Shown here one piece after another: positions 1-64,000 of a stretch of DNA of 64,000 nucleotides (positions are counted from its first letter, which is position 1; every line of letters starts with the position of its first letter). The DNA comes from Pyrinomonadaceae bacterium. GTDB taxonomy: Bacteria > Acidobacteriota > Blastocatellia > Pyrinomonadales > Pyrinomonadaceae. Under the pieces are notes generated by a model. The model was not told the origin of the DNA and ran no database searches. It saw nothing but the letters and a program-made list of their open reading frames with translations. The DNA lies in assembly GCA_036388475.1 (NCBI GenBank), contig DASVRT010000020.1, positions 18,412 to 82,411 of the forward strand. The letters are read 5' to 3'. The position numbers and the translations under genes were made by a program.

Positions 1-1266
1 AAAAGGCTCGCGCCACTGCCAATGCGCCATCATCGGCAGAAAGGCTTCGAGCAGTTTGTCGAGCGGCGCTTGAAAGCGATAAGCCGGAATGTCTTTCGAG
101 GAAATCTGCCCGCGCGCCAGCGCCGTGAAAATTTCGCTCAACTCCGAAGCGTTTCGCTTCCGGCAGTCCTTATCGAGATAATAAATGCCCTGCGGGTCGA
201 TGTTGCCGTTGGCTTCCCTGACCAGCGAGCACCAATCGGTCGAGTCGATAAACGGATACCAGCAGAAACCTTCAAAAGAAAGTCCGAGCGGCTTCAGGCG
301 GGTCTCGATTTCCTCGCATTGCTCGACCATAAATTTAAGCCACGAAATCCGGTCGGAAATATAGCCGCGAATATTCGTTTCCGTCAGCATCAGCGGCAGT
401 TTGTAGCGCTCGGCGTACTCCACCGCGGTCGAAACCAAGCCTTCCGGCGTTTGATTCGGATAAATTCTGCCCTGCCTGCACCATTCAAGCTCGCAGTGTG
501 AATAATAATCGAGTCCGAGAACATCAATCCGCGCGGGCTTTGCGCGCAGCCGCGCGAGTCGTTTTTCGCTCGCGCCGTGTCGCCGCAGGTAATTATAAAG
601 CGTGTGCCGTTCGTCGACTCTGCCTAAAACAAGGTCGGGCACCAGAAATCTGATTTCGTTGTGAAACGCGGCGTGCGGCTCGGATACTTCGTCAACGGCG
701 CGATGCTTTTCCGCCGCGTCGACGTGAATCAAACTAACGTCCGGCATCTTTTCGACCAGCATCCGGCTGACCGAATTGATGGCTTCGACGACGTTTAAAA
801 TCATCGGCACAAAATTTTTCGCGCCGCGCTGAAACGGATACCAGGTGCCTTCCTGACCGCAAAACCAGGTCGTGACAAACGGCTCATTGATAACCGTGTA
901 ATGGCGAACCCAGGGGTAACGCTCGGCTAAAGCCGTGCAGAATTTAAGATAGGCGCGGGAAAAATTCGGATTGGCGAAACCGCCTTCGAGCCATTCCGGA
1001 AAGCTCGTGTGATGAAGCGGGTCGAGTATCGGCGCGATGCCCAAATCGCGCATACAATTGAGCGCTCTGTCCAGCCAGCGCCAGTCGTAAACGCCCGGCA
1101 CGCGCTCGATGCTGTGCCACGGCGCGGAATATCGCAGCAAATCCAGACCGCACGAATGCGCCAATTTCAAATCTTCTTCGACAAACTCCGTGTGTCTCGT
1201 CAATTCCAGCACATCCGTTCCGCTGCCGAAAATATGCGTGCTTTCAAAACCACTCAAAAATCTCAA
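1..1266 (-). CDS. GH1-like (clan GH-A) beta-glycosidase; its C-terminal end runs off the left edge of the window
   Basis: The minus-strand frame is open from position 1 up to a TTG at 1266-1264, with an in-frame TAG just upstream. Translation reads (M)RFLSGFESTHIFGSGTDVLELTRH...APWHSIERVPGVYDWRWLD...VINEPFVTTW...LTETN.... It is collinear with the 7501..8799 paralog and has NEP and TE(N) motifs typical of clan GH-A. It is missing from the ORF track because no stop codon falls inside the window. Confidence 0.6.
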   Translation of the reverse strand, partial: MRFLSGFESTHIFGSGTDVLELTRHTEFVEEDLKLAHSCGLDLLRYSAPWHSIERVPGVYDWRWLDRALNCMRDLGIAPILDPLHHTSFPEWLEGGFANPNFSRAYLKFCTALAERYPWVRHYTVINEPFVTTWFCGQEGTWYPFQRGAKNFVPMILNVVEAINSVSRMLVEKMPDVSLIHVDAAEKHRAVDEVSEPHAAFHNEIRFLVPDLVLGRVDERHTLYNYLRRHGASEKRLARLRAKPARIDVLGLDYYSHCELEWCRQGRIYPNQTPEGLVSTAVEYAERYKLPLMLTETNIRGYISDRISWLKFMVEQCEEIETRLKPLGLSFEGFCWYPFIDSTDWCSLVREANGNIDPQGIYYLDKDCRKRNASELSEIFTALARGQISSKDIPAYRFQAPLDKLLEAFLPMMAHWQWREPF

Positions 1267-1607
1267 AATCGTTTCCCCCTTGAATTCTCCGGTAAAGTCG
1301 TTTATGTCCTTCTAATTTCTATTTCTCCGATGGCTTAAAATATTTATTGAATAATTCAAGCACATTCAAAGAGCGGTTTCTGTCGGCTAGTAGACAAAGC
1401 GAGGCGTAATTTCCATTTTCCGCTTCGAGGACGACGGCATCATTCAACCGTTCGATAATTATTATCCGGCGAATGCCCGCCGCTCGCCTGTCACTGACGA
1501 AAGACAAATCTCTGACGCCGACTTTTCCCGCAAACTATTGATTTTACCACACTTCCATTTTCACACGAAAAACGCTGCCGGAAATTCTTCCGGCTTCGCA
1601 ATTCCGG

Positions 1608-1642
1608 TGATACCAAAAAGATATTTATTACGCTTTACTTTT
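1608..1642 (+). promoter_or_regulatory. Candidate promoter, instance f of the recurring motif: TGATAC-N17-CGCTTTAC
   Basis: TGATAC at 1608-1613, a 17-nt spacer, then CGCTTTACTTTT at 1631-1642. This is the same two-box motif found upstream of 41940, 43908, 51814, 54343 and 54967. Confidence 0.4.
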
Positions 1643-1683
1643 GTATGCAAACTCCTACTCTAAATTTTTTTGGAAAAATATCG

Positions 1684-2604
1684 ATGAATAAAACCGTACT
1701 TTTAATTTTTATCAGCTTTATATGGGCTTTTTCGGCTTGCAGCACGGCAAATTTCGCCGCCGGCAAAAACAGTCGGACAGTTGTTAATAATACCGAAAAA
1801 GCCTCGGCGGAAAGTTTGGAATCGAACGAAGAAAAATCCGTTGAAGAAACGCCGAATCAATCGAATAACGTCACCGGCGTTTATCAATCGAAAGACTCGA
1901 ATCACTTTAACGAATTCAAAATCGAAGACCGCGCGGGCGATTTGAAAGTCGAATTTATGGGGCTTTACGAGTTCAAAAACGAAGGCGGAATGGCGATGGC
2001 AAACACCGACCAGACGGACGTTTTGCCCGCGACGCTGAAAGGCGACACGGCGATTGTCAAAATTCCGGATTATCCGAAATGCCGCTATACGCTCGTGTTT
2101 GCGGGCGAAAAATTAACCGTCCGGCGCGACGGAACGATTATGGACTGCAATCTCGGCGGGCAAATCGCGCCCGAAGGCGTTTATCGCAAAGTCAGCGGTA
2201 AAACGCCCGTTTTCGGCGAATGGTTTGAAGAGAAAAAAGACGAGCCGAAAGACGCGAAAATCGAAAACCAGATCGGAAACGAGCAGGAGTCAGCCGCGAA
2301 ACGCATACGCTTTCAGCCCGGCTCAAGCGAAGCCGTGGTTTCCGGCAAAATCACGAACGGCGCGGCGGTGATTTATCGGCTCAACGCGCGAAAAGGTCAG
2401 ACGCTGGAATTCCGCGTGCTCGAAGGCGGCAAATATAACGACGTGGTCGCCGAAGTTTTCGCGCCGGACGGCACGAATCTGACGGGCGAAGATTACGGCA
2501 CATTCTGGCGCGGCGAGCTGCCGCAAAACGGCGATTACAAAATTTCGGTCGGCACGATTGAAACCGAGAATACGAATTTTAAAATCCAGATTGCGATTAA
2601 ATAA
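1684..2604 (+). CDS. Secreted lipoprotein with a C-terminal PPC-like (pre-peptidase C-terminal-like) beta-sandwich domain
   Basis: The ORF track starts at 1645, but that ATG sits on the -10-like box. The internal ATG at 1684 yields MNKTVLLIFISFIWAFSAC with a lipobox (FSAC). The C-terminal ~100 aa are homologous to the 43908 protein (AVIYRLNARKGQTLEF...GDYKISVGT). Confidence 0.6.
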   Translation: MNKTVLLIFISFIWAFSACSTANFAAGKNSRTVVNNTEKASAESLESNEEKSVEETPNQSNNVTGVYQSKDSNHFNEFKIEDRAGDLKVEFMGLYEFKNEGGMAMANTDQTDVLPATLKGDTAIVKIPDYPKCRYTLVFAGEKLTVRRDGTIMDCNLGGQIAPEGVYRKVSGKTPVFGEWFEEKKDEPKDAKIENQIGNEQESAAKRIRFQPGSSEAVVSGKITNGAAVIYRLNARKGQTLEFRVLEGGKYNDVVAEVFAPDGTNLTGEDYGTFWRGELPQNGDYKISVGTIETENTNFKIQIAIK

Positions 2605-2828
2605 CTTGAAATATGAATAAAAAATGATTGTGAAAACTCAGAGAAAAACAATTTGTTTAAGTTTATGGCTGCGCGCGACCATTGTTTTCAATACGGCGAT
2701 TCCGCTTCGGGCGCGGCAGCAGGAGGAAATTCAAATTCCCGAAAACAAAATTGCGGCGACGGCTCATCTGAAACCAGCCGAACAATTTAACGAATTGCAG
2801 CAAAACGCGCGGCGCGGAATTTCCCGCA

Positions 2829-3188
2829 TTGCTCCAATCCGTTTTCGGCGCTGACGCCGACGCGGCGGCAAAGGCGATTGACGAAGATTCGGCGGAATTA
2901 TTTAAAGCTGTCGGCGAAACTGTCAACGAAAAAAGCAATGAGACGCTGCCGGAAGAAACCGAACAGCGAAAAGAACAACTGAAAGCCGGTTTAATCAAGG
3001 CAGCAAATCAAAGCAAAGTAAAATCGAACGTTAAATCGCCGGTAAAGATGAGCTTTTCGAATGAAGCCGTCGAGATTGAAGGCGCGATTGACCCGAAAAA
3101 TCCCAATCCGACGGCAGGCAGCAAAACCTATATGGACGAGCCGGGCAATGAGATGACAATTCGCCGGTCGCTGCGCAGTTGTCATTAA
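2829..3188 (+). CDS. Hypothetical hydrophilic protein; may be frameshifted relative to the overlapping ORF 2624..2854
   Basis: Six-frame ORF beginning at a TTG. It overlaps the 3' end of ORF 2624..2854, which carries a signal-like N-terminus, in a different frame. There is no recognisable domain. Confidence 0.25.
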   Translation: MLQSVFGADADAAAKAIDEDSAELFKAVGETVNEKSNETLPEETEQRKEQLKAGLIKAANQSKVKSNVKSPVKMSFSNEAVEIEGAIDPKNPNPTAGSKTYMDEPGNEMTIRRSLRSCH

Positions 3189-3210
3189 ATCAACGGCAAA
3201 ACGCATTACT

Positions 3211-3262
3211 AAAGGCAAAGCGCTAAATTGAATTGCTTTCTTCAATTTAGCGCTTTGCCTTT
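3211..3262. terminator. Bidirectional intrinsic terminator between convergent genes
   Basis: Perfect 22-bp inverted repeat AAAGGCAAAGCGCTAAATTGAA / TTCAATTTAGCGCTTTGCCTTT around an 8-nt loop, followed by a T-rich tract. It lies between the stop at 3188 (+) and the ackA stop at 3281 (-). Confidence 0.7.
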
Positions 3263-3280
3263 TCGGGTTTTGCATTTTCG

Positions 3281-4537
3281 TCAGCCTTGTGACGGATTCG
3301 TGCCGGAAGAATGAATAAGGCGCACGGCGTCACGGGCAATCAATAATTCTTCGTTGGTCGGGACGACGTAAACGCTCAGGCGCGAGTCATCGCGACTGAT
3401 TACGCCTTCGCGTCCCGCCGTATGCAGCTCGTTTCGCTTGGCGTCGAGCTCGACGCCGAGCCACGTTAATTGTTCGCAAATCAGCGCGCGGACGGGAGCG
3501 GAATTTTCGCCGATTCCGCCCGTAAAAATAATGGCGTCCGCGCCGTTCATTGCCGCCAGGTAAGCGCCGATGTATTTGCGGGCGCGGTAGCAGAAAATCT
3601 CGATAGCGAGACGCGCGCGGCGGTCGCCTGATTCGTCCGCTTCGGCAAGCAGCTCGCGCATATCGTTGGTTAAGCCGGAAATGCCGAGCAGCCCCGACTG
3701 CTTATTTAAAAGCATCTCGACTTCGTGAATCGTCAAGCCTTCCTTGTCGCTGATAAATTCCAGAATCGCCGCGTCCAAATCGCCCGCGCGCGTGCCCATC
3801 ACCAAGCCTTCGAGCGGCGTCAAGCCCATCGAAGTATCCATCGAATTCCCGTTTTTGATGGCGGCGATGGAACAGCCGTTTCCGAGATGCAGCGTAATGA
3901 TATTGACCCGGTCGCGCGCCAGTTTTCGCAGGCGGCGATAGCGATACGCGACATATCGATGCGAAGTGCCGTGAAAACCGTAGCGGCGAAGGCGATGGCG
4001 GCGATAAAGCTGGTAAGGCAAGGCGTAAAGATAAGATTGTTCGGGCAAAGTTTGGTGAAACGCCGTATCGAAAACCGCCGCCTGCGGCACGTTTCTGCCG
4101 AATATTTCGCGCGCCGCCAGAATGCCTTTGATATTTGCCGGATTATGCAGCGGCGCCAGCTCGATGCAGTCTTCGATGCCGCGGAGGATTTCGTCCGAGA
4201 TAAGCACCGACTGCCGGAATTTTTCGCCGCCGTGCACGACCCGGTGCCCGACGGCATCTATATCAACCAGCCCGCCGACGCCCTCGACGCCCGCATCTTC
4301 CGACGTAATCCAGCGCAAAACCGCTTCCAGCGCCGCGCGAATGTCTCTGACCGGAGCGGCAGAACGCTGCGGCTCGCGCCCTTCTGCCGCGAAAGTAATA
4401 ATCGCCGCGCCGCCGATGCGCTCGATTTGACCGTGCGCCAGCCGGCGGTCGGCATCCGCAGCGATTCGTTCGAGGTCGGTCGCAATCAACTGAAACTTCA
4501 GCGACGAGCTGCCGCAATTTAACACCAGAACATTCAT
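3281..4537 (-). CDS. ackA: Acetate kinase
   Basis: 418 aa. N-terminus [17 protein letters not shown] matches the acetate/propionate kinase signature, and the length fits. Confidence 0.9.
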
Positions 4538-4794
4538 CCGAAATTATCTCCGACTGTTGAATGAGTTTATATGGAATCTTTAATGCTTGTAAAATTTCCG
4601 GGCGGCACGTGAAAAGAAATGTAAGGGCAGTATCCGTGCAAGCTTGCTGACCGATTTTCTATTGCTTCGCCAAAATTTTATTCAAAAAATTTTCGATTGG
4701 TGATAAACTGCTATGTAAGCAAACAGACAGAAAAATTTTATTTTTTTCGTTAATCTTTTTCTATCTATTGTTAAAAACAAGCGAGGGCGGGAAA

Positions 4795-5115
4795 ATGACG
4801 AACAAAAACGGGCAACAGCCGATGATTTTATTAATCAGCAAAGAAGAGCGGGAAGAATGTTTTTTCAAGCAATGGCTGGAAAAAAACACGTCTTCCATCT
4901 GCGAGGCGGGCGATATTTTTCAGGTAATCGAAGAAATTAACGATTTTACCGTGCGGGAATGTCCGGAGGTGTTTCTGCTGGAGGTCGAGACGGCTTCGCA
5001 GGATTCGGTCGAAGAAATGTTTTACATTTCGTCCGGCGCGCAGGATATTCAGGTTCTCGCTTATTCGAAAACAATCGGCGGAAATCAAAACTCGTCGTTA
5101 TCGCTCGCCGCTTAA
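4795..5115 (+). CDS. Stand-alone receiver-like (pseudo-REC) protein; the phospho-acceptor position appears to be Glu
   Basis: The track ORF starts at a TTG at 4768. The ATG at 4795 has a GAGGG Shine-Dalgarno-like sequence 9 nt upstream. The pattern ILLISKEE...PEVFLLEVE...VLAYSK resembles a CheY-like fold in which the DD pair and the phospho-Asp are replaced. The upstream region is AT-rich. Confidence 0.35.
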   Translation: MTNKNGQQPMILLISKEEREECFFKQWLEKNTSSICEAGDIFQVIEEINDFTVRECPEVFLLEVETASQDSVEEMFYISSGAQDIQVLAYSKTIGGNQNSSLSLAA

Positions 5116-5139
5116 AATTTATTTGAACGATTTTTTTGA

Positions 5140-7119
5140 ATGACCGAAAATAGCGCCGTTCTTTTTTTCGAAACCTATCTAAATCCGGTCTATCCACATT
5201 CGTTTCCCGACCCTTTCGTCTTAAAATTTCGCGGCGAGTATTTTGCCTATTGCACCGATTTCTGGCGCGACGGCAAAGTCTTCGGCGTTTTGCGCTCGCG
5301 CGACCTCGTCGACTGGCAGGAAATCGGCGGCGCGATGCAGCCTCTCGAAACGGGCGCGCCATTTTACTGGGCACCCGAAGTCACTTATCACAACGGCAAA
5401 TTTTATCTTTATTACAGCGTCGGCAACGAGACTTTGATGGAGCTTCGCGTGGCGGTTTCCGACCGACCGGACGGCGGGTTTGTCGATAGCGGGCACCGGC
5501 TGTCGAACGAAGATTTCGCCATCGACGCGCACGTTTTCGAGGATACGAACGGCGCGCGTTATCTTTTTTACGCGACCGATTTTCTGGAACACACGCATAT
5601 CGGCACGGGCACGGTCATCGACCGGATGATTGATTTTTTCACGCTCGAAGGAAAGCCCAGACCCGTGACGCGCGCCAGATACGATTGGCAGGTTTACGAC
5701 CCGCAGCGCCGCGAAAAAGGCGGCGTCCGCTGGCACACGGTCGAAGGCGCGTTCGTTTTTAAACGAAAAGGCATTTATTACGAGATGTTTAGCGGCGGCA
5801 ACTGGCAAAACGTGACTTACGGCGTGAGCTTTGCCGTCACCGGCGACATCGAAAAAGATGAAGAATGGACGCAGTTTTCGGACGGCGAAAAAGTCTTTCC
5901 GATTTTGCGCACCGTACCGGATTTGATTATCGGTCCCGGACATAATTGCGCCATTCGCGGCGCGAATAATCGTGAGCTTTACTGCGTTTATCATCGCTGG
6001 ACGAACGACGGCAGAGTGCTGGCGATTGACCGTATGGATTTCGCGGGCGGCGCGCGAATTTTTATCGACGGCGCGACGCACACACCGCAGCCCGCGCCTT
6101 TCAAGCCGCAGGTTCCGGATTTTTTCGATGAATTTCCGGCTGAAAACTGGAAAATCGTTTCCGGCAAATGGCGCGCGGAAGACAATCAAATAATTTCCGA
6201 ATTTTCGGGAAAAAGCGAGCTTGTTTGTAAAGCCGAAGCGAAAAGCTTTTTATGCGAAATCTGGCTGAAAACGTTTGAAAATGCCGGCGGCGCTTTCGGC
6301 ATTTGTTTAAAGAACGGCGAAACAGACGTTTTTAGATTTCTGCTCGCGCCGGACGAAAAACAGGCTCTCGCCGTCCGGTTTGAAAACGGCGGCGAACAAA
6401 TCGAAAATTTCGCGCTTTCCGAAGATTTTGATTTTCAAGCCTTTCATCTTCTGCGCGTCGAAATCGATTGTCTCTGGCTGAAAGTCTCGCTCGACGAAAA
6501 CACGGTTCGCTGCGAGAAAATTTTAGAAAATTTTGCGCCGCAGATTTCCCTTTTGACGGAAAGCACGACGGCGGCTTTTTCCGGTTTTGCGCTGACCGCC
6601 GGCTTTGAAGATTTGTTTGAAGACGCGAATCCGGAAAAAAGAGGCTGGCGTAAAATTTCGGCGAGCGGCGCGGCGCACGTCGAAGAAAAGAATTTGATAA
6701 TCACCGGGCGGGACGAAAGCGAAACGATTCTCTGCAAGGAAGCGCCGTCCGGTGATTTTGAGTTGACGGTAAATTTTCGTTTGCCGGAAACATTCGGCGA
6801 AAATTCCCGTCTCGGCTTTTATCCGGCGTTTGCGGAAACGGCGGCAACGCCTTTTTTCTCGATTGAAAAAACCGGCGAAAACTGGACTTTAAAAGCCGAA
6901 ACTATTAATGAAACAAAAGTATTTTCTTTGCCCGAAAATTTTTCGCCCGATGTTTTTCATCAATTTCGTTTTCTGAAAATCAAAAATAAAATCGCTTTAC
7001 AGTTTGAAGCGGAAACTCTCGGCACAGTCAACGCGCCGCCGGCGGATTCCGGCAAAATCGCTTTGTCCGTCCAAAATGCCTCAGCCGCTTTCGATATGGT
7101 GCGTTTCACTGTTTTGTAA
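5140..7119 (+). CDS. Glycoside hydrolase family 43 (beta-xylosidase/arabinanase-like) with a C-terminal beta-sandwich domain
   Basis: 659 aa. N-terminal FPDPFVLKFRGEYFAYCTD...DLVDWQ...APEVTYHNGKFYLYYS are GH43 five-bladed-propeller motifs. Confidence 0.85.
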   Translation: MTENSAVLFFETYLNPVYPHSFPDPFVLKFRGEYFAYCTDFWRDGKVFGVLRSRDLVDWQEIGGAMQPLETGAPFYWAPEVTYHNGKFYLYYSVGNETLMELRVAVSDRPDGGFVDSGHRLSNEDFAIDAHVFEDTNGARYLFYATDFLEHTHIGTGTVIDRMIDFFTLEGKPRPVTRARYDWQVYDPQRREKGGVRWHTVEGAFVFKRKGIYYEMFSGGNWQNVTYGVSFAVTGDIEKDEEWTQFSDGEKVFPILRTVPDLIIGPGHNCAIRGANNRELYCVYHRWTNDGRVLAIDRMDFAGGARIFIDGATHTPQPAPFKPQVPDFFDEFPAENWKIVSGKWRAEDNQIISEFSGKSELVCKAEAKSFLCEIWLKTFENAGGAFGICLKNGETDVFRFLLAPDEKQALAVRFENGGEQIENFALSEDFDFQAFHLLRVEIDCLWLKVSLDENTVRCEKILENFAPQISLLTESTTAAFSGFALTAGFEDLFEDANPEKRGWRKISASGAAHVEEKNLIITGRDESETILCKEAPSGDFELTVNFRLPETFGENSRLGFYPAFAETAATPFFSIEKTGENWTLKAETINETKVFSLPENFSPDVFHQFRFLKIKNKIALQFEAETLGTVNAPPADSGKIALSVQNASAAFDMVRFTVL

Positions 7120-7140
7120 AAACGTTATTTACAAAGAGAA

Positions 7141-7284
7141 AATGAAACCGCAGATTCGCGGAGCTTTAAAACAGGATTTACAGGACGAACAGGAAAATTA
7201 AAACCAAGAACCTCGAAGTTTCTTCTTTATCCCGTCCATCCTGTTAATTATCCGCGTTTATCTGCGCGAAGCTGCGGTTTCATT
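7141..7284. terminator. Nested inverted-repeat element after the GH43 gene; belongs to the 'AACAGGAT ... ATCCTGTT' hairpin family (family B)
   Basis: Outer inverted repeat AATGAAACCGCAG (7141-7164 vs 7261-7284). Inner arms AAACAGGATTTACAGG... (7168-7196) and ...CCGTCCATCCTGTTAA (7227-7247). Confidence 0.4.
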
Positions 7285-7500
7285 CTTTCTTAAAATCTGT
7301 CCGCCGCCGGTGATAAAAGTTTTTAACTAGCAACTTAGCGGAAAATATAATCGTCTCAGCCAAAGATTTTTGCGATTTTGTTTTTGAATCTCACCTGAGC
7401 GTTTGCCAATTATAAAATTCAAACGTAAGATTTCATAATCAAAGTCCAACCTTGTTTTTTTCTATTTTAAGCTAAACAATTTGAAAGAGGAATTTCTCCT

Positions 7501-8799
7501 TTGAAAACCACAGCAGATTTACTGAAACCTGAAGCCAAAGATTTTATCTGGGCGGGCGGCATCGAAGACACATTCGTTCCGCAGACGCGCAACGGGCATC
7601 GCGCGCTGGACGAATACGAATTGATGGGGCATTACGAGCATTGGCGCGAAGACCTCGCGCTGGCGCGCGAGCTTGGCTTGCACGCGCTACGCTGGGGCGT
7701 GCCGTGGTATAAGGTCGAGCCGGAAGAGGGCAAATTCGATTGGAGATGGACGGATGAGGTCATCCCGTATCTGGTCGAAGATTTGAAAATCACGCCCGTT
7801 CTGGATTTGATGCATTACGGCACTCCGTTCTGGCTGAAAAAAGAATTTGCCAACAAGGATTACCCGGAGTTTGTCGCCCGTTACGCCGCCGAGTTTGCCG
7901 CCAGATACAAAGGTTTGATCAAATGGTACACGCCTCTGAACGAGCCGATTATCAACGCTTTGATGTGCGGAATGCGCGGGCTTTGGGCGCCTTATCTGAA
8001 AAAGGAACAGGGCTACATCCGGATAATGATGCAGCTGGCGAAAGGCATTATCCGCACGGTCAATGTCTTGAAGGAAATCGACCCCGAGGCGGTGATGGTT
8101 CACGTCGAAGCGACCGGCATGACGCGCACCGTGCGCGAAGATTTGTCCGTGCTCGCCAATGAAGAAACGCATCGCGGCTATCTCTGCTACGATTTGATTT
8201 CGGGGCGCATCACGCACGACCACCTGCTTTTTTCGTGGCTGGTCAGAAACGGCGCTTCGCTTAACGATTTGGACGAGATTCAGACGAATAAAATTCCGCT
8301 CGACGTGGTCGGGATGAATTTTTACCCGCAATGGTCAACCAGACAGATTTATCTGGATAAACGCGGGCGCATCGCTTTTCGCGACATCGAGCCGGAAGGC
8401 AACGGGTTTGTCGATTTGATTCGGCATTTTCACGAGCGTTACCAAGTGCCGATAATGATTACCGAAACCAGCGCCGTCGGGACGGATGAAATCCGCGAGC
8501 GCTGGCTCGAATCTTCCGTGGCGATGATAAAAAACCTGCGCGCCGGCGGCGTTCCGGTCATCGGTTACACGTGGTTTCCGCTGTTTACGATGATTGACTG
8601 GCGCTATCGTTTTTCGCACGAGCCGCTGGAAAATTTTTATCTCGAACTCGGGCTTTATAAATTAAATCGCGAAGGAAAAGGCAAGCGCTGGCTGGAAACG
8701 CCGCTGGTTGAAAAGTATAAAGGCTACATTAAATCTCCGGCTGAAGCGGTCGGAAATTTGATCGTCAAACAGGAAGAAACCGCCGAAGTATTCAGGTAA
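7501..8799 (+). CDS. GH1-like (clan GH-A) beta-glycosidase; paralog of the gene at 1..1266
   Basis: 432 aa, TTG start. FIWAGGIEDTF...WREDLALARELGLHALRWGVPW...LNEPIINA...MITETSAVG. A sigma70-like box pair lies upstream (TTGCCA ... TAAGAT). Confidence 0.75.
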   Translation: MKTTADLLKPEAKDFIWAGGIEDTFVPQTRNGHRALDEYELMGHYEHWREDLALARELGLHALRWGVPWYKVEPEEGKFDWRWTDEVIPYLVEDLKITPVLDLMHYGTPFWLKKEFANKDYPEFVARYAAEFAARYKGLIKWYTPLNEPIINALMCGMRGLWAPYLKKEQGYIRIMMQLAKGIIRTVNVLKEIDPEAVMVHVEATGMTRTVREDLSVLANEETHRGYLCYDLISGRITHDHLLFSWLVRNGASLNDLDEIQTNKIPLDVVGMNFYPQWSTRQIYLDKRGRIAFRDIEPEGNGFVDLIRHFHERYQVPIMITETSAVGTDEIRERWLESSVAMIKNLRAGGVPVIGYTWFPLFTMIDWRYRFSHEPLENFYLELGLYKLNREGKGKRWLETPLVEKYKGYIKSPAEAVGNLIVKQEETAEVFR

Positions 8800-8845
8800 A
8801 AGTGAAAAGTGAAAATTAATTTGATTTTCACTTTTCACTTTTCGT
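8798..8845. terminator. Hairpin terminator built from tandem GTGAAAA heptamers (family A)
   Basis: AAAAGTGAAAAGTGAAAA - loop - TTTCACTTTTCACTTTT, placed between the convergent stops at 8799 and 8855. Confidence 0.6.
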
Positions 8846-8854
8846 TTTTCACTT

Positions 8855-9286
8855 TTATACGCGTGCGTCATCGGTTCTGACATCAGTGCGCGTTAAAAAG
8901 CCTCCAATCAAAAAAACCAGACCGAGCAGAACATGAACGATATGGTCCATCGTGCCCAATTCCAAAGCGCCGGGCAAAACGTGGAGCATATGGGTGTTGG
9001 TGCCGCCGTCGGTCAGATTCGCCGGCAAGCCCGTCGCCGTGCCGGAGTTGAACAAAAATCCCGCCACGCCGAGCAGCAAATAAACCGCACCAAACGCAAG
9101 ACAGAATAATCTGGCGGCGGAAAGCGAGCCTTTCAAGCCCAGATAAAGCGCGACCGCGCCTGAAATCAGATGAATCAGGTTATGCGTCATACTCAGATGC
9201 GTGCCCATAAAATTATCGGAAATAAAGCCGACTAGACCAACCAGGATAAAAACTATGCCCAATATGGTAGCTATTGTTTTTGCCAT
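8855..9286 (-). CDS. DUF4383-like small membrane protein
   Basis: 143 aa with four predicted TM segments; THNLIHLISGAVALYLG pattern. Confidence 0.65.
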   Translation of the reverse strand: MAKTIATILGIVFILVGLVGFISDNFMGTHLSMTHNLIHLISGAVALYLGLKGSLSAARLFCLAFGAVYLLLGVAGFLFNSGTATGLPANLTDGGTNTHMLHVLPGALELGTMDHIVHVLLGLVFLIGGFLTRTDVRTDDARV

Positions 9287-9505
9287 AAACTATCTCCTTA
9301 TGTTGTTTTAAACTGCCAGACCGAAAGCTAATATTCAAAGAACCAATTTATTCGGATTTGCTCGCCGCGTCTGTAATATTAATTACATATCCGATATTTA
9401 TCAGATAAACGTTTCGACTCGATTCGGGCGAAAATCCGAACCGGCGGCAAGCGACTTGTAATCGTTTCAGGGAATTATGCGCCCAAAACTTTAATTTGCC
9501 AAGCA

Positions 9506-9623
9506 AGAGAAGTGAGAAGTGAGAACTGAGAGCTGAGAAGTTTTAAACGACGCGCCCTAAACTCTAATCAGTAAATTGAAAATTCAACACTTCTCAATTC
9601 TCAGTTCTCACTTTTCACTTTCC
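9506..9623. terminator. Long hairpin (arms ~33 bp, loop ~49 nt) built from (G/C)TGAGAA heptamers (family A)
   Basis: AGAGAAGTGAGAAGTGAGAACTGAGAGCTGAGAAG at 9506-9540 pairs with CTTCTCAATTCTCAGTTCTCACTTTTCACTTTCC at 9590-9623. It overlaps the aminopeptidase stop at 9615. Confidence 0.5.
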
Positions 9624-12479
9624 GTATTTGTCGCGAATCTTCACGGCTCTTTCCAGCGCATCGGCGTTTTCCAGAATCTTCAGGCGCAAATCCTTATCCA
9701 GACTCGGATTATCCGCCAGAAACTTATTCACCGCCGCCCGCGCCTTTTCGTCTTTTTGCCCGCCGATAAACGCCGCGAGCCAGCCGTTGACGAAAAAGAT
9801 TTTGCGGCTGCGTTTCAGGTTCGGCAATTCGGCAAGGGCTTTTTCCAGAAACGGCAAAGTCGATTCGGAATGGCGAACTGAATTAAACGGCACGAAAGCC
9901 GCTTCAATCCAGCTTTCGGAAATTTCTTTATTGTTCAGAAAATCGTTGAAATATTTCTCCTTCGCTTCTTGTGTTCCGAAGCCCGCGCCGACGGCGTAAG
10001 CGTAGCGTTTCGCGTCGTCCGAAGTTTCGGCTTTCACTAAATCCGCGAGCAGTTTCGCCGCGTCCGCGTCATTGAGAATGGCGAGTTTCGTCACGATGTC
10101 GAATTTGTCCTTGGTCTTCAAGGGCGGGAATTCCACCGTCCCGTTTTTGTATATTTCCGCTACTTTCGGCTTCACGGCTCGCGGCTTGTAATTGGAATTT
10201 TCCGCGCTCTGAGCGATTGAATCAAGTAAGCCGCGCTTCAAAACATTTCGCGCGTTTTCCGTCGAAGCAATATTCAAAAACGCGCGGTAAAACGTTATTC
10301 GCTGTCCGAGCGTCGGCGCGCGGCGGATTTTTTCGATTAAAAGATTTTCGAGCGGCGGCGCAGCTTCGGCTCTCTGCGCGTCGGAAAGATAATAATTCAT
10401 CGCCGTCGAAACGCGATTGAGAATCGTGCCGATAGTCAGCTCGTCGGTTTCGACGGCGATATTTTTAATTGCCAGTTCGACGTAATCTTTCGGATTCAGC
10501 TCGGCTTCGCGCACCGAATCCCAGAGCGTGCCCCACATCATCGAGCGCAGAAAATCGTCCTTTTCGTTCTGGATATTTTTCAGAACGTATTCGCGGCTTC
10601 GCTCGTCGAGCAGAAAAATTCCGTAGCCGTAATCCTGATAGTTCGGGAAAATAAATTCGGGATTTTCAGGCGGCGAAGTGTAGATAAGAGTTCCGTCTTT
10701 CCACATCGTGGCGGCTTGTTCCGGCGGAATTTTCGCTGAAATAATTTCTTTTTCATATTTTTCACCGCTGTTTTTTACGAGCAAAACTTTAAGCCGCTGC
10801 CGCCGGAATGTGTCTTCGTCAAATACATTCTGCTGCCTGATAAAGGTTCTATCCATACCGCCGGCGATGGAATAGATTCTAAAAATCGACAGCCCGCGCT
10901 TTGTCACCCAGACGTTTGCCCAATCTTTTAAATCCTGCTGGCTCGCCGTTTCAAACTCCCTGACCAAATCCGTCCATTCCGCGTTTTTGAATTGATATTT
11001 CTTCAAAAACGCGCGCACCGCCGTTTGAAATTTATCTTCGCCGAGATAAAATTCAGCCTGCCGCAGAAAGCTCGGCGCTTTGCGGTAGACGATGTTGCCG
11101 TAAGCCGATTTCGCCGCCGAAAGATTCGTGATTTCCTGGTAAATCGGCGTCGTGCCTGCGGTCGAATCGGTCAGGTAAGCGAGCGGTTTGTTGCGCTCGT
11201 AGAAGGCTTTCCACGCGTCGTATTCGGGCATCGTTTTTTCCAGCGTTTTATACGCCATAAATTCGGCGAAGCCTTCCTTGAGCCACAAATCGTCGAACCA
11301 TTTCATCGTCACCGTGTCGCCGAACCATTGATGCGCGGCTTCGTGAAAAATGACGTTGGCGCGCGACACTAAATCGTTTTTCGTCGGCTCGGACGGAAAA
11401 ATAACGGAAGATTCGCGCAGGAAAGTCGCGCCCGCGTGCTCCATCCCGTTAAACGGAAATTCGGGAATCAAAACGAGGTCGTATTTCGGAAACGGGAATT
11501 TGTAATCGAACCAGCCTTCAAGAAACCGCACGCCTTCGCGGTTAAGCCGAAAAACTTCCGCCGCGTGCTGTTCGAATTTTTTAACTTGCGATCTGCGGAC
11601 ATATATTAAACCTTTATCTTTAGCAACAGTTGATTTAATTGATTCAAATAACTTTTCACGTTGCGTATCATCATCCGGTATATCTTCTGTTTTAAGGTAA
11701 AATCCCTTAAGAGATTCGCTAAAACCAACAAATCTTCCAGCCGCAAATGCAAAAACGTAAGTTGAAATCGGTTTTGTTTCAGTGAAAACCGTCAAATACA
11801 CGCCATCGCTAGAGGGATTTTTAGCAAGACTTTCGCCAGTAGGGTTAATCAGGAATTTGGATTTTGTGTTACTTTCCTCTGATAAAGGTGTATTACTTAT
11901 CACTTTCCAAGAGCCCGGCGTTTTTACGTTCAACTGAAATCTCGCCTTCAAATCCGGCTGGTCAAACACGGGCAGCGCCGTGCTGGCGTCAGACGGCACG
12001 AACAAAGAATAGACGTATTCCGCGCCGTCTTCCTTATCGACGTAACGTGTAACAGCCGCGCCTGACGTTTTGATTGGCGAAGCAAACCGGATTTTGATGA
12101 CGTTCGCGCCCGTTTTCAGCGCGCCTTTCGGAATAATCAGGTGTTCTTTGCTGACGCTTGAGATGACGTCAATCGTATTGTTGACGGCGACGACGTGAGC
12201 GTAAGGCTTCTCCTTATCATTGGCAAACTGCGTCGTCCGCCAGTCGAGAATCAAATCGTTTTTCGCGCCTTCTTCGGTTAAATTAACGCTAATTTCAAGC
12301 TCGCCCTTCATCAGCGGCGCGCCTTTTTCGAGCGTGATGTCCAATTTATAACGCACGTCCGAGTAATGCGCCGCGCGCCATTTCGCCAGCGTCCGCGGAA
12401 CGCCCGTTTCGATTGCCGGAATTTGCGGATAAACAGTCATCGTCAATAAAAACGTGAAAAGCAGAAATCGTAGCAACAT
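9615..12479 (-). CDS. pepN: M1-family aminopeptidase (aminopeptidase N-like), secreted
   Basis: HEAAHQWFGD...WLKEGFAEF is the gluzincin HEXXH-(18)-E motif. About 950 aa. The likely start is the ATG at 12479 (MLLRFLLFTFLLT signal peptide) rather than the ORF-track start at 12539. Confidence 0.85.
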   Translation of the reverse strand: MLLRFLLFTFLLTMTVYPQIPAIETGVPRTLAKWRAAHYSDVRYKLDITLEKGAPLMKGELEISVNLTEEGAKNDLILDWRTTQFANDKEKPYAHVVAVNNTIDVISSVSKEHLIIPKGALKTGANVIKIRFASPIKTSGAAVTRYVDKEDGAEYVYSLFVPSDASTALPVFDQPDLKARFQLNVKTPGSWKVISNTPLSEESNTKSKFLINPTGESLAKNPSSDGVYLTVFTETKPISTYVFAFAAGRFVGFSESLKGFYLKTEDIPDDDTQREKLFESIKSTVAKDKGLIYVRRSQVKKFEQHAAEVFRLNREGVRFLEGWFDYKFPFPKYDLVLIPEFPFNGMEHAGATFLRESSVIFPSEPTKNDLVSRANVIFHEAAHQWFGDTVTMKWFDDLWLKEGFAEFMAYKTLEKTMPEYDAWKAFYERNKPLAYLTDSTAGTTPIYQEITNLSAAKSAYGNIVYRKAPSFLRQAEFYLGEDKFQTAVRAFLKKYQFKNAEWTDLVREFETASQQDLKDWANVWVTKRGLSIFRIYSIAGGMDRTFIRQQNVFDEDTFRRQRLKVLLVKNSGEKYEKEIISAKIPPEQAATMWKDGTLIYTSPPENPEFIFPNYQDYGYGIFLLDERSREYVLKNIQNEKDDFLRSMMWGTLWDSVREAELNPKDYVELAIKNIAVETDELTIGTILNRVSTAMNYYLSDAQRAEAAPPLENLLIEKIRRAPTLGQRITFYRAFLNIASTENARNVLKRGLLDSIAQSAENSNYKPRAVKPKVAEIYKNGTVEFPPLKTKDKFDIVTKLAILNDADAAKLLADLVKAETSDDAKRYAYAVGAGFGTQEAKEKYFNDFLNNKEISESWIEAAFVPFNSVRHSESTLPFLEKALAELPNLKRSRKIFFVNGWLAAFIGGQKDEKARAAVNKFLADNPSLDKDLRLKILENADALERAVKIRDKYGK

Positions 12480-12591
12480 AAAATTTATATTTTCACCTGA
12501 AACAAACGCAAAAAAGTCTACAAAAAATTTAGGCGACAACTTTCCGAAAAAGGTTGCCGCCCGTTTATAATTTGAATTTACCGGAAGAGGA

Positions 12592-13941
12592 TTACAGGTT
12601 GAAATTGAAATTCACAAAACCTTTTGCCTTAACCGGCTGACCGTCTTTGGTAAACGGCTTGAATTTCCATTTTTTCAGCGCGTCCGCCGCCGCGCGTTGC
12701 AGCAGCGAGGGACCCGAAGAATTCTGCACGGCGGAAACCTGTCCCTGCTCGTCAACCATCACTTCGACTTTCACGGTTCCGGTCATTCGCAGAGTTTTCG
12801 CCTGCGGCGGGTAAATCGGATTGACCTTTTGCGTCGCGTATTCGACCAGCGAACCGACCTGCAAAGGCGTATCGTCGCTTACCTTCGTCGGCGTCGGATT
12901 CGTATTTTGCGCGACGGTTTCGGTGCTCGTGTTCGGAGTATTGACGCGGCGTTCCCGGGTCGGAACTTTCGGCGCGTCGTTGTCGGGATTGACGTTCGGA
13001 GTCAGTTGCTTTTCCGCCACCGTTTCCTTCGGAGTTTCCGCAGCGGTCTTTTCGGGAGTTGTTACCGATTGTTTCTGTTCCGGAACAGGCTCGAAACTAA
13101 CATTATTTTTCGCCGGTTCGGTTGTGTTTTCCGTTTTTGTTTCGGTTTTCGGCGCGATTTGATTGGAAGTCTGAATCAGGCTCGGCTGCGTTTCCGTTTT
13201 CAGCGGAGTGGTCGGCGCGGAATTCGTGTAAGTCGGCTGATTTGAAGCGACGGTGTTATTCACTTCGTCGTCGCCGGCAGCGTTCAGAACCGTGCTGCGC
13301 GACGTCATCAAGCCTTCGCGCGCGTCGGCGACTGCTTCTTTCCAGCGTTTGGCGTCGTAATCGTCGCGCGCCAGGACGATTCGCGCATTCGACGATTCTT
13401 CGAGTAAAGCGAAAGCGTCCGAGGCTTTTTTCTTATCCGTGCTGGCGGCTTTCGTCTGCGTGATAACCATCTCGACGGTTTCGCGCATTTTCTCGACGTC
13501 GGCAATCGCGTCCGGCGTCAGGTTGCGGTCGTTCATCATTAAGCCTAATGATTTGTAGCGTTCCTGCTGGTTGCGCGCGCCTTTGACGACCTGCGCGGCG
13601 ACGGCGAAATAATTTTGCGCGGCGTTCGGCTTATTGGCTTTCTGCGCGTTAAAAAGCTCGTTTAAAAAGCCTTGCGCGCGTTTGTAATCGCCCTGTTCGA
13701 GATAGCAGTTCATCAACATCACGTTGACGACGCTGTGAACGGTCGCGTCATTGATTTCGCGGCGAATTCCTTCGAGTTCGTATATCGCGGCGTTGTAATT
13801 TTTGACGGCGATAGAGGCTTTTGCCTTCGTCACGCGCCCTCTCATTACATCGGCAGAAGTGGTTGACTGCGCTAAAACTCCAAGAACACTAAATAAAACC
13901 AAAAAAACGACAACACCCAATCGGCGGACGTTTAGCGGCAT
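12592..13941 (-). CDS. TonB C-terminal-domain protein with an N-terminal helical/TPR-like region and a Thr/Pro-rich linker
   Basis: C-terminus VEYATQKVNPIYPPQAKTLRMTGTVKVEVMVDEQGQVSAVQ...GFVNFNFNL matches the TonB_C fold. Start ATG at 13941 with a GGAGGAA Shine-Dalgarno and a signal/anchor MPLNVRRLGVVVFLVLF. Confidence 0.7.
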   Translation of the reverse strand: MPLNVRRLGVVVFLVLFSVLGVLAQSTTSADVMRGRVTKAKASIAVKNYNAAIYELEGIRREINDATVHSVVNVMLMNCYLEQGDYKRAQGFLNELFNAQKANKPNAAQNYFAVAAQVVKGARNQQERYKSLGLMMNDRNLTPDAIADVEKMRETVEMVITQTKAASTDKKKASDAFALLEESSNARIVLARDDYDAKRWKEAVADAREGLMTSRSTVLNAAGDDEVNNTVASNQPTYTNSAPTTPLKTETQPSLIQTSNQIAPKTETKTENTTEPAKNNVSFEPVPEQKQSVTTPEKTAAETPKETVAEKQLTPNVNPDNDAPKVPTRERRVNTPNTSTETVAQNTNPTPTKVSDDTPLQVGSLVEYATQKVNPIYPPQAKTLRMTGTVKVEVMVDEQGQVSAVQNSSGPSLLQRAAADALKKWKFKPFTKDGQPVKAKGFVNFNFNL

Positions 13942-14068
13942 TTCTGTTTCCTCCTTCTGTGGTTTCATTGCGGTTAAAATGAACTGGCGTTCACTTTTCT
14001 TCAACAAACAATCTTTTTATTTTGCCTTTTTAAAAGCACCTCAAGCAAGCGTTTGATTCCTGCTCTTT

Positions 14069-15499
14069 TTAATTCGATAAACTCTTGATGATTTTTTGGC
14101 GGTAAAGGTTTGCGTCTTTCTTTATAGCATTTTCGTCGAGCGTTAGCAAACGTTTTTCGCGCATTATTATTTTTCCGTTGATAATGACGGTATTTACGTC
14201 CGCGGCTTTGGTCGCGTAAACGAGGTGAGAATAGTAGTTATAGAAAGGCGTCTGGTGCAGATTGTCAAAATCGACGAGCACGATGTCGGCGCGTTTTCCG
14301 GCTTCCAGCGAGCCGATTAAATTTTCCAGATGCAAAGCGCGCGCGCCGCCGATGGTCGCCATTGCAAAAGCCTGTTCGGCGTTGACGACTTTCGGGTCGC
14401 CCGAATAAAGCTTGTGCAGCTTTGCCGCCGTGTCCATCTCTTCCCACATATCGAGGTCGTTGTTCGAAGCCGCGCCGTCCGTGCCCAGACCGAGCCTGAC
14501 ACCGGCGTTCAACATCTGCGGCACGGGCGAAACGCCGGAGGCGAGCTTCATATTCGACTGCGGATTGTGCGCCACGCCGACGCCGCGCGATTTTAAAATC
14601 TGAATCTCGTTATCGTCGGCGAAAACGACGTGCGCGGCGATGGTTCGATTATCTAAAAAATTGATGCGATTCAGATACTCGACCGGACGCGCGCCGTATT
14701 GTTTGGAAATATCGTCAACTTCCTTTCGCGTTTCGGCGACGTGAATGACCACGGGCGCGCCGAGCTTATCGGAAAGATTTTTTATCGCTCTTAAATGGTC
14801 GGTCGTTAAAGTATACGGCGCGTGCGGCGCGAGCGCGGGGACGATTAACGAATGATTTTTCCATTTGTTGACGTATCTTTCGCCGTAGCGCATCGCTTCT
14901 TCGGGCGTTTTGTTGTCGGCGACCGGAAATTGAATAATCGTTTCGCCCAAAACGCCGCGCACGCCGGCTTTCGCGGTTTCGTCGGCGACGGCGTCTTCAA
15001 AATAATACATATCGCAGTAGGTCGTCGTGCCGCCGCGAATCATTTCCGCCAGTCCGAGCCGCGTGCCGGCGCGCACGAAAGCTTCCGTGACGTTTTTCGC
15101 TTCGGCGGGAAAAATGTATTTCGTCAGCCATTCGTTCAAATCCAAATCGTCGGAAATGCCGCGAAAAAGCACCATCGGAACGTGCGTGTGCGTGTTGATT
15201 AAACCGGGAATGATGACTTTGCCGTTGGCATTTATGGTCTGGCGCGCGCGCAGATTTTTGGTCACGGCGGCGCGTTTGCCGACCAGCGCGATTTCGCCGT
15301 TTTTGACCACGACCGCGCCGTCTTCAATCACGCGGCGGTTTTCGTCCATCGTGACGACCGTGCCGCCGACGATTAATAAATCGGCATTCCAGTTCGGAAC
15401 GATTTTTTGCGGTAACGGTTGTCGCTGAGCAAAGCCGGACGGCGGGAGAATTAAAAGAATCGAAACAAATACGAGCAATAAAATTTTCAACTTTTCCAT
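14069..15499 (-). CDS. Secreted amidohydrolase-family metal-dependent hydrolase
   Basis: GLINTHTHVPM metal-binding motif; about 475 aa. Start at the ATG at 15499 gives MEKLKILLLVFVSILLILPPSGFAQ. Confidence 0.8.
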   Translation of the reverse strand: MEKLKILLLVFVSILLILPPSGFAQRQPLPQKIVPNWNADLLIVGGTVVTMDENRRVIEDGAVVVKNGEIALVGKRAAVTKNLRARQTINANGKVIIPGLINTHTHVPMVLFRGISDDLDLNEWLTKYIFPAEAKNVTEAFVRAGTRLGLAEMIRGGTTTYCDMYYFEDAVADETAKAGVRGVLGETIIQFPVADNKTPEEAMRYGERYVNKWKNHSLIVPALAPHAPYTLTTDHLRAIKNLSDKLGAPVVIHVAETRKEVDDISKQYGARPVEYLNRINFLDNRTIAAHVVFADDNEIQILKSRGVGVAHNPQSNMKLASGVSPVPQMLNAGVRLGLGTDGAASNNDLDMWEEMDTAAKLHKLYSGDPKVVNAEQAFAMATIGGARALHLENLIGSLEAGKRADIVLVDFDNLHQTPFYNYYSHLVYATKAADVNTVIINGKIIMREKRLLTLDENAIKKDANLYRQKIIKSLSN

Positions 15500-15678
15500 A
15501 GCTGAATTTACAACATTTTCAGGCAAAAACGCAAAGAAGATTTTCAACACAAAGACACCGGGAACACAAAGGAAATTTCAAATACGAGGGACAGGATAAA
15601 ATGATTTTCCATTCGGGTCTTCTCGTGTCGGTTCCTCGCTTTTTCCGTCCTGTGTTCTTTGTATCTTTGTCTTGGAAA

Positions 15679-16077
15679 TCACTTCAAAAACTTTGTATCG
15701 AAAGCCCGCGGCAGCAGTTCTTTCATCTGCACGGTTTCGGTTTTGCCGTGCAGATTGGAAAAGGTTACGGGAACATCGCCGCAAAATTCCCAGATGATTT
15801 GACGGCAAACGCCGCACGGCGGCGTCAATTCCTGCGTATCGGCGACGACGGCGATGGTCGTAAGTTCCTTTTCGCCCTCGGAGACGGCTTTCCAAATCGC
15901 CACGCGTTCGGCGCAAACCGTCAGACCGTAACTCGCCGATTCGACGTTGCAGCCGGTGTAAATCTTACCGTCCTTTGTTCTGACCGCGGCACCGACTTTG
16001 AAATTCGAAAACGGCGCGTAAGCTTTTTCGCGCACGCCGCGCGCGGCTTCGACTAATTCCTGTAAATCTTCATTCAT
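15679..16077 (-). CDS. cdd: Cytidine deaminase
   Basis: 132 aa. CAERVAIWKAV...TPPCGVCRQ are the zinc-ligand motifs of cytidine deaminase. Confidence 0.85.
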   Translation of the reverse strand: MNEDLQELVEAARGVREKAYAPFSNFKVGAAVRTKDGKIYTGCNVESASYGLTVCAERVAIWKAVSEGEKELTTIAVVADTQELTPPCGVCRQIIWEFCGDVPVTFSNLHGKTETVQMKELLPRAFDTKFLK

Positions 16078-16100
16078 AAACTATATTTTTACCACACAGA

Positions 16101-16210
16101 CGCCGCAGACACAGAGATTTTCAGCTAAAAAGTAAAAGCGGTTTTCATTTGACTTTCTACTTTTGCCTTATTTTCCTCTGTGTCTGGGGCGTTGCGAAGC
16201 GCATCGCTTC
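16101..16210. terminator. Hairpins between udk and cdd
   Basis: CGCCGCAGACACAGAG (16101-16116) pairs with CCTCTGTGTCTGGGGCG (16174-16190). A second small inverted repeat GAAGCG-CAT-CGCTTC follows. Confidence 0.35.
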
Positions 16211-16835
16211 AATTCTGTTCTATTGCCTCGCGTCTTAATTTTTCGCGCACCAGACCGCACAACAGCTCGACGCTGATGTCGGTTTGGCTGCCTTCGGGAA
16301 TAATCACGTCGGCGTGACGCTTCGACGGCTCGACAAACTCGTAATGCATCGGGCGAATCGTGTGTTCATACTGCCAGAGCGTCTGCTCGAACGACCGACC
16401 GCGCTGCTCGATGTCGCGCCGCAGCCGCCGCATCAGGCGCACGTCGCTCGGCGTATCGACAAAAACGCGCACGTCCAGCAAATCCAAAACGCGCGCTTCG
16501 GCGAAAATCAAGATGCCTTCGAGAATAACGACCGGCTTCGGCTCGATGTGTTCGGTTTGGTCGCGGCGCGTGTGCGTGACGAAATCGTAAATCGGCATCT
16601 CGATCGGCTGCCCGTTTTTCAGACGCTTCAGATGATTGACAATCATCTCGCTGTCAATCGAATCGGGATGGTCGAAATTCGCCTGCCGCCGCTCGTCGAG
16701 CGGCATATCGCCGAGATTTCGATAATACGAGTCCTGTTCGACCAGCACGACATTTCCGCGCCCGACCGCATCGAGAATCTTTCGCGCAATCGTCGTTTTG
16801 CCTGAACCTGTTCCGCCGCAGATGCCAATTATCAT
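16209..16835 (-). CDS. udk: Uridine kinase
   Basis: MIIGICGGTGSGKTT P-loop; 208 aa. Confidence 0.9.
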   Translation of the reverse strand: MIIGICGGTGSGKTTIARKILDAVGRGNVVLVEQDSYYRNLGDMPLDERRQANFDHPDSIDSEMIVNHLKRLKNGQPIEMPIYDFVTHTRRDQTEHIEPKPVVILEGILIFAEARVLDLLDVRVFVDTPSDVRLMRRLRRDIEQRGRSFEQTLWQYEHTIRPMHYEFVEPSKRHADVIIPEGSQTDISVELLCGLVREKLRREAIEQN

Positions 16836-16847
16836 AATAAGATTTCA

Positions 16848-16920
16848 AACAGGATAAGCAGGATTAAAAAATAAAGAAGTTGAATTTTTTATAATCCCGT
16901 TCATCTTGTCCATCCTGTTT
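16848..16920. terminator. Family B hairpin (AAACAGGAT ... ATCCTGTTT) downstream of pnp
   Basis: AAACAGGATAAGCAGGATT pairs with AATCCCGTTCATCTTGTCCATCCTGTTT. Confidence 0.5.
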
Positions 16921-17777
16921 TAATTCAACTTTGGAATAATTCTTCTTAAAAGCTCTTTAAAAATTGCCGCCACGCGCGCGCCCGTTTCCATCACTTCTTC
17001 GTGATGAATAATGTCGTCGCTCATTCCGGCGGCGAGATTTGTAATGCAGGAAATTCCCAGAACTTTCACTTCCTGATGCCGCGCCGCAATCGCTTCCGGC
17101 ACGGTTGACATCCCGACGGCGTCCGCGCCCAAAAGCCGTATCATCCGAATCTCCGCCGGGGTTTCGTAACAAGGTCCCGACAAACCGCAGTAAACGCCGC
17201 GCCGCAAAAGCTGTCGCGGTTCTTTGTCAATTCCCTGCTCGACTCTTTCCTGCGCCATCTTTTTCGCTTCCGTGCTGGCAATTTCCTGATATTCGATGTC
17301 GTAAACATTCGTCATATCAGGAAACCGCACGCCGAAACGCGCGTCGTTTGCGCCGCGCAGAGGATTGACGCCCATAAAATTAATATGGTCGCGAATCAGC
17401 ATCAAACCGCCCGGCTTCATACTCGTCCGCACGCTGCCCGCCGCATTCGTCAAAATCAGCTTTTTGATTCCGAGCAACCCAAACGTGCGCACCGGCAAAA
17501 TAACCTGCTGCATATCGTAGCCTTCGTAAAAATGAAAACGCCCCTGCTGAACGGCGACCGCCACGCCTTCGACTTCGCCCAAAACCAACTGCCCGGCGTG
17601 ACCCTCGACCGTCGATTTCTGAAAATTCGGAATTTCCTCATAAGAAATCCTGACCGCATTTTCCAAATCCTCGGCAAACGCGCCCAGCCCGCTGCCCAAA
17701 ACAATCGCGACTTTTATTTCCTTATCATATTTCGAGCGAATAAAATCCGCCGATTCCTTCGCCTTTTCGTAGCTCAT
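16920..17777 (-). CDS. Purine nucleoside phosphorylase (PNP/MTAP family)
   Basis: 285 aa; KVAIVLGSGLG..., trimeric PNP family. Confidence 0.8.
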   Translation of the reverse strand: MSYEKAKESADFIRSKYDKEIKVAIVLGSGLGAFAEDLENAVRISYEEIPNFQKSTVEGHAGQLVLGEVEGVAVAVQQGRFHFYEGYDMQQVILPVRTFGLLGIKKLILTNAAGSVRTSMKPGGLMLIRDHINFMGVNPLRGANDARFGVRFPDMTNVYDIEYQEIASTEAKKMAQERVEQGIDKEPRQLLRRGVYCGLSGPCYETPAEIRMIRLLGADAVGMSTVPEAIAARHQEVKVLGISCITNLAAGMSDDIIHHEEVMETGARVAAIFKELLRRIIPKLN

Positions 17778-17841
17778 AAAGAACTTTATTTTTACATAAA
17801 GACTGAGTTTGAGTAAATTTACGTTTGTTTTATTTGAAATG

Positions 17842-17861
17842 TGATACTTGATATAGTATCA
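17842..17861. promoter_or_regulatory. Perfect palindrome TGATAC-N8-GTATCA in the divergent pnp/hicB promoter region; candidate operator
   Basis: TGATACTTGATATAGTATCA seen directly. It lies about 150 bp upstream of the hicB ATG. Confidence 0.4.
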
Positions 17862-18014
17862 TTATTTACGAGTCATCATATTTTCAAAACTCCTCGGCAA
17901 GGCGAAGCGCGCATTAACTTGCAAAAGGAAAAGGCAATAATGCCAAACCTTATCAGGTTCGACAGTTTCTCCGCGCTTTGCGTAAATTAAAAGAGCTTGA
18001 AGAAGATAAGAAAG

Positions 18015-18395
18015 ATGAACAAAACGGCTAAGAAACAAGTCAAGAAAACGAAAAAAGAAAGTTTGCCGAAAGTCGAGCAATATCTTTACAGCGTCGGCTG
18101 GTCCGAGGTGGACGAAGCTTTTGTCGCCCGCGTGGCTGAGTTTCCCTCTTTAGCCGCGCACGGCGAAACGCAGGAAGAAGCCTTGCGCGAAATTAAAGAT
18201 GTGGTCGAATTTGTCTTGAAAGATTTAACCGAATCGAACGAGCCGATTCCCGAACCTTTCGGCAAGCGTTCTTTTAGCGGCAAATTGGTTTTGCGAATGC
18301 CTGAATATATGCACCGCCGGCTTGCCCTCGAAGCGATGCAGCAAGGCATTTCGCTTAATCAATTACTAAATTTGAAACTGGAAGCAAGCCGTTAA
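18015..18395 (+). CDS. hicB: HicB-family antitoxin (RNase H-like fold plus C-terminal ribbon-helix-helix); no HicA partner found
   Basis: YSVGWSEVDEAFVARVAEFPSLAAHGETQEEALREIKDVVEFVL followed by RMPEYMHRRLALEAMQQGISLNQLL. No HicA-like ORF is adjacent. Confidence 0.6.
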   Translation: MNKTAKKQVKKTKKESLPKVEQYLYSVGWSEVDEAFVARVAEFPSLAAHGETQEEALREIKDVVEFVLKDLTESNEPIPEPFGKRSFSGKLVLRMPEYMHRRLALEAMQQGISLNQLLNLKLEASR

Positions 18396-18409
18396 ACCTG
18401 CTTCCCTTT

Positions 18410-19318
18410 TTATTTCTCTTTTCGATAAGGAATTCCGAGCGCTTTCGGCGCGCGCGACAAGCCGATAAATCCCGCCAGCACGATAATCGTCAAAACATAC
18501 GGAATCATCTGTATAAACTGCACGGGAATGTCTTCGCCCGAAGGCAGTTTATAAACGCCTTGAATCTGAATCGTCAGCGCTTCGGTGAAACCGAAAAACA
18601 GGCACGCGACGAGCACCGGAACGGGTCGCCATTTCGCCAGAATCAGCGCCGCCAGCGCGATAAATCCGCGTCCCGCCGTCATATTGCGCGTGAAAAGCGA
18701 CGATTGCCCGATGGAAAGATACGCGCCGCCCGCCGCCGCCAGAGCGCCGGAAATAATGACGGCGATATAACGCAGTCGAATGACGTTGACGCCCGCCGCG
18801 TCCGCCGCCGCCGGATTTTCGCCGGTGGCTCGAAGGCGCAGACCGAAAGGCGTTTTATACAGCACATACCAGCAGACGGGAACGAGCGCGAAAGCCAGCA
18901 GCGAGGCGATGGAGATGCGGTTGAAAAATTCGGGCAAAAGATTTTCCTTGGCAATCTGCTCGGTCGAACCGGAGGAATCGTAAATCGCGCCGCTCAGCAG
19001 CGCGGGCAGTCCGAACATCAGAAAATTTATCGCCATCCCGCTGACCACCTGGTCGGCTTCAAATTTAATGGTCGCAATCGCGTAAATCAAAGCCAGCGCC
19101 GCGCCCGCCGCCATTCCGCACAATAATCCGAGATAAGGATTGCCCAGTTCGTAAGTGGCAATCGCCGCCGCGAACGCGCCCGCCAGCATCAAGCCTTCGA
19201 GCGCGATGTTGATGACGCCCGCGCGTTCGGAAAAAAGTCCGCCGAGCGCGGCGAAAATCAAAGGCGTGGCGAGACGTATCGCCGAAAAAAGCATCGCCAG
19301 CGTAAATAACTCAGTCAT
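18410..19318 (-). CDS. ABC transporter permease (BMP/nucleoside-type, YufQ/NupQ-like)
   Basis: 302 aa, multi-TM; GVINIALEGLMLAGAF motif. Confidence 0.8.
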   Translation of the reverse strand: MTELFTLAMLFSAIRLATPLIFAALGGLFSERAGVINIALEGLMLAGAFAAAIATYELGNPYLGLLCGMAAGAALALIYAIATIKFEADQVVSGMAINFLMFGLPALLSGAIYDSSGSTEQIAKENLLPEFFNRISIASLLAFALVPVCWYVLYKTPFGLRLRATGENPAAADAAGVNVIRLRYIAVIISGALAAAGGAYLSIGQSSLFTRNMTAGRGFIALAALILAKWRPVPVLVACLFFGFTEALTIQIQGVYKLPSGEDIPVQFIQMIPYVLTIIVLAGFIGLSRAPKALGIPYRKEK

Positions 19319-19321
19319 AAT

Positions 19322-20404
19322 TTAACGTTTCTTTGAATACATTTGCAGACAAGCTACAAACAGAATAATAATTGCCTGCAAAACCCAGCCGATATCTTTG
19401 GAAACTCTCGGCGTAAAGGCATCGACGAAAATTTCGCCGCGCTGCAAAACCGCAAAAAACAGCGCGGCGACCAGAACTCCGAACGGATGATTTCTGCCCA
19501 AAAGCGCCACCGCGATTCCCAAAAATCCGACTTCGCCCGAAAAACCGTCGTAATAACGATGACGATAACCGAGAACTTCGCCGACGGCGACCATTCCGGC
19601 GAGCGCGCCCGAAATCGTCATCGCAATAATAATCTGCTTTTGCGGCGAGATTCCGCCGTATTCCGCCGCCGTCGGATTCGCGCCGACCGCGCGCAGCTCG
19701 TATCCCCATTTGGTTTTCCATAGAAAAACGTAGACGAGAAAGCACATCAAAATCGCCAGAATAAAGGCGATGCTGAGCGGCACGTCTTTCGGAATAAACG
19801 GCAGAAATTGATTAAGCTGCGGGATGTAGGCGCCCTGCCCGATTTCGGCGGTTTGCAGCAGCGGGTCGCCCGGAATTTTGTAGTGATACTGCGTCAAATA
19901 ACTGACCAGCGCGATGGCGATAAAATTCAGCATAATCGTGTTGATAACTTCGTGCGAGCCGAATTTCGCCTTCAAAATGCCCGGAATCGCGCCCCAGATT
20001 CCGCCGACGACCATCGCCGTCAGAATACAAAGCGGAATGAGCAAAACGGCGGGCAGACTCATCCAGGACCAATCTTCCTTTTTGCCGAAAACGTCAACTA
20101 CCGCCCCGCCGAATTTGATGCCGACCCAGGCGGTCGCGAAAGCCGCCACGTAAAGCTGACCTTCCGCGCCGATGTTCAAAAGCCCGCAGCGAAACGCCAC
20201 CGCCACCGCCAAGCCCGTAAAAATCAAAGGCGTCGCGTAAAAAAGCGTGTAGCCGACGTCTTTCGCCGAGCCGAACGAATTAGCAAGCAGCAGGCGATAA
20301 GCTTCAAACGGGTTGTCGCCAATCAGCAGAATCACGATGCCGCCCACCACAAATGCCGCCAGAACGGCGACGAGCGGCGAGAGTATTTCACGAAAAATTT
20401 TCAT
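19322..20404 (-). CDS. ABC transporter permease (BMP/nucleoside-type, YufP/NupP-like)
   Basis: 360 aa, multi-TM. It is 4 bp upstream of the second permease. No ATPase or substrate-binding-protein gene is adjacent. Confidence 0.8.
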   Translation of the reverse strand: MKIFREILSPLVAVLAAFVVGGIVILLIGDNPFEAYRLLLANSFGSAKDVGYTLFYATPLIFTGLAVAVAFRCGLLNIGAEGQLYVAAFATAWVGIKFGGAVVDVFGKKEDWSWMSLPAVLLIPLCILTAMVVGGIWGAIPGILKAKFGSHEVINTIMLNFIAIALVSYLTQYHYKIPGDPLLQTAEIGQGAYIPQLNQFLPFIPKDVPLSIAFILAILMCFLVYVFLWKTKWGYELRAVGANPTAAEYGGISPQKQIIIAMTISGALAGMVAVGEVLGYRHRYYDGFSGEVGFLGIAVALLGRNHPFGVLVAALFFAVLQRGEIFVDAFTPRVSKDIGWVLQAIIILFVACLQMYSKKR

Positions 20405-21011
20405 TTTGTTTATTCAGACGGAAAAATTCTATAACCTTCGTTCTGCCGGCGAACAAAACTCAATATCAAATTTGCAGCCATAAACAGAATCGCCGCCGGC
20501 GCAAAAGCAAAATTCAATTGCCGCCATTTTTCGACAAATTTTTCAGGCAGATTTATTTTGGACATCCTTGTAAACTGACAACCGAACATAAACAAAAATA
20601 TAATCAGTCATAACGAGAACCTCGCAGTATCATTAAAGCTCTTTCCGAAACCGGAAACCTCTTTAAAAATAACCGGGCAAAGCAGAACAAAAAATATAGT
20701 CAGCACAATATACCGGGGAATTATGCCTCTCATTTTATTCTTTCTTCGCTTGTCAAAAACTGCTTTTCGATTCGCCGCCCCAACAATAAATACAAACCGA
20801 TTGCGAAAAAAAAAGAAATAATTACGACAGCCGACCGATTTATCTGAGACTCCATACAATTTCAATTTTGTAAATCGCCTCGATTGCTTTTAGCTTTCAC
20901 TTTGTTTCGATGAATTATGCAAGCTAAATATAACTGACGAAAGCATAAAGTGTCACCTGAAAATGTTACTAAGTCATAATTTTTAGCGGTGAAAATTTTT
21001 TGTCCGAAGAC

Positions 21012-21040
21012 TTGACAATGAGACACTCAGGTTTTATTAT
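21012..21040 (+). promoter_or_regulatory. Sigma70-like promoter for hsp20
   Basis: TTGACA (21012-21017), 17 nt, TATTAT (21035-21040). Confidence 0.45.
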
Positions 21041-21123
21041 TAGTACAGACTAAGCAAATAAATTTTATCAGGTTTGTTTGGTCAATAATGCACAAAGAAA
21101 TTTTTGTTTGGAGGAAAATTACA

Positions 21124-21645
21124 ATGAGCATTGTTAAATATGACCCTTTTCGTGATTTACGCAGTTTACAGGATGAAGTGAATCGTTTGTTTTCGATGAG
21201 TTTTCCGCGCGGCGGCGCGCAGCAGGATGAAGTGATGCGCGGCGCGTGGACGCCGAGCGTCGATATCTACGAAGGCAAAGACGAAATCGTGCTCGAAGCC
21301 GAGCTGCCGGGAATGAAACCGGAAGACGTCGACGTTTCGATTGAAAACAACATCATCACCGTTCGCGGCGAGCGAAGATTCGAGAAAAAAGACGAATCGG
21401 ACAATTATCATCGCGTCGAGCGCAGCTACGGCTCGTTCACACGTTCGTTTACGCTGCCGCGCAACGTCGTCGGCGACCAGGCGAAAGCCGATTTTTCAAA
21501 CGGCGTTCTGCACATAACACTGCCGAAGCGTGAAGAGGAAAAAGCGCGCAAAATTCAGATTTCGGGCGCTTCGACGGGCGAATCGCGCACGATTGAAACG
21601 AACGCGACCGAGACCAAGGAACAAGCAAACACGGCTAATGCCTAA
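21124..21645 (+). CDS. Small heat-shock protein (Hsp20 / alpha-crystallin family)
   Basis: MSIVKYDPFRDL...WTPSVDIYEGKDEIVLEAELPGMKPEDVDVSIENNIITVRGER. GGAGGA Shine-Dalgarno upstream. Confidence 0.9.
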   Translation: MSIVKYDPFRDLRSLQDEVNRLFSMSFPRGGAQQDEVMRGAWTPSVDIYEGKDEIVLEAELPGMKPEDVDVSIENNIITVRGERRFEKKDESDNYHRVERSYGSFTRSFTLPRNVVGDQAKADFSNGVLHITLPKREEEKARKIQISGASTGESRTIETNATETKEQANTANA

Positions 21646-21650
21646 TTTTT

Positions 21651-21724
21651 ATTTACAGGGATGACAGGGATAGACAAGGATGAATAGCTATTTATATCCT
21701 TTTCATCCTGTTATCCCTGTAAAT
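21651..21724. terminator. Family B hairpin (ATTTACAGGGAT ... ATCCCTGTAAAT) between hsp20 and clpB
   Basis: Perfect 12-bp outer inverted repeat plus inner CAGGAT/ATCCTG repeats, followed by T-rich sequence. Confidence 0.5.
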
Positions 21725-21741
21725 TTCTTTTGACAAAAAAA

Positions 21742-24339
21742 ATGAGATTTGACAGATATACAATTCGCGGACAGGAAGCGATTCAGGAAGCCATCGGAGT
21801 CGCCGAAAAAAATCAGAACCAGCAGGTCGAGCCGGAACACCTGCTCGCGTCGATGCTTGAGCAGAAAGAAGGAACGCTGCGCCCGATTTTGGGAAAAATC
21901 GGCGCGCGCACCGAAAATGTTTTAACGGACGTGGCGGCGGCGATTGCCAAATTTCCGAAGGTTTCCGGCGGGCAGCAATATTTTTCCTCGCGCATCAACA
22001 CGATTTTTCAAACCGCGCAGAAGGAAGCCGAAAAAATGACGGACGAATATATTTCGACCGAGCATCTGCTGCTGGCGATCGCCGACGAAAAAGAAGGCGA
22101 CGCCGGACGCATCCTGCGCTCGAACGCCGTGACGAAGGAAGATATTGAAAAAGTCGTCACCGATATGCGCGGCGGCGCACGCATCACCGACCAGAACGCC
22201 GAAGAAAATTTTCAGGCGCTGGAAAAATACGCTCTGGATTTGACGGAACGCGCGCGGAAAGGAAAGCTCGACCCGGTCATCGGACGCGACGACGAAATCA
22301 GAAGAACGATTCAGGTTCTTTCGCGCCGCACGAAAAATAATCCGGTTTTAATCGGCGAGCCGGGCGTCGGCAAAACGGCGATTGTCGAAGGCTTGGCGCA
22401 GCGAATCGTTTCGGGCGACGTGCCGGAAACCTTGAAAAACAAGCGTCTCGTCGGTTTGGATTTGGGTTCGATGCTGGCGGGCGCAAAATATCGCGGCGAG
22501 TTTGAAGACCGTCTGAAAGCGGTTTTGAGAGAAATCGAAAAATCGGACGGGCAGATTATTTTGTTTATCGACGAGCTTCACACTTTGGTCGGCGCGGGCG
22601 CTTCGGAAGGCGCGATCGACGCTTCAAATATGTTAAAGCCCGCGCTGGCGCGCGGAATGCTGCGCTGCGTCGGCGCGACGACTTTAAACGAATATCAGAA
22701 ACACATCGAGAAAGACAAAGCTTTAGAGCGGCGTTTCCAACAGGTTTACGTCGGCGAGCCGAACGTCGAAGACACGATTGCGATTTTGCGAGGTTTGAAA
22801 GAACGCTACGAAGTTCATCACGGCGTGCGGGTCAAGGATTCGGCGATTGTCGCCGCGGCGACTTTATCGAATCGCTATATTACCGACAGATTTTTGCCCG
22901 ACAAAGCGATTGATTTGATTGACGAAGCGGCTTCGCGCCTCAGAATCGAAATCGACAGTTTGCCGCAGGAAATCGACGTTTTGGAGCGCGAGATTCTGCA
23001 ATTGGAAATCGAGCGCCAGGCGCTTTCGCGCGAAACGGACGAAAAATCGAAAGAACGACTTGCCGACATCGAAAGACGCATCGCCGATTTAAAGGAAAAA
23101 TCCGGCGCGATGAAGGCGAAATGGCAGTCGGAAAAAGAAGAAATCGAAAAAATGCGCGGCGCAAAAGAACAGCTTGAAGAAGCGAAACTTCAGCTTGAAC
23201 AGGCGCGTCAGGCGGGTGATTTGAACAAAGCCGCCGAGTTGCAGTACGGGCGCATTCCCGAACTCGAAAAGCTTCTGGGCGAAGAACAATCGCGGCTCGC
23301 CGATTTGCAGAAAGACGGCGTTTATCTGAAAGAAGAAGTCGACGAGGAAGACGTGGCGGAAGTCGTGGCGAAATGGACGGGCGTTCCCGTTTCCAAGATG
23401 CTCGAAGGCGAGATGCAAAAATTGGTGACGATGGAAGACAAGCTCCGCACGCGCGTTATCGGTCAGGACGAAGCGCTCGAAGCGGTGTCGAATGCGGTTC
23501 GCCGCGCCCGCGCCGGGTTGCAGGACCCGCATCGTCCGGTCGGCTCGTTTATCTTTTTAGGTCCGACCGGCGTCGGTAAAACCGAGACGGCGAAAGCTTT
23601 AGCCGAATTTTTATTTGACGACGAGCGCGCGATGATTCGGCTCGATATGTCGGAATATATGGAAAAACACGCGGTCGCGCGGATGATTGGCGCGCCGCCC
23701 GGATACGTCGGGTACGACGAAGGCGGGCAATTGACCGAAGCCGTCCGCCGCCGCCCGTATTCGGTCGTTTTATTCGATGAAATCGAAAAAGCGCACCCGG
23801 ACGTTTTCAACGTTTTGCTGCAAATTCTGGACGACGGTCGTTTGACCGATTCCAAAGGTCGCGTCGTCGATTTCAAAAACACGGTTTTGATTATGACCTC
23901 GAATTTAGGCTCGCGCGAGATTTTATCGGTCGGCGACGACCAGACTCAGGTGCGCGAAGCCGTCCAGCAGATTCTGCGCGATTACTTTAAACCGGAGTTT
24001 TTAAATCGTATCGACGACATCGTGGTTTTCGGTCAGTTATCGCGCAAGGAAATCGAACAAATTATCGAGGTGCAGCTTGAAAAACTGCGAAAAAATCTCG
24101 CCGAGCGCGGCATCACGATTGTGCTCGAAGATTCGGCGAAGGAATTGCTGGCAAACGAAGGCTACGACCCGAATTACGGCGCGCGACCTTTGAAACGCGC
24201 GATTCAGACGCTGGTTCAGAATCCGCTCGCGGTCAAGCTTTTGAAAGGCGAAATCGCCGGCGGTCAGACCGTCCACGTAACGGCGGACGACGGCGGACTG
24301 AATTTCACGCCGCAGGCGACGGCGACCGCTTCGGCATAA
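21742..24339 (+). CDS. clpB: Chaperone ClpB (Hsp100 disaggregase)
   Basis: Two AAA+ modules with a long coiled-coil middle domain. N-terminus [13 protein letters not shown] aligns with the ClpB start, so the ATG at 21742 is preferred over the TTG at 21730. Confidence 0.95.
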
Positions 24340-24345
24340 GATTTT

Positions 24346-24425
24346 AACAGGGATTTTGGAGGTAAACAGGGATTTTGGAAGATTGCTTTATCCTTAGTCT
24401 ATCGCCTCCATCCCTGTAAATTTCC
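24346..24425. terminator. Family B hairpin downstream of clpB
   Basis: AACAGGGATTTTGGAGG occurs twice, then ...CGCCTCCATCCCTGTAAATTTCC. Confidence 0.4.
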
Positions 24426-24480
24426 TTTGCGATAGATGGTTTGTTAGACTGATTTATCAGCAAATCGTTTATCAAAATTT

Positions 24481-25167
24481 ATGAGTTGGTTTAAGAAAAA
24501 AAATATGAACAGCAATAATGAGCAGGATTACAATCAGGAAATTGAAGAACCGACGGAAGAACTGCCCGTCAACGATAAGCGCCGCTTCAACACCGAAGGC
24601 GAGCGTGTTCGCGTCGAAGTCAAGGACGAAGCCGAAAACCCGAAACAAAACGTCAAATCGCAACGCGAAACCGAGCTGGAAAATCGCTTGAAGGAAGAAA
24701 CTATGCGGCGCGAAGCCGCCGAAGCCAAGCTCGTCGGCGTGCAGGCGAAATTTGAAGAAGTCAAAACGCAGATGGAGCGCGAAACGCAGGAAATGCGCTC
24801 GCGGATGCAGAAAACTTTGGAAGACCGCGCCAAGCAGGGACAATTCAGCTTTCTGACCGCGCTGCTGCCGGTTCTGGACAATCTCAACCGCGCGATTCAG
24901 GCGAGCGAAACCGACGCTTCGTTTGAGCATCTGCTGGACGGCGTGAAAGGCACGGCACGCTCTTTCGAACAGGCTTTGATAAGCGTCGGCGTCGAGGCGA
25001 TTCCGGCAACCGGAATGGACTTTAATCCCGAGCTTCACGAAGCGATTGATATGATTCAGGTCGAGGCGGAACAAGACGGCAAAATCACGGCGGAATACTC
25101 GCGCGGCTACAAATTCGGCGAACGCCTTCTGCGCCCGTCCAAGGTTCAGGTCGGTCGCGGAAAATAA
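24481..25167 (+). CDS. grpE: Nucleotide exchange factor GrpE
   Basis: Coiled-coil N-terminus; LLPVLDNLNRA and GYKFGERLLRPSKV C-terminal motifs. Confidence 0.85.
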   Translation: MSWFKKKNMNSNNEQDYNQEIEEPTEELPVNDKRRFNTEGERVRVEVKDEAENPKQNVKSQRETELENRLKEETMRREAAEAKLVGVQAKFEEVKTQMERETQEMRSRMQKTLEDRAKQGQFSFLTALLPVLDNLNRAIQASETDASFEHLLDGVKGTARSFEQALISVGVEAIPATGMDFNPELHEAIDMIQVEAEQDGKITAEYSRGYKFGERLLRPSKVQVGRGK

Positions 25168-25180
25168 AAACGTATTTCTT

Positions 25181-27450
<2,270 letters not shown>

Positions 27451-27522
27451 AATCGGGCGCAGTTACATAAAAGCCGCGCCGCACGCAATAAATGCAGCGT
27501 ATTAAGACGAAGAATCGGGTTT

Positions 27523-27793
27523 CAAGCCTGATTCTTTAGTTTTTCAACCTGAACGATTAGCTTCCGGACCTAAACGATTAGGTTCGAGACCTAATCCATT
27601 AGCCTTGAAACGTATCCGATTAGGTTCCGGACCTAATCGTTTAGGTCAAAACGTGCTCCGACCAGCTTTCAAGCCTAATCCATTAGGTTCAAGACCTAAT
27701 TCTTTAGGTTCGAGACCTAAAGCTTTAGCCTTTGAACCTAAACGGGTGATGATTTGACCTAATCGCGGCACGATTGAACCTAAAGCGAGCGGC
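27523..27793. repeat. Array of ~13 tandem 21-bp units, each carrying an ACCTAA half-site; several form full palindromes ACCTAA-N4-TTAGGT
   Basis: ACCTAA occurs at 27568, 27588, 27631, (27673), 27694, 27715, 27736, 27757 and 27777, a 20-21 bp periodicity. Perfect units include GACCTAATCGTTTAGGTC and GGACCTAAACGATTAGGTTC. Confidence 0.7.
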
Positions 27794-28040
27794 TTTATCG
27801 AGAGTTGTTTCGTGAAAAGGGACAATCGTTTTGAGTTTCGCCGGAAAGCGAATTGATTTGGAGACGGCTTCCGGCAATTTTTATCAGATAAATTAGCGAA
27901 ACGAATCGGCGGGTTGATGAAAAGCGCTAATCTGCCGATTTGTTTCTTGTCTTTTGTTACTTTGAAAATGTTACAATGTTTCCGGGCATAAATTGTCGCT
28001 CACACGGCATCTAAAGTTTCAGGAGCAGTAAGAGAAATTT

Positions 28041-30320
28041 ATGACAGACTTAGAAGCCTATAAAGATAAATTCAGCGACAGCGGCAGGCGTGTTCTGGAC
28101 GGCGCGATGAACGAATCGAGACGTCGCGACCAGAATTATATTTCTATCGAACACATTCTGCACGCTCTGGCTGACGAGGAAGCCGAGCTTTTTAATTCGA
28201 CGATGCGCGACCTTTCGATTGACCCGCGCACCGTTCGGCTTCTGTTGGAAAAACGCCTTGAAAGCACCCGTGCGCATACGGGCAAAGGCTTTCGCATCGC
28301 GCCTGAAACGACCGACCTTTTTAAACGCTCGATGGAACGGGCGCGCTCGCAGGGTCGCCGCGTGATTGACGGAAGCGATATTTTTTATGTCGTCTCGACT
28401 GACGAGCGCAGTCTTTTAAACGACATTCTGCAAAATTTGGGAGTTCCTTCGGACGAAGTAGCTTCGACGGCGCGAACGCGCATCAAATCGCGCGAGCAGG
28501 AAGAAGAGCGCACGCGCAAAAAATACGAATTGCCGTCATACTTAAAACATTTCGGCGTGAGCCTTAATAAGCTCGCGCGCCAAGACAAGATTCCGCCGAC
28601 CATCGGACGCGAATTGGAAATCCGCCAGATGCTGGAAATTCTCTCGCACCGCGAGCGCTCGAATTCGCCGATGCTCGTCGGCGAGCCGGGCGTCGGCAAA
28701 ACCGCCGTCGTCGAAGGCTTGGCGCGGCTTATCGAACTCGAACCGGAAAAAGTTCCCGAACGCCTGCGCAACGCTCACATCGTGCAGCTGCAAATGGGCG
28801 GCTTGGTCGCCGGAACGATGCTGCGCGGAATGTTTGAAGAACGCATCAAAGGCATCATCGACGAAGTCAAGGAAAAGAGCGATATTATTCTTTTCATCGA
28901 CGAGGCGCACACGATTATCGGCGCGGGCGCGGCGCTCGGCACTTCCAGCGATGCGGCGAATATGTTCAAATCCGCTCTGGCGCGCGGCGAGCTGCGCATC
29001 ATCGGCGCGACGACGATAACCGAATACAAGGAATACATCGGCGAAGACGAAGCGCTGGCAAGACGTTTTCGTTTAGTCAAAGTCGATGAACCGACGATTA
29101 GCGAGACCAAGGAAATTCTTTTGGGTTTACGTCCGCGACTGGAGAAAAATTATTCGGTGACGATTTCCGACGAAGCCATCAACACGGCGCTGGAAATGGC
29201 TCCGAAATACATTCGCAATCTGCATCTGCCCGATAAGGCAATCGGCTGGCTCGATACGGCTTCGGTCAAAGTCGAAATCAACGAGCCGACTTCGGCAGTC
29301 GTCAAACCCGAACACATTATCGACGTCATCTCGCAGGAATCGCGCATTCCGAAAGATATGATTTTCCGCGACACGACCGACCGCTTCTCGCATATGGAAG
29401 ACGTTTTAGGTCAGCGCGTTATCGGTCAGAAAGATGCGGTCAAAGCCGTCGCGCAAAGGCTGCGTCTCAATAAAGGACCTTTGAAGGAAAATCATTACAA
29501 ACCCGACGGCGTTCTTTTATTTTTAGGACCGACCGGCGTCGGCAAAACCGAACTGGCGAAAGCGGTTGCCGAATTTATGTTCGGCGACGAAGAGAAAATG
29601 GTGCGCATCGATATGTCGGAATACGGCGACGGCACGGTCGGCATCGAAAAGCTGATCGGAATGCCGCGCGGCATCGTCGGCTCGGAACGCGGCGGAATTC
29701 TCACCGAACAGCTTCGGGAAAATCCGTACACGGTTCTGCTGCTGGACGAAGTCGAAAAAGCTTCGCCGTATTTAATGAATTTGTTTTTGCAGGCTTTTGA
29801 CGAAGGCTGGATGACGGACGGGCGCGGCAAGAAAGTTTATTTGTCGGACGCGATTGTCATTATGACTTCGAATTTAGGCTCGGAAAGTTTCAAGAAATAC
29901 GAAAAACCGCTCGGCTTCGGGCAGAAAACTCTGGGCGACATCCGCGAAATCAAAGGCGCGGCGATGAAAGCCGCCGAACAGCGTTTCTCGCCGGAATTCC
30001 GCAACCGTATTGACGAAATCGTCGTCTTTTCGCCGTTGATGATGGACGAGGTGCGCGAGATTGCGCGGCTTTATCTGAGCAAATTAAAACGCCAGATGGA
30101 ACGGCAGGGCAAAATCATCGAAATCACGGAAAAAGCGATTGAGCTCGTCACCGAAAAGGGATACAGTCCCGCTTACGGCGCGCGTTTTCTGAAACGTTTT
30201 ATTGACGAGAAGGTGAAGCTGCCGATTACCAATGACTGGAAACTGGCGATGCGCTTTATCGTCGATGCGGAAGACGGCGAGGTAGTCGTCAAAACAATGG
30301 ATGCTTTCAGCTTAAATTAA
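28041..30320 (+). CDS. ClpA/ClpC-type Hsp100 unfoldase with a ClpP-docking loop
   Basis: N-terminal Clp_N repeats; Walker A motifs [10 protein letters not shown] and [11 protein letters not shown] about 280 aa apart (ClpA-like spacing). The sequence KPLGFGQK aligns to the ClpA IGL/IGF ClpP-binding loop. Confidence 0.8.
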   Translation: MTDLEAYKDKFSDSGRRVLDGAMNESRRRDQNYISIEHILHALADEEAELFNSTMRDLSIDPRTVRLLLEKRLESTRAHTGKGFRIAPETTDLFKRSMERARSQGRRVIDGSDIFYVVSTDERSLLNDILQNLGVPSDEVASTARTRIKSREQEEERTRKKYELPSYLKHFGVSLNKLARQDKIPPTIGRELEIRQMLEILSHRERSNSPMLVGEPGVGKTAVVEGLARLIELEPEKVPERLRNAHIVQLQMGGLVAGTMLRGMFEERIKGIIDEVKEKSDIILFIDEAHTIIGAGAALGTSSDAANMFKSALARGELRIIGATTITEYKEYIGEDEALARRFRLVKVDEPTISETKEILLGLRPRLEKNYSVTISDEAINTALEMAPKYIRNLHLPDKAIGWLDTASVKVEINEPTSAVVKPEHIIDVISQESRIPKDMIFRDTTDRFSHMEDVLGQRVIGQKDAVKAVAQRLRLNKGPLKENHYKPDGVLLFLGPTGVGKTELAKAVAEFMFGDEEKMVRIDMSEYGDGTVGIEKLIGMPRGIVGSERGGILTEQLRENPYTVLLLDEVEKASPYLMNLFLQAFDEGWMTDGRGKKVYLSDAIVIMTSNLGSESFKKYEKPLGFGQKTLGDIREIKGAAMKAAEQRFSPEFRNRIDEIVVFSPLMMDEVREIARLYLSKLKRQMERQGKIIEITEKAIELVTEKGYSPAYGARFLKRFIDEKVKLPITNDWKLAMRFIVDAEDGEVVVKTMDAFSLN

Positions 30321-30344
30321 TTTCAAAAGCTGTTTAATATTTTA

Positions 30345-30382
30345 AAAAAGCCGTCGAGCCTGAAATTCGACGGCTTTTTTGT
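30345..30382 (+). terminator. Rho-independent terminator
   Basis: AGCCGTCGA-gcctgaaat-TCGACGGCT followed by TTTTTT. Confidence 0.75.
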
Positions 30383-30475
30383 CGTCCGATTTTTGAAACT
30401 GGTGTAGAATAATTTTCGTTTTAATATAAAAGCGCAAAATGCTTAAAACGTTTGCGCCCGTGCGGGGCAAAAACC

Positions 30476-31039
30476 GTGACTGATATTACTTTGCTAACCA
30501 CTTTTCTGATAATCGGCGGCGTCGGATTTCTTTTTCTGCTGATTTCCCTTGTCGTCGGCGATATTTTCGACATTCTCGGACTTGATTTCGGTTTGGACGC
30601 GAGCCACGATTTCGGCATTTTCGACAGCCGCGTTATCAGCGTCTTTCTGGTCGCTTTCGGCGGCTTCGGCACCATCGGCACGCAGGTCGGGTTCGGCGCG
30701 ACCGGCAGCGCGCTGTGCGGTTTGGTCGGCGGTTTGGCGTTCGGCGCGATTGTTTTTTTCTTCGGAAAATTTCTTTACGGTCAGCAATCGACCAGTTCCG
30801 TCCGCGCGGAAGATTTAATCGGGCGCACGGCGCAGGTCGTCGTCAATATCAAGCCCGACCAGTTGGGACAGATTTCCTGCCGCATCGGCGACGAAAAAAT
30901 CGAAAAACTGGCGCGCACGGCGGGCGGCGAAGAAATAAAAGCCGGTCAGCTCGTTCGCATCGATTCAATCGGCAGCGATTCGGTCATCGTCAGCATCGAC
31001 GCGGGCGAAGGCTTTTCGCTTTTTTCCGAAAAGGCTTGA
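30476..31039 (+). CDS. NfeD-family membrane protein (partner of flotillin/SPFH proteins)
   Basis: Likely GTG start at 30476 (VTDITLLTTFLIIGG...). Three TM segments plus a C-terminal OB-fold-like region. Confidence 0.65.
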   Translation: MTDITLLTTFLIIGGVGFLFLLISLVVGDIFDILGLDFGLDASHDFGIFDSRVISVFLVAFGGFGTIGTQVGFGATGSALCGLVGGLAFGAIVFFFGKFLYGQQSTSSVRAEDLIGRTAQVVVNIKPDQLGQISCRIGDEKIEKLARTAGGEEIKAGQLVRIDSIGSDSVIVSIDAGEGFSLFSEKA

Positions 31040-31178
31040 AACAAACCCGTTTTCAGATTAAAATTCGCACAACCCAAAATAAAAATATCAAATTTTGGTT
31101 TCCTTATCGCCCGAGTTTCATAAGTTTCGCGCGTCAATTTTCAGGCTTGCCGGCGGGCAAGCATAAAGTGAGGTAAAA

Positions 31179-32822
31179 ATGTTTGAACTTCCTATTATCG
31201 TAATCGCAGTCGTTGTCGCGGTGGTCGTCTGCCTGCTCATCGCGATGATGCTTTTAAGCAAAAACTACATCAAAGTTTCGCCCAATCAGGCGGCGGTTAT
31301 TTCCGGTCGCCGCCGCCGGCTGACGGACGGCTCGACCGTCGGCTACCGGCAGGTGCGCGGCGGCGCAACGCTCGTCATTCCGTTTCTGGAAAAGGTCGAA
31401 TTTCTCGATTTAAACGTCATCACCGTGCCGCTCGCCACATCGCGCGCCTACACTTCGCAAGGCGTTCCGGTTTCGGTCAAAGCCGTCGCCAACGTCAAAA
31501 TTAAGGGCGACGACGAATCTTTACGGGCGGCGGCGGAACGCTTTCTGGGAATGCCGAAAGACCAGTTTCACGGGCTGATTTTTCAGACGCTCGAAGGTCA
31601 CTTGCGGGCAATTCTCGGAACTCTGACCGTCGAAGAAATCAACAACGACCGCCAGAGCTTCGCGCAGAAACTGACTTCGGAAGCGGCGGGCGATTTGGAA
31701 AAAATGGGCATCGGGCTCGACGCGCTGACGATTCAGGAAATCTCCGACGACGAAGGTTATCTCGACGCGCTCGGCAAACGCCGGACGGCGGAAGTGAAGC
31801 GCGACGCCGAAATCGGGCAGGCGGAAGCCAATCGCGACTCGAAAATCAAAGCGTCTTTAGCCTTGCAGGAAGGCGAAAAAGTTCGATTGAATACCGAAGC
31901 GTTAATCGCGCAATCGAACCGCGAAACCGAGATTCAAAAAGCGCAGGTCTCGGCGGAAATCCAGAAAGAACGCGCCAAAGCCAATCAAGCCGGACCGCTC
32001 GCGGAAGCAAAAGCACAGCAAGAGGTCGTGGCGGAAGAAGTCCGCATCGAAAGAATTCGCACGCAGGAACAAATCGCTGTGCAGGAACAGGAAGTTCTGC
32101 GCAAGGAAAAAGAACTCGAAGCGACGGTTGTCAAACAAGCCGAAGCCGACCGGCGCGCCGCCGTTCTGCGCGCCCAGGGCGCACAGGAATCGGCGATTTT
32201 AGAAGCCGAAGGTCGCAAACAAGCGCAAATCGCGCAAGCCGAAGCCGAAGCGCAGAAATTGCAGAAAGAAGGTCAGGGACGAGCGTCGGCAATCGAAGCC
32301 GAAGGTCGCGCCGAAGCCGAAAAAATCCGCGCGCTCGGTTTAGCCGAAGCCGAAAAATTACAGGCGCAGGGTTTGGCACACGCGAAAGCCACCGAAGCGC
32401 AGGGTTTGGCGGAAGCGACCGCCATCAAGGAAAAAGCCGCCGCCTGGCGCGAATTTAACGACGCCGCGCGCCTTCAGACGATTCTCGAAAAACTGCCTTC
32501 GATTATCGAAGCGTCCGCGCCCGTCTTCCAGGCAGTCGCCGAGCCGCTCGGTAAAATCGACAAGATTGTGATGATTGACCAGGGCGGCAACGGCAATGGT
32601 AACGGAAACGGTTCGAGCGGAATCAATCGTTTCGCGCAAACCGCGCCGACGATGATTTTTTCCTTGCTGCAACAGCTTCAGGCGCTCGGTTTAAATGTGC
32701 CGGACGTGCTGGCGCAGCTCGGCGTCAACACGGACGGCAAATTGACGAACGGCGCGGAAAAAACCGAAATCAAAATTGTCGAAGAGATAAAATCGGTCGA
32801 AGACGGCAACGGCGCAAAGTAA
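31179..32822 (+). CDS. Flotillin-like SPFH/band-7 protein
   Basis: N-terminal TM, SPFH core, and a long Ala/Glu-rich coiled coil (AEAEAQKLQKEG...). Confidence 0.85.
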   Translation: MFELPIIVIAVVVAVVVCLLIAMMLLSKNYIKVSPNQAAVISGRRRRLTDGSTVGYRQVRGGATLVIPFLEKVEFLDLNVITVPLATSRAYTSQGVPVSVKAVANVKIKGDDESLRAAAERFLGMPKDQFHGLIFQTLEGHLRAILGTLTVEEINNDRQSFAQKLTSEAAGDLEKMGIGLDALTIQEISDDEGYLDALGKRRTAEVKRDAEIGQAEANRDSKIKASLALQEGEKVRLNTEALIAQSNRETEIQKAQVSAEIQKERAKANQAGPLAEAKAQQEVVAEEVRIERIRTQEQIAVQEQEVLRKEKELEATVVKQAEADRRAAVLRAQGAQESAILEAEGRKQAQIAQAEAEAQKLQKEGQGRASAIEAEGRAEAEKIRALGLAEAEKLQAQGLAHAKATEAQGLAEATAIKEKAAAWREFNDAARLQTILEKLPSIIEASAPVFQAVAEPLGKIDKIVMIDQGGNGNGNGNGSSGINRFAQTAPTMIFSLLQQLQALGLNVPDVLAQLGVNTDGKLTNGAEKTEIKIVEEIKSVEDGNGAK

Positions 32823-32919
32823 ATTAAATCGCACTCGATTCAACCTTTTCGCGGAATTTTGGCATCAAAGGCTTCGGTGATAAAATCTCACTGAAGCCTT
32901 TCTTATTCAGAGAAAATTT

Positions 32920-33639
32920 ATGCAAAAATTATTATCGGCATTTCTTTTCTTAATCTGTTCGTCTGTTTTTTGCCTCGCGCAGGATTCGCCGCCGAAACCG
33001 ACGGCGGTGCCCGGCACGGGAAACGGAAGCGGAAGGGGCGAGACCAACGTCTCGACGCCTTCCAAACCGGCGAATCTTAAAGGCATCGGCATAATTTCCA
33101 AGCCGCGCGCAAATTACACCGAAGCGGCAAAACTAAATGACGTCGAAGGCGTCGTGCGCGTTCGCATAGAATTTCTGGCTTCGGGCGAAATCGGCTCGGT
33201 AATTCCCCTTTCCGGTCTGGCTTACGGCTTGACCGAGCAGGCGTCGGCGGCGGCTCGTAAAATAAAATTCGCGCCGGCAACCAGAGACGGCGTACCTTAT
33301 TCGGTGGTGAAGATTGTCGAATACGATTTTTCGATTTATTACCGCGAAAACGACCCGGATTTGAAAAAAAATGCCGGGATTCTCAAAATGCCCGAACCGG
33401 AACACCCGCAGAAAAGCAACTTGAGAACCATCGGCGGAAAAGTTCAGGTGAGAGTCGTTTTCGAGACGAACGGAATTATCAGAGTCACAGAAGTTTCCGG
33501 CGATTTACCGAAGGATTTTCAGGATGCGGCGCGAAAAGCCGCGTCTCAGATAAAATTCGACCCCGCGGTTCACAAAAACGGAAGCGCCGTCGTTCAGTCA
33601 AAAGTAATCGAATATGAATTTAAACCGCAAAATGATTAG
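32920..33639 (+). CDS. Secreted protein with two TonB_C-like domains
   Basis: Signal peptide MQKLLSAFLFLICSSVFCLAQ, followed by two repeats of the pattern A.Y..AA....EG.V.V...F...G.I..V..... Confidence 0.5.
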   Translation: MQKLLSAFLFLICSSVFCLAQDSPPKPTAVPGTGNGSGRGETNVSTPSKPANLKGIGIISKPRANYTEAAKLNDVEGVVRVRIEFLASGEIGSVIPLSGLAYGLTEQASAAARKIKFAPATRDGVPYSVVKIVEYDFSIYYRENDPDLKKNAGILKMPEPEHPQKSNLRTIGGKVQVRVVFETNGIIRVTEVSGDLPKDFQDAARKAASQIKFDPAVHKNGSAVVQSKVIEYEFKPQND

Positions 33640-34423
33640 ACTTTCACAATTATTAACAGTTTTTGCCTTGTTATTCGGAACGGCGATTTCTTCTTTCGCG
33701 CAGACGAATAAACCGGACGAAAAAGCCGAGGCGATTCTGGCGAAAGCCGTCCAAAAGCTCGGCGGCGAAAAATATTTGCAGATAAAATCGGTTGTCGGCA
33801 GCGGAAATTTTTCGATTTACCGCGACGGTCAATCGCAAATCACGCAGAGCTTTATCGACATTATCGTTTTTCCCGACCGCGAGCGCACCGAATTTAAAAC
33901 CGGCGGCACGCGCAACATTCAAACCAACGTCGGCGACACCGGCTGGCTCGCCGACACTGCCGCCAAAGTCATCAAGGAACAGGACAAAGACCAGATTGAA
34001 GGCTTTAAACGCAGTATGCGCACGAGCCTGGACAATCTTCTGCGCGGCAACTGGCGCCAGAACGCGGCGCTCGGCTTTGTCGGGCGGCGCGAGGCAAGTT
34101 TGGGCAAAAGAAACAACGTCGTGAGATTGACTTACGCTGACGGTTTCGTCGTCGAATTCGAATTTTCCGACGAAGGCTTGCCGATGAAATCCATCTACAA
34201 ACGCACGAACGGCGAAGGCGCGGAAGTCAAGGAAGAAGACCGTTACGCGCAGTTTCTCGACGTCAACGGCATTTTCGCGCCGTTTATCATCGACCATTTC
34301 CAAAACGGCGCGCAGACCTCGCGCATCAATTATCTGAAAATCGAATACAACAAACCCATTCCCGATTCGGTCTTCAACAAACCGGCGGACGCCAAAGAAT
34401 TGAAGAAAGATTTAAAACTCTAG
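33632..34423 (+). CDS. Hypothetical secreted protein (LolA-like fold is possible)
   Basis: Start at the ATG at 33632 gives MIRLSQLLTVFALLFGTAISSFAQ. The ORF-track start at 33614 overlaps the upstream gene. Confidence 0.45.
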   Translation: MIRLSQLLTVFALLFGTAISSFAQTNKPDEKAEAILAKAVQKLGGEKYLQIKSVVGSGNFSIYRDGQSQITQSFIDIIVFPDRERTEFKTGGTRNIQTNVGDTGWLADTAAKVIKEQDKDQIEGFKRSMRTSLDNLLRGNWRQNAALGFVGRREASLGKRNNVVRLTYADGFVVEFEFSDEGLPMKSIYKRTNGEGAEVKEEDRYAQFLDVNGIFAPFIIDHFQNGAQTSRINYLKIEYNKPIPDSVFNKPADAKELKKDLKL

Positions 34424-34430
34424 AAAAAAT

Positions 34431-34490
34431 GATGAACGCGGAACGCGGAATTGCAGTTTTTGCGTATCGAATTCCGCGTTCCGCGTTCCG
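34431..34490. terminator. Bidirectional hairpin built from tandem GAACGCG heptamers (family C)
   Basis: GATGAACGCGGAACGCGGAATT - loop - AATTCCGCGTTCCGCGTTCATC, between convergent stops. Confidence 0.6.
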
Positions 34491-34508
34491 CGTTCATCGT
34501 TCTCCGCT

Positions 34509-35267
34509 TTAGGCTTTATCGTATTTCGCCTTTCCCTGATTGGCGACGGCTTCCTGCGCCGCTCGAATCGCTTCCTGGTCGCCGAGATAATAACTGTTAA
34601 CCGGCTTGAAATTCTCGTCAAATTCAAAGACGAGCGGAATGCCGGTCGGAATATTGTGTTGGACAATATCTTCGTCGGAAATCGCGTTGAGATATTTCAC
34701 CAGCGCGCGCAGGGAGTTGCCGTGCGCGGCGATAATCAGGCGGCGTCCGGCTTGAACTTTCGGCAGAATCTCGGTTTGAAAATACGGCACGACGCGCTCG
34801 ACGGTTTGTTTCAAAGCTTCGGCTTTCGGGAATTTTCCCGCTTCGATTCCCAAATATCGCGGGTCTTTGCCGAGCCATCGCTCGTCGGTTTCGAGCAGTT
34901 CGGTCGGCAGAACGTCGTAGCTTCGCCGCCAGATTAAAACCTGTTCCTCGCCGTATTGCGCGGCGGTTTCGGTTTTGTTCAAGCCTTGCAGCCCGCCGTA
35001 ATGTCGCTCGTTCAGAAGCCACGATTTCGTCTCCGGAATCCACATCAAATCCATCTCGTCCAGAATAATCCAGAGCGTTCGTATCGCGCGTTTCAACACT
35101 GAAGTGTAAGCTTCGTCAAAAGTAAAACCTTCGGCTTTCAGCAGCTGTCCCGCCGCTTTCGCTTCTTCCCTGCCCTTTTCCGAAAGGTCGACGTCTTTCC
35201 AGCCCGTAAAACGGTTTTCCTTGTTCCATTGGCTCTCGCCGTGTCTGATTAAAACCAATTTATGCAT
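34509..35267 (-). CDS. gpmA: 2,3-bisphosphoglycerate-dependent phosphoglycerate mutase
   Basis: [20 protein letters not shown] is the catalytic-His motif. Confidence 0.9.
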
Positions 35268-35325
35268 AATTTTAAAAGTTTAATTTTAGTCTGAACGACA
35301 ATTTTAACAGACCGTTGCGCCAAAA

Positions 35326-35363
35326 TAAAAAACAGTTTGACGCGTCAAACTGTTTTGATTTTT
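35326..35363. terminator. Palindromic terminator
   Basis: AAAAAACAGTTTGACGCGTCAAACTGTTTTGATTTTTT. Confidence 0.6.
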
Positions 35364-35388
35364 TCGTTATTCATTTTCCGCTTGTTTA

Positions 35389-36132
35389 TTATTGCGCTGC
35401 CGCTTGCGCCGCTGCGCCTTTCCAATTCTCGAAAAATACGTCAACGTCAATCCAACCCATTATGTCGGACGAATTTCGTTTTTTTCTTTTGATGGCGTCG
35501 TATCCGACGGAAGGTCCGCCCTGTCCGGAATCGGCGGTCGTCATCGATTCCCCGTTCATCGCTATGATGATGCCGACGTGCTGATACATACCGCCGCGTT
35601 TTCCTATCTGGAAAAAATCGCCGGGCTTGGGAGATTTGCCGGGCGTCGGATACCAATTCCAGGCGGTTCCGCCGGCATTGGGCAAATCGAAGGAGTGAAA
35701 ATATCTTTTGGCTAATCCGCCTTCGGCTAACGCTTTTCTGACGACGACGCCTAAAAAGGCGTTGCAGGTGGTCGTCGTTCCGACCGATTTGACCATCGAA
35801 GACAGATTAAAATCAATCGTGCCGCTCATCAGTTGCGCGCTTTCCGCGTATTCTTTCCGGCGATATTCAATCATATATTTCGCTCTGTCCATTATCGCCC
35901 GCGCCCTTTGCTGATACTTGATCACGCTTAAATCTTCGCCCTTTCCGGCAGCTATATGGTTGATAGCTCTCTGCGTATCTTCCTGAATCCAAATCGACTC
36001 CAAGCTCGACTGATTCATACCCGTCCACTCCTGAAATAATACTCCGTTCGTATCCGAACGAATCTCCGATGATTCGCCCGGCAACAGGTTAGTCACTTTG
36101 TTGATAATCCATTCTCTGACGTTTTCACTCAT
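35389..36132 (-). CDS. Papain-fold (NlpC/P60- or CHAP-like) Cys/His amidase-domain protein with no signal peptide
   Basis: TTTCNAFLGVV (Cys) ... YQHVGIIIAMNG (His); the N-terminus is hydrophilic. Confidence 0.45.
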   Translation of the reverse strand: MSENVREWIINKVTNLLPGESSEIRSDTNGVLFQEWTGMNQSSLESIWIQEDTQRAINHIAAGKGEDLSVIKYQQRARAIMDRAKYMIEYRRKEYAESAQLMSGTIDFNLSSMVKSVGTTTTCNAFLGVVVRKALAEGGLAKRYFHSFDLPNAGGTAWNWYPTPGKSPKPGDFFQIGKRGGMYQHVGIIIAMNGESMTTADSGQGGPSVGYDAIKRKKRNSSDIMGWIDVDVFFENWKGAAAQAAAQ

Positions 36133-36215
36133 ATTTCTTAAACCTTTTATTAAATTATTAAAATCTCGTTCGATAGTCGGACGGTTTTATCTCAAGCTTT
36201 TTGCGCTGCGCCGGA

Positions 36216-36303
36216 AAAGAACAGCCGCGAAACTACAGGAAAGAACGCGAAAGGAAATAAATAATTTTCGCGTTCTTTCGCGTAGTTTCGCGGCTGTTCT
36301 TGT
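36216..36303. terminator. Long hairpin (arms ~36 bp) related to family C
   Basis: AAAGAACAGCCGCGAAACTACAGGAAAGAACGCGAAA pairs with TTTCGCGTTCTTTCGCGTAGTTTCGCGGCTGTTCTTG. Confidence 0.5.
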
Positions 36304-36322
36304 TTAGCGTCTCAACTCAGGC

Positions 36323-36886
36323 TTAAATCACCCATTCGTCGTGAACGACGGCAAGCAGATACCACTGCGCGCCGCTTTTTTCGAAAACCAGGTAGAGCGT
36401 GCTCCAGCCCATCACGTCGCCGTCCTTGCTTTCCGGAAAGTTGTAGCCGACAAATTTCGCCTTCGGGTAAGTTTCCCTGACATTGAAAACGCCGTTTCCG
36501 TAGCCAATCTGTTTGTCGTAGGAAACGCCCGGCGCGCGCACGTAATTGCGGTCATAGATGAATTTTTTGTAATACTCCGGAAAACCAACGTTTATCGGGT
36601 CGCCGGAACCGTCGAACGCGCCCCAGACATAAGTTCGCCGAAGCAGGAAAAGGCTCGGAACCTGAGCTTTTTTGAAAACCAAATCCGATTTTTCCAGATA
36701 ACCGTAAGGCGCGATACGCAAACCTTTAGTCGGATGCACGAAACGGGCGACCGTTTTCAGGTCTTTGTTTTTCAGCGCCGCGACGATTTTATTCGCCGCC
36801 GCCATAACTTCTTTTTTCTGCGCCTGAGCGTTGACCGAAGCGAATAAAATTAATGCCAAAAGCGACCATAAAACTTTTCTTTTCAT
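36323..36886 (-). CDS. Hypothetical secreted protein
   Basis: Signal peptide MKRKVLWSLLALILFASVNAQA; no recognised domain. Confidence 0.5.
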   Translation of the reverse strand: MKRKVLWSLLALILFASVNAQAQKKEVMAAANKIVAALKNKDLKTVARFVHPTKGLRIAPYGYLEKSDLVFKKAQVPSLFLLRRTYVWGAFDGSGDPINVGFPEYYKKFIYDRNYVRAPGVSYDKQIGYGNGVFNVRETYPKAKFVGYNFPESKDGDVMGWSTLYLVFEKSGAQWYLLAVVHDEWVI

Positions 36887-36919
36887 AAAACGTCTCCTCT
36901 CTGAAAGCGAAAAAAGCTT

Positions 36920-38230
36920 TCACCTTTCCAGAACGCTTTCACTTAAAGCTTTTTGCGCTTCGCCGACCAGATAAAGCGAGCCGGTGACGCAGATTAGATT
37001 GCTGCGCGAAACCTGGCGAGCAATTTTTAACGCTTCCGCCGCGGTCTGCGTCTGAAAAACTTTTCTCTCGTCAAAATTTTCGGGCAAAGATTTTATCAAT
37101 TCTTCCGTTTCCGCCGCGCGCGGATTGTCGGGTTTGGTCAAAATCAGGCGCGCGGCTTTCGGAAAAAGAATCTGCGCGATTTCCGGCAAATTCTTGTCGC
37201 GCATCGCGCCGAAAACGAGCGTCAGAGGCTGTCCGACAAATTCGTCGAGATAATCGGCTAAAGCTCGCGCGCCCGCGACGTTATGCGCGCCGTCGAATAA
37301 AATTTTCCCGTCAAATTCGAGCCGACCGCGATGCTCCGCCGTTTGCAATCCGTCGATAATCGAGCTTTGCGAAATATCGAATTGAAAATCCCTGAGCGTT
37401 TCGGCGACGGCGATGGCGACGGCGGCATTGGCGAATTGATGTCTTCCCAATAAACTCGGCAAAACATTCGGATAGCTGTCGTTTGAAGTTTTAAAAGTCG
37501 CATAAAGCATCGGAGCAATTTCGGCGTCTTTCCTGATAACAAAATTCGAAGTCGCGCGCATCGGCTCGATACCGATTTCCCGGCATCTTCCTGAAATTAC
37601 TTTTTCAGCTTCTTTTTTCTGCGGCGCGACGATAACTTTTTGCGTAGTTTCGCGAATAATCGCCGCTTTCTCCGCCGCGATTTCCGCCAGCGTGTCGCCC
37701 AGAATTTTCTGATGGTCGTAATCAATCGGCGTAATTGCGGCGATTTCCGCGCGTGTCGCCGTGACCGAATCGAAACGCCCGCCCAAACCCGTTTCCAGAA
37801 TCGCCAATTCGATTTTCGCTTCGGCAAAAGCCGCGACGGCAATCGCCGTCACCTGCTCGAAAAACGTCGGCACGCTTTCAAGCTCGCCTTTCTCGACCAG
37901 ATTTTCGGAAATTTTTCTGACGCGCGCCGCGTGGCGGGCAAAATCTTTTTCGCTGATTTCCGCGCCGTTAATCCGGATTCTTTCGGTGATTGAGACGAGA
38001 TGCGGCGACGTGTAAAGCCCGGTTTCTATATTGGCGCGGCGGCAAATCGAATCTAAAAACGCGCCGGTCGAGCCTTTGCCGTTGGTTCCGGCAATCTGGA
38101 TTTTCAGGAAATTATTTTGCGGATTTCCGAGCGCGGCGAGCAGTTTTTCGGTCGAAGCTAAACCGAGCTTCATCGCCAGAACTTCGTTTCCGAGCGAGAG
38201 AAGATACGATAAGGATTCGGCAAAATTCAC
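36920..38230 (-). CDS. folC: Dihydrofolate synthase / folylpolyglutamate synthase
   Basis: Mur-ligase family; GTNGKGST P-loop. Confidence 0.85.
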   Translation of the reverse strand: MNFAESLSYLLSLGNEVLAMKLGLASTEKLLAALGNPQNNFLKIQIAGTNGKGSTGAFLDSICRRANIETGLYTSPHLVSITERIRINGAEISEKDFARHAARVRKISENLVEKGELESVPTFFEQVTAIAVAAFAEAKIELAILETGLGGRFDSVTATRAEIAAITPIDYDHQKILGDTLAEIAAEKAAIIRETTQKVIVAPQKKEAEKVISGRCREIGIEPMRATSNFVIRKDAEIAPMLYATFKTSNDSYPNVLPSLLGRHQFANAAVAIAVAETLRDFQFDISQSSIIDGLQTAEHRGRLEFDGKILFDGAHNVAGARALADYLDEFVGQPLTLVFGAMRDKNLPEIAQILFPKAARLILTKPDNPRAAETEELIKSLPENFDERKVFQTQTAAEALKIARQVSRSNLICVTGSLYLVGEAQKALSESVLER

Positions 38231-38673
38231 TTTTCAATCAGGCGTCGATGATAATTGATTTGTCCGAGATGATAACTAAAATGCGTCAGCAGATGAATCA
38301 GCATAAAATCGGTTTTGACCGTTTTATCGTGCTTTTCGACGGGAAAATTTTCTTCAAAGCGCTCGTCCGGCAAGTTACGCAAAGTTTCCAGAACAGCCGT
38401 TTTGGTTTTCTCGACGCTCGCCAGCAAATCCTGACGCGAAACGCCCGTCGAGCTGAATTCGCTGTCGCGGTTTCTGACGTAGCCGGTTTTGCCGAGCGTC
38501 GCGCCGACGAAATGATTCAAATTTCCGAGCAGATGCAGGCACAGATTTCCGGCTGAATTGCTGATTCCGCCGCCGACCGACCAGAGCATATTTTCGTCGG
38601 CGTAGCGATTGATTTCGCTCGCCAGCTTGTCCATCTCTCTTTCAAATAATTCGAGCAGGGTTTCTTGTAACAT
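38227..38673 (-). CDS. DinB/YfiT-like four-helix-bundle protein
   Basis: 148 aa; His-rich motifs LHLLGNLNHF and HLLTHFSYHLGQ. Overlaps the folC start by 4 nt. Confidence 0.55.
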   Translation of the reverse strand: MLQETLLELFEREMDKLASEINRYADENMLWSVGGGISNSAGNLCLHLLGNLNHFVGATLGKTGYVRNRDSEFSSTGVSRQDLLASVEKTKTAVLETLRNLPDERFEENFPVEKHDKTVKTDFMLIHLLTHFSYHLGQINYHRRLIEK

Positions 38674-38705
38674 ACGGATAAAAAGAATTTTTATCTTAAA
38701 AATAT

Positions 38706-39629
38706 TTACGGTTTGCTTTGCGGCGCGGCGAAAAAATCTTCTTTCGGCTTGATTTTCGCGTTCATCATAAAATTCAGCAGGCGAATAATCGCGGCGCGCA
38801 GCGCGCGCCTGTCGACGACCATATCGACCATTCCGTGTTCGAGCAGAAACTCGCTTCTTTGAAAGCCTTTCGGCAATTTTTGGCGAATCGTCTGTTCAAT
38901 CACGCGCGGTCCGGCAAAACCGATAAGCGCTTTCGGCTCGGCGATAATGATGTCGCCGAGCATCGCGAAGCTCGCCGTCACGCCGCCGGTCGTCGGGTCG
39001 GTCAAAACGGAAATAAACGGCAGTTGCGCGTCGTGCATCTGCGAAAGCGCGGCGGAAATTTTCGCCATCTGCATCAGGCTCAAAGTTCCTTCCTGCATTC
39101 GCGCGCCGCCCGACGCCGAAAAGATTATCACCGCGCCGCGCGTTTTTATCGCGCGCTCAATCAGCCGCGTGATTTTTTCGCCGACCGCCGAACCCATCGA
39201 GCCGCCGATAAAGCTCATATCCATCGCGCCGGCGTAAACCGCGTGACCGCCGACTTTGCCTTTGCCCGAAACGATGGCTTCCGGCAAACCCGAAGCGGCT
39301 TTCGCGGCTTCGAGACGGTCTTTATACGGCTTGGTATCGACAAATTCGAGCGGGTCGGTCGAAGTTACGTCTTCGTCCAGCTTTTCATATTGCCCGTCGT
39401 CGAAAAGACTTTTGAGCCGCTCGCGCGCGCCGAGCCGAAAATGATAACCGCATTCCTTGCAAACCTGCTGCGCTTCTTCCAGCTCGCCTTTATAGAGCGC
39501 CGTGTCGCATTCGAGGCATTTGACAAAGATACCCTCGGTTTTCACCTTGCGGTCTTCATCGGCGGTTTGCTCTTCTAATTTCGGTTTTTTTCGACTAAAC
39601 CAGGACATATAAATTGATGCAAGACTCAA
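38706..39629 (-). CDS. accD: Acetyl-CoA carboxylase carboxyltransferase beta subunit
   Basis: N-terminal C4 zinc ribbon CLECDTALY...CKECGYH plus a carboxyltransferase domain. accD-folC synteny. Confidence 0.9.
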   Translation of the reverse strand: MSLASIYMSWFSRKKPKLEEQTADEDRKVKTEGIFVKCLECDTALYKGELEEAQQVCKECGYHFRLGARERLKSLFDDGQYEKLDEDVTSTDPLEFVDTKPYKDRLEAAKAASGLPEAIVSGKGKVGGHAVYAGAMDMSFIGGSMGSAVGEKITRLIERAIKTRGAVIIFSASGGARMQEGTLSLMQMAKISAALSQMHDAQLPFISVLTDPTTGGVTASFAMLGDIIIAEPKALIGFAGPRVIEQTIRQKLPKGFQRSEFLLEHGMVDMVVDRRALRAAIIRLLNFMMNAKIKPKEDFFAAPQSKP

Positions 39630-39811
39630 AATGCAAAACGCAAAATGAACAAGACTATTTTATTTTAAATTTTGCATTGCACAAGATTATCACACGCCGA
39701 AACTTATCAGAAAGCCGGAAAAGGGTTTATCGCTGATTTATAATTGTCGAAGAAACGTTTTTTGTGCTAAATTCAGCCAGGTTCCCAATATCTCGAAAGA
39801 AGGCTCCTTTT

Positions 39812-41698
39812 ATGAAAAAATATTTTTTTTTAATCGTTTTACTTCTCTGCGTTTTTTCCGTTGACGGTTTTTCCGCCGTGAAAACGTGGGACGGCGGCGG
39901 GGCGGACGCCAACTGGCAGACGGCGGCAAACTGGGTCGGCGACGTTGCGCCCGCCGCTAATGACGACCTCGTTTTTCCGGCGACGGCGGCGCAGCAGGCG
40001 ACCAACAACAATTTCTTTTTCTTTACCGCTTTTAACTCGCTGACGTTTGAAGGCGGCGCGTATACGGTCGGCGGCAACCCGATGACCTTGCGCGGTTTGA
40101 ACGCCGTCGCCGGAACGCACGCTATAAATACGGCTGTCAGCGTCAGCGGCGCGCAGACTTTTAACGCCGGACAGGCGGCGGTCGTGACGATTGCGATTTT
40201 GAACGTCGGCGGCAATCCGCTGACGCTGGACGGCGCGGGCAGTTTCGGCATCGGGCTGCTTTCCGGCTCGGGCGCGATTACCAAAAACGGAATCGGCGCG
40301 TCTCTGATTGCCGGCGCGAGCGGTTACAGCGGCGCGCTGAACATCAACGACGGAATTCTGGTCGTCGATGCGAATTTGCCGAACAGCGTGGTCACGATAA
40401 ATTCCAGTTCGACCGGCGGCGCTTTCGGCATCAGCGGTCTGGGCGGGACGGGCACGGTCGGCGCAACGACGGTGACGAACGGCGGCATCAGCGCCGGAAC
40501 GCTCGACTCGCCGACGGGAATTTTGAATATCAACGGCAATTTAAATTTCGCTCCGACCGGAAATTTCGTGGTGAAAATCGGCGGCACGACGCCGGGCGCG
40601 AACGGGCACGACCAGTTAAACGTCAGCGGAACCGTCACGTTAAATAACGCGCGGCTCGCGCCTTTGCCGTGGAACGCTTTTCGTCCGGCAATCAATGATT
40701 CGTTCGTGATTTTGCGCAACGACGGCACGGACGCGATAAACGGCACGTTTCTGAACGCGCCGGAAGGCGCGGTTTTCGGCGGCGCGCTCAACACGGCTTT
40801 CCGCATCACTTATCACGGCGGCGACGGCAACGACATCGTTATCACGCGCGTCAACAAAGCCAATTTCGATTTCGACGGCGACGGGAAATCGGACGTTTCG
40901 GTTTATCGACCTTCAAACGGCACGTGGTACGCGCTTTTGAGCGGCAGCGGCGCGCTGTTCGGTCAACAGTTCGGCATCAGCACCGACCAGCCCGCGCCCG
41001 CCGATTTTGACGGCGACGACAAAACCGACACGGCGGTTTTTCGTCCCGCGGACGGCTACTGGTTTATTTTGCGAAGCTTTGACTCGACTTTCACCGCCAC
41101 GCAGTTCGGCGCGAGCGGCGATTACGCCGTGCCGAACGATTACGACGGCGACGGGCGCGCCGATGTCGCGGTTTTTCGCCCGTCCGATGGCGGCTGGTAT
41201 CAATTGAGAAGCCTGACCAGTCAATTTGTCGCGCAGCAATTCGGCAACAGCCAGGACAAGCCCGCCATCGGGGATTTCGACGGCGACGGCATCGGCGATT
41301 TAGCCGTTTTCCGCAGCGACGGAAACTGGTATATTCTGCGCAGCTCGGACGGCGGTTTTTACGGCGTGAATTTCGGTTTCGGGACGGATAAAATTTGTCC
41401 CGCCGATTACGACGGCGACGGCAGAACCGACATCGCCGTTTTTCGCGGCTCGAACAATCCGTCCGAAGCCGATTTTTATTATCTGCGCAGCGTTGACGGC
41501 GGTTTTCAAGCCGCGGCTTTCGGCGCGGTCGGCGACGTTCCGGTCGTGGCTGATTACGACGGCGACGGCAAAGCCGATTTCTCAGTTTTCCGTCCGGGCG
41601 AAAACGCGTGGTATTTACTGCGCAGCACCGCCGGATTCACCGGCGTCGTCTTCGGACAAACGGGTGACAAGCCCATTCCCGCTGCTTTCTTTCCTTAG
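39812..41698 (+). CDS. Secreted protein with autotransporter-associated beta-strand (PATR-like) repeats and about 7 FG-GAP/VCBS-like repeats
   Basis: Start at the ATG at 39812 gives MKKYFFLIVLLLCVFSVDGFSA. Repeats of D(F/Y)DGDG(K/R)(S/T/A)D.(A/S)VFRP..G.WY. Confidence 0.7.
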   Translation: MKKYFFLIVLLLCVFSVDGFSAVKTWDGGGADANWQTAANWVGDVAPAANDDLVFPATAAQQATNNNFFFFTAFNSLTFEGGAYTVGGNPMTLRGLNAVAGTHAINTAVSVSGAQTFNAGQAAVVTIAILNVGGNPLTLDGAGSFGIGLLSGSGAITKNGIGASLIAGASGYSGALNINDGILVVDANLPNSVVTINSSSTGGAFGISGLGGTGTVGATTVTNGGISAGTLDSPTGILNINGNLNFAPTGNFVVKIGGTTPGANGHDQLNVSGTVTLNNARLAPLPWNAFRPAINDSFVILRNDGTDAINGTFLNAPEGAVFGGALNTAFRITYHGGDGNDIVITRVNKANFDFDGDGKSDVSVYRPSNGTWYALLSGSGALFGQQFGISTDQPAPADFDGDDKTDTAVFRPADGYWFILRSFDSTFTATQFGASGDYAVPNDYDGDGRADVAVFRPSDGGWYQLRSLTSQFVAQQFGNSQDKPAIGDFDGDGIGDLAVFRSDGNWYILRSSDGGFYGVNFGFGTDKICPADYDGDGRTDIAVFRGSNNPSEADFYYLRSVDGGFQAAAFGAVGDVPVVADYDGDGKADFSVFRPGENAWYLLRSTAGFTGVVFGQTGDKPIPAAFFP

Positions 41699-41869
41699 AT
41701 AAAAACGCGGAAACCTCACGTTTCCGTGCCGGTTGTACGCCTTCAGGCGCGCGTGAACCGACAGGAGGCGTGCGAAGAGCGCGCCGATTCGATTCCGATG
41801 CTTTTTTTGCCGGCTATATCTGTCCGCCGGCTTCCGCCTTTTTGCCTTTCCGAGAAATTTCCATTTACC

Positions 41870-41905
41870 TGATACCTTTTTGCATCTCCTTTTCGCTTTA
41901 GTTGG
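41870..41905 (+). promoter_or_regulatory. Candidate promoter, instance d: TGATAC-N18-CGCTTTAG
   Basis: TGATAC at 41870-41875; CGCTTTAGTTGG from 41894. ATG at 41940. Confidence 0.4.
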
Positions 41906-41939
41906 CAGAGACCGATTTTTTTCCCGAGGGAGACACGAA

Positions 41940-43415
41940 ATGCAAAGCAATTATCTTATTAAATTCGCAGTTTTAATTATCTGTTTAATTTCTTCAAACG
42001 CCGTCTATGCCGACGTTAAAATCAAGACGCGGCAGACGGTCGGCGGGCAGACCTCCGAAAATACGACCTATATCAAAGGCAAACGCCAGCGCTCGGAGAT
42101 GATGGGCGGAAAAATGGTTAGCATTACGCAGTGCGATTTGCGCCGCGACGTGCAGATTATGCCGGACGGCAAAGTTTATATGGTCAACCCGTTTGACGGC
42201 GGCGCGGCGGCGCAGGCGAACGAAAACGTGTCGCAAACGCAGACGACGACCAAGCTCGAAACCGGCGGAACGATTACGATGACCTACACGACCAAAGACA
42301 CCGGCGAGCGCAAACAGATGTTCGGCTACACGGCGAAACATTTGATTATTACGATGGAATCGGTCGCTTCCGCCGATGCCTGTATGAAAAACAACAGCAA
42401 GATGGAGATGGACGGCTGGTATATCGACGCCGCCTGGTATTTTCAATGCGACCGCGGCTATGCGGGCGGCTACACGCCGAAAAGCCAGAAAGCCGGCTGT
42501 CAGGACAAATACGTGATGAAGCAGGTCGGCACGGCGAACCGCGGTTATCCGGTCTGGGAAAAAATGACGATGTACGATGCAAGCGGCAAGGAAATGATGA
42601 CGTCGCTCAACGAAGTCGTCGAGCTTTCGCAAGCCACTCTGGAAGCTTCGCTGTTCGACATTCCGCAGGGCTACCGCGAAGTTAAAGATTCGTCCGAGCT
42701 GTATGCGAGTATGTCGAGCCAATCGAGCAGCGGTCAGTCGAGCAACGGCAGCACGACGAGCGGCGGCAATAACGGCAATTCCAATAGTTCTTCCAATTCC
42801 GGTATGAGCCGGAACGTGCAGAATATGTCGAAATCCGAACCGGACATTTCGACGACGGTCGGCGCGAAAAAAGAAGGTACTGTCCGCATCGGCTTGGCGG
42901 GCGTGAAAACCGGCGCGGTCGGCGAAGGCTTGAAGGCGGCGGAGCTTGCCGGAGCGATTCGGAGCACGCTCGGCGAATATCTGAAAGGCACGAAGATTGA
43001 GCTGGTTCAAATCGAAGCCAGCCTCGCGACGGCAATCGAAGCCGAAGCCAAGCAGAAGGAATGCGATTACGTTCTTTACGCGCAGGTTTCGCACAAAAAA
43101 GGCGGCGGCGGTTTCGGAATGTTCTCGAAAATCGCGCCCGCCATCGGCAACATCGTGCCGGTCGCAGGAATCGGAAGCAGAAGCGGACAAATCGCCGGAC
43201 AGGTTGCCAACACCACGATTTACACGGCGGCAAACGCGGCGGGCAACGTCAAATCGAAAGACGAATTGACGCTCGAAATCAAGCTTAATTCAACCGGCGG
43301 CGCGACCTCTCTCGCCAGGCAGTATAAAACGAAAGCCAAATCCGACGGCGAAGACATCATTTCCCCGCTCGTCGAACAGGCGGCGACCGCGATTCTGGAA
43401 ACGGTCGGCAAATAA
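41940..43415 (+). CDS. Secreted protein with a C-terminal module related to the 'AVLPF' (TolB-N/LpoB-like) modules of the giant kinases
   Basis: Signal peptide MQSNYLIKFAVLIICLISSNAVYA; Ser/Asn/Gly-rich linker. The C-terminus ...KSKDELTLEIKLNSTGGATSLARQYKTKAKSDGEDIISPLVEQAATAILE is paralogous to the C-terminus of the 45470 protein. Confidence 0.55.
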   Translation: MQSNYLIKFAVLIICLISSNAVYADVKIKTRQTVGGQTSENTTYIKGKRQRSEMMGGKMVSITQCDLRRDVQIMPDGKVYMVNPFDGGAAAQANENVSQTQTTTKLETGGTITMTYTTKDTGERKQMFGYTAKHLIITMESVASADACMKNNSKMEMDGWYIDAAWYFQCDRGYAGGYTPKSQKAGCQDKYVMKQVGTANRGYPVWEKMTMYDASGKEMMTSLNEVVELSQATLEASLFDIPQGYREVKDSSELYASMSSQSSSGQSSNGSTTSGGNNGNSNSSSNSGMSRNVQNMSKSEPDISTTVGAKKEGTVRIGLAGVKTGAVGEGLKAAELAGAIRSTLGEYLKGTKIELVQIEASLATAIEAEAKQKECDYVLYAQVSHKKGGGGFGMFSKIAPAIGNIVPVAGIGSRSGQIAGQVANTTIYTAANAAGNVKSKDELTLEIKLNSTGGATSLARQYKTKAKSDGEDIISPLVEQAATAILETVGK

Positions 43416-43550
43416 ATCAGAAAAGTGTCATCATCCGAACCTCCTTTTTGAGACGGTCTTCGCTCGACCGTCTCTTTTTTTATTGGCGGCAGGTTTCGGG
43501 CGAAAATGTATGAAAAGCGAACGAAATCTGCGGTTTTATAGAGGACAAAT

Positions 43551-43762
43551 GGCGTTTGGCAACTGCCGAAGCGCTTCCGGCAATTGCCAAACCGATTCCG
43601 GCAACCTCCGGAAAGCGTCCGGCAACTGCCGAATTCGGTCCGGCAGCTTCCAAACGCCGCTCGGCTAATTCCAAATCTCATACGGCAGCTTCCGGAAGCC
43701 TTCCGGCAACTGCCGAACTGCGTCCGGCTTCTTCCGAACTGCGTCCGGCTTTCGCCGAAACT
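43551..43762. repeat. Array of ~10 tandem 21-bp units (consensus TCCGGCAACTGCCGAAnTGCG), each with a short internal palindrome
   Basis: Units start at approximately 43553, 43574, 43595, 43617, 43638, 43660, 43683, 43701, 43722 and 43743. The array is translated as a spurious QLPNxVR repeat in ORF 43584. Confidence 0.7.
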
Positions 43763-43822
43763 TATTTATCCGAAGCCATTTGAAGGCAGGCAGCCGGAAA
43801 CGGGCGAATTATATATTTTTTT

Positions 43823-43857
43823 TGATACTTTTCGTATCGCCTTTACGCTATTACCAG
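43823..43857 (+). promoter_or_regulatory. Candidate promoter, instance e: TGATAC-N17-CGCTATTAC
   Basis: TGATAC at 43823-43828; CGCTATTACCAG at 43846-43857. ATG at 43908. Confidence 0.4.
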
Positions 43858-43907
43858 AGAAGACTATTCTTCAATCTTTTATTTATTCCATAAGTGAGCA
43901 AGCAATT

Positions 43908-44300
43908 ATGTCTATTATTCGAAAAATTACCTGTTATTCATTACTGATTTTATCTATTTTGTCCGCCGTGCCGACTTTGGCGACGACGGAAGACCGCGTG
44001 ACAATCGACCGCGACATCGTTTTCCGGCGCGGCGCGATTTCCGCTTCCCTGCGCGGCAGAATCAATCGCGGCACGACGCATTTATACCGCATTCGCGCCC
44101 GCGCCGGGCAGGAAATGGCAATCGTCCTGAAAACGGGCGAGCAGACTTCCGCGACGCTCTACGCGCCGACCGCGGGCATTGTCGAAGGCGCGGACGGCAT
44201 CCGCCAAACGCTCGTCGAACTGCCCGAAACCGGCGAATACCTGATTCAAATCGGCACCGATGCCGCCGCTAATTACACGCTCGAAGTAACGATTAATTAA
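43908..44300 (+). CDS. Small secreted PPC-like beta-sandwich protein
   Basis: Signal peptide MSIIRKITCYSLLILSILSAVPTLA. Homologous to the C-terminal domain of the 1684 protein. The ORF-track start at 43584 is an extension created by translating the tandem repeat. Confidence 0.6.
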   Translation: MSIIRKITCYSLLILSILSAVPTLATTEDRVTIDRDIVFRRGAISASLRGRINRGTTHLYRIRARAGQEMAIVLKTGEQTSATLYAPTAGIVEGADGIRQTLVELPETGEYLIQIGTDAAANYTLEVTIN

Positions 44301-44317
44301 AAAGGAGAACTGCAATT

Positions 44318-45361
44318 ATGACTACGCAAACACACGCCGCCGCGCTCGCGCCGGAAATGCCGACCGAAGCCGTTTTGGGGCAAATCCTGATGGGCGCTTT
44401 TACGTCGCAAGCCGTCTATGTCGCCGCCAAGCTCGGCATCGCCGATTTGTTGAAAGATAATCCGCGCCCGGTCGCGGCATTAGCCGCCGAAACAAATACC
44501 GACGCCGACGCGCTTTACCGCGTTCTGCGCGCGCTGGCGAGCATCGGCATTTTTGCCGAAACCGCGCCGAAAACTTTCGCGCTCACGCCGTTTGCCGAGC
44601 CGCTTTTGAGCGACCGCCCGGGCAGTATGCGCGAGATGGCAATCTGGATTGGCGAAGAAGCGCACTGGCGCGTTTACGGCGAGATGCTTTACAGCGTCCG
44701 AACGGGCAAACCCGCCTGGGAACGCGTCCACGGGCAGGAAGCTTTCCCGTACCTGTTTGAAACCGACCGCGCGCTGGGCGATATTTTCAACCGCGCGATG
44801 ACCAGCTTTTCGTCGAGCGTCGCGCCGGCTATCGCGCAGGCTTATGATACGTCGGAAGCGAAAACGCTGGTCGATATCGCCGGCGGTCACGGGCTTTTGC
44901 TTTCGGCATTTTTGAAAACGAATCCCGATTTAAAAGGCGTTTTGTTCGACGTGCCGACGGTTATCGAAGACGCGGGCGCGCTGCTCGAAAGCGAAGGCGT
45001 CGCCGAAAGAGTCGAAGCCGTGACGGGCGATTTTTTCCAAAACGTTCCGGCGGGCGGCGACCTTTATATGATGAAACACATCATTCACGATTGGGACGAC
45101 GCGCGCGCGCTCGCCATCCTGAAAAACATTCATTCGGCGATGAACGAAAACGGCAGGGTTTTAATCGTCGAGATGGTCGTCAAAGAAGCGAACGAGCCGG
45201 ATTTCAGCAAGATTATGGATTTGGAAATGCTCGTCACGCCCGGCGGCGTCGAGCGCACGGCGGAAGAATACCGCCAGCTGCTGGCGCAAGCCGGATTTCG
45301 CCTGACGCGCATCATCCCGACCGCTTCGCCATATAGCATTGTCGAAGCCGTTAAAGCTTAA
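44318..45361 (+). CDS. SAM-dependent O-methyltransferase (class I, family 2, with N-terminal dimerisation domain)
   Basis: LVDIAGGHGLLL...VLFDVPTVI...GDFF..VPAGGDLYMMKHIIHDWDD. It lies 17 nt after the 43908 gene, so the two are probably co-transcribed. Confidence 0.85.
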   Translation: MTTQTHAAALAPEMPTEAVLGQILMGAFTSQAVYVAAKLGIADLLKDNPRPVAALAAETNTDADALYRVLRALASIGIFAETAPKTFALTPFAEPLLSDRPGSMREMAIWIGEEAHWRVYGEMLYSVRTGKPAWERVHGQEAFPYLFETDRALGDIFNRAMTSFSSSVAPAIAQAYDTSEAKTLVDIAGGHGLLLSAFLKTNPDLKGVLFDVPTVIEDAGALLESEGVAERVEAVTGDFFQNVPAGGDLYMMKHIIHDWDDARALAILKNIHSAMNENGRVLIVEMVVKEANEPDFSKIMDLEMLVTPGGVERTAEEYRQLLAQAGFRLTRIIPTASPYSIVEAVKA

Positions 45362-45363
45362 CT

Positions 45364-45410
45364 GAAAGCTGAGAACTGAGAATCGTTTTCAATTCTCAGT
45401 TCTCAGCTTT
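45364..45410 (+). terminator. Hairpin terminator (family A, CTGAGAA heptamers)
   Basis: AAAGCTGAGAACTGAGAAT-cgttttc-AATTCTCAGTTCTCAGCTTT. Confidence 0.6.
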
Positions 45411-45469
45411 GCCCGCCGTTAAAAGTATCGGCAAATTGAATAATCAATCAGGAGAATGCGGAAATCATC

Positions 45470-46093
45470 GTGACCATCAAATCAACGGCAATTACAATTT
45501 TTATCGCTCTGATGATAATTTTGACCGCGAACGCCGCGTTTGCACAGGAGCCTGTCGCGCCGACCAATCCCGAATTTCAAACTGAAGCGCCGGTGCCTGA
45601 CAATTCGATGCCGGTCAGAATCGGCATTGCTCTGCCGAAAGCGAATTTTTTCGAGGACGGCGTGAACAGTTTTCAAATAGCGGCGAGCATCCGCGAAATT
45701 ATCGGCAATCACTTTAACGGAAGCGGCATCGAGATAATCGCGCTGGAGGCTCGCCTGCCGCCCGCGATTGCCGTCGAAGCCAGAGAAAAAAGTTGTTTTT
45801 ATATTTTGCAAACCGTCGTTTTGAGAAAACGAAGCGGCGCGAAGCTTAATTCAATGACGCCGGCGACAAGCATTAACGGAGGCGCGCAGACGGTGCTTTA
45901 CAAGGCGGCGGATTTGGCTTCGACGACGAAATCGAAAGACGAATTCACTTTCGAATACAGCTTGATTTCCACCGAGGACAATGCGGTTAAAGCTAAAAAT
46001 TCTTTCAAAACAAAGGCGAAAGCCGACGGCGAAGACGTTCTTTCGTCGATGTTGGAAAATATGTCGAAGGCGGTTCTGGCTGCGGCAAAGTAA
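45470..46093 (+). CDS. Secreted protein with an 'AVLPF'/LpoB-like module
   Basis: GTG start; signal peptide TIKSTAITIFIALMIILTANAAFA. VRIGIALPKANFFEDGVNSFQIAASIREIIG... C-terminus paralogous to that of the 41940 protein. Confidence 0.55.
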   Translation: MTIKSTAITIFIALMIILTANAAFAQEPVAPTNPEFQTEAPVPDNSMPVRIGIALPKANFFEDGVNSFQIAASIREIIGNHFNGSGIEIIALEARLPPAIAVEAREKSCFYILQTVVLRKRSGAKLNSMTPATSINGGAQTVLYKAADLASTTKSKDEFTFEYSLISTEDNAVKAKNSFKTKAKADGEDVLSSMLENMSKAVLAAAK

Positions 46094-46181
46094 ATAAAGT
46101 TTCAAACGACGACGGAAAAACGCCCGGAAGGCGGGAGCGGGCGAGAATGAAAATTTCTTGCCTTCTTTTATTTTATCTTTT

Positions 46182-49100
46182 TTATTTTATCGGTTTTTCA
46201 ATTTCCGGAAGCTTCATTCTCCGCAATAAATCGCCGTAGCGCGCGTCGTCGCGGATTGAATCCAGCATCGGCTCGGTCGCGAACCAGAGCAGCCACGGGT
46301 CGAATTCGGCTTGCGATTTTTCAAAATAATCAAAAGCCTCGTCGCGGTCGCCGAGCGCGGCGTGCGCCATTCCCAGAAAATACGGTTTGAGATACGTTGC
46401 GCCGTCGAGCTCCTGCATTTCGCGCAAAACCGCGCGCGCTTCGTCCATTCGACCGACCGCGACGTACGCAAAGCAAAGCTTATATTTCGGCAGCCCCGAT
46501 TGCGGTATCATCGCCGCGAATTTTTCCAGAAAACCGACCGCTTCGTCGATTCGTCCGAGCGCCCATAAATTGATGCCGGTCTGCGCGTAGCCTTGCGGGT
46601 AATTCGGGTCTAAGTCGATAATTTCCCTGCCTTTGGCAAGGGATTCTTTGTGATGACGCGCTTGATACATCGTCCACGCGACCAGCGTTTTCGTGCGCAA
46701 AGAGAGCGGGTCAAGCTGTTCGGCGAGCAGAATTTCCCGAACGCCTTTCTCAAATCTGCCCGTTCCGACCAGCCAAGCCGCATACCATTCGTGAGAATTC
46801 GGATAATTCGGATTCAGCTCCGCCGCGCGATGATAAATCCGCTCGGCTTCATCCCAATTCTGCATGTTCTGCGTGTGCAAGCCGAGCGCGGCGTAAGCCT
46901 CGCCCAACTGGTCGTCGAGTTCGATGGCGCGCCGCGCGGCGGCTTCGGATTTTTCCAGTGCGACGCGCGACGGCATAATGCCGTAAATGTTCGCCCACGT
47001 GTAGAAATCCGCCAGCCCGACATACGCCAGAGCGTAATCCGGGTCGAGATTGATGGCTTTTTGAAACGATTCGAGGGCTTTGATTAAAGCGTCGGGCGTA
47101 AATTGATTCCAGTGAAAACGCCCGCGCAGATACGCTTCGTAGGCTTCAGGGTCGTTCGTTCCGCGTTTTTCGAGCTGGCGGCGCTCTTCGCCCGTCAATT
47201 GCGGAATCAGCGATTGCGCGACTTTTTCCGAAATCGAATCTTCCAGTTCCAAAACGTCCGACGATTTTTCGTCAAAGCTTTCCGCCCAGACCGTCGCGTT
47301 TTCGCTGACGCTTAAAAGCTGGACGGTCACACGGATACGCTCGCCGCTGCGCCGGATGCTGCCGTCGAGAACGTAATCGACCGCCAGTTTTTTTCCCGCT
47401 TCGAACGGATCGACTTCCGTTTGCGCGTATTGCAGAACGGAACTGGTCGGGCGCATTACAAAACGACGCACGTTGGAAAGCCGCGTAATCAACGCGTCCG
47501 TCAAGCCGATGCCGAGATATTCGTCTTCGCCCGCGCCGGTCAGCGCGCCGAATAACCTTAGCGGCAACACGGCGATAGCTTTCGCGCCGCCGGTATCAAG
47601 GCGGGCAATTTTAGATTCTTCCGGCGGCTGAGCCAGAGGATTTCCCGAACGGCGCAGCAAATCGGCATAACGCGCGTCGTCGCGCAAAATGTCGAACTGC
47701 GGGTCGACGCCGAGCCAGTTCAGCCACGCGTCACGCGCCGCAAAAGATTTTTCGAGATTTTCAAAAGCACTGTCCTTATCGCCGAGCGCGCAGTAAATCA
47801 GCGCGAGCATATATTCGGAAACAAACCGCGCCTGAGAAATTTCCCTGAGCCGCGCGAGAATTTTTTCGGCTTCGGCGCGCTCGCCCGCCTCGGCGTAGGC
47901 GGCAGCCAGCTCGTTCAGGTAGAACGGATTTTCGCCCGTCAGCCGGACGGATTTTTCAGCGCTGGCGATGGCTTCCCCGTATTGTCCGGCGCGGCGCAGA
48001 ACCCAACTGAAAGTCTGCAAGCCCCAGGCGTAATTCGGCTCGTTGCCGAGCATTTTCCGGTGCACGGCGATCGACTCGTCAAAACGCCGCGCGTGATACA
48101 AAACCCACGCTTGCAGATGCAGGCTCAGAATCGAATCCGGGTCGAGTTCGAGAACGCGATTTATTTCATCGAGCGCCTCGTCAAAGCGCCCGCTATGCGA
48201 AAGAACCGTGTTCAGCCAGCTATGCGCCGCGACCGAATTCGGATTCAGTTCGATGGCGCGCCGCAGATGTTTCTCCGCCGCGTCCCAATCCCAGTTATAG
48301 CTAATCTCGACAAAGCCCAGAACGGCGTAGCCTTCGGCGAGCGTCGGGTCGAGCGCGACAGCTTTTTCCGCCGCTTCTCTGGCGGGTTTCGCGCCTGCGG
48401 CAAACGGGATAACGCAGTGAATACCGAGAAAAATATAATATTCGGTCAGTGCCGCGTAAGCCAGCGCGTAATTCGGGTCGAGCTCGACGGCGCGCCTGTA
48501 AAACTGAATGGCGCGCGCAAAGCCTTCTTCGCTGTGCAGATTCCAGTTGAAACGCCCGCGCAAGTAGGCTTCATAGGCTTCGGCTTTCTCGGTCGCGCGT
48601 TTGGCGAGCTGCTGCTGTTCTTCGCCGGTCAGATGCGGAACGAGCGATTTGACGACCTGCTCGGAAATCAAATCTTCGAATTCGAGAATGTCGGAAGCTT
48701 TTTCGTCAAAGCTCTGCGCCCATTCGGTCGAATTGCCCCTGACGCTCAAAAGCTGAACCGAGACGCGAATCCGCGCGCCGGAGCGCCGGATATTGCCGTC
48801 CAGAACGTAATCGACGTTCAGCTCGCCGCCCGCCGCAAACGGGTCGGTGTTTTCCTTGAAATTAAGAATCGAGCTGGTCGGGCGGACGATAAAACGACGC
48901 ACGTTGGAAAGACGCGAAATCAACGCGTCAGTCAGCCCGATGCCGAGATATTCGTCGTCGGAATCTCTCGTGCCGAGCATTTTCAGCGGCAGCACGGCGA
49001 TTGATTTTTCTTTGTCTTTAGTTGCGCCCGACGCTTTTTGCCGCCTGACGGAAGGATGATTTATGGCTTTCAATAATCGCTCGCAGCGCGCGTCAGCGGC

Positions 49101-51638
49101 AAGCGCGTCGAACTGCGGGTCAACCGCCAGCCAGCTCAATCTGCCGTCGCGGATTTCGAGCGCCTTATCCAGCAATTCAAAGGCTTTTTCCACGTCGCCC
49201 AGATTGACGTAAATCATCGCCAGAAGATACGGCGAGACATACTGCGTCACCGATAAATTCTCGATTTCGCCGATTAAGCCGCGCGCCTCGTCGTCCTGCC
49301 CAGCCGCCGCATAGGCGGAAGCGAACCAGCATAGCGTGTGCGTGCTTCTGCCGAGCAGCGCGACGGCGTGCTGCGCGACCTTTATCGCTTCCTCGTGTCT
49401 GCCGCTGCGCGACAGCACGCCGATCAAAAATAAATGCGCCAAGCCGTAATGCGGTTCTTCTTCAATCAGCCGGTAAGTTCCCGCAATCGCTTCGTCATAG
49501 CGGCGGGCGTGATACAAAAGCCAGTTTAAAGTCTGCGGGATGATGGGCGTAAACGGGTCGAGTTCGAGCGCTTTATTGACTTGCTCGAAGGCTTCTTCAA
49601 AGCGCCCGCGCATCCCCAGTTGATAGGCGTACCAGACGTGCCCGATGGAGTAATTCGGGTTCAGCTCGATCGCCCGGCGAAAATAATTGTCGGCGGCTTC
49701 CCAATCGAAATCGCCCAACTGCGCGGCAAATCCGAGCGCCGCGTAGCCTTCCGCCAGCTTCGGGTCAAAGGCAATCGCCTGCCGCGCCGCTTTTTTCGTC
49801 GCCGCGGTCGTTTCGGCAAAAGGTCGAACCGCATAAATGCCGAGAAAATTGTAATAATCGGCGATTCCGGCATAGGCGAGCGCGTAATCCGGCGCAAGCT
49901 CAATCGCGCGTTGATAAAAGGCGAGCGATTTGGCAAAGCCTTCGACCGTAAATTGATTCCAGTGATGGCGCCCGCGCAGGTAGGCTTCGTAGGCTTCGGC
50001 GTTGTTGGTCGCGCGTTTTGCCAGTTGATTTTTTTCCTCGCCCGTCAGATGCGAAACGAGCGTTTTGACGACGCGCTCGGAAATCGAGTCTTCAATCTCC
50101 AGCACGTCCGTCATTTTTTCGTCGAAGCTTTCAGCCCAGCGCGTCGCGTTTTCGCCGATGCTCAAAAGCTGGACGCTGACGCGCACGCGGTCGCCGATGC
50201 GCCGGATGCTGCCTTCGACGATAAACTCGACGTCCAGCTCGGCGCCCGCCGCAAACGGGTCGGTGCTGCCGGCGTAGCGCATTATGGAGCTGGTCGGGCG
50301 CACCACCAGCCGCTTGACGCCGCTCAGACGCGAGCCGAGCGCGTCCGCCAGACCGATGCTCAGATATTCGTCGCCCGTCTCGTCGCTCTGCGCCGCGCCG
50401 AGCAGTTTAAACGGCAGAATGGCAATCGAATTTTTGGCTGTCCGTTCGGCTTTTACAACGACCGTTACCGGCAAATCAAACGACTGCGCCCGGACGGGAC
50501 GCTTTTCCAGATAATTGGAAATGTCCTCGCTCAATTCGGCGGCGGATTGATAACGCTCCGCCGCGCTTTTGCGCAGGGTTTTCAAAACGATTTTGTCGAG
50601 ATTGCCCGAAAGCTCGTGCTGCAAAGTCTCAAGCGTCGCGCCGCGCGAGGCGAAAATTACATCCAGCGTCGGTTTTTCGCCCGTGCCCGTATCGCTGCGC
50701 GCAAAATTGTCTTCGCGCGTCAGGATTTCGCTCGGGCGCGTCGGTTCTTCTTCGCGGACGGCGCGCGCGATTTCATACGGCGCGCGGCTTTTGACGCGAT
50801 ACGGGCGATGCCCGGTCAGCAGCTCATACAGCAAAACGCCCAGGCTGTAAATGTCGGAGGCGGGCGTGACAGCCTCGCCGGAAATCTGTTCGGGCGAAGC
50901 GTATTGCGGCGTCATCATTCGCATATGCGTCGCCGTCGGCTCCATCGCCGTCGCGCCGAATTCCGGGTCGAGCAATTTGGCGATGCCGAAATCGAGCAGC
51001 TTCGGCGCGCCGTCCGCCTTGACCAGAATATTAGACGGCTTTAAATCGCGATGGATAATTTTATGGCGGTGCGCTTCTTCAAGCGCCGCGCAGATTTTTT
51101 GAAAAATTTGCAATCTTTCATTGATGCTCAAACGCCGCCGGTCGCAATAAGCGTAAAGCTGCTCGCCCTCGACGTATTCCATCACGAAATACGGCAAGCC
51201 TTTTTCGGTCGAGCCGCCGTCGAGCAGGCGCGTGATGTTCGGATGATTCAGCGTGGCGAGAATCTGCCGCTCATTGCGAAAGCGGCGCACGACCAAATCC
51301 GTGTCCATTCCGCGTTTGATAAGCTTGACGGCGACTTGTCGCGAGAAAGCGCCGTCGACTCTTTCCGCGAGGTAAACCGCGCCCATCCCGCCGCGACCGA
51401 GCTCGCGCACCAGCCGGTAAACGCCGATTTGCCGTCCAATCATCGCGTCCAGCTCGCGGTCTTCGGTCGTTTCGCCGGCAAGCGTTTTTTCCAGCATTTC
51501 GCCGGTCAAAAGTTTTTCCACTTCCTCGCGCATCTCGACATCGGCGCAGGTTTCGGCGAGAAAAACGGTGCGCTCCGCCTCGTTCATCGCGAGCGCGGCT
51601 TGAAAAGCTTTTTCGATTTCTTGCTGTCTGGGCGACAT
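46182..51638 (-). CDS. Giant soluble Ser/Thr protein kinase (1818 aa): N-terminal leader, Hanks kinase domain, then three tandem [AVLPF-like module + TPR] repeats
   Basis: GRGGMGAVYLA...VAVKLI...HRDLKPSNIL...DFGIAKL are the kinase subdomains. The modules begin AKNSIAILPFKLL, KSIAVLPLKML and KAIAVLPLRLF. No TM segment. Confidence 0.9.
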   Translation of the reverse strand: MSPRQQEIEKAFQAALAMNEAERTVFLAETCADVEMREEVEKLLTGEMLEKTLAGETTEDRELDAMIGRQIGVYRLVRELGRGGMGAVYLAERVDGAFSRQVAVKLIKRGMDTDLVVRRFRNERQILATLNHPNITRLLDGGSTEKGLPYFVMEYVEGEQLYAYCDRRRLSINERLQIFQKICAALEEAHRHKIIHRDLKPSNILVKADGAPKLLDFGIAKLLDPEFGATAMEPTATHMRMMTPQYASPEQISGEAVTPASDIYSLGVLLYELLTGHRPYRVKSRAPYEIARAVREEEPTRPSEILTREDNFARSDTGTGEKPTLDVIFASRGATLETLQHELSGNLDKIVLKTLRKSAAERYQSAAELSEDISNYLEKRPVRAQSFDLPVTVVVKAERTAKNSIAILPFKLLGAAQSDETGDEYLSIGLADALGSRLSGVKRLVVRPTSSIMRYAGSTDPFAAGAELDVEFIVEGSIRRIGDRVRVSVQLLSIGENATRWAESFDEKMTDVLEIEDSISERVVKTLVSHLTGEEKNQLAKRATNNAEAYEAYLRGRHHWNQFTVEGFAKSLAFYQRAIELAPDYALAYAGIADYYNFLGIYAVRPFAETTAATKKAARQAIAFDPKLAEGYAALGFAAQLGDFDWEAADNYFRRAIELNPNYSIGHVWYAYQLGMRGRFEEAFEQVNKALELDPFTPIIPQTLNWLLYHARRYDEAIAGTYRLIEEEPHYGLAHLFLIGVLSRSGRHEEAIKVAQHAVALLGRSTHTLCWFASAYAAAGQDDEARGLIGEIENLSVTQYVSPYLLAMIYVNLGDVEKAFELLDKALEIRDGRLSWLAVDPQFDALAADARCERLLKAINHPSVRRQKASGATKDKEKSIAVLPLKMLGTRDSDDEYLGIGLTDALISRLSNVRRFIVRPTSSILNFKENTDPFAAGGELNVDYVLDGNIRRSGARIRVSVQLLSVRGNSTEWAQSFDEKASDILEFEDLISEQVVKSLVPHLTGEEQQQLAKRATEKAEAYEAYLRGRFNWNLHSEEGFARAIQFYRRAVELDPNYALAYAALTEYYIFLGIHCVIPFAAGAKPAREAAEKAVALDPTLAEGYAVLGFVEISYNWDWDAAEKHLRRAIELNPNSVAAHSWLNTVLSHSGRFDEALDEINRVLELDPDSILSLHLQAWVLYHARRFDESIAVHRKMLGNEPNYAWGLQTFSWVLRRAGQYGEAIASAEKSVRLTGENPFYLNELAAAYAEAGERAEAEKILARLREISQARFVSEYMLALIYCALGDKDSAFENLEKSFAARDAWLNWLGVDPQFDILRDDARYADLLRRSGNPLAQPPEESKIARLDTGGAKAIAVLPLRLFGALTGAGEDEYLGIGLTDALITRLSNVRRFVMRPTSSVLQYAQTEVDPFEAGKKLAVDYVLDGSIRRSGERIRVTVQLLSVSENATVWAESFDEKSSDVLELEDSISEKVAQSLIPQLTGEERRQLEKRGTNDPEAYEAYLRGRFHWNQFTPDALIKALESFQKAINLDPDYALAYVGLADFYTWANIYGIMPSRVALEKSEAAARRAIELDDQLGEAYAALGLHTQNMQNWDEAERIYHRAAELNPNYPNSHEWYAAWLVGTGRFEKGVREILLAEQLDPLSLRTKTLVAWTMYQARHHKESLAKGREIIDLDPNYPQGYAQTGINLWALGRIDEAVGFLEKFAAMIPQSGLPKYKLCFAYVAVGRMDEARAVLREMQELDGATYLKPYFLGMAHAALGDRDEAFDYFEKSQAEFDPWLLWFATEPMLDSIRDDARYGDLLRRMKLPEIEKPIK

Positions 51639-51720
51639 CGTTTATGCAATCAGAAGATTGTCGCAAGTATAACGAAATTAGCCGAATGCGACAATTTTTT
51701 TGCGAGATTATTTGCCTGCC

Positions 51721-51772
51721 TGATACTTTTTCCGCTTGATTTGCGCGTTACAGACAACGCGCAAATCAAGCG
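51721..51772 (+). promoter_or_regulatory. Candidate promoter, instance a (TGATAC-N17-CGCGTTAC), overlapping a perfect 17-bp-arm palindrome
   Basis: TGATAC at 51721-51726. CGCTTGATTTGCGCGTT-acagac-AACGCGCAAATCAAGCG spans 51733-51772. It sits in the divergent region between the kinase start (51638) and the lipase-gene start (51814). Confidence 0.35.
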
Positions 51773-51813
51773 CCGCAGCCGCGCGGCGAGCGGGACAGCT
51801 TTCAAAGGAAATT

Positions 51814-54165
51814 ATGAAAAAAATCGCATCAAACTTTACTTTCAGGAAATTATTTTTAATCGTTTTGTGTTTAAACGTTTTGAGCGGCAACGTTCTGAGC
51901 GCGGCGGCGCAAACGCGGCGCGCTTCAAATCAACCGGCTTCGAGCAATCAGCCGAATAAATCCGCGCCGAAATGCTCCGGCGCGTGGACGGGCAATATCA
52001 CATACACGCGAACGCAGACGATGACCGACAGCAAAACCGTCAAGCGAGTTTCAAATCGCGGCGAGGACAAGCGCGATTGGGAGATGCGATACAACTACAA
52101 AGCGTCGGTCGCCGTTCTGGAAACACCCGAAAAAAACGGCTCGAACATCGGCAAAGCGCGCATCGAGCATAAGTTTTCATCAATCGACAAAACCATCGCC
52201 AGAGAAGAAAACTCGTGCGACCGCGGCAAGACTTTCCAGGTGATGACCGGAAATTTTCTGACGAAAGCCGAAACGACCGGAAACGCCACCAATGCCGAGG
52301 CGAATGTTAATGTCGGCGTGAACGCCGACGGCACATATACGGTGAGCGTCGGCTTGCCGCAAATTCAAGGGCTGACGACCGGAAAAGAAACTTCCAGCTT
52401 CAGCGGGCAGTGCCAACCGAAAAAAGGCAAAGATTTGACGCTGCCGGAAACGCCGACGAGCGTCGATGGAAATTCGCTAACCAGCGAGGGCAAAGACCGC
52501 ATTAATCCGCAAGACCCGAATCGTCTTTCGGGAAGCTATTCGAAAACGTGGCAGAACGTGACGGAAACGATTTCGTGGAATCTGGAAAAATGCGGCGCGC
52601 CGCTCAGGATTACGGATTTGCAGTTTGAAGATATGAAATATCCGAACTGGAACGACTGGCAGGAAATCGTCGAACAGCGCGGAACGATTGACGGCAATCT
52701 CGTTAAAATCAAAGCCAAAATTTTGAACACTTCGGGCGAAACGAAATTCGCCGACGTGCGTTTTAAAGAAACTTACAAAGGCGACAAATGGGACGGCGCA
52801 CGACCCGACGCGCCGCTGAAAGACGATGTCGCTTCGGTGCGCGTCGAAGCAAACAGCGAAGAAACGGTCGAATTGGTCTGGGATTCGTCAGGCTACGCGT
52901 GGTTTGACGACGGTCGCCCGCGACTCGTGCAGCGCATCAAAGCCGAACTCGAAGAAAACAGCAAAAAGATTGACGAAGCGACGGAAAATCTGAAAGTCGC
53001 GCCGAAACCGCTCGTGCTGGTTCACGGACTCTGGAGCAATTGGGGCGCGTGGCTGCCGTGGCAGAATATTCTGACGACTTCGCACTCTTACGATTGGAAA
53101 GCGTTTCCGGTCGGCGAAAAGCCCGAACACGGCGTGATGAACACGGGCACGACGTTTATGTCTTCGGAACAGACGGATTCAATCGCCGACAACGCGCACA
53201 AGCTTGAAACATACATCGAATACGCCCAAAAAGACCGTAACGCGTGGCACGTCGATGTCGCGGCGCATTCGATGGGCGGGCTGATTTCGCGTTATTACAT
53301 CGACCAGATTATGCAGAATAATGCCGAGGACGGTCGCCCGCGCATTTCGCATCTCGTGATGCTCGGCACGCCGAATATGGGTTCGCCCTGCGCCGATGTG
53401 ATGGATTTGGCGTTTGGAATGGTCGGCAAACAGGTCGAAGCCGTGCGCCAATTGCAGCAGGATTATGTCGAAGGTTTCAACAAAGTCATCACGCAGCGCA
53501 AAGGCGTCAAATTCTCCGCTCTCGCCGGAAATTCGGTGCCGACCGTCTGCAAATGGTCGGGCGCGGGCGACGGCGTGGTGCAAGTGCCGTCAGCGCATTG
53601 GACAATCAAAGATACGGGTTTGTCCGACAGCCTGCACACCGATTTGACCGGCACGAAAGATTTCTCGAATTTCGTCAAACCGCACGTGGCAATCGGACCG
53701 AAAGGCAATCACAATCCCGAAATGCCCCAGATGCCCAATCGGACGGGACAGCAGCAGCAGCAAAATCAATTCGGCGCGTATTTTATGAACGCGTCATACC
53801 AAGCGCCGGTTTCAAACGAGTTTTCGCTTCCGAATACGATTGATAAAGATTATTACAAACCCGATTTTGCGAAAGCGGTCAAACTCGCGCCGAAGCAGTC
53901 GGTCGAAATCGAAATTCCCGTCCCGACGGCGCAAAATTTCGGCATCACGTTTATGGCTGATTCAAACGTGTCCGCCACGCTTTCGAGCGACAAAGGCGAA
54001 GTTCTCGGCAAAAATCTGACGAAAACGCCCGAAGCGAATTTGTGGTTTCGTTCGATTTTCGTGAACCGCAACGTCAGCGCCGGAACGTGGAAACTGAAGC
54101 TCGAAAACACTTCCGACCGCGAGCACGAAGCGATTATCGCGACGTGGAAAGACGCCTTGAAGTAA
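51814..54165 (+). CDS. Secreted alpha/beta-hydrolase (Lipase_2/PGAP1-like) lipase-esterase with N- and C-terminal beta-sandwich domains
   Basis: Start at the ATG at 51814 with AAAGGAAATT upstream (track ORF starts at 51736); signal peptide MKKIASNFTFRKLFLIVLCLNVLSGNVLSAAA. PLVLVHGLWSNWGAW ... AAHSMGGLISRYY ... LGTPNMGSP ... GDGVVQV. Confidence 0.7.
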   Translation: MKKIASNFTFRKLFLIVLCLNVLSGNVLSAAAQTRRASNQPASSNQPNKSAPKCSGAWTGNITYTRTQTMTDSKTVKRVSNRGEDKRDWEMRYNYKASVAVLETPEKNGSNIGKARIEHKFSSIDKTIAREENSCDRGKTFQVMTGNFLTKAETTGNATNAEANVNVGVNADGTYTVSVGLPQIQGLTTGKETSSFSGQCQPKKGKDLTLPETPTSVDGNSLTSEGKDRINPQDPNRLSGSYSKTWQNVTETISWNLEKCGAPLRITDLQFEDMKYPNWNDWQEIVEQRGTIDGNLVKIKAKILNTSGETKFADVRFKETYKGDKWDGARPDAPLKDDVASVRVEANSEETVELVWDSSGYAWFDDGRPRLVQRIKAELEENSKKIDEATENLKVAPKPLVLVHGLWSNWGAWLPWQNILTTSHSYDWKAFPVGEKPEHGVMNTGTTFMSSEQTDSIADNAHKLETYIEYAQKDRNAWHVDVAAHSMGGLISRYYIDQIMQNNAEDGRPRISHLVMLGTPNMGSPCADVMDLAFGMVGKQVEAVRQLQQDYVEGFNKVITQRKGVKFSALAGNSVPTVCKWSGAGDGVVQVPSAHWTIKDTGLSDSLHTDLTGTKDFSNFVKPHVAIGPKGNHNPEMPQMPNRTGQQQQQNQFGAYFMNASYQAPVSNEFSLPNTIDKDYYKPDFAKAVKLAPKQSVEIEIPVPTAQNFGITFMADSNVSATLSSDKGEVLGKNLTKTPEANLWFRSIFVNRNVSAGTWKLKLENTSDREHEAIIATWKDALK

Positions 54166-54265
54166 AGAAATAACAATTTGCAATTTGCCCGCCAAACTCG
54201 CCGGAATGTTTCTTATTAGATTCGTTTCGGCGAGTTTTCCCTTTTCCGGAAAAACTTTTTTCGCC

Positions 54266-54299
54266 TGATACTTTTCCCCGAAATTCTCCGCTTTAACAA
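54266..54299 (+). promoter_or_regulatory. Candidate promoter, instance b: TGATAC-N17-CGCTTTAACAA
   Basis: TGATAC at 54266-54271; CCGCTTTAACAA at 54288-54299. ATG at 54343. Confidence 0.4.
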
Positions 54300-54342
54300 T
54301 CAGAACAAAACTTATATCCATTCATCAACAAAGGAATTTTTT

Positions 54343-54768
54343 ATGTCATATCAAGTTGCAAACAATTCGAATTCAATCAACGCTCAAACTTCGAGTTTCG
54401 GGCTTTCGCCGAACGCCGCGTCGCTGGTCAGCTACGTCTGGGTTCCCGTGACGAGCATTCTCGTTATTGCCACCGAAAAACAGAATCGCCTCGTACGTTT
54501 TCACGCCTGGCAATCGCTTTTCTTCGGTCTCGGCATTTTTGCCCTGACGATTGTTTTAAGCCTCGTCATCGGCGTTCTGATGCTGGTTGCCGGCGCGATT
54601 TCGCCGTATCTCGGCATCATCGTCTCGCTCGGCTCGCTGCTCGTCTGGATGATTCTGGCGCTGGCGATTCTCGGCGCGTGGATTATGTGTCTGGTGAAAG
54701 CGTATAAAGGCGAAATGTACCGGCTGCCGGTGGTCGGCAAATACGCCGAAAATATGAGCGTCAAATAG
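54343..54768 (+). CDS. DUF4870-like small membrane protein
   Basis: 141 aa; RFHAWQSLFFGL motif and three TM segments. Confidence 0.6.
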   Translation: MSYQVANNSNSINAQTSSFGLSPNAASLVSYVWVPVTSILVIATEKQNRLVRFHAWQSLFFGLGIFALTIVLSLVIGVLMLVAGAISPYLGIIVSLGSLLVWMILALAILGAWIMCLVKAYKGEMYRLPVVGKYAENMSVK

Positions 54769-54804
54769 AGGAGAATTTGCTTCGCAGACAAAATAAAAGA
54801 CCGC

Positions 54805-54852
54805 CGCCGGAATTAAATCCCGGCAGCCCGCGTACCAGACGCGGGCTTTTTA
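54805..54852 (+). terminator. Rho-independent terminator (two adjacent hairpins)
   Basis: GCCGGaattaaatCCCGGC, then AGCCCGCGT-accag-ACGCGGGCT followed by TTTTT. Confidence 0.65.
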
Positions 54853-54899
54853 ATTTGGAATTAAAGCGCGCGTTTCGCACTCTGAAAGCTACCATCGCG

Positions 54900-54936
54900 T
54901 GATACCTTTTGCCGCTCGATTTCCGCTTTAACAAGT
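54900..54936 (+). promoter_or_regulatory. Candidate promoter, instance c: TGATAC-N18-CGCTTTAACAA
   Basis: TGATAC at 54900-54905; CCGCTTTAACAAG from 54923. ATG at 54967. Confidence 0.4.
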
Positions 54937-54966
54937 GACCGACAATTTTTACAGGAGAACATCCCG

Positions 54967-55443
54967 ATGAAAAACCAACTTAATATTTTACTCGTCTTAA
55001 TTTTACTTTTAGGTGTCAGCCTGGCGTGCAATCGCTCGGAGGCAAAACCCGACTTCAAAAATCAAACCGAAAACCGCGCGGCGAAAACCGAGAAAACGGA
55101 CGGCAGCAGCAGCGAAACCGAACGCCTCGACAGCTACAGCTTGCGCGGTCTGGAATTTATCTACTACAAAATTCCGGCTGACCTGAGCCGCGAGCAGTTG
55201 ATTGAAACGGCGCAGAAGCTGCACGAAGAAGAGCCGAAAGCGCAGTTGATTCTGGTCGACGACGATTCGCAGGTCGAAGATTACGTCAAATACGCGAAAG
55301 CCGTCAGCAGCGGCGATTACGACGCGGAATTTCCGAAACAGTGGGCGGAAGACCACATCGTTGCCAACGTCCAGAAGCTTCTGAGCGGCAAATGGATGGT
55401 CTATGAAAGCTACGGCTACAAGGAAATCGCGGAATTGAAATAA
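54967..55443 (+). CDS. Hypothetical lipoprotein
   Basis: MKNQLNILLVLILLLGVSLAC lipobox. Confidence 0.55.
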   Translation: MKNQLNILLVLILLLGVSLACNRSEAKPDFKNQTENRAAKTEKTDGSSSETERLDSYSLRGLEFIYYKIPADLSREQLIETAQKLHEEEPKAQLILVDDDSQVEDYVKYAKAVSSGDYDAEFPKQWAEDHIVANVQKLLSGKWMVYESYGYKEIAELK

Positions 55444-55485
55444 TTTAAAACCGGGAAACGTTTAAATAGAAAAGGAACTCGCGCT

Positions 55486-56289
55486 ATGAAAAAAACAATT
55501 TATCTTTTCGCATTCATTTTTACGGTTTTGTCATTTGCCGCCGCGCCCGAATCGGCGAGCGCGCAGTACAACTTCAATTACAGCAGCAGCATCTGGGTCA
55601 ACGGCAATATGAACCTGCTTTTCCAGAAGCGCTGGGAGACGGCGCGGATTCGCGCGGCGGGCAAAACCCAGCTCGCCGACGCGATGGAAGGCAGACGCAG
55701 CGGCGGCAATCCGACGAGCGCGCAAGTCGCGCCGGCGGAAAACATTCTGCGCCGCGTGCCTATAACGGAAACTTCTTTTAAATCAAATCCGGCGACGATT
55801 ATGCCCGCCGTTTTCGGCGCGTCGCTGGTCGATGCCAAACCGGAAGACAGCCGGACGCTCATCAAAGTTTCGGGCGAGCTGCTCAAAAATTACGAGGAAA
55901 TGCTTGTTACCAATAAAGAAACGCACTTGAAAAACAACGTCGCGGGCGCGGCGACTTTTGCGCTGGTGACGAGCCGCTCGATTTTGACCGAAGGCAAAAA
56001 CGAGCTTTCGGAAAAACAGACCGAAGCCCTTTTGCAGGACATCAACGCGCTGCTCGCTTCGAGCGAGAATTTCAAGAAAATGACGGACGCCGAGAAACAG
56101 AAAATGTATGAAACATTCGTCATCGCCGGCGGTTTAACGACGATGCTTTATCGCGAAGGCACGGAAAAAACCGACGCTGAAATCCTCGCCAAAGGCAAAG
56201 ATTTGGCGAAAGCCGTTTTGTCGCAGTTCTTTAAGCGGTCGCTGAACGAAATCAGTTTTACTGAAGACGGCGTGCAATTCGGCTTTTAA
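55486..56289 (+). CDS. Hypothetical secreted protein
   Basis: Signal peptide MKKTIYLFAFIFTVLSFAAAPESASA. Confidence 0.5.
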   Translation: MKKTIYLFAFIFTVLSFAAAPESASAQYNFNYSSSIWVNGNMNLLFQKRWETARIRAAGKTQLADAMEGRRSGGNPTSAQVAPAENILRRVPITETSFKSNPATIMPAVFGASLVDAKPEDSRTLIKVSGELLKNYEEMLVTNKETHLKNNVAGAATFALVTSRSILTEGKNELSEKQTEALLQDINALLASSENFKKMTDAEKQKMYETFVIAGGLTTMLYREGTEKTDAEILAKGKDLAKAVLSQFFKRSLNEISFTEDGVQFGF

Positions 56290-56337
56290 TGTAAAGGCGC
56301 GCCGGTTTTGCCGTTCGCGCCTTTTGACCGAGGAAAA

Positions 56338-56715
56338 ATGAAATTTGCCAGGTATACATTTCTGATTGCGGCAATTTACGGTTTGCTGGCGCTCGCGCCG
56401 CAGTATTTTCTCGAAGCGAAAAACGGTCGGGATTTTCCGCCCGCGATAACGCATCCCGAATATTATTACGGTTTTACGGGCGTCGCGCTGGCGTGGCAAA
56501 TCGCTTTTCTGATTATTTCGCGCGAGCCGTCACGATATCGCCCGATAATGATTCCGGCGATGTTCGAAAAATTCAGTTTCGGCGTTGCCGCAATCGTTTT
56601 GTTTTTGCAAAACCGACTGCCCGCGATGCTGCTCGGCGCGGGAATTTTGGATTTAATTCTCGGCGCGCTTTTCGTCGCCGCCTTTCTTAAGACGAAAGAA
56701 AAGCGGGAAGCGTAA
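56338..56715 (+). CDS. Hypothetical integral membrane protein
   Basis: Start at the ATG at 56338 (GAGGAAAA Shine-Dalgarno); four predicted TM segments. Confidence 0.5.
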
Positions 56716-56830
56716 AGTTTCTCACACGTGCCGGAAACAATTCGGAAGACGGGCGAATCCAGAGTCGCCCGTTTTTCCGACAAAGCGCCGTCCGTCCGGT
56801 TTTATCACGCTCGAACCGGCGACGGCGACA

Positions 56831-56892
56831 GACGAAGTAAAGCATTTATTGCAGAAGAACGGTTATCTCCGCAAAATATGCTTTACTTCGTC
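56831..56892. terminator. Hairpin with a 15-bp stem
   Basis: GACGAAGTAAAGCAT - 32-nt loop - ATGCTTTACTTCGTC. Confidence 0.5.
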
Positions 56893-56904
56893 CTACGCGA
56901 TTAA

Positions 56905-57105
56905 AAGAAATTCACCAGACGGACACAAAGAACACTAAAGAGAAATACTCCGCAGACAAACCGGAAACGACACGGATAAGAAATTGATTTGAAATCTGAA
57001 ATCTGAAATTTCAAAATCGCAATTCTCGCGTGCTTATCTGCGCCCGTTCGTGTTTATCTGCGGGCTATTCTTTAGTGTTCTTTGTGTCCGTCTGGTGAAA
57101 TTTAA
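56905..57105. repeat. About 200-bp palindromic MITE-like element, copy E1: 29-bp perfect terminal inverted repeats around a TTTGAAATCTGAAAT core
   Basis: CACCAGACGGACACAAAGAACACTAAAGA at 56912-56940 matches its reverse complement at 57072-57100. The core GATAAGAAATTGATTTGAAATCTGAAATCTGAAATTTC is shared with copy E2. It abuts the kinase stop at 57102. Confidence 0.6.
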
Positions 57106-60100
57106 TCGGAAGGCAAAACGCGCCGCTGGAATTCGCTGAACTGGGCGTTTTCACGAACGTTGTCGAAGAAAGGACTGACGGCTATAAAATTTATCTCGTT
57201 GCGTTTTTCCGCTTCGGTGACGCGCAGCCATTTTAAGGTTTCGCCGGCGTTGCCGAGCAGCGCGTAAATGGTCGAGATATGATACGCCGACGTTTTTTGC
57301 AGTTTATCGGCGTCCGGCAGTGAAAAAGCTTCGGCAATCGCTTTTTCGGCTTCGGCTTTTTTATTTCCGGCGGCGTAAGTTTCCGCCAGGCTCAGGCGCA
57401 GATGAAATTCGTTGCTGCCCGCGTGATAGATTCTTTCCTGACCGAGCACGTTCATCGCCTCGTCAAACTCGCCCTGAAGCTCAAGCGCGCGGCGCAAGCC
57501 CATATAAGCATTGATAAATCCCGCATCGCGGCGCAAAATTTTGCGGTATTGCTCGGCGGCAAGCCCGTATTGACGCGCGTACAGAAGAATATTGCCGTGC
57601 GCGGCGACGGCAAACAGCGACTGCGGGTCGAGGCGTTCGGCGATTTCGATTTGCCGCAGAGCCTCGTCGGATTTTCCGCCGCCGCTTAGAACCAGCGCCA
57701 GCCAGTGACGCGCCTGCGCGTAGCTCGGATTCAATTCGACGGCGCGGCGCAGATGTTTTTCCGCCTCGCTGAAACGGCGCTCGCCGTAAAATTCGACGAG
57801 TCCGAGCGTCGCGTTGGCGTCGGCTGACTGGTCGTCGAGACTCAAAGCTTTTTCGGCATTTTCGCGCGCCTTTCGATAACCGTCCGGCGGCGCGGGCGGA
57901 TACAGATTCATCAGCGCGTAAGCGTCCGCCAGACCGGCGTAAGCCTGCGCGAATTTCGGGTCGAGCGCGATTGCCTGTTCGAAATTGACCAGCGCGATTT
58001 TGAAATTTTCGGTTTTGCGCTTCGCCAGATTGTAGCGCCCGGCGAGATAAAATTGATAAGCTTCCTCGTTGAGCGTGGTTTTCCGGTTCAGCGTTTCGCG
58101 CTCGTTCAGGCTCAGTTCGAGACTCAGATTCTGCACCACGCGCTCGGCAATCAGATACTGCAATTGCGAAAGCTCGTTTTCGCGCAGGGAAAATTTTTCC
58201 GACCAGACGGCTTCGCCTTTTTCCGTGTTTTGCAAAGCGGCGATGACCTGCAAATTGTCGTTGACTCTTTCCAGCTGCGTGAACAAAACGTAATTAGCCG
58301 CCAGCTCGCGCCCGATGTTTATCGCTTCTTCGGCGGACGCGGCTTTTTTGCTGCTGGCGGTCACGGGACGCACGGATAACTGCTTGATTTGACCGAGCCT
58401 TGAAGTGATGGCTTCGGCGATTCCGAGACTTAAATGCTCGTCCGTCTGATTCAGATTCACCAGATTAAACGGCAGAATCGCAATCGAATTGACGGCTTTC
58501 GGGCGGCGTTCCGCCGGAACTTCGCTGTCGTTCAAATCGGTTTGATAAATTTTATAATTCGTTTCGCGGTTGCTCTGAAAAACGAGTTTTGTATCCGAAA
58601 GCCAGACCGCTTCCAAATCGTTCGCGGGATTTATCGTCACGCGCTGGCGATTTTCGCCGTTCGTCTCCATCACCCACAAATCGTAGCGCGGGCTGAGACT
58701 TTCGAAATTGGTCGAATAAACGAAGCGCTGCCCGTCGGGCGAAAAAACGGGCAGCGCTTCGTCGGCTTTGTCGGTGTTGCTGACGTTGGTCTGTTCCGAG
58801 CCGTCGGCGTTCATCATCCAGATGTCGAAAACGCTGCCGGTCATCGCCTTTGTATAAGCGATTTTTTTGCCGTCGGGCGACCAGTTCGGGTCGGATTCAA
58901 AAGCCGTGTTGTCGGTCAGTTGTTTCGCGCTGCTGCCGTCGGCGTTCATCACCCAGATGTTCGCCTCGCGGCGGTCGTTCAGGCTGCGATTACTGCCGAA
59001 CGCAATTTTTGAACCGTCGGGCGAAAAAATCGGGCGCATATCGAGACCGGGAAAATTCGACAGATTCCGCTGGTCCGAGCCGTCGGCGTCCATTATCCAG
59101 ATGTCGCTTTCGACGCCGATTTGCGAATAGCTTTCGTAAACGATGCGCTTGCCGTCGGGCGACCAGTTGGCGCTGGTTTCCTCGGTTTTGTTATTGGTGA
59201 CGCGGCGCAGATTCGTGCCGTCCAGATTCATCACGTAAATCTCGCTGTTGCCCTCGCGGTTGCTGACGAATAAAACCTCGGATTTGTCGGGCGAAAGCTT
59301 CGGATTTTTTTCGACCGCCGCCGCAGACGTCAGCGGAATAACTTTGCCGGGAATAAAAGTCTGCACTTCGCCGCCGCTGCCGTTGACGGTCGGCGCGGAA
59401 AATGTCAGCGTGCCGTATTTATAATACGAAAATCCCAGACCGGCGCCGACAATCAAAAGCAGAACGGCGAGCGCGGCGACAGTAAACGGTTTCCAGCCAA
59501 ACTCGCGGCGCGGCTGTTTGCCGGCAATTTCCCGATTAAGCAATTTGCTTTTCGGCGCTTCGCTTCTGAAAATCTCGCCGAATCTTTTCGTCACCGCGGT
59601 TTTGTGTATCGCGCCGTCGGTGTCGGTCGCCTCCACGCTTTTTTCAAAAGTGAAATGCGAGACGATCGGATTGACGTTTTTCAGCTTCGCCAGCGAATCG
59701 ACAATTTCCTGAAACTCTTTCTCGCCGCGAAGCGAGTCGAAGCGAGCGTCGGTTTCGAGCCAGAACATTCGATAATCTTTATCTTTTTCGGCTTGTTTAA
59801 GGCTGCGGAGCGCGTCTTTTTTATTGCCTAAAGCCGCCTGCACCAATGCCGCGTAAAACTGCGAAACGTAACGGTGAACGCGCGCTTCGAGCATCTCGCG
59901 CAAAATGCGCTCGGCTTCTTCGCGCTTTCCGTTGCGCGCCAGCGCATAGCCGTAAGCGGCGAGCGTCGAAGGCGTGCGCTCGGAAATCTCGACGGCGCGG
60001 CGGCAAAACTCGACGCCTTCACCGGCGCGCTCAAGCTCCGGCAGAATCCAGCCGTAGCTTTGCAAAACGTGGCTGTTCGACGGCTCAAGCTGAATGGCGC

Positions 60101-62339
60101 GATTGTTTTGCGCCAAGGATTCTTCAAAACGGCGTGCTTTAAAGAGAATCTGCGACGCGATAATCGGAATCGAAGCGGAAATCGGATTCAGACGCTGCGC
60201 GATATTGATTTCGTTCAAAGCTTCGTCGTAACGACCGAGAGAACTGTAAAAAAGCGCGAGCCATTCGTGCGTTTGAAAATAATTCGGATTCAGTTCCAGC
60301 GCGTGCCGGAAAAGCTTTTCGCCTTCGGCAAAATCCCAGTTGAAAGCCCATTTGGAAAAGGCTAAAGACGCGTGCGCTTCAGCGAGATGCGGGTCGAGCT
60401 CGACGGCTTTTTCCGCCGCCTGCCGCGCCGCGCCGAAACATTCCTTCGGCGGCAGAACGCCGACGATGCCGAGCCACGTGTGATAATCGGCGACGCCCGA
60501 GTAAGCGCGCGCGTAATTCGGGTCGAGCGCGATTGCCTCGTAAAAATAAACGATTGATTTGGCGAGCGATTCTTCCGTGAATTTGTGCCAGCAGTAACGC
60601 CCGCGCAGATATTTTTCGTGCGCGGCTTCGTCTTTGGTGCCGACAAAGGCAATCTGTTCGAGTTCTTCGGTCGAAATCTGCGGAATCAAAGCGGCGGCGA
60701 CTTTCGTGGATAGCGAATCCTGCAAAGCCAGCACGTCGGCGACGTTTTCGTCAAACTGTTCCGCCCAGATGGAAGCGCCGTCCTTGATGCTGATTAACTG
60801 CACGGTGACGCGGATTTTATCGCGGACTTTCAGAATTCGCCCGTCCAGAACGTAAGCCACGCCGAGACGTTTGCCGATGGTCAGCGAATCTTCTTCGGCG
60901 GTGGCGTATTGCAGAACCGTGCCCGTAGGGCGCACGGAAAAACGGCGCATATTGCCGAGCCGCGTAATCAGCGCGTCCGCCAGACCGATGCCTAAAAATT
61001 CGTCGCCCGTGTCGTGCGTTCCGTTATTGGCGATGATGTTGAGCAGTTTGAACGGCAAAACGGCGAGCGTTTTCTGCTTCGTTCCGCCCGTCGTGTCGGT
61101 CGTTTCGGGTTGATGGGTCTGAAAGGAAGGTTTCGCCTTTATCGGCTGACCTTTCAGAAAGCGCTTGATGTCTTCGGAAAGCTGCTCGACCGACGAATAA
61201 CGGCGATGCGGCTCTTTGTGCAGAGACTGCAAAAGAAGCGCGTCCAGCCCGCTTTCCAGCTCGATTTTTAAAGTCTCCAAAGTCGTTTTGCGGCAGCGGA
61301 AAATGGTTTCCATCGTCACCGGCTCAAGCGAAAATTTGTTCGAGTTAACGAATTGGTCGCTGCTGCCGACGATTACGCTCGGCGTCGCGGGCGCTTTCTC
61401 GCAGATGACTTTGGCGATTTCCAGCGGCGAGCGGTTTTCGAGCAAATACGGTCGATGCCCGGTCACGACTTCGTAAAGCAAAACGCCGAGACTGTACTGG
61501 TCGGTCGCCGACGTCACGAAATTTCCGCTGACCTGTTCGGGCGAAGCGTATTCCGGCGTCATCATCCGCATCGCGGTCGCCGTCGGCTCCTGCGTTTCGT
61601 GAATAAGGTCGGGATTTAAAAGCTTGGCGATGCCGAAATCGAGCAGCTTCGGCACGCCGTCCTCGGTGACGAGAATGTTCGACGGCTTGATGTCGCGGTG
61701 AATAATCAGGTTTTGATGCGCGTAATAAACCGCCGCGCAAACCTGTTGAAACAATTGCAGACGCTCGCGCACGGTCAGGCGATTGCCGTCGCAATACTGC
61801 GTAATCGGCAAGCCTTCGATGTATTCCATCACGAAATACGGCAAGCCGTCGTCGGTGGTGCCGCCGTCAAGCAGGCGCGCGATGTTCGGATGATTTAAGG
61901 CGGCGAGAATCTGGCGTTCGTTGCGGAAGCGGCGCAAAACCTGGTCGCTGTCCATTCCGCGCTTGATTAATTTAATGGCGACGTTTTGCTGAAATTCTCT
62001 ATCGTCGCGGACGGCGAGATAAACCGCGCCCATCCCGCCGCGCCCGATTTCTTTGGTGATGCGGTAAACGCCGATTTTCTTGCCGATAGTCGAATCGCCG
62101 CCGTCGCCGTTCGCGCCGTTTTTTCCTTCGATGACGTTTTCCAGATACGGAACATACGGCGAGGATTCGATAAAATCTTCGGCTTCCGAGTCGGAATCGA
62201 GCAGAATATCGGCTTGCTCGCGCAGCTCGCGGTCGCCCCGGCAAGCTTCGTCGAGGAAAGTTTCGCGTTTTTCGGGCGGAAGAACAACCGCTTGATTAAA
62301 AATTTCTTCAAGCCTCTTCCATTTATCGGGTGACATCAA
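57102..62339 (-). CDS. Giant membrane-spanning Ser/Thr protein kinase (1745 aa): leader, kinase, [AVLPF + TPR], single TM, PD40/TolB-like beta-propeller, [AVLPF + TPR]
   Basis: Kinase motifs as in the 46182 paralog. TM FTVAALAVLLLIVGAGLGF at about aa 950-972. PD40 repeats (SPDG(K/S)...IW.M.ADGS) at about aa 1000-1290. Second module KAVNSIAILPFNLVNLNQTD. Confidence 0.9.
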   Translation of the reverse strand: MMSPDKWKRLEEIFNQAVVLPPEKRETFLDEACRGDRELREQADILLDSDSEAEDFIESSPYVPYLENVIEGKNGANGDGGDSTIGKKIGVYRITKEIGRGGMGAVYLAVRDDREFQQNVAIKLIKRGMDSDQVLRRFRNERQILAALNHPNIARLLDGGTTDDGLPYFVMEYIEGLPITQYCDGNRLTVRERLQLFQQVCAAVYYAHQNLIIHRDIKPSNILVTEDGVPKLLDFGIAKLLNPDLIHETQEPTATAMRMMTPEYASPEQVSGNFVTSATDQYSLGVLLYEVVTGHRPYLLENRSPLEIAKVICEKAPATPSVIVGSSDQFVNSNKFSLEPVTMETIFRCRKTTLETLKIELESGLDALLLQSLHKEPHRRYSSVEQLSEDIKRFLKGQPIKAKPSFQTHQPETTDTTGGTKQKTLAVLPFKLLNIIANNGTHDTGDEFLGIGLADALITRLGNMRRFSVRPTGTVLQYATAEEDSLTIGKRLGVAYVLDGRILKVRDKIRVTVQLISIKDGASIWAEQFDENVADVLALQDSLSTKVAAALIPQISTEELEQIAFVGTKDEAAHEKYLRGRYCWHKFTEESLAKSIVYFYEAIALDPNYARAYSGVADYHTWLGIVGVLPPKECFGAARQAAEKAVELDPHLAEAHASLAFSKWAFNWDFAEGEKLFRHALELNPNYFQTHEWLALFYSSLGRYDEALNEINIAQRLNPISASIPIIASQILFKARRFEESLAQNNRAIQLEPSNSHVLQSYGWILPELERAGEGVEFCRRAVEISERTPSTLAAYGYALARNGKREEAERILREMLEARVHRYVSQFYAALVQAALGNKKDALRSLKQAEKDKDYRMFWLETDARFDSLRGEKEFQEIVDSLAKLKNVNPIVSHFTFEKSVEATDTDGAIHKTAVTKRFGEIFRSEAPKSKLLNREIAGKQPRREFGWKPFTVAALAVLLLIVGAGLGFSYYKYGTLTFSAPTVNGSGGEVQTFIPGKVIPLTSAAAVEKNPKLSPDKSEVLFVSNREGNSEIYVMNLDGTNLRRVTNNKTEETSANWSPDGKRIVYESYSQIGVESDIWIMDADGSDQRNLSNFPGLDMRPIFSPDGSKIAFGSNRSLNDRREANIWVMNADGSSAKQLTDNTAFESDPNWSPDGKKIAYTKAMTGSVFDIWMMNADGSEQTNVSNTDKADEALPVFSPDGQRFVYSTNFESLSPRYDLWVMETNGENRQRVTINPANDLEAVWLSDTKLVFQSNRETNYKIYQTDLNDSEVPAERRPKAVNSIAILPFNLVNLNQTDEHLSLGIAEAITSRLGQIKQLSVRPVTASSKKAASAEEAINIGRELAANYVLFTQLERVNDNLQVIAALQNTEKGEAVWSEKFSLRENELSQLQYLIAERVVQNLSLELSLNERETLNRKTTLNEEAYQFYLAGRYNLAKRKTENFKIALVNFEQAIALDPKFAQAYAGLADAYALMNLYPPAPPDGYRKARENAEKALSLDDQSADANATLGLVEFYGERRFSEAEKHLRRAVELNPSYAQARHWLALVLSGGGKSDEALRQIEIAERLDPQSLFAVAAHGNILLYARQYGLAAEQYRKILRRDAGFINAYMGLRRALELQGEFDEAMNVLGQERIYHAGSNEFHLRLSLAETYAAGNKKAEAEKAIAEAFSLPDADKLQKTSAYHISTIYALLGNAGETLKWLRVTEAEKRNEINFIAVSPFFDNVRENAQFSEFQRRVLPSD

Positions 62340-62582
62340 ATTACAGTTATGCGGTTAAAAACGCTATGCCTCTTATCTCGGGTTAAACGGCACTGACGAA
62401 TCGACAGTGAAGCGGAATTTTAACACACTTTCCAGCAAGTAATCTAAGAAGCAGATTGAACGCGGCGCGTTGTCCGAAACTAAAGCAATCTTTTGTAAAT
62501 AAAAACACTTCCGACGAAAAAATTCAGCCGCGAACAATCACCGGAAAATAGACGTAAAACCGGCGGAAACTGCCAAAGAATC

Positions 62583-62790
62583 AGCCGCGAGAGCGCGGGA
62601 AAAGCACGAAAAGGAAATAGGAAAATCGTCCGCACGCAGAGACAGATAAACACAGATAGATAAGCTTTACTTACAATTTCAAATTTCAAATCTGAGATTT
62701 CAAATCAATTTCTTATCTGTGTCTGCCTGTGTTCATCTGTGAACTATTTCTCTTTCGTGCTTTTTCGCTTCCTTTCGCGGCTAATCTATT
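62583..62790. repeat. MITE-like palindromic element, copy E2; homologous to E1 and in inverted orientation
   Basis: The reverse complement of 62640-62720 (...AAAGAGAAATAG...CAGACACAGATAAGAAATTGATTTGAAATCT...) aligns with the E1 core. The element's own arms are AGCCGCGAGAGCGCGGGAAAAGCACGAAA / TTTCGTGCTTTTTCGCTTCCTTTCGCGGCT. Confidence 0.6.
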
Positions 62791-62878
62791 TCAATAACAA
62801 TTTGGAAATGTCGCGCCGTCTCGTTTATACTCTGCTTTGACCTTTTAAAACAAAGATTCGGAGAGGTTCAAGAAAGCC

Positions 62879-63454
62879 GTGTCCGCCGAAAAAACACAAG
62901 AGATAACGCAGCTGCTGATAAAGCTTTCCAACGGTCAACGCGCCGCCGTGGATGACCTTTTGCCGTTGATTTACGACGAATTGCGCTCTCTCGCTTCGAA
63001 TTACCTGCGCCGCGAGCGCGTCTCGCACACTTTGCAGCCGACGGCGCTCGTTCACGAAGCTTATTTGAAACTCGTTGACGTCAATCAGGTGACGTGGCAG
63101 AATCGCGCGCATTTTTTCGGCGTCGCGGCAAACCTGATGCGGCGGATTCTGATTGATTACGCGCGCCAGCACAAAGCCGACAAGCGCGGCGGCGAATTTC
63201 AAAAACTCGCGCTCGACGAAAACATCGACAAAGCCGCCGAGCAAAGCACGGAGCTGGTCGCGCTGGACGACGCGCTCGAAACTCTCTCGAAAATCGACCC
63301 CGTCAAAAGCCGCATCGTGGAGCTTCGCTATTTCGGCGGCTTGACGGTCGAAGAAACCGCCGAAGTGATGGGCATCTCCACCATTACCGTCAAGCGCCAC
63401 TGGCGAATGGCGAAAGCCTGGCTCTACGGACAACTCAGCAATGACCCCAATTAG
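62879..63454 (+). CDS. ECF-type sigma-70 family sigma factor of the Ser/Thr-kinase-associated group (TIGR02999/ECF43-like)
   Basis: GTG start with a GGAGAGG Shine-Dalgarno. LLPLIYDELRSLASNYLRRERVSHTLQPTALVHEAYLKL (region 2) and IVELRYFGGLTVEETAEVMGISTITVKRHW (region 4). A kinase gene starts 14 nt before the sigma stop codon. Confidence 0.8.
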   Translation: MSAEKTQEITQLLIKLSNGQRAAVDDLLPLIYDELRSLASNYLRRERVSHTLQPTALVHEAYLKLVDVNQVTWQNRAHFFGVAANLMRRILIDYARQHKADKRGGEFQKLALDENIDKAAEQSTELVALDDALETLSKIDPVKSRIVELRYFGGLTVEETAEVMGISTITVKRHWRMAKAWLYGQLSNDPN

Positions 63455-64000
63455 CGCGACGCGCTGGAAAAAAATCGAAGACATTTTTCAGACGGCGCTC
63501 GATAAATCTACGCCCGAACTGCGCGCGGCATATCTCGCCGAAGCCTGCGCCGGCGACACGAGCCTGCGCGACGAAGTCGAAAAACTCCTCGTCCAGTTTG
63601 ACGAAGCCGAAGATTACGCCGACCTCGACGAAACCGAACCCGACAATCGCTCGCTTTTATCGACTTTGCTGAGCACCGATAAAGACGACGACGACCCGGT
63701 TATCGGCAATCGTCTGGGCGCGTATCGCGTCGAAGCGGAAATCGGGCGCGGCGGGATGGGAACGGTTTATCTGGCAGTCCGCGACGATAGAGAATTCAAC
63801 AAAAAAGTCGCCGTCAAACTGGTCAAGCGCGGAATGGACACCGATTATATCCTGCGCCGCTTTCGCAAGGAGAGACAGATTTTAGCGTCGCTCGAACACC
63901 CGTTTATCGCCGCGCTGCTCGACGGCGGAACGTCGCCCGACGGTCGCCCGTATTTCGTGATGGAGCTGGTCGAGGGCAAAAATTTTTACGAATACTGCGA
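63441..64000 (+). CDS. Ser/Thr protein kinase; N-terminal part only (runs off the right edge of the window); cognate partner of the ECF sigma factor
   Basis: MTPISATRWKKIEDIFQTALDKSTPELRAAYLAEACAGDTSLRDEVEKLL, then GRGGMGTVYLAVRDDREFNKKVAVKLVKRGMD. Overlaps the sigma-factor stop codon. Confidence 0.85.
   Translation, partial: MTPISATRWKKIEDIFQTALDKSTPELRAAYLAEACAGDTSLRDEVEKLLVQFDEAEDYADLDETEPDNRSLLSTLLSTDKDDDDPVIGNRLGAYRVEAEIGRGGMGTVYLAVRDDREFNKKVAVKLVKRGMDTDYILRRFRKERQILASLEHPFIAALLDGGTSPDGRPYFVMELVEGKNFYEYC

Follow-up and report, generated by a model that had tools for sequence, protein, structure and literature searches.

The palindromic 21-bp array situated between groEL and a clpA-like gene in the DNA studied here is one copy of a low-copy, dispersed and polar repeat element of Pyrinomonadaceae. 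Comparison of the copies suggests that the half-sites of this element, ACCTAA and TTAGGT, are under purifying selection and that the spacing between them is held exactly. We think that the element is kept by selection and that it most likely loads a sequence-specific DNA-binding protein in the form of a one-face array on double-stranded DNA, and we give this reading a chance slightly short of even. In the following, the window means the whole 64-kb stretch of DNA that was analysed, and labels such as L096 denote the loci compared with it.

Layout of the array and its surroundings

When the sequence was laid out at 21 bp, 13 units fell into exact register at 27526-27798, with zero indels. Upstream of 27526 the register carries on to 27484 through two degenerate in-phase units. 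The autocorrelation over 27484-27798 was 0.54, 0.51 and 0.53 at lags of 21, 42 and 63, respectively, and the values at all other lags from 1 to 63 were 0.35 or lower. That is, the 21-bp palindromic array described in the initial annotation is real, and the autocorrelation proposed there as a check confirms its period. Tandem Repeats Finder also reported the array, with a period of 21 and 7.9 copies. In the whole 64 kb, identity at lag 21 exceeded 0.5 at just two sites, namely this array and a second one at approximately 43478-43792.

The half-sites are concentrated in the array. All eight copies of ACCTAA in the 64-kb window lie within it, as do five of the eight copies of TTAGGT. A search for ACCTAA-N4-TTAGGT allowing up to 2 mismatches gave eight matches, every one of them in the array; 0.64 matches were expected from shuffled sequences, and none of 100 shuffles reached eight. 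Three units (27568, 27631 and 27694) are perfect palindromes, and GACCTAATCGTTTAGGTC is located at 27630-27647. The centres of the arms are alternately 10 and 11 bp apart, and therefore all half-sites lie on one face of the helix.

The gene order around the array is Hsp20, ClpB, GrpE, Uma2, GroEL, array, ClpA/C-like. The array starts 34-76 nt past the groEL stop (27450), and from the array to the ClpA-like start (28041) downstream the distance is 248-520 bp; this distance had been given earlier as 180-450 bp and is corrected here. Gene callers annotated small ORFs inside the array. The features of the locus are listed in Table 1.

Table 1. Features of the groEL/clpA-like locus in the window, with the parts of the element.
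Feature	Position	Strand	Remarks
groEL (Cpn60)	25828..27450	+	Upstream neighbour, outside the element; Pfam Cpn60_TCP1 on the identical product in L001, L003 and L105
Two degenerate in-phase units	27484..27525	+	Register, and alignment to the 5' module of L096, L112 and L113
Degenerate copy of the 5' module, CAATAAATGCAGCGTATTAAG	27488-27508	+	Alignment with CCCAATAAAAAT[GC]RGCATCRYATTAGG of L096, L112 and L113; out of register
Hairpin 27509-27537 followed by TAGTTTTTC	27509..27547	+	Predicted intrinsic terminator of groEL; terminator scan
Ten 21-bp units with inverted half-sites ACCTAA/TTAGGT	27526..27735	.	Arm 6 nt, centre 4 nt, arm 6 nt, spacer 5 nt
Degenerate unit CGTGCT-CCGA-CCAGCT	27652..27672	.	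77% complementary to the terminal half units; inverted-repeat search
Three direct half units, left arm alone	27736..27798	+	Centres in the order ACCTAA-ACGG, ACCTAA-TCGC, ACCTAA-AGCG
TGTTACAAT, extended -10-like box of the clpA-like gene	27969..27977	+	Outside the element, ~170 bp downstream of the array end
ClpA/ClpC-like AAA+ unfoldase	28041..30320	+	Downstream neighbour, outside the element; Pfam Clp_N, AAA, AAA_lid_9, AAA_2 and ClpB_D2-small

The terminator of groEL is predicted to be built from the first degenerate units of the element. Its hairpin also appears in the predicted minimum-energy fold, and it is kept in L005 with a G.U to A-U change. The idea that the array grew out of the groEL terminator was dropped: copies of the element at other loci have the same 5' module, and it is therefore more likely that the terminator evolved from the first units of the element. 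At the clpA-like gene, a sigma-70 scan gave no full promoter match. We infer that TGTTACAAT is the promoter box of this gene; the box is conserved, together with the leader, in species that do not have the array.

The element at other loci and in related strains

The element is made up of a 5' module with the consensus CCCAATAAAAAT[GC]RGCATCRYATTAGG, a variable number of 21-bp units with inverted RACCTAAW, and two to six terminal units that have the left half-site alone. In the Pyrinomonadaceae copies these parts follow one another in the order 5' module, two-arm units, CGTGCT-CSGA, a TTAGCC-ending unit and half units. This order and the single 21-bp register recur across the copies, and no copy has all the modules. 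The internal CGTGCT-CSGA unit is common to the window and L112, which are different loci, and stands at the equivalent place in both. Likewise, the centres of the half units are ordered ACGG, TCGC, AGCG in L096, L101, L112 and L005 as they are in the window, the AGCG centre being scored only where a third half unit exists.

The same modules, in the same order, were found at about four other loci in other Pyrinomonadaceae. The groEL/clpA-like locus carries the element in the window and in L005. In L096, L101 and L112 the array lies between alaS or another upstream gene and a convergent EamA gene; in L112 it sits between alaS and a shared bidirectional terminator. The source records assign the EamA homologues to Pyrinomonadaceae. 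The copy in L113 is beside PatA_N and S13-peptidase genes, and that in L102 is beside pilin-like genes. L100, with KDPG aldolase and a periplasmic binding protein, has related units in which the end modules were not recognised.

A scan of metagenomes for two adjacent units gave 20 loci, all with tandem runs of units, mostly 4-20 units and some of them stopped by the contig end. A protein search, which detects arrays translated by gene callers, supplied two more loci. Analysis of the flanks of the metagenome arrays with Pfam and PHROGs revealed unrelated housekeeping genes and no common neighbour gene. The search of related genomes suggested in the initial annotation was thus fruitful with respect to further copies, and it brought out no gene that accompanies them. 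In other lineages the arrays are found both at gene ends and between divergent genes, and ACCTAA arrays are also present in contigs of 30-41% GC. As the presence of ACCTAA was a condition of the search, arrays with this motif in other phyla may be convergent.

The family is low-copy: an nhmmer profile run over 1.4 Mb from about 80 related species detected no copies beyond L005, and BLAST of the array against plasmid and phage collections gave no match. In viral scans the motif was present on one contig alone (L104). Around the window copy there were no terminal inverted repeats or target duplications, just the internal symmetry of the array. In the literature we found no description of the motif or of such arrays.

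The ClpA-like protein places the source of the DNA in Pyrinomonadaceae (Acidobacteriota). The array was found in five independent assemblies whose ClpA-like proteins are 100% identical, and these assemblies contain three alleles, with 12 units (contig L003), 13 units (the window and L105) and 15 units (L001/L106 and L002). The alleles differ by whole units only. One extra allele unit has a sequence that is absent from the window, and the distinct sequence of this unit argues against a simple assembly collapse. The periodicity, which the initial annotation had left subject to correction of the assembly, is not an assembly artefact. A minisatellite or VNTR is defined by head-to-tail repeats of 10-100 bp with a strain-variable copy number, and the array has both characters, with its 21-bp repeat in 12, 13 or 15 units.

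We also compared 80 related species loci in which the identity of the ClpA-like protein was 84-94%. In the closest, L004 (94%), groEL is followed by the clpA-like gene with the same promoter and leader, and there is no array. In L005 (93%), which comes next, the array is short and its half-sites have decayed. Where the ClpA-like identity is about 87%, groEL does not adjoin the clpA-like gene, whose extended -10 box and leader are still conserved. The absence in L004 and the decay in L005 indicate that the array is not a conserved control element of groEL and clpA. The clpA-like promoter does not need the array, and the control of these two genes implied earlier is not supported, the element standing beside unrelated genes elsewhere. 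The EamA locus is also found without the element, in L107 (whose EamA is 90% identical to that of L101), L108 and L110.

Constraint on the half-sites and a possible protein-binding array

On the 3' side of EamA, L096 and L101 carry orthologous arrays with the same succession of nine units. The EamA proteins of this pair are 74% identical and the third codon positions 56% identical, which means that neutral sites are near saturation. In units 1-7, 76 of the 84 arm positions (90%) are identical between the two arrays. The corresponding figure for loops and spacers is 38 of 63 (60%), and the difference from the arms is significant by the Fisher test (p = 1.9e-5); this test of arms against spacers uses a single informative orthologous pair. 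No small indel was found over about 200-320 bp of element in the window, L096, L101, L112 and L113, and the flanking intergenic DNA of L096 and L101 can be aligned only with gaps. The logo of 41 family units is RACCTAAW-NN-WTTAGGTY, and its information content is mirror-symmetric.

The conserved arms, the tolerated degeneracy of the outer arm positions, the fixed spacing and the single-arm end units together resemble a phased array of dimer sites. In the half units one arm is conserved, which points to recognition of the sequence rather than pairing. Phased operators or iterons for a dimeric protein had been one proposal of the initial annotation; judged from the selected half-sites, the exact spacing and the occurrence of the motif in a phage rep-O gene, this is the best-fitting reading.

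Most likely, the element acts as double-stranded DNA. As the centres of the half-sites come each 10-11 bp, all of them would be presented on the same helix face. A dimeric, sequence-specific protein would bind each inverted pair and also the neighbouring ones, and such binding would build a continuous one-face nucleoprotein array, as on origin iterons or plasmid centromeres. A plausible outcome would be a barrier or insulator at gene ends; alternatively, the array might be a sink that titrates the binder. We found no candidate for the binder and no neighbouring gene common to the copies. Some further observations weigh against this reading: the element can be lost, its occurrence being patchy at each of the two loci examined, and the same genomes contain other 21-bp arrays whose palindromic cores are unrelated.

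The array is similar to the iterons of replication origins (oriLambda; R6K, pPS10 and P1 incA) in several respects. In both, tandem sites are phased at about two helical turns, each site has internal dyad symmetry, there are 4-13 copies, and one half-site is used in both inverted and direct form. Iterons are repeats of 17-22 bp at about two helical turns, and the strict 21-bp register of the array agrees with this. Moreover, the identical ACCTAA/TTAGGT motif is found at the iteron position of a Phage_rep_O gene in the viral contig L104. About five TTAGGT-N5-ACCTAA palindromes, four of them in 21-bp phase, are located there directly after the DNA-binding domain of the Phage_rep_O protein (E = 1.6e-15). 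The iterons of oriLambda lie at this same place within gene O, and by analogy the motif copies of L104 are presumptive phage origin iterons.

Unlike origin iterons, the array is chromosomal, lies in ordinary intergenic DNA, is found at several loci and has a strain-variable copy number. Iterons are also accompanied by an initiator gene in cis and by an AT-rich element or DnaA boxes. None of the window ORFs scanned, which were a subset of the ORFs, was a Rep or O-like gene, and neither a DnaA box (up to 1 mismatch) nor an AT-rich block was found beside the array. The array is thus iteron-like in design and not a member of this class.

A similar relation is seen with plasmid centromeres. The centromeres of F (sopC) and of pSK41 and R1 (parC) consist of head-to-tail short palindromic sites in helical phase, and they nucleate a protein filament. 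The array likewise consists of head-to-tail palindromes in helical phase, but it has no partition genes nearby, and each lineage has several copies, which stand in housekeeping contexts.

Should the half-sites indeed load a protein, the element would be a compact, natural, chromosomal phased binding array that is tied to neither a replicon nor a promoter. It would offer a biochemical handle in a poorly studied soil phylum, that is, a symmetric site of 16-18 bp repeated 10-20 times, and a defined sequence family with which to ask why bacteria keep such arrays, be it to form a barrier, to titrate a protein or to act as an organiser.

Weighing of other explanations

The array might instead be a selfish or near-neutral modular minisatellite, similar to BOX or MIRU, that spreads occasionally, changes length by slippage in 21-bp (3 x 7) steps and has no host role. 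We consider this unlikely on balance, while granting it a real share of the probability. It would account for the strain-level variation in copy number, for the patchy occurrence among close species at both loci examined, for the decay of the L005 copy and for the low copy number, with no copy in 1.4 Mb of related loci apart from that of L005. In addition, the array of another lineage lies, at two loci, within a unit of about 270 bp bounded by inverted repeats; the window copy, as described above, has neither terminal inverted repeats nor target duplications.

The periods of other arrays bear on the same question. In 1.4 Mb of DNA from the family we counted 26 non-coding tandem arrays, and the period is a multiple of 7 in 21 of them. 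The second array of the window has the structure TCCGGCA-AC-TGCCGAA-N5 (arm 7, centre 2, arm 7, spacer 5 nt), and the groEL-clpA array follows the same 7-2-7-5 plan. L033 and L023 contain further 21-bp arrays with unrelated palindromic cores. Because of these 7-multiple periods and unrelated 21-bp arrays, the 21-bp period may be of mutational origin, through slippage bias, rather than the result of helical phasing. Polymerase slippage has been invoked to account for an excess of heptamer repeats in bacteria (PMC4692102). The element also bears on the long-noted and unexplained excess of heptamer-multiple repeats in bacterial intergenic DNA.

With regard to the arms, a minisatellite would require that their conservation reflect a need of propagation or a mutational process, for example palindrome-templated repair. 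Between the orthologous arrays, 90% of the arm positions are conserved and indels are absent, whereas the adjacent positions have diverged to about the synonymous level. Neither neutral decay nor homogenisation of whole units would spare the arms alone, and palindrome-templated repair predicts arms that co-vary, of which we saw none.

The array resembles BOX of Streptococcus pneumoniae and MIRU of mycobacteria in several respects. These repeats are also dispersed in intergenic DNA, with conserved end modules, variable internal tandem units and strain-level variation in copy number, and their function is also debated or not settled. The present element is a modular dispersed repeat of this kind in that its modules are common to the groEL, EamA, L113 and L102 copies. 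On the other hand, the units of BOX and MIRU are 45 or 40-100 bp, and those of the array are 21 bp, with a symmetric pair of half-sites, strict helical phase and low copy number. If the element were no more than a selfish minisatellite, it would still serve as a strain-typing marker for uncultured Pyrinomonadaceae, and as a warning that small hypothetical proteins are annotated by gene callers from such arrays.

A wider proposal, to which we attach only a modest chance, is that Pyrinomonadaceae, and possibly other phyla, carry chromosomal 'orphan iteron' arrays that load a protein away from replicons. Such arrays might take up phage or plasmid initiators, as a decoy or a handcuffing sink, or they might be centromere-like sites that organise the nucleoid. 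If this were true, it would have left its trace in the family-wide excess of 7n-bp and 21-bp palindromic arrays.

Another explanation is that the element works at the RNA level. Read-through from the upstream gene would then yield a highly structured 3' UTR, by which 3' exonucleases are blocked or termination is strengthened, in the manner of REP and BIME sequences in E. coli. The array lies just past the groEL stop, its first units form the terminator, and the L112 copy is placed between alaS and a bidirectional terminator; further, three of the four independent orientable loci of the family are downstream of a gene in the same orientation. The predicted fold of the plus strand is very stable (-121 kcal/mol, z = -8.95). 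However, the minus strand folds nearly as well (z = -6.5), and the predicted single-strand fold consists of a few long composite hairpins. A very stable single-strand fold is expected of any array of palindromes.

The analysis of base pairing gave the following results. Unit-specific covariation was not detected: the arms of the same unit formed 614 pairs, and arms shuffled within arrays formed 605.5 +/- 7.9 (p = 0.16). G.T pairs (60) were in no clear excess over A.C pairs (43), so that there is no sign of the G.U excess expected on a sense strand. At arm positions 2 and 15, C.C or G.G occurred in 18 of the 41 units, and compensation was seen in none of them. Pairs kept by compensatory change, the mark of a structured RNA, are thus not found. 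The half units keep a single arm and cannot form hairpins, and hairpins do not need the fixed, indel-free 4-nt loop and 5-nt spacer. In addition, the window array is downstream of the predicted groEL terminator, and the arrays of other lineages also stand between divergent genes. In the whole window nothing reached the Rfam gathering thresholds; with permissive E-values, the array and ten related loci gave miRNA-precursor and tRNA matches below the gathering scores, most of them far below.

These results do not agree with the string of about ten small hairpins envisaged in the initial annotation. If any left arm could pair with any right arm in a transcript, the arms of an RNA would also be conserved without unit-specific covariation; the RNA reading therefore stays as a minor rival, which we judge improbable.

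The relation of the array to known repeats with hairpin potential can be considered in the same context. REP, BIME and REPIN elements are also intergenic clusters of palindromes, often at the 3' ends of genes or between convergent genes. REP/BIME units are imperfect palindromes of 20-40 bp, present in high copy number per genome and associated with a RAYT transposase. Their tag is defined as GTAG or CGTC at one end of the palindrome (PMC3733652). In 27484-27798, GTAG, CTAC and CGTC do not occur, and GACG occurs once, outside the consensus. REP/BIME sequences have alternating orientation and variable linkers, whereas the array is strictly head to tail at 21 bp and its copy number appears to be far lower (one in 64 kb). 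The sponge RNAs CsrB and RsmZ likewise contain repeated short motifs capable of forming hairpins, and many GGA motifs stand in their hairpin loops. The early comparison with a CsrB-type sponge finds no support in the motif itself, since GGA occurs in the array only twice, both times in spacers and never in loops, and the array has neither an Rfam match above chance nor covariation.

We think it very improbable that the array is a set of heat-shock operators for groEL and/or the clpA-like gene, of the CIRCE/HrcA or CtsR kind. The array does lie within a chaperone cluster. However, L004 has the same gene pair with the promoter and leader and no array, and the species at about 87% ClpA-like identity keep the promoter motif with the gene away from groEL. 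The element is also found by EamA, alaS, pilin-like and other genes, and about 170 bp separate the end of the array from the -10 box downstream. A search for CIRCE (TTAGCACTC-N9-GAGTGCTAA), an operator that lies upstream of chaperone genes and is conserved across species, with up to 3 mismatches gave no match in the window.

The weakest of the explanations is that the array is a small gene for a heptad-repeat protein (P-K/N-x-L-G-x-x), to which we give almost no credence. Each strand has one frame that stays open over the array, gene callers predict small ORFs from it, and there is an in-frame ATG in the 5' module of L096 and L113. Against these points, the frame of L101 contains a stop and lacks the ATG, the L112 copy reads ATC at the site of the ATG, and in the window there is no start codon before 27605. 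The differences between L096 and L101 number 11, 9 and 13 at codon positions 1, 2 and 3, and the would-be Pro and Leu codons hardly vary at the third position, which is 93-95% fixed, giving CCT and TTA. Pfam was negative on the array ORFs, and whole-database protein searches gave miscellaneous heptad repeats only. The coding reading is effectively refuted, in line with the initial annotation, which had called the array non-coding: the frame is broken in relatives, and the conservation is mirror-symmetric and not codon-like. A CRISPR array (23-50 bp repeats with unique spacers of similar length), which had been rejected at the outset and is rejected here, does not fit a 16-bp palindrome with a 5-nt spacer and a 21-bp period, and the repeats of type III toxin-antitoxin systems were set aside because the downstream gene encodes a ClpA/C-like AAA+ protein and not a ToxN-type protein, the neighbours of the other copies being unrelated.

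Arrays with periods in multiples of 7

A second intergenic array with a 21-bp period lies in the window (see the table below), 3' of the terminator of the ORF at 41880-43415 and 5' of a gene for an O-methyltransferase. Its unit follows the same plan as that of the main array, that is, an arm of 7 nt, a centre of 2 nt, an arm of 7 nt and a spacer of 5 nt, and its core, TCCGGCA-AC-TGCCGAA-N5, is unrelated to the main array core. No further copies of it were found in the related loci searched. Intergenic arrays of the same period are also present in four loci of related species, and in most of these the core is palindromic and differs in sequence (GTCACGTGAC/GTTAGCTAAC; GATTCTTAAGAATC). In one of them, L033, two distinct perfect palindromes stand side by side with intermediate forms.

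In 1.4 Mb of Pyrinomonadaceae sequence, consisting of the related species' loci L004-L083 and the window, we counted the tandem arrays that have three or more copies and span 40 bp or more. The period was a multiple of 7 in 21 of the 26 non-coding arrays (7 bp in 14 arrays, 14 bp in two, 21 bp in three, and 42 bp and 63 bp in one each), and the arrays within long ORFs had periods that were mostly multiples of 3. At gene ends in the window there are hairpins in which each arm is itself a heptamer repeated in tandem, such as (AAAAGTG)n opposite (CACTTTT)n and (GAACGCG)n opposite (CGCGTTC)n. The related heptamers GTGAAAA and CTGAGAA recur in the loci L033, L044 and L045 of other species.

Coordinates of the repeat arrays, hairpins and gene features
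Feature	Location
Second intergenic 21-bp array, ~10 units	window 43555-43770
Other intergenic 21-bp-period arrays	L033 14701-14889; L023 ~14530-14750 (minus strand); L056 4757-4886; L030 6392-6459
Gene-end heptamer hairpins	window 8797-8856; 9507-9620; 34434-34495; 45360-45406; also 56990-57009, 62675-62705
~5 TTAGGT-N5-ACCTAA palindromes in Phage_rep_O gene	L104 5108-5260 (IMGVR_UViG_3300016457_001097)
ACCTAA-type array within ~270-bp unit	L103 3190-3463; L099 ~1325-1685
One long array on two contigs, AT-rich stretch alongside	L095 6993-7410; L098 1604-2042
Arrays called as small hypothetical proteins	L002 796-1017; L003 3847-4026; L112 10001-10324; L113 3445-3705
Short-hairpin cluster between alaS and element	L112 9930-10060
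Chaperone cluster	window 21088-30320
clpA-like upstream region	window 27940-28040; equivalent in L004-L013

ACCTAA-type arrays in other lineages and in a virus

The long array common to the contigs L095 and L098 terminates in left-arm-only units, like the main element, and has 20 units in one contig versus 21 in the other; copy number therefore varies in another lineage too. The ~270-bp unit, which comes from a lineage with a GC content of 37-41%, has the inverted repeats CCTGAGTTCGA / TCGAACTCAGG at its ends, occurs at two different loci and looks MITE-like. The palindromes of the viral contig encode LGKxPKx heptads within the Phage_rep_O gene; they are probably an origin of the lambda type, which lies inside the gene for its initiator.

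Gene calls, chaperone cluster and hairpins near the element

Public gene calls place hypothetical proteins of 59-107 aa over four of the arrays. These are most likely artefacts of the palindromic unit, which leaves a frame open on both strands.

The chaperone cluster consists, in order, of Hsp20, ClpB, GrpE, a Uma2-family gene, GroEL without adjacent GroES, and the ClpA/C-like gene, and no CIRCE element was detectable in it. Upstream of the clpA-like gene, a TGTTAYRAT box is followed by GGCA...GGCATCAAAG..., and this region is kept across species even with a different upstream gene. The region is a candidate for a conserved promoter with its 5' leader.

The short hairpins beside the L112 element copy have the cores GGCTTTAGCC, GGCTAAAGCC and CAGCTAAAGCTG, and may represent another small repeat family.

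Follow-up and report, generated by a model that had tools for sequence, protein, structure and literature searches.

Sigma factors of the ECF43 group carry an uncharged threonine-bearing stretch in place of the DxxD of region 2.2 (PMC13147305, PMC8999054, PMC8103513); where other sigmas have DAED/DxxD, EcfP has STTA and the group consensus is QTTA (PMC8999054, PMC8103513, PMC13147305). The known systems of this type, EcfP-PknT of Vibrio parahaemolyticus and EcfK-PknS of Xanthomonas citri, are activated by Ser/Thr kinases and control polymyxin resistance or the type VI secretion system. A literature search returned no published promoter consensus for the ECF43 group. The sigW promoter consensus of B. 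subtilis is TGAAAC-N16-CGTA. As a general rule, ECF promoters are described as 'AAC ... CGT' (PMC8103513).

We analyzed a 64,000-nt stretch of DNA (the window) from a soil acidobacterium of the Pyrinomonadaceae. It contains six copies of the two-box motif TGATAC-N17/18-CGC(T/G)(T/A)TTA and a gene for a 191-aa ECF sigma (62879..63454, plus strand), the candidate cognate sigma of the motif. This protein matches PF07638 and TIGR02999, and its likeness to ECF43 sigmas is to be read against these two models. Like the ECF43 systems, it has sigma2 and sigma4 domains only, its gene pairs with one for a Hanks-type kinase and has no anti-sigma gene adjoining, its acidic patch is replaced (here by QPTA), and its putative regulon concerns the envelope or cell exterior. 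Unlike EcfP and EcfK, which are proteobacterial, the window sigma comes from Acidobacteriota; its neighboring kinases, three of which are encoded nearby, are giant (1,745-1,818 aa) and carry TPR and beta-propeller domains, and the putative regulon comprises a DUF4412 LolA/RseB-like protein, a lipase-like hydrolase, an O-methyltransferase, and DUF4870 and DUF6683 proteins.

The motif shares with B. subtilis sigW/sigX/sigM promoters a TGnnAC -35 box followed by a T-tract, a CG-initial -10 box, a rigid spacer and targets in the envelope. However, its spacer is 17-18 nt rather than 16-17 nt, its -10 box is longer (TTTnCGC(T/G)TTA), its boxes read TAC ... CGC in departure from the general rule, and the window sigma is unrelated to these sigmas beyond the ECF fold and without control by an anti-sigma factor. 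The E. coli sigmaE-RseA-RseB system resembles the present one in that an ECF sigma and a secreted protein are linked in the genome, the latter having a lipid-binding fold of the LolA/RseB type (here in a predicted model). However, an RseA-like anti-sigma factor is absent here, and the DUF4412 gene stands outside the sigma operon as a divergent target.

The two-box motif and the genes downstream of it

All six motif copies reported by the sequence-only reading, including the CGCGTTA variant at 51721, were located in the window, each in non-coding DNA on the strand of the downstream gene (plus in every case) and oriented towards it. The second box begins 43-70 nt before the ATG, as had been claimed, and ends 36-63 nt before it. 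The spacer is 17 nt at four sites and 18 nt at two; in a wider site set it is 17 nt at 27 of 32 sites and otherwise 18 nt. An exact search for TGATAC-N16-19-CGCWTTA returned 4 matches in the window against 0.02 expected by chance, a count not attained in any of 100 shuffles. We then scanned both strands with a two-block weight matrix derived from 43 sites of many genomes, for which shuffles gave an expectation of 0 matches at or above 14 bits. The six sites scored 17.7-37 bits and the next best match 10.6 bits, with no weaker copies in the window; given this large gap, the site set is sharply bounded. In agreement with the sequence-only reading, the scan found no copy before housekeeping genes of the window. 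Furthermore, the -35 box runs into a T-tract, TGATAC(C/T)TTT, and the CGC of the -10 box is preceded by TTT; these features, noted in part by the sequence-only reading, were absent from every search pattern.

Site 1 (1608..1637, TGATAC-N17-CGCTTTA, boxes 1608-1613 and 1631-1637) is the weakest, at 17.7 bits and without a T-tract behind its -35 box; 46 nt on lies the ATG of a predicted 306-aa lipoprotein of a narrow family (1684..2604, signal peptide ending ...AFSAC). Site 2 (41870..41900, TGATAC-N18-CGCTTTA, boxes 41870-41875 and 41894-41900) stands 39 nt before the gene for a secreted 491-aa protein (41940..43415), assigned to DUF4412 by Pfam, and a terminator-like hairpin with T-run (43450..43474, plus strand) closes this unit. 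The N-terminal half of the modeled DUF4412 protein has a LolA/LolB/RseB-like fold in a fold search (Foldseek E = 1e-6 to 1e-3 against LolA, RseB and MucB chains), a modest similarity with target-length-normalized TM-scores of 0.36-0.47 and a model pLDDT of 68. Site 3 (43823..43853, TGATAC-N17-CGCTATTA, boxes 43823-43828 and 43846-43852, the latter CGCTATT(A)) lies 54 nt before an operon (43908..46093) for a secreted 130-aa protein (43908-44300), an O-methyltransferase (44318-45361) and a secreted 207-aa protein (45470-46093), followed by a terminator-like hairpin at 46139-46163. The 130-aa protein had been labeled PPC, a label left without confirmation, as the protein has no Pfam match.

Site 4 (51721..51750, TGATAC-N17-CGCGTTA, boxes 51721-51726 and 51744-51750) precedes by 63 nt the gene for a secreted, 'lipase-like' alpha/beta-hydrolase of 783 aa (51814..54165; DUF7379/DUF676/LCAT-like). 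A perfect 17-bp inverted repeat at 51733..51772, CGCTTGATTTGCGCGTT / AACGCGCAAATCAAGCG, overlaps its -10 box and may be an operator. Site 5 (54266..54295, TGATAC-N17-CGCTTTA, boxes 54266-54271 and 54289-54295) lies 47 nt before the gene for a 141-aa membrane protein (54343..54768), which is followed by a terminator-like hairpin at 54825-54847; the earlier DUF4870 label holds in that the protein is DUF4870/MamF_MmsF-like, but its score falls just below the Pfam cut-off. Site 6 (54900..54930, TGATAC-N18-CGCTTTA, boxes 54900-54905 and 54924-54930) is 36 nt from an operon (54967..56715) for a 158-aa lipoprotein (54967-55443), a secreted DUF6683 protein (55486-56289) and a small membrane protein (56338-56715). 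Consistent with the claim that the targets are exported, 38 of 42 products downstream of the motif were exported or membrane proteins, compared to 18 of 38 for other window genes.

Conservation and taxonomic range of the motif

Each of the six sites had a counterpart before an ortholog in one or more other metagenome-derived genomes or contigs of Acidobacteriota. In orthologous upstream regions located via the protein, independently of the motif, the boxes were kept, whereas spacers and flanks had diverged. Site 2 was present before the DUF4412 gene in 11 of 11 genomes (the window, L007, L096, L129 and L203-L209), and in the alignment of these upstream regions the mean column identity was 43%, with TG..C, TTT, CGC and TTA as the invariant columns. 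Site 1 was kept before a 78%-identical ortholog in L213 and site 5 in L210, both as TGATAC-N17-CGCCTTA. The CGCTATT variant of site 3 recurred before orthologs in L203 and L204, with related sites in L206 and L208; site 4 was kept before orthologs in six genomes (L012, L203, L204, L207, L209, L210), and site 6 recurred in L099 and L210, where its spacer differs. DUF6683 orthologs in L211 and L212 had a motif copy of their own, and L203-L209 together held 24 motif sites, of which 23 shared the strand of the gene.

When 185,579 species genomes were scanned with the pattern, at least 119 loci matched. Among the matches listed, 15 were from Acidobacteriota, 9 of these labeled Pyrinomonadaceae, and all 15 lay upstream of an open reading frame, mostly one with a signal peptide; of the matches listed from other taxa, 77 of 105 fell within long open frames. 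The strand- and position-specific occurrence of the motif, its fixed spacing and the conservation of the boxes alone upstream of orthologs support its acting as a promoter. Its layout fits an ECF-type promoter and not a sigma70 promoter, as the sequence-only reading had argued: the boxes are unlike sigma70 hexamers, and TGAAAC-N17-CGCGTTA is in use in the related genome L212.

The sigma gene at 62879 and its link to the motif

The gene at 62879 had been described as a kinase-coupled ECF sigma gene, and this proved correct: its end overlaps the start of a Ser/Thr kinase gene (63441..64000, plus strand; it continues beyond the window), forming a sigma-kinase operon. In region 2.2 of the sigma, Q53-P-T55-A-L-V-H-E replaces DxxDxxQE, and the region 4 helix is TVKRHWRMAKAW. 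Divergent from the sigma gene is the gene for a giant Ser/Thr kinase of 1745 aa with Pkinase, TPR and PD40 beta-propeller domains (57102..62339, minus strand). Another giant Ser/Thr kinase, of 1818 aa with Pkinase and TPR domains (46182..51638, minus strand), is encoded within the cluster, in divergent orientation to the lipase-like gene. Its membership in the cluster is conserved, and its gene has a sigma70-like promoter of its own at 51694-51666. No motif copy was found upstream of the sigma gene, which is therefore not autoregulated through it, so the usual argument from ECF autoregulation is lost; sigma70-like hexamers (TTGGAA-N18-TATACT, 62802-62831) precede it instead, as such hexamers precede the kinase gene and hsp20.

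Orthologs of the sigma (66-82% identical) were divergently adjacent to the motif-bearing DUF4412 gene, the regulon member most frequently adjoining the sigma gene, in L206, L207, L209 and L129. The two genes were also adjacent in L128, where the motif was degenerate, and the sigma ortholog was ~1-2 kb away in L096 and ~6 kb away in L208. In the window, 8 kb separate the sigma gene from the closest site and 21 kb separate it from the DUF4412 gene, and L203-L205 had no sigma gene within 10 kb. In the 450 nt preceding the genes of 74 sigma relatives, CGC[GT]TTA occurred 19 times on the divergent strand versus 3 times on the same strand (2.9 expected; Poisson P = 4e-10). Moreover, the -35 hexamer varied in step with the sigma4 helix, a co-variation confounded by common ancestry: TVKRHWRM was paired with TGATAC, TIKRHWRT with TGATCC (3 sites), TIKRHWR[FL] with TGACCC or TGGTCC, TIEREWRK with TGTCGG (2 loci) and TVNRQWRM with TGACAC/T. 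The strict motif did not occur in 581 kb surrounding sigma relatives of 52-72% identity, for which the link holds only if -35 drift is permitted. Since paralogous sigmas share the -10 box, the assignment of TGATAC to the 62879 sigma rather than a paralog is made via synteny. Thus, the regulon link that the sequence-only reading had offered as a possibility is supported, by inference, by synteny, strand-specific -10 enrichment and -35/sigma4 co-variation.

Alternative explanations and a proposed mechanism

We consider the six sites to be promoters for RNA polymerase with a group 4 (ECF) sigma, for which the TIGR02999/PF07638 sigma at 62879-63454 is the most probable candidate, and give this reading a probability of about 65%. 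The same ECF-type promoters could be read by another sigma, a TIGR02999 paralog or an unrelated ECF sigma encoded elsewhere, with the 62879 sigma a mere neighbor or a co-regulated member of the island. The lack of autoregulation by the motif, the occurrence of the -10 box CGCGTTA among paralogs, the 8-21 kb between sigma and sites, and the three of seven DUF4412-centred loci that have no sigma nearby all speak for this explanation, but it is made unlikely by the divergent adjacency of ortholog-group sigma and motif-bearing DUF4412 gene in several lineages and by the shift of the -35 variant with the region 4 helix of the ortholog-group sigma. Furthermore, L124 (which also encodes a second sigma paralog) and L125 hold two promoter types, TGACCC and TGGTGG, of which the TGACCC site is found immediately upstream of the ortholog-group sigma and on the strand divergent from it.

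Conservation before a co-functional gene set and the perfect palindrome overlapping one site would also suit an operator bound by a conventional activator or repressor. We regard this as very unlikely: the boxes are dissimilar and are not repeats of each other, direct or inverted, the spacing is rigid, the sites face the gene in the window and almost always in L203-L209, no sigma70-like promoter that could serve instead was found in the motif-bearing intergenic regions, and -35 box, T-tract and CG-initial -10 box make up an ECF layout, with TGAAAC in L212. Primary promoters are non-canonical in some phyla, such as Bacteroidota, and those of Acidobacteriota are essentially unmapped, which would leave room for the motif as a housekeeping promoter variant of this lineage. 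However, the 64 kb hold some 25 transcription units or more but only six sites, and no site precedes ack, udk, the purine nucleoside phosphorylase gene, hsp20, clpB, grpE, groEL, gpmA, folC or accD; near-consensus TTGACA-N17-TATTAT precedes hsp20, sigma70-like hexamers also precede the sigma gene, and paralog groups at one locus differ in their -35 hexamer, making this variant highly improbable. For chance matches, or for copies of a mobile element or dispersed repeat, nothing speaks except that intergenic DNA is AT-rich, and both are already refuted by the ~0.02 matches expected, by the weight-matrix scan and by spacers and flanks that are unrelated between sites and orthologs around invariant boxes.

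For promoters read by the 62879 sigma, we propose the following mechanism. The sigma would be produced from an ordinary sigma70-type promoter but be inactive, in our proposal because its region 2.2 has QPTA and no acidic DxxD patch. Upon an envelope or external signal, one of the neighboring giant TPR/beta-propeller Ser/Thr kinases would phosphorylate the sigma on its threonine, and the phosphorylated sigma would bind core polymerase. Region 4 would then recognize TGATAC(Y)TTT and region 2 the TTTnCGC(T/G)TTA box 17-18 nt downstream, turning on ~11 genes in six units, whose products include the LolA/RseB-like secreted DUF4412 protein, for which a sensor role is speculative, a small secreted protein with the O-methyltransferase, the secreted lipase-like hydrolase, the DUF4870 membrane protein, lipoproteins and the DUF6683 protein. 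Judged from genome comparison, the data support the six units being the regulon of a Ser/Thr-kinase-gated, ECF43-like sigma, which would give this family of kinase-coupled sigma factors, so far little studied, a first promoter code and a core regulon.

A bounded set of six promoter-like sites

The exact pattern TGATAC-N16-19-CGCWTTA occurred four times in the 64-kb window, against 0.02 expected, and four matches were reached in none of 100 dinucleotide-preserving shuffles. Loosening the second box to CGC-N1-2-TTA added two variants, giving six sites in total, all on the + strand (1608, 41870, 43823, 51721, 54266, and 54900). These are the six sites, including the two with variant second boxes, that the sequence-only reading had proposed as promoters of an envelope ECF-sigma regulon. 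A matrix built from them found only those six in the window, at 26–40 bits, with the next match at 9.9. Scored with a broader matrix, for which 43 sites from many genomes were used, the six reached 17.7–37 bits and the next match 10.6, and shuffled sequence gave no match of 14 bits or more. Thus, the gap in matrix scores and the empty shuffles show that the set is real and sharply bounded. The identical window sequence was also present in ENA, JGI, and Logan assemblies, and NCBI assigns proteins identical to window products to a metagenome-assembled Pyrinomonadaceae genome (Acidobacteriota, Blastocatellia).

All six sites are intergenic and lie on the gene strand, the second box (-10) ending 36–63 nt before the ATG, and a plausible ribosome-binding site accompanies each of the six downstream ATGs. 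Also conserved, although no search pattern included them, are a T-tract behind the first box (-35) and a TTT directly before CGC. The sites head six units on the + strand: a lipoprotein gene (1684); the gene of a secreted DUF4412 protein (41940-43415), followed by a terminator-like hairpin; an operon for a secreted 130-aa protein, an O-methyltransferase, and a secreted 207-aa protein (43908-46093); the gene of a secreted lipase-like alpha/beta-hydrolase (51814); a DUF4870 membrane protein gene (54343), likewise followed by a terminator-like hairpin; and an operon for a lipoprotein, a DUF6683 protein, and a small membrane protein (54967-56715). Giant Ser/Thr kinases are encoded at three places among or beside these units (46182-51638, -; 57102-62339, -; 63441 onwards, +). 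Between the lipase-like gene and its divergent kinase gene there is a perfect 17-bp inverted repeat (51733-51749 / 51756-51772; CGCTTGATTTGCGCGTT / AACGCGCAAATCAAGCG), which overlaps the lipase-like gene's -10 box and may be an operator; part of it is retained in the related locus L210 (CGCGTTAcagacagcgcgc at site 340).

Of 32 sites, 27 have a 17-nt spacer and five an 18-nt one. Judged by its sequence, the element has the properties of a sigma-factor promoter, and not those of an operator (palindromic or direct-repeat) or of a mobile repeat: as in ECF promoters, its boxes are dissimilar, rigidly spaced, strictly oriented to the gene and a short distance upstream of the start codon, and conservation is confined to the boxes. 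The sigma70 promoter is TTGACA-N16-18-TATAAT, and its -10 hexamer has A as the second and T as the sixth base. At sigma70-correct spacing the -10 region of the motif reads CGCTTT, which does not fit this pattern, and a consensus scan of the region covering the five cluster sites revealed no sigma70-like site at any of them, as the sequence-only reading had held. That reading had compared the geometry with ECF promoters, and the layout is indeed theirs, with a -35 box ending in AC and followed by a T-tract, and a -10 box beginning with CG; the exact letters differ. The textbook ECF rule is an AAC core in the -35 and a CGT core in the -10 (PMC8103513), whereas the window sites carry TAC within TGATAC, and every -10 core is CGC, as part of CGC(T/G)TTA. 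The -35 boxes of relatives read TGACAC, TGATCC, or TGACCC, and TGAAAC was found only in locus L212 (TGAAAC-N17-CGCGTTA). A later ECF classification no longer uses the AAC core as a defining feature (PMC8103513).

The motif had been described as absent before housekeeping genes, and the window matrix scan agrees: it found none before the genes of acetate kinase, uridine kinase, purine nucleoside phosphorylase, Hsp20, ClpB, GrpE, GroEL, phosphoglycerate mutase, FolC, or AccD. Near-sigma70 hexamers were seen upstream of hsp20 (TTGACA-N17-TATTAT), of the sigma gene (TTGGAA-N18-TATACT), and of the first kinase gene. Since housekeeping genes are free of the motif and sigma70-like hexamers stand before other genes, the motif appears to be a promoter class apart from the general promoter of the lineage. 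No Rfam family or tRNA was found in the window, and an RNA-element explanation of the sites was therefore dropped. The window also carries unusually long intergenic hairpins with arms of 17–38 nt, made of short repeated words such as GAACGCGGAACGCGGAA or AAAAGTGAAAAGTGAAAA (3211-3262, 8798-8876, 21651-21724, 27567-27742, 34428-34502, 36217-36301, 45365-45410, 56831-56892, and 62640-62740); most follow directly after genes, and they may represent long terminators or a REP-like family of elements. A 202-aa ORF (25181-25789) lies between grpE and groEL, a place where one could expect groES, and its N-terminus resembles, by eye only, a Uma2-type endonuclease.

Conservation of the motif in related genomes

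We scanned one genome per species (185,579 species) with the exact pattern, a scan that serves taxon enrichment only and not per-genome site counts, and obtained at least 119 loci. The matches listed include at least 15 acidobacterial loci, nine of them labelled Pyrinomonadaceae. In all 15 listed loci the motif is intergenic and aimed at an ORF, most of these ORFs beginning with a signal peptide, while 77 of the 105 listed matches from other taxa lie inside long open frames, as for chance matches. A stop-to-stop open-frame test places 5 of the 15 acidobacterial sites inside ORFs, which is an over-count because such frames reach upstream of the true start; read locus by locus, 15 of 15 are upstream of starts.

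Seven loci retrieved by protein homology (L203-L209) are more telling, because the motif was not used to find them. In all seven, the DUF4412 ortholog (56–81% identity) carries the motif about 70 nt before its ATG, and once L007, L096, and L129 are added the motif precedes the DUF4412 gene in 11 of 11 genomes. The invariant columns of the upstream alignment are exactly TG..C, TTT, CGC, and TTA, at a mean column identity of 43%. Sites also have counterparts before the 130-aa gene (L203, L204, L206, and L208, including the same CGCTATT variant), the lipase-like gene (L012, L203, L204, L207, L209, and L210, including the same CGCGTTA variant), the DUF4870 and lipoprotein genes (L210 and L099), the DUF6683 gene (L211 and L212), and the lipoprotein gene at 1684 (L213). 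Loss of the boxes before orthologous genes had been named in advance as evidence against a regulon; the boxes are conserved, and all six sites have counterparts. Contigs L001-L003 belong to the same species and have identical promoter regions, and hence carry no conservation information.

Of the 24 sites counted across the seven 21-kb loci L203-L209, 23 lie on the gene strand. A hydrophobic N-terminus was present in 38 of 42 downstream proteins, with orthologs counted repeatedly, compared to 18 of 38 other window genes. Among the few targets that are not exported is a glyoxalase/VOC-like cytoplasmic protein, encoded by one of two motif-bearing genes in L096; there, an ISXO2/IS1595-like transposase gene (5421-6101, -) separates both from the sigma ortholog.

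A kinase-coupled sigma and its probable link to the motif

The sigma gene at 62879-63454 (+) encodes a protein of 191 aa with sigma2 and sigma4 domains only, joined by a short linker (PF07638 over residues 7-187, PF08281 over region 4), and scores 221.9 bits against TIGR02999, for which the cut-off is 126. In region 2.2 (...HTLQPTALVHEAY...) it reads QPTALVHE where ordinary sigmas read DxxDxxQE; the QPTA segment is invariant in 13 orthologs and is QSTA in L157. In ECF43 sigmas, region 2.2 has exchanged the acidic DAED/DxxD for an uncharged segment with a conserved Thr, the consensus being QTTA and the EcfP version STTA (PMC13147305, PMC8999054); our alignment of this region to EcfP/EcfK was made by eye, without the EcfP/EcfK sequences. 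A kinase gene starting at 63441 overlaps the sigma stop codon, a second one (57102-62339) is divergent, and sigma orthologs are likewise kinase-paired in L206 and L208. The profile matches and the adjacent kinases bear out the earlier assignment of this gene to the kinase-coupled ECF sigmas, and its domains, kinase pairing, and region 2.2 mark it as probably ECF43-like, the profiles used being TIGR02999 and PF07638. No anti-sigma gene was present among the flanking genes examined, and a PDB sequence search returned no solved relatives. The three giant kinases have a common N-terminal segment of about 45 aa before the kinase domain, M(S/T)P..(R/K)W..(I/L)E..F..A......R..(F/Y)L.E.C..D..LR.E...LL, which might serve the sigma as a docking module.

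No copy of the motif was found upstream of the sigma gene (62340-62878) or on the sigma side of the corresponding intergenic regions in L206, L207, and L209. Autoregulation by the motif was rejected on this ground; the window sigma is apparently not autoregulated in this way, which fits control after translation. Exceptions to ECF autoregulation are known, e.g. the FecI-like ECFs (PMC8103513).

Sigma orthologs (66–82% identity) and the motif-bearing DUF4412 gene are divergent neighbours in L206, L207, L209, and L129, and in L128 the ortholog adjoins a DUF4412 gene with a degenerate motif; the orthologs lie about 6 kb off in L208 and about 1–2 kb off, with the IS element between, in L096. L209 unites the sigma, DUF4412, 131-aa, O-methyltransferase, lipase-like, and kinase genes in one block. 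Furthermore, in the 450 nt before 74 sigma relatives, CGC[GT]TTA occurred 19 times on the divergent strand versus three times on the same strand, with 2.9 expected from the rest of those loci (Poisson P = 4e-10). The -10 box is constant among these relatives and the -35 hexamer shifts with the region 4 helix: TVKRHWRM goes with TGATAC, TVNRQWRM with TGACAC or TGACAT, TIKRHWRT with TGATCC (three sites, one locus), TIKRHWR(F/L) with TGACCC or TGGTCC, and TIEREWRK with TGTCGG (two independent loci). The strict TGATAC motif was found nowhere near sigma relatives in 80 metagenome loci (581 kb), because the -35 varies with the region 4 helix in these more distant relatives; after the strand-specific -10 search and the -35 variants, its absence was set aside as evidence against the link. 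Synteny, -10 enrichment, and co-variation of the -35 with region 4 thus tie the window sigma, as a predicted reader, to the motif, a link that the sequence-only reading had made tentatively.

Two loci, L124 and L125, contain a second promoter type, TGGTGG-N17-CGCGTTA (L124 3117, -; L125 1393, -), and L124 encodes a second TIGR02999 sigma paralog (5028-5609, -) a few kb from the first. This suggests that paralogs have the -10 box in common and differ in the -35. In a sister lineage, a small Cys-rich ORF (...FGC(W/R)H.E(L/M)SRPFSR.GR...; minus strand, L124 ~9600-10000, L125 ~8750-9145, L126 ~3950-4347), with TGACCC-N17/18-CGCGTTA upstream, takes the place of DUF4412 as the divergent neighbour of the sigma ortholog.

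The main rival to the window sigma as reader is a different sigma paralog; synteny and the co-variation of the -35 speak against it, and we regard it as improbable. That the element is a transcription-factor operator instead of a promoter is unlikely, as unlike boxes, a rigid spacer, and strict orientation do not fit an operator. A lineage-wide housekeeping promoter is likewise unlikely, given that housekeeping genes are without the motif and sigma70-like hexamers occur elsewhere, and chance or a repeat element is excluded by the small number of expected matches and by conservation of the boxes only.

A possible promoter code for kinase-gated sigmas

With the window sigma as reader, the sigma would be made constitutively and, by analogy, would be unable to bind core polymerase until its partner kinase phosphorylates the Thr of QPTA. 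The phosphorylated sigma would then guide polymerase to TGATAC(Y)TTT-N-TTTnCGC(T/G)TTA promoters and the exported-protein set would be switched on, the steps from the promoter onwards following EcfP-PknT and EcfK-PknS. The most conserved motif target is DUF4412. Its structural model has a mean pLDDT of 68, with the N-terminal domain at about 80–90, and the N-terminal half matches LolA, LolB, RseB, and MucB chains (Foldseek E = 1e-6 to 1e-3). The model gives the C-terminal third (about residues 310-491) an alpha/beta domain of its own, to which weaker fold matches with PelC and GNA1162 lipoprotein chains might correspond; residues 260-302 and 390-428 form long linkers of low confidence. Because this LolA/RseB-like fold is found together with a lipase-like hydrolase and lipoproteins, the regulon may, speculatively, serve envelope-lipid handling or sensing.

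Kinase-coupled ECF sigmas are abundant in Acidobacteriota and Planctomycetota; to our knowledge, only two have been studied, both proteobacterial. The targets of such sigmas are hard to predict because their genes are not autoregulated: ECF promoters are usually sought upstream of the sigma gene, a search that fails here because the sigma gene has no upstream motif. We found no literature linking TGATAC to an ECF sigma and no description of the motif consensus or regulon, nor a published ECF43 promoter consensus in the literature searched. Kinase-coupled ECF sigma regulons are known already, and it is the promoter consensus and the regulon that are without found precedent. The existence of such a regulon would not surprise a specialist, and its value is practical: the cluster supplies a putative sigma-promoter pair, a conserved core regulon of exported proteins, and natural -35 variants matched to sigma4 variants. 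All three are testable in a heterologous host, with no culture of the source organism needed. The cluster would also make it possible to predict regulons in Pyrinomonadaceae genomes assembled from soil and biocrust metagenomes, and could add orthogonal phosphorylation-gated sigma/promoter pairs to synthetic biology.

TIGR02999 sigmas have expanded to many kinase-paired paralogs in Acidobacteriota. Our joint reading, to which we give a probability of about 0.4, is that all TIGR02999 (ECF43-like) sigmas read one -10 box, CGC(G/T)TTA, and that paralogs are kept apart by a TGnnnn -35, with a divergent first target beside each. Which -35 is used may depend on a small number of residues in the region 4 helix T[IV]xRxWxx[AT][KR]AW. 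In Pyrinomonadaceae the first target would be the secreted protein with the LolA/RseB-like fold, and this protein could report the state of envelope lipids back to the kinase. If this reading is true, the window would be the first from which a promoter code of kinase-gated ECF sigmas can be read.

Follow-up and report, generated by a model that had tools for sequence, protein, structure and literature searches.

A 64,000-nt stretch of a Pyrinomonadaceae MAG (a soil Acidobacterium), hereafter called the window, carries ten tandem 21-bp units between the gene of a secreted DUF4412-like protein and a promoter for a 130-aa signal-peptide protein and an O-methyltransferase. Does this array serve the promoter that it adjoins, as the first-pass annotation had proposed, or does it belong to the end of the gene before it? 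The annotation had the place, the period, the copy number of about ten and the distance of about 60 bp to the promoter right: laid out in register, the units follow each other head to tail with zero indels, and 59 bp separate the array end from the TTGATA at 43822 (Table 1). TRF reported positions 43558-43749 with period 21, 9.1 copies and 66% matches. A 16-mer core of the unit, searched with up to 3 mismatches, had 8 matches in the 64-kb window, every one within the array, thus the unit does not occur elsewhere in the window; shuffles gave a mean of 1.1 and none reached 8. Five independent assemblies have contigs with 99.5-100% identity to the window. All five contain the same ten units base for base, therefore an assembly artefact is excluded. 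The array is a real, non-coding repeat array.

Table 1. Features of the window around the studied array and its sister array (position 1 is the first base of the window)
Feature	Position	Strand	Description and basis
Upstream gene	41940..43415	+	491-aa secreted DUF4412-like protein; Pfam DUF4412 at 1.3e-6
Intrinsic terminator of the DUF4412-like gene	43450..43484	+	Terminator scan: 9-bp stem, 6 G-C pairs, T7 run
Left flank ("leader") of the studied array	43486..43553	+	Co-occurs only with the array (window, L010, L011, L186)
C>G bubble	43531..43808	+	Continuous, 278 nt, coincident with the studied array; 78-nt sliding window, maximum %C-%G 16.7
Studied array	43554..43763	+	Ten 21-bp units, consensus gTCCGGCAaCTgCCGAAccgC, two dyad centres 10.5 bp apart
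Spacer, poorly conserved	43764..43821	+	18-45% identity between relatives, with indels
Promoter e	43822..43860	+	TTGATACTTTTCG...CGCTATTACCAGAG; kept in all relatives having the 130-aa gene, with or without the array
Downstream pair	43908..45361	+	130-aa signal-peptide protein 43908-44300; O-methyltransferase 44318-45361
Sister array	27516..27790	+	13 units of 21 bp (TAGgTTcaaGACCTAAtCgaT) between groEL and a ClpB-like gene

The units are old and diverged (about 64% pairwise identity) and were not homogenised. Each had been said to hold a CGGCA-NN-TGCCG or GGCAATTGCC palindrome; the exact form is present in four of the ten (units 1, 2, 4 and 8), the other six lack it and read GGCAGCTTCC, GGCTTCTTCC or similar. 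Over 29 units from three genomes, mismatches to the consensus were distributed very unevenly (chi-square p = 3e-9), and T2, G5, G6, C7, T11, C13, C14 and A17 were kept in at least 25 units. The autocorrelation at lag 7 is 0.35 and a period-7 GC/AT harmonic dominates (0.35-0.47). Several candidate structures were rejected. A heptamer sub-repeat at the sequence level was not significant, lag 7 being the top class in only 2 of 6 families. The second harmonic, expected for a 10.5-bp GC/AT alternation as in gyrase- or histone-like-wrapped DNA, was not enriched (0.107 vs a null of 0.100). A sigma-54 -24/-12 reading of TGGCA...TGCC, judged directly from the sequence, misfits in its spacing. The contiguous units, with only 5 variable bases between cores, lack the unique spacers of a CRISPR array. 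The neighbours are chromosomal housekeeping and secreted-protein genes, unlike the rep or par genes and the A+T-rich unwinding element expected beside a plasmid iteron or partition centromere, and BLAST returned no plasmid match for the array. No Rfam family reached its gathering threshold on the array; the best sub-threshold hits were generic miRNA-like hairpins (29.5 bits vs 74).

The DUF4412-like protein has more than 2300 homologues, and those named by source are all labelled Pyrinomonadaceae or Acidobacteria. Its gene ends in an intrinsic terminator, a hairpin at 43450-43474 followed by a T-run, and both parts are kept in every aligned relative. The adjoining leader closes with a terminal half-unit at the array side; its substitution pattern, read from the sequence, is not codon-like. 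Fourfold degenerate sites are 74-80% identical among the window, L010 and L011, thus divergence is moderate and not saturated. The leader (65 bp) has an identity of 83-88%, little above these sites, and its conservation appears not remarkable; an argument from saturated neutral sites to strong purifying selection was rejected on the same figures. On the minus strand the leader (43495-43520) reads TTCATACATTTTCGCCCG, near to a promoter box TTGATACTTTTCGCCCG that sits right of the array in relatives, thus the array in L010 and L011 is bracketed by an inverted repeat of about 18 bp. Beyond the array, the spacer ends in an A/T-rich tract (43807-43821). Promoter e is a real motif-bearing promoter, as annotated: yTGATACyTTT, followed after about 12-17 nt by CGCTTTA or CGCTATTA, occurs on the plus strand at 41869, 43822, 51720, 54265 and 54899, each time intergenic and directly upstream of a gene, and it is conserved in relatives. 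The five genes include those of the DUF4412-like and the 130-aa protein; judged by their shared motif they look like members of a single regulon, which an alternative sigma factor may control. The ATG at 43908 opens the 130-aa protein and is called identically in all five assemblies. Pfam had no match for this protein, so its label as a PPC protein stays unconfirmed. The neighbours of the array include no adjoining regulator gene. Downstream of the methyltransferase lies a 207-aa protein (45470-46093) paralogous to the C-terminal portion of the DUF4412-like protein, with 25-36% identity in most relatives; therefore the array-bearing spacer is flanked by related genes.

The orthologous spacer was compared across many relatives, and the terminator and the promoter with its 5'UTR are conserved throughout. 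A homologous array is present in the window, L010, L011 and L186 with 10, 10, 9 and 10 units. The closest relative, L012 (130-aa protein 93% identical), retains only a remnant of one to two units, derived from the last unit of the array. In L008 and L009 an inverted-repeat element takes its place, and L014 has a short spacer of about 60 bp and no array. Promoter e and the 5'UTR are intact in all of these relatives; therefore the promoter is independent of the array, and the array is dispensable for it. Copy number, which the annotation had proposed to compare between strains, did not change in the five near-identical strains, while between species whole units were gained or lost and the array was lost completely (10, 10, 10, 9, a remnant of one to two units, 0). 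Unrelated 21-bp arrays occupy the same spacer in L185 and L187, and further unrelated ones lie just downstream of the homologous DUF4412-like gene in L064 and L067, where no homologue of the 130-aa protein or of the methyltransferase was found adjoining that gene. A MITE-like element with a 26-bp inverted repeat at its ends (TGTAGGGGCAGGTCTTGTGCCTGCCC ... GGGCAGGCACAAGACCTGCCCCTACA) and a length of about 140-190 bp was observed in the orthologous spacer of both L008 (11575-11780) and L187 (2515-2655).

In register, the arrays of the window, L010 and L011 are 61-70% identical. A unit-by-unit orthology of window and L010 was rejected: in the unit identity matrix aligned units were no closer than non-aligned ones (diagonal vs off-diagonal, p = 0.14), therefore internal units were gained and lost, and orthology is confined to the edge units. 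The close pair L010 and L186 is orthologous unit for unit; 190 of 210 array bases are the same (90.5%) with zero indels, compared with 83-84% at 4-fold sites. Eleven of the 20 changes fall on positions 3, 4, 15 and 16 and turn CCGG into CTGG or CCAG, and none occurred in 60 sites at the invariant motif positions. In L186 (4606-4815, against L010 11593-11802) CCGG cores were converted in this way at 7 sites, all C-to-T transitions at CpG on either strand, as would be expected if CCGG were cytosine-methylated in this lineage.

The period recurs at other loci. In a TRF census of 80 Pyrinomonadaceae loci and the window (about 1.3 Mb), periods clustered at 7 (45 arrays), 14 (17), 15 (12) and 21 bp (25). 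Among the long periodic regions of this set together with L008, L010 and L011, 20 had lag 21, 11 lag 42 and 10 lag 14; each other lag from 15 to 30 had at most three. The strict 21-bp architecture that the studied array was said to share with the one at 27.5 kb was borne out. The first unit of that sister array forms part of the groEL terminator hairpin, and its homologue in L011 has an 84-bp (4-unit) deletion; a CIRCE or CtsR-like reading of this array beside groEL and clpB was set aside, the likeness being limited to few bases. A third array is present in relatives but not in the window; it and the sister array are both conserved, each at its own locus, with differences confined to indels of whole units. 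Every array tested has two dyad centres per unit, 10.5 bp apart. The unit sequence differs at each locus, and the 21-bp arrays that different relatives carry in one spacer can be unrelated to each other. Metagenomes scanned for a two-unit pattern gave 93 stretches, about 50 of them long 21-bp arrays, mostly non-coding and several from low-GC contigs. Arrays of 21 bp are common in Pyrinomonadaceae and also occur in other taxa. Some stretches of the same pattern lie inside long ORFs (L148 4757-5606, L156 10-943, L132 1528-1909, L140 3492-3992) and are probably coding heptad repeats, therefore 21-bp arrays are a mixed population. No description of 21-bp intergenic arrays in Acidobacteria or in bacteria generally was found in the literature.

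These arrays have a preferred place. With ORF-based spacer contexts at about 18 independent loci, a gene 3' end was found at 4-150 bp from all Pyrinomonadaceae 21-bp arrays examined and from most metagenome arrays; the spacers were tandem or convergent, and divergent at one locus. Convergent spacers, which have no promoter, hold the third array in L008, L010 and L011 and arrays in L024 and L121. In the window the convergent spacer that corresponds to the third array has a heptamer-built hairpin instead. Inverted pairs of 7-bp tandem repeats, which form long hairpins, were observed right after stop codons at window positions 45359-45410, 34434-34502, 8798-8856 and 9507-9620; an example is (GAACTGA)3 ... 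(TCTCAGT)2 at the 3' end of the methyltransferase gene. These terminator-like stems are built of heptamer repeats, and the stem at 34434 lies in the convergent spacer that in relatives has the 21-bp array. A flotillin-like gene has an internal 33-bp direct repeat (window 32310-32374) in 2 copies with 81% matches, also present in L006. Low-GC (32-37%) metagenome contigs (L097 3397-3657, L183 6648-6927, L107, L138, L176, L180) carry 8-13 units of TCGATTCCGGCACCTTCCAAA, and a 455-aa gene stops 13-27 bp ahead of them. The sense strand of these arrays has 38% C and 13% G, and along it 20-22 YC dimers follow one another in an evenly spaced chain.

In tandem or 3'-abutting spacers, the strand that is sense for the flanking genes has more C than G in 15 of 17 independent array families (p = 0.0024). 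Ordinary tandem spacers (n = 215) show no polarity, with a baseline of 51% and a mean skew of -0.013. The skew is weak in L010 (-0.03) and L050 (-0.04), and families L114 and L101 point in the opposite direction. A sense-strand polarity of the 7-bp arrays was also considered and is absent (10 vs 11). The studied array has 74 C and 51 G. According to published descriptions, a rut site has its C regularly spaced in a C>G bubble that measures 78 nt or more, and it contains four or more YC dimers separated by linkers of 9-13 nt (PMC6407284; PMC6144790). The bubble of the array, on the non-template strand, is far longer than this, and its YC dimers are dense (18.6 per 100 nt vs 11.8 in the window). 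A chain of 8 YC dimers with N9-13 linkers runs along the sense strand, compared with 3 on the antisense strand and 6.2 in composition shuffles. The remaining trait, an RNA that is G-poor and little structured, was not found, since the sense strand folds with z = -3.8, and GGC and CGG, negative descriptors for Rho termination (PMC6144790), are twice as frequent in the array as in the window background. Arrays in L067, L097 and L183 have about 38-40% C, about 13-15% G and YC chains of 13-22; the sense RNA is unstructured in L067 (z = -0.6) and weakly structured in L097 (z = -2.5).

Position after a gene, lack of translation, a long C>G bubble and even YC spacing match the descriptions of rut sites, and for this match a Rho-loading reading is ranked first. 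Tentatively, we regard the array as a polar boundary element placed where the upstream transcription unit ends; of the forms it could take, a periodic back-up terminator on which Rho loads is the most plausible. It would belong, as one of the class of 21-bp-periodic arrays, to the end of the DUF4412-like transcription unit and not to promoter e, an assignment that we hold as possible and provisional. Transcripts that run past the intrinsic terminator would present about 210-280 nt of RNA that is not translated, is skewed to C over G and has YC dimers at even distances. Arrays of the class carry these pyrimidine-C dimers every 10-11 nt or so on the sense strand. Rho would load on the array RNA and halt RNA polymerase ahead of promoter e. 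The array would then act as back-up terminator or insulator that separates two independently controlled genes; its transcription, the engagement of Rho and an effect on expression are what we infer. The place directly behind the terminator of the upstream gene speaks for Rho loading, as do the polarity of the array families, the slow change of the array relative to 4-fold sites between L010 and L186, the uneven conservation along the unit and a sense RNA that folds much less well than the antisense RNA. Against it stand the weak or opposite skew of some arrays, the strong intrinsic terminator already ahead of the array and the loss of the array in L012, L008 and L014; most C>G bubbles, a frequent feature of genomes, do not terminate transcription (PMC6144790). 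Confidence is low because the sense RNA is structured, GGC and CGG are frequent and the 21-nt period and the dyads are left unexplained. Rho biology has no requirement for exactly 21 nt or for dyad symmetry, and both features lie outside what the mechanism accounts for; they may originate from tandem duplication in a lineage rich in 7-bp repeats. That 21-nt-periodic C-rich arrays after stop codons form a cross-phylum class of hard-wired Rho-loading platforms is a more speculative and rather unlikely extension. With two YC sites per unit, a stretch of three units (63 nt) would be enough to occupy all six primary sites of a hexamer. If such platforms existed, Rho-dependent terminators in these lineages would be sequence-defined and predictable, and the 7/14/21-bp bias of Pyrinomonadaceae would be a dedicated tandem-duplication route to gene-end signals.

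A tolerated minisatellite without function, which we consider doubtful but serious, would have arisen when slippage duplicated a short unit in tandem, palindromic or derived from a terminator, in a lineage that tends to form 7n-bp repeats. It would persist in permissive 3' spacers, with the palindrome arms kept alike by template-switch (quasipalindrome) correction. The census with its many 7-, 14- and 21-bp arrays and the dominant period-7 harmonic are in line with such an origin, and so is the unit of the sister array within the groEL terminator hairpin. The internal units turned over between window and L010, the in-register identity of the arrays lies below that of the 4-fold sites, and close relatives lost or replaced the array with no visible consequence. 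However, the C>G polarity is opposite to that of transcription-associated deamination and ordinary spacers have none; between L010 and L186 the array changed more slowly than 4-fold sites and stayed free of indels. The strong heterogeneity between unit positions and the constant copy number of the five strains likewise speak against a functionless repeat.

Phased protein-binding sites on double-stranded DNA are unlikely, although several features fit them. In this case T..GGC...T.CC..A, repeated every 21 bp or two helical turns, would be bound by a dimeric or filament-forming protein that coats about 200 bp in an architectural, silencing or insulating role, which keeps the binding sites proposed in the annotation but not their part as activator. 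The phase is strict, since indels comprise whole units only (21 bp in the studied array of L011, 84 bp in the sister array), and each tested array has its two dyad centres per unit. Base identity was kept and not pairing: no compensatory changes were found across the unit dyad, paired cells being 71.8% vs 72.3% in shuffles. Conservation is uneven along the unit, and the gap behind a strong terminator should stay largely untranscribed. But the unit differs per locus and unrelated arrays sit in the same spacer, so that many proteins, or none, would be needed, and no regulator gene adjoins the array. The sense-strand polarity is not predicted by a site on the DNA level. Neither the lack of a 10.5-bp harmonic nor the free decay of CCGG cores to CTGG or CCAG in L186 agrees with bound DNA.

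An improbable explanation is a structured RNA element, a chain of hairpins or one long hairpin like REP/BIME in a sense or antisense transcript, which would stabilise the 3' end, block exonucleases or be processed. Both strands fold better than expected: the studied array has an MFE of -91.7 kcal/mol in sense and -132.7 kcal/mol in antisense direction (z = -3.8 and -9.2), and the sister array has z values of -8.8 and -7.7. Inverted pairs of 21-bp arrays with arms of at least 100 bp exist in L008, L024 and L187, and the heptamer-built hairpin of the window stands where relatives have the third array. Against such an element, covariation is absent, the better-folding strand is the antisense strand, which has no evident promoter, the arrays of L067 and L097 are nearly without sense structure, and no Rfam family came near its threshold. 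A hairpin stabiliser on the sense strand predicts a polarity opposite to that observed, which counts against it.

The role as upstream activating region for promoter e, which the first-pass annotation had put forward, is very unlikely. The array does end near the promoter box, and arrays in L050, L064, L067 and L014 also precede a TGATACTTT box. Yet activator sites on the DNA should be conserved along with their promoter and show no strand polarity, and both predictions fail: L012, L008 and L014 have an intact promoter but not the array, and the arrays are polar relative to the flanking genes. Four of the five motif copies in the window have no array beside them, and sister arrays lie in convergent spacers.

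An ORF from 43584 passes through the array in the frame VRQLPNx, which the annotation had rightly called an artefact. This frame (+0) is open in the window, where it is in frame with the ATG at 43908, and in L010, but has 4 stops in L011; the frame of the only conserved upstream ATG meets TAG in the window and TGA in L011. No frame is stop-free in all three orthologous arrays, and no reading frame is conserved between orthologues. Public gene calls (JGI, ENA) place hypothetical proteins of 75 aa over window 43556-43783 (+) and of 102 aa over L010 11545-11853; these are artefacts and spurious protein-database entries. With Pfam silent on the array ORFs and periods of 7 and 14 bp in the same array class, translated heptads (VRQLPNx or another frame), whether they form a small protein of their own or extend the 130-aa protein at its N-terminus, are scarcely credible.

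Little is known of gene-end signals in bacteria other than the model species, and a sequence does not yet reveal whether it is a Rho-dependent terminator. Repeats whose period (21 nt), place just after genes and polarity (a C-rich sense strand with YC dimers at even distances) are all fixed offer a concrete object for testing. Two cautions follow for annotation: gene callers turn such arrays into spurious small proteins, now in public databases, and a tandem array that adjoins a promoter need not belong to it. If the arrays are functionless, the strict 7n period still points to an unusual repeat-generating process in Acidobacteriota.

Several known systems resemble the array in part. Phased operator and centromere arrays, such as the paired 18-bp ARG boxes 21 bp apart from centre to centre, the iterons of parC bound by ParR and the heptad arrays of the omega protein, consist of 2-10 near-identical sites for one known protein encoded nearby. 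Like them, the studied array repeats short sites, dyad or direct, in phase with the helix and beside a promoter, but it has a locus-specific sequence, a strand polarity and no partner gene. The ToxI-like repeats of type III toxin-antitoxin systems, about 34-40 nt long, precede an endoribonuclease toxin gene, whereas the unit here has 21 nt; the 130-aa gene downstream encodes a signal peptide, has its own promoter and no Pfam match, and sister arrays stand without a downstream gene. REP/BIME elements of enterobacteria and pseudomonads are likewise imperfect palindromes outside genes. They cluster at the 3' ends of genes, where the spacer is tandem or convergent, are dispensable and may be present in one relative and absent from another; the studied array is extragenic, palindromic and close to a gene 3' end. 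REP elements, however, form genome-wide families of one consensus of about 35 bp in alternating orientation, spread by a RAYT transposase; the 21-bp arrays have a locus-specific unit arranged head to tail, and the 64-kb window holds no dispersed copies of the unit of the studied array. Intergenic minisatellites (VNTR, e.g., mycobacterial MIRU) also run head to tail between genes with units of tens of bp and gain or lose whole units. In contrast to these, the studied array has no copy-number polymorphism in near-identical strains, its units are diverged and strand-polar, and the period of 21 is kept across unrelated loci. Heptanucleotide repeats (cyanobacterial STRR; TAACTGA, PMC4679880) are lineage-wide, intergenic, changed by unit increments and of unknown function, as are the 21-bp arrays, and Pyrinomonadaceae have many 7-bp arrays and a period-7 GC/AT harmonic in the 21-bp unit. 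TAACTGA repeats of Beggiatoaceae, Cyanobacteria and Bacteroidetes are one sequence located mostly just upstream of start codons (PMC4679880), whereas the 21-bp arrays have many unit sequences and lie just downstream of stop codons. Known rut sites have a loose definition and are not tandem repeats, while the studied array is a strict 21-nt repeat, partly self-complementary and rich in GGC and CGG. What it has in common with rut sites is an untranslated position behind a gene, a C>G bubble well beyond 78 nt, C or YC spaced regularly with linkers of about 9 nt and a polarity that follows transcription.

Follow-up and report, generated by a model that had tools for sequence, protein, structure and literature searches.

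Architecture of the kinase locus

The window (the whole 64-kb stretch of DNA that was analyzed) contains a giant Ser/Thr kinase gene in a neighborhood that also encodes an ECF sigma factor, a second kinase, a DUF6683 protein, and small unknown proteins. The 1744-aa product (counted from the ATG) has the Pfam order Pkinase, TPR, PD40 beta-propeller, TPR, and its orthologs at 90–92% aa identity are named Pyrinomonadaceae protein kinase. The gene is an ordinary, vertically inherited member of the huge Pyrinomonadaceae kinase family. Neither the neighboring genes nor Pfam revealed a transposase or recombinase in or beside the kinase segment. Two related palindromic elements, hereafter E1 and E2, lie on either side of the gene, 5.6 kb apart:

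56908-57102: E1, an imperfect palindrome of ~200 bp abutting the 3′ end of the giant kinase gene
57102..62336, minus strand: giant Ser/Thr kinase gene (ORF)
62440..62476, minus strand: conserved block CGGACAAC-N17-CTTCTTAGATTA (also given as CGGACAAC-N17-CTTCTTAG) upstream of the kinase, a candidate ECF-type promoter
~62579-62786: E2, an imperfect palindrome predicted to fold into a single long hairpin
62802..62831, plus strand: sigma-70-like promoter TTGGAA-18-TATACT of the ECF sigma gene (promoter scan), 16 nt to the right of E2
62879..63454, plus strand: ECF sigma factor gene (PF07638), followed by the second kinase gene

An earlier note on this DNA described the kinase gene as exactly bracketed by the two elements. 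This holds at the 3′ end, where the kinase stop codon TAA is the complement of 57102-57104 and its last base is overlapped by the right arm of E1, but not at the 5′ end, where E2 lies at least 240 nt upstream of the start codon (62336). E1 very probably belongs to the kinase 3′ UTR, and the sequence after it on the kinase strand, TTTCTTTT, is only a partial U-tract. E2 sits between the sigma promoter-like site, whose block is 88–94% conserved in orthologs, and the kinase upstream block, about 105 nt from the nearest E2 edge. Because the CGGACAAC-N17-CTTCTTAGATTA columns are invariant in an alignment of six orthologous intergenic regions, we infer that this block is a candidate ECF-type promoter of the kinase. 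E2 is upstream of both divergent promoter blocks, a position outside both likely transcripts.

The terminator scan found no canonical terminator built from the stems of E1 or E2. Rfam gave no match at the gathering threshold anywhere in the window; at E≤1 it returned only plant miRNA precursors and rliD, whose scores fall well short of that threshold and are attributable to generic long-hairpin noise.

Structure and mutual similarity of E1 and E2

Each element can be divided into an outer stem and an inner module with a conserved centre:

56908..56943: E1 outer left arm, words ...TTCACCAGACGG ACACAAAG AACACTAAAGAG, site-specific outer stem
56944..57068: E1 inner module, CAGATAA-word arms and an asymmetric centre, sharing homology with the inner module of E2 and with L003:838-955
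56969..57015, plus strand: conserved non-repetitive family centre of E1, GACACGGATAAGAAATTGATTTGAAATCTGAAAT..., with AATCAATTTCTTA on the minus strand at 56977-56989
57069..57102: E1 outer right arm, which takes in the final base of the kinase stop codon
62579..62619: E2 outer left arm, GCCGCGA.. / CACGAAA words, pairing in the fold with 62746-62786
62620..62745: E2 inner module, CAGATAA-word arms and centre, inverted relative to E1
62677..62723, minus strand: conserved centre of E2, with AATCAATTTCTTA at 62703-62715 on the plus strand
62746..62786: E2 outer right arm (from the fold), with the conserved flank TTTCAATAACAATTTGGAAA beginning directly to its right

That the two ~200-bp palindromes are real and related is borne out by folding, arm pairing, and sequence comparison. 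The terminal arms of E1 (56908-56941 and 57069-57102, 34 nt) are 97% complementary, and as RNA in the direction of the kinase strand the element has an MFE of −101 kcal/mol (z = −14.3 versus shuffles); for E2 the values are −78.8 and z = −6.9. In inverted alignment, the two share a module of about 140–145 nt at about 71%, including 47 nt at 89% (56969-57015 versus 62677-62723). The longest identical run is 23 nt and lies in the non-repetitive centre. A 28-nt core occurs in the window only at the E1 and E2 sites (chance expectation 0), and a core scan places no copy of the module in the remainder of the 64 kb. Judged by their sequence, E1 and E2 are old or diverged copies.

The earlier note further held that the copies are in opposite orientation. 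The asymmetric centre agrees with this but is its sole basis because each copy is itself a palindrome, and aligning the two directly gives almost as close a match (70% over 100 nt). The AATCAATTTCTTA motif in the centres of E1, E2, and the L003 copy is a perfect match to the E. coli IHF consensus WATCAANNNNTTR, although in such AT-rich DNA it is a consensus match only. An outward promoter in E1 (TTGAAA-17-CAAAAT) was dropped as a candidate, being conserved in neither E2 nor L003, and a reading of the TTATCYGYG words as DnaA boxes was rejected by inspection for their misfit to TTATNCACA.

Orthologous loci keep the hairpin sites but not the module

We compared the locus with seven orthologous loci, six of which retain the sigma side; the seventh, L093, is truncated at the kinase 5′ end. 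Kinase CDS identity is 87–90% at the nucleotide level in five loci and 73–75% in two others, while other parts are conserved at 84–94% (sigma), 79–94% (promoter blocks), and 77–89% (downstream element). The order sigma/kinase2, giant kinase, downstream genes is kept, with orientation unchanged in 6/6 loci that have the sigma side. L093 is collinear on the downstream side, where orientation relative to the conserved downstream element is likewise unchanged. Collinearity extends to a second assembly, made from another sample, which has 13 differences over 18.5 kb, all outside E1 and E2.

Presence, absence, or inversion of the segment among relatives, which the earlier note had raised as a check, could thus be read directly: the kinase segment is never flipped, E1 has no detectable match in any of the seven loci, and only the outer ~40 nt of E2 match. 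This outer layer is 79% identical to the 5′ hairpin of L092 and 85% identical to a solo arm remnant in L085, and the flank TTTCAATAACAATTTGGAAA beside it is conserved in the window, L085, and L086. The E2 inner module does not occur in the orthologous hairpins of L085, L086, L088, and L092.

The sites themselves are usually occupied. A hairpin follows the kinase in 5/7 orthologs and lies at the 5′ site in four of the six, with a remnant in L084; every interior at the two sites differs from the others. The outer stem TTCACC.../...GGTGAA after the kinase stop recurs in L084, L085, and L087, with both arms changed. In the arrays at the equivalent site, every repeat carries the identical substitution, AAGGTTCAAGG in L085 and L086 versus AGTCCAAAGTC in L084.

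Relatives of the module and hairpin variation at the hem locus

At an unrelated locus in another metagenome, the hemN-hemH spacer is taken up by a third copy (L003:838-955). By blastn this copy is 79% identical to E1 over 115 nt and 74% identical to E2, compared to 70–72% between E1 and E2; each is therefore nearer to the L003 copy, and they are not mutual closest relatives. A terminus pattern (AAGAGAA...TTCTCTT) was too strict and recovered little, so we used an nhmmer profile instead, which detected weaker members in the Pyrinomonadaceae loci L024, L066, and L085. The exact 22-mer core had no match in 185,579 GTDB species representatives or in viral contigs and one match in JGI metagenomes. 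The earlier suggestion of a repeated element is thus upheld by the third copy and the weaker relatives, but a MITE-type target-site duplication (TSD) or transposase was not found. With two copies in 64 kb, the dispersed E1/E2 family rests on few members.

No convincing TSD was seen around E1, E2, their inner modules, the L003 copies, or in filled versus empty hemE-hemN spacers; the flanks of E1, E2, the inner modules, and the L003 copy are themselves inverted complements. Nor did we find a clean empty site for the subfamily; the orthologous sites are occupied by other hairpins.

At the hem locus, the hemN-hemH spacer holds four unrelated hairpins in four relatives, with wholly different word types among genomes whose HemN is 87–95% identical to that of L003. 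The hemE-hemN spacer measures 13 nt in two relatives, and two more carry a hairpin of about 150 nt there. Because these filled alleles are changed at the hemE C-terminus as well, the event is no clean insertion. The L003:2360-2520 hairpin is a mosaic whose left arm is of the CACAGAG type and whose right arm is of the CAGATAA type. That hairpins fill spacers inside the hem operon argues against strong termination.

A class of long hairpins at gene boundaries

The window contains at least 13 further long hairpins, 0–22 nt after stop codons. Their arms are tandem 7–10-nt words (CAGATAA, ACAGGAT, CACGAAA, GTGAGAA), a vocabulary that recurs across Blastocatellia loci. Examples are:

7134..7291: nested hairpin of the E1/E2 class, 14 nt after a stop codon, with boundary words AAAGAGAAA-T..CCGCAGAT / GTTTATCTGCG common to E1 and E2
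9507..9620: hairpin with GTGAGAA/CTGAGAG words in its arms, which overlaps the stop codon of gene 9615-12539 (minus strand)
21651..21724: hairpin with ACAGGGAT words in its arms, taking up the entire 84-nt spacer that separates two genes on the same strand
34428..34501: hairpin with GAACGCG words in its arms, in a convergent spacer
36217..36301: hairpin with GCCGCGAAA/CGCGAAAG words, of the E2 outer-layer type without inner module (36-nt arms, 94% complementary)
45365..45410: hairpin with CTGAGAA words in its arms, 3 nt past a stop codon

The hairpin at 7134..7291 has CCTGTTAATTATCCGCGTTTATCTGC in common with L003:2485-2510, and a blast to the ends of E2 indicates that the E2 outer layer resembles the hairpin at 36217-36301. 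From a hand reading of the spacer list, 13 of the 27 spacers with a gene 3′ end have a long hairpin 0–22 nt from the stop codon, compared to one of seven divergent spacers. An ungapped inverted-repeat scan found 12 such structures. Non-coding DNA, which makes up 11.5% of the window, holds 10 of them, and 20 simulated sequences yielded none. By hand tally, hairpin density is about 0.12 per kb in loci named as Blastocatellia or Pyrinomonadaceae versus about 0.01 per kb in other classes. The sense-strand fold is the more stable one in 9/18 hairpins; this lack of strand bias argues against selection purely at the RNA level.

Canonical terminators with a GC stem and T-tract also occur in the window, for example at 30343-30381 and 56750-56776. 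Two contigs end in or at one of the long hairpins.

Comparison with known repeat systems

Repeats of the MITE, ERIC, and REP types are frequently transcribed together with a gene at its 3′ end and affect the stability of the mRNA (PMC3184786). The terminal inverted repeats that mark MITEs are present here trivially, as any palindrome would pass, and the near-identical flanking repeats of a composite transposon are absent (about 71% over 140 nt).

E1 and E2 resemble the ~127-bp ERIC/IRU elements of Enterobacteriaceae in size range and in being imperfect palindromes over their whole length. ERIC elements are likewise intergenic, often just 3′ of genes and within operons, they vary through internal insertions, and their transcripts fold into a long RNA hairpin with an effect on the stability of the upstream mRNA (PMC3184786). 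Unlike ERIC, E1 and E2 have no sequence similarity to it, no TA flanks or target duplications, and a low apparent copy number, and their class has arms of tandem word arrays and interiors replaced wholesale between close relatives. The Correia elements (CREE/NEMIS) of Neisseria are 100–155-bp, palindromic, MITE-like, located at gene boundaries, and co-transcribed, some with a central IHF site (PMC3184786). Their 26-bp TIR consensus and TA duplication are not present in E1 and E2, which belong to another host phylum and in which the IHF site is a consensus match only. We would treat ERIC and Correia elements as functional analogues only, homology being implausible by host phylum and composition. 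IHF sites are carried by Correia elements and by BIMEs (PMC3184786).

REP/BIME/REPIN sequences with RAYTs are, like the present class, extragenic, biased to gene 3′ ends and convergent spacers, mosaic, and modular, and BIMEs bind IHF and gyrase (PMC3184786; PMC3116915; PMC3733652). REPs, however, are 20–40 bp, GC-rich, and tagged with GTAG/CGTC (PMC3733652), whereas E1 and E2 measure ~200 bp, are AT-rich, and carry neither tag. The one Y1 transposase encountered (L088:4235-4960) is a genuine RAYT in a related genome; it was rejected as a mobilizer, since its flanking REPs are short, GC-rich, and unlike E1 and E2.

The pneumococcal BOX/RUP/SPRITE repeats are modular (boxA-boxB(n)-boxC), hairpin-forming, terminator-like, and intergenic (PMC3184786), but they lack homology to E1 and E2, consist of fixed-sequence modules rather than word arrays, and nesting is unreported for them. 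Heptamer arrays (cyanobacterial STRR; TAACTGA in Beggiatoaceae, PMC4679880) share intergenic 7-nt words of limited vocabulary; the Beggiatoa survey counted 169 direct sets versus one inverted set (PMC4679880), whereas here complementary pairs form long hairpins. The repetitive hairpin elements (RHE) of sponge and fungal mitochondria (PMC2800124) also invade intergenic regions, their families varying between close lineages while gene order is constant. They are organellar and have short, conserved stems of 10–18 bp with variable loops, in contrast to the persistent outer stems and replaced interiors seen here. Rho-independent terminators, finally, lie directly 3′ of the stop codon as E1-type hairpins do and are symmetric and potentially bidirectional, but E1-type stems are 5–10 times longer, AT-rich, and without a consistent U-tract, and some lie inside operons. 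For hairpin repeats in Pyrinomonadaceae, Blastocatellia, or Acidobacteria we found no description in the literature searched, whose incomplete coverage makes this weak evidence.

Origin of the two elements

We favor, with a probability of roughly 0.7, the reading that E1 and E2 are two diverged, independently placed members of a dispersed class of palindromic repeats at gene boundaries, akin to REP, BIME, ERIC, and Correia repeats, and not a mobile, invertible, or co-regulated kinase unit. They would form a low-copy subfamily within a larger, lineage-wide class of word-armed hairpins at Pyrinomonadaceae/Blastocatellia gene boundaries. Each element is nested, with an older outer stem tied to its site (directly after the kinase stop for E1, between two divergent promoters for E2) and an inner module of about 125–145 nt inside it. 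In this lineage the inner module has been swapped, and in relatives the corresponding apex holds other modules; turnover seems to be rapid and to run from the centre outwards. It may proceed by copy-and-paste of modules into hairpin apexes, or by repair of apex breaks templated by other word-armed hairpins via shared words such as CCGCAGA/CCACAGA. E1 probably makes up the 3′ terminus of the kinase transcript; by analogy with ERIC, REP, and Correia elements, its roughly 90-bp stem would serve there as a barrier at the 3′ end, a site of processing, or a leaky terminator. E2 is probably untranscribed, and any action would be as a DNA palindrome between promoters.

It is unlikely, in our view, that the elements arose in situ by word-array slippage and templated arm-to-arm correction, their likeness being due to local gene conversion with no movement of the module. 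The tandem word arrays of the arms, the substitutions common to every repeat of an orthologous array, and mosaic arms such as L003:2360-2520 are what this origin would produce, and the two copies lie close together with the module nowhere else in the window. However, the shared centre is non-repetitive, identical at 23/23 positions, and also present in the hem operon of another metagenome at an identity above that of E1 to E2, and the word types found at one spacer among genomes whose HemN is 87–95% identical to that of L003 are too different for gradual change. The earlier note had also considered a 5′ leader and 3′ terminator RNA pair particular to this kinase. E1 does begin at the stop codon and is followed by TTTCTTTT, and most orthologs keep hairpins at both positions, but we find such a pair quite improbable: E2 lies upstream of both promoter blocks (about 105 nt upstream of CGGACAAC-N17-CTTCTTAG and 16 nt upstream of the sigma −35), interiors are unconserved between orthologs, the class follows many unrelated genes, and no Rfam family matches.

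Two further suggestions of that note made the kinase itself the moving part. Two related, inverted palindromes flanking a single gene recall a MITE pair or composite transposon that delivered or moved it between two non-autonomous copies, yet this is very improbable in view of the conserved order in seven orthologous loci without the module, the modest identity of two copies each nearer to a third elsewhere, the lack of a TSD or of a transposase in or beside the segment, and the nesting of each copy in an older, site-specific stem. Recombination between E1 and E2 that flips or deletes the kinase could draw on the inverted homology of 47 nt at 89%. We judge it exceedingly improbable, as identical runs do not exceed 23 nt, no recombinase gene was seen nearby, and orientation is constant in the collinear second assembly, in all orthologous loci with the sigma side, and in L093.

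Beyond the diverged, dispersed repeats that we favor, we tentatively raise the possibility of an undescribed system of modular nested hairpin cassettes in Pyrinomonadaceae/Blastocatellia, with a small vocabulary of 7–10-nt words, fixed gene-boundary positions, and wholesale, apex-outward replacement of interiors, of which E1 and E2 would be two products. If true, interiors would be replaced between genomes whose neighboring coding DNA is still 87–95% identical. This would point to mobility that targets hairpin apexes, or to break-and-copy repair (e.g., cleavage of extruded palindromes and repair templated through shared words). We know of no enzyme for either process.

The kinase finding as originally posed carries little weight, and the background hairpin class matters more. 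In a major soil lineage, about half of gene 3′ ends would be capped by long, hypervariable, nested palindromes whose positions are conserved and whose sequences are not. This bears on how transcripts are ended and stabilized in Acidobacteriota, and on how a bacterial chromosome tolerates and renews long palindromes. On the practical side, such hairpins break short-read assemblies and would make good strain-typing markers.

Two related palindromes beside the giant kinase gene

The features considered here are as follows.
56740-56904, minus strand: conserved unit of ~150 nt directly downstream of E1
56908-57102: E1, imperfect palindrome; terminal arms 56908-56941 and 57069-57102, inner module 56944-57068
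57102-62336, minus strand: giant kinase gene
62440-62476, minus strand: kinase upstream block, CGGACAAC-N17-CTTCTTAGATTA
~62579-62786: E2, imperfect palindrome; inner module 62620-62745
62802-62831: sigma promoter-like site, TTGGAA-18-TATACT
62879, plus strand: start of the ECF sigma gene

The 34-nt terminal arms of E1 are 97% complementary. Both elements fold as a single hairpin, E1 over its whole 195 nt with an MFE of -101 kcal/mol when read on the kinase strand (z = -14.3 compared with dinucleotide shuffles) and E2 with an MFE of -78.8 (z = -6.9). In inverted orientation the two match at 89% over 47 nt (56969-57015 / 62677-62723) and at 71% over ~140 nt, and a 28-nt core occurs at these two sites only within the window, with 0 expected by chance. 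These results bear out the earlier description of two related palindromic elements beside the kinase gene.

The gene had also been called exactly bracketed by copies in opposite orientation. This holds at the 3′ end, where the right arm of E1 overlaps the stop codon, but not at the 5′ end: E2 sits in the 539-nt spacer that separates the sigma gene from the kinase start (62336, minus strand), and over 240 nt lie between it and the start codon. Because each copy is a palindrome, the direct match (70% over 100 nt) is nearly as good as the inverted one; the relative orientation is set solely by the asymmetric centre, by which the copies are indeed opposed. The longest "inverted repeat" nearby (61812-62105 versus 63684-63977; 294 nt, 72%) was set aside, since it simply pairs the kinase domain of the giant kinase with that of the divergent second kinase. 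Another giant kinase paralogue, of 1818 aa, is encoded 5.5 kb away at 46182-51638.

Orthologous loci keep the genes and replace the hairpins

The product of the giant kinase gene is a Ser/Thr kinase of 1744 aa that contains TPR and PD40 beta-propeller regions; the ECF sigma gene (PF07638) and a second kinase gene are divergent upstream. The nearest homologues of the giant kinase, at 90-92% aa identity, are annotated as protein kinases of Pyrinomonadaceae or Acidobacteriota, and paralogue-level relatives number in the thousands. The window sequence recurs in a Logan contig and in an ENA metagenome contig (99.9% identity), all 13 differences from the latter falling outside E1 and E2.

We compared seven orthologous loci. 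Over the kinase CDS, five of them are 87-90% identical in nucleotides to the window (L084, L085, L086, L092, L093) and two 73-75% (L087, L088). The order and orientation of sigma/kinase2 and giant kinase are unchanged in all six loci that cover the kinase 5′ side, and the downstream neighbourhood is largely kept.

Nucleotide identity of window segments to the orthologous loci
Sigma CDS: 84-94%
Sigma promoter block: 88-94%
Kinase upstream block: 79-84%
~150-nt unit downstream of E1: 77-89%
E2: outermost ~40 nt only (L092 79%, L085 85%)
E1: no match in any of the seven loci

The positions of E1 and E2 mostly hold hairpins in these loci, different in sequence from E1 and E2.

Occupants of the two sites in orthologous loci
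L084: after the stop codon, ACAGGATA-word hairpin; in the divergent spacer, 1.6-kb insertion with an amidohydrolase gene at the hairpin spot (L084:8236-9693; 92% aa orthologous locus)
L085: after the stop codon, hairpin of GCCGCGAAA/CACGAAA words; in the divergent spacer, hairpin interior of CACAGAG and ACAGGATA words, and a retained solo 3′ arm homologous to the E2 outer arm
L086: after the stop codon, CAGATA-word hairpin without the E1 centre; in the divergent spacer, hairpin interior of GTGGTAA words
L087: after the stop codon, CAGATA-word hairpin without the E1 centre
L088: after the stop codon, long hairpin absent; in the divergent spacer, hairpin interior of GATTCCAGATT words
L092: after the stop codon, perfect palindrome with 62-nt arms of AAGGTAAAAGG words; in the divergent spacer, GCCGCGAAA.. 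outer arm as in E2, interior different
L093: after the stop codon, long hairpin absent

At the 3′ site, an outermost stem TTCACC.../...GGTGAA is common to the window, L084, L085 and L087, with both arms changed in concert; in the divergent spacer, the hairpin always starts directly after a conserved CAAATTGTTATTGAAA on the sigma side. Outer stems are thus kept at a site while interiors differ, and E1 and E2 are nested, an older site-specific outer stem enclosing an inner module peculiar to the window's lineage.

The proposal that E1 and E2 delimit a mobile or invertible kinase cassette drew on their position and opposed orientation. Since the module is lacking at orthologous loci with conserved gene order, the kinase gene was in place before the module arrived, which speaks against a bracket. 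Nor did we find an inversion of the kinase segment in any of the loci compared, so the invertible segment is likewise not supported.

Larger insertions appear to favour the divergent-spacer site. The L084 insertion is flanked on one side by 3′-arm-type word remnants only (TTTTACC TTTTACC). Separately, the orthologous hairpins at L085:16072-16166, L086:16119-16195 and L084:16613-16703 have arrays that differ from one another, each repeat showing an identical set of changes (AAGGTTCAAGG versus AGTCCAAAGTC), indicating that word arrays evolve in concert, within an array and across both arms.

The inner module belongs to a dispersed family

A 22-mer from the core had no exact match in 185,579 GTDB species representatives or in viral contigs and one in JGI metagenomes (L003:838-955), where the module fills the hemN-hemH spacer of a heme-biosynthesis operon. 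This copy is 79% identical to the E1 module and 74% to the E2 module, compared to 70-72% between E1 and E2. Each is therefore closer to the L003 copy than to the other; the two are not sister copies, unlike the paired ends expected of a single transposon. A profile built on the three copies recovered weaker members in L085, in a divergent spacer in L024 and shortly after a stop codon in L066, placing the module in a dispersed family of few known members.

The common hairpin of the three copies has 50 pairs, with compensatory changes in 6, and its best-conserved part is the non-repetitive centre. This carries AATCAATTTCTTA (window 56977-56989, minus strand, and 62703-62715, plus strand; L003:~915-927), an exact match to the E. 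coli IHF consensus WATCAANNNNTTR. That consensus is matched 8 times in the window (2.4 expected from shuffles). The predicted IHF site is no more than a lead.

Turnover is general, and the class is lineage-wide

Hairpin turnover extends beyond the kinase locus. The hemN-hemH spacer holds four unrelated hairpins in four relatives whose HemN is 87-100% identical to that of L003: one of E1/E2 type (L003) and others of GTGAGAG (L089), ACAGGGATA (L090) and CACGAAA (L091) words. The neighbouring hemE-hemN spacer measures 13 nt in L090 and L091 and holds a hairpin of ~150 nt in L003 and L089, with no clean target duplication visible between filled and short alleles. These two hairpins share an outer GCCACAGAGG stem around unlike interiors, that of L003 being a mosaic with one arm exchanged for CAGATAA words.

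By our reading of hairpin folds and the ORF map, 13 of the 27 window spacers containing a gene 3′ end have a long hairpin 0-22 nt from the stop codon (3211, 7134, 8798, 9507, 16099, 16848, 21651, 24347, 27542, 34428, 36217, 45365 and E1), as does one of seven divergent spacers, that of E2. An ungapped inverted-repeat scan of the window found 12 repeats, 10 of them in the 11.5% that is non-coding, and none in 20 simulated sequences. The arms consist of tandem purine-rich words of 7-10 nt with their complement on the opposite arm, and the same vocabulary turns up again at unlinked loci as well as in other genomes. Counting hairpins against locus names, we obtained ~63 per 503 kb in sigma-anchored loci named Pyrinomonadaceae/Blastocatellia and 2 per 204 kb in other classes. 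E1 and E2 belong to a class of palindromic repeats that spans the lineage and turns over quickly. The special significance for the kinase proposed in the earlier note falls away, and their interest comes from this background repeat phenomenon.

Two other repeats in the window differ from this class. A hairpin cluster at 27542-27741, in the 590-nt spacer after gene 25828-27450, is built of CCTAA/TTAGG-containing units (GACCTAAACGATTAGGTTC...). A GC-rich inverted repeat at 43551-43658 (51-nt arms, 75% complementary; GGCAACTGCCGAAGCGCTTCCGGCAATTGCC...) spans a spacer end and the start of ORF 43584-44300.

Comparison with known repeat families

Among known repeats, the class comes nearest to ERIC/IRU, Correia, REP/BIME and BOX/SPRITE elements, to organellar hairpin repeats (PMC2800124) and to the intergenic heptamer arrays of cyanobacteria and Beggiatoaceae (PMC4679880), the last being direct and not inverted. 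E1 and E2 are assignable to none of the families compared. ERIC/IRU and Correia elements are likewise whole-element palindromes at gene ends, co-transcribed; Correia elements carry an IHF site, as predicted for the E1/E2/L003 centre, and BIMEs also have central IHF sites. REP/BIME elements are mosaic and extragenic with a convergent-gene bias, and pneumococcal BOX/SPRITE elements are modular and terminator-like. E1 and E2 have no apparent consensus in common with these families. They carry neither a GTAG/CGTC tag nor a TA or other duplication, a search for a matching transposase came up empty, and Rfam returned nothing; the literature covered, which is partial, yielded no description of such hairpins in Acidobacteriota.

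L088:4235-4960, adjoining the orthologous kinase2 gene, encodes an IS200/IS605-type Y1 transposase (167 aa, PF01797) with the same two short GC-rich hairpins on both sides (GTCCCGCAGGGAC; CCCAACGAT..ATCGTTGGG). This is a genuine, classic RAYT/REP arrangement, and it looks different from and unrelated to the E1/E2 class.

Transcription and possible modes of renewal

E2 sits between the sigma promoter-like site and the kinase upstream block and is probably untranscribed DNA. That block does not vary among the upstream regions of six orthologous kinases, the most distant being a 64% aa orthologue; it resembles an ECF-type promoter, a candidate possibly read by the adjacent divergent sigma factor. 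E1 would be transcribed together with the kinase, giving the mRNA a highly stable stem at its 3′ end. If ERIC, REP and Correia elements are a guide (PMC3184786), such a stem could make RNA polymerase pause or terminate in part, hold back 3′ exonucleases or serve as substrate for a double-strand-specific RNase. Since hairpins fill internal spacers of the hem operon, any termination would be at most leaky. Canonical GC-stem/T-tract terminators are also present in the window (e.g., 30343-30381, 56750-56776), so the long hairpins come on top of these and are not the sole terminators. Folding energies show no sense-strand bias, so a constraint or generating mechanism appears to act on the DNA palindrome and not on one RNA.

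At three sites (the kinase 3′ and 5′ sites and the hemE-hemN spacer), the outer stem is conserved and the interior varies, combining positional persistence with interior replacement. Apex-directed insertion would fit this pattern, as would breakage at the apex and subsequent copying, by way of shared words, from another word-armed hairpin. In E. coli, SbcCD cuts long palindromes at the tip of the hairpin.

The ~150-nt unit downstream of E1 (L084:15398-15570, L085:15362-15525, L086:15335-15500, L093:5975-6155) comprises two hairpins with invariant loops (TTTGCGGAGATAACCG, TCGAGCGTGATAAAAC) and then a bidirectional GC-stem terminator, with compensatory changes in 6 pairs. It had no Rfam match. 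In L093 the gene preceding it is another one (ydjM-like), and it thus behaves independently; it is a candidate for a small RNA or a 3′-UTR element.

Long hairpins probably fragment Pyrinomonadaceae MAGs. The short-read contig L002 ends in the E1 left arm (window 56940), L092 ends (7653) at the last base of its perfect palindrome, and L089 ends 75 nt beyond a hairpin.
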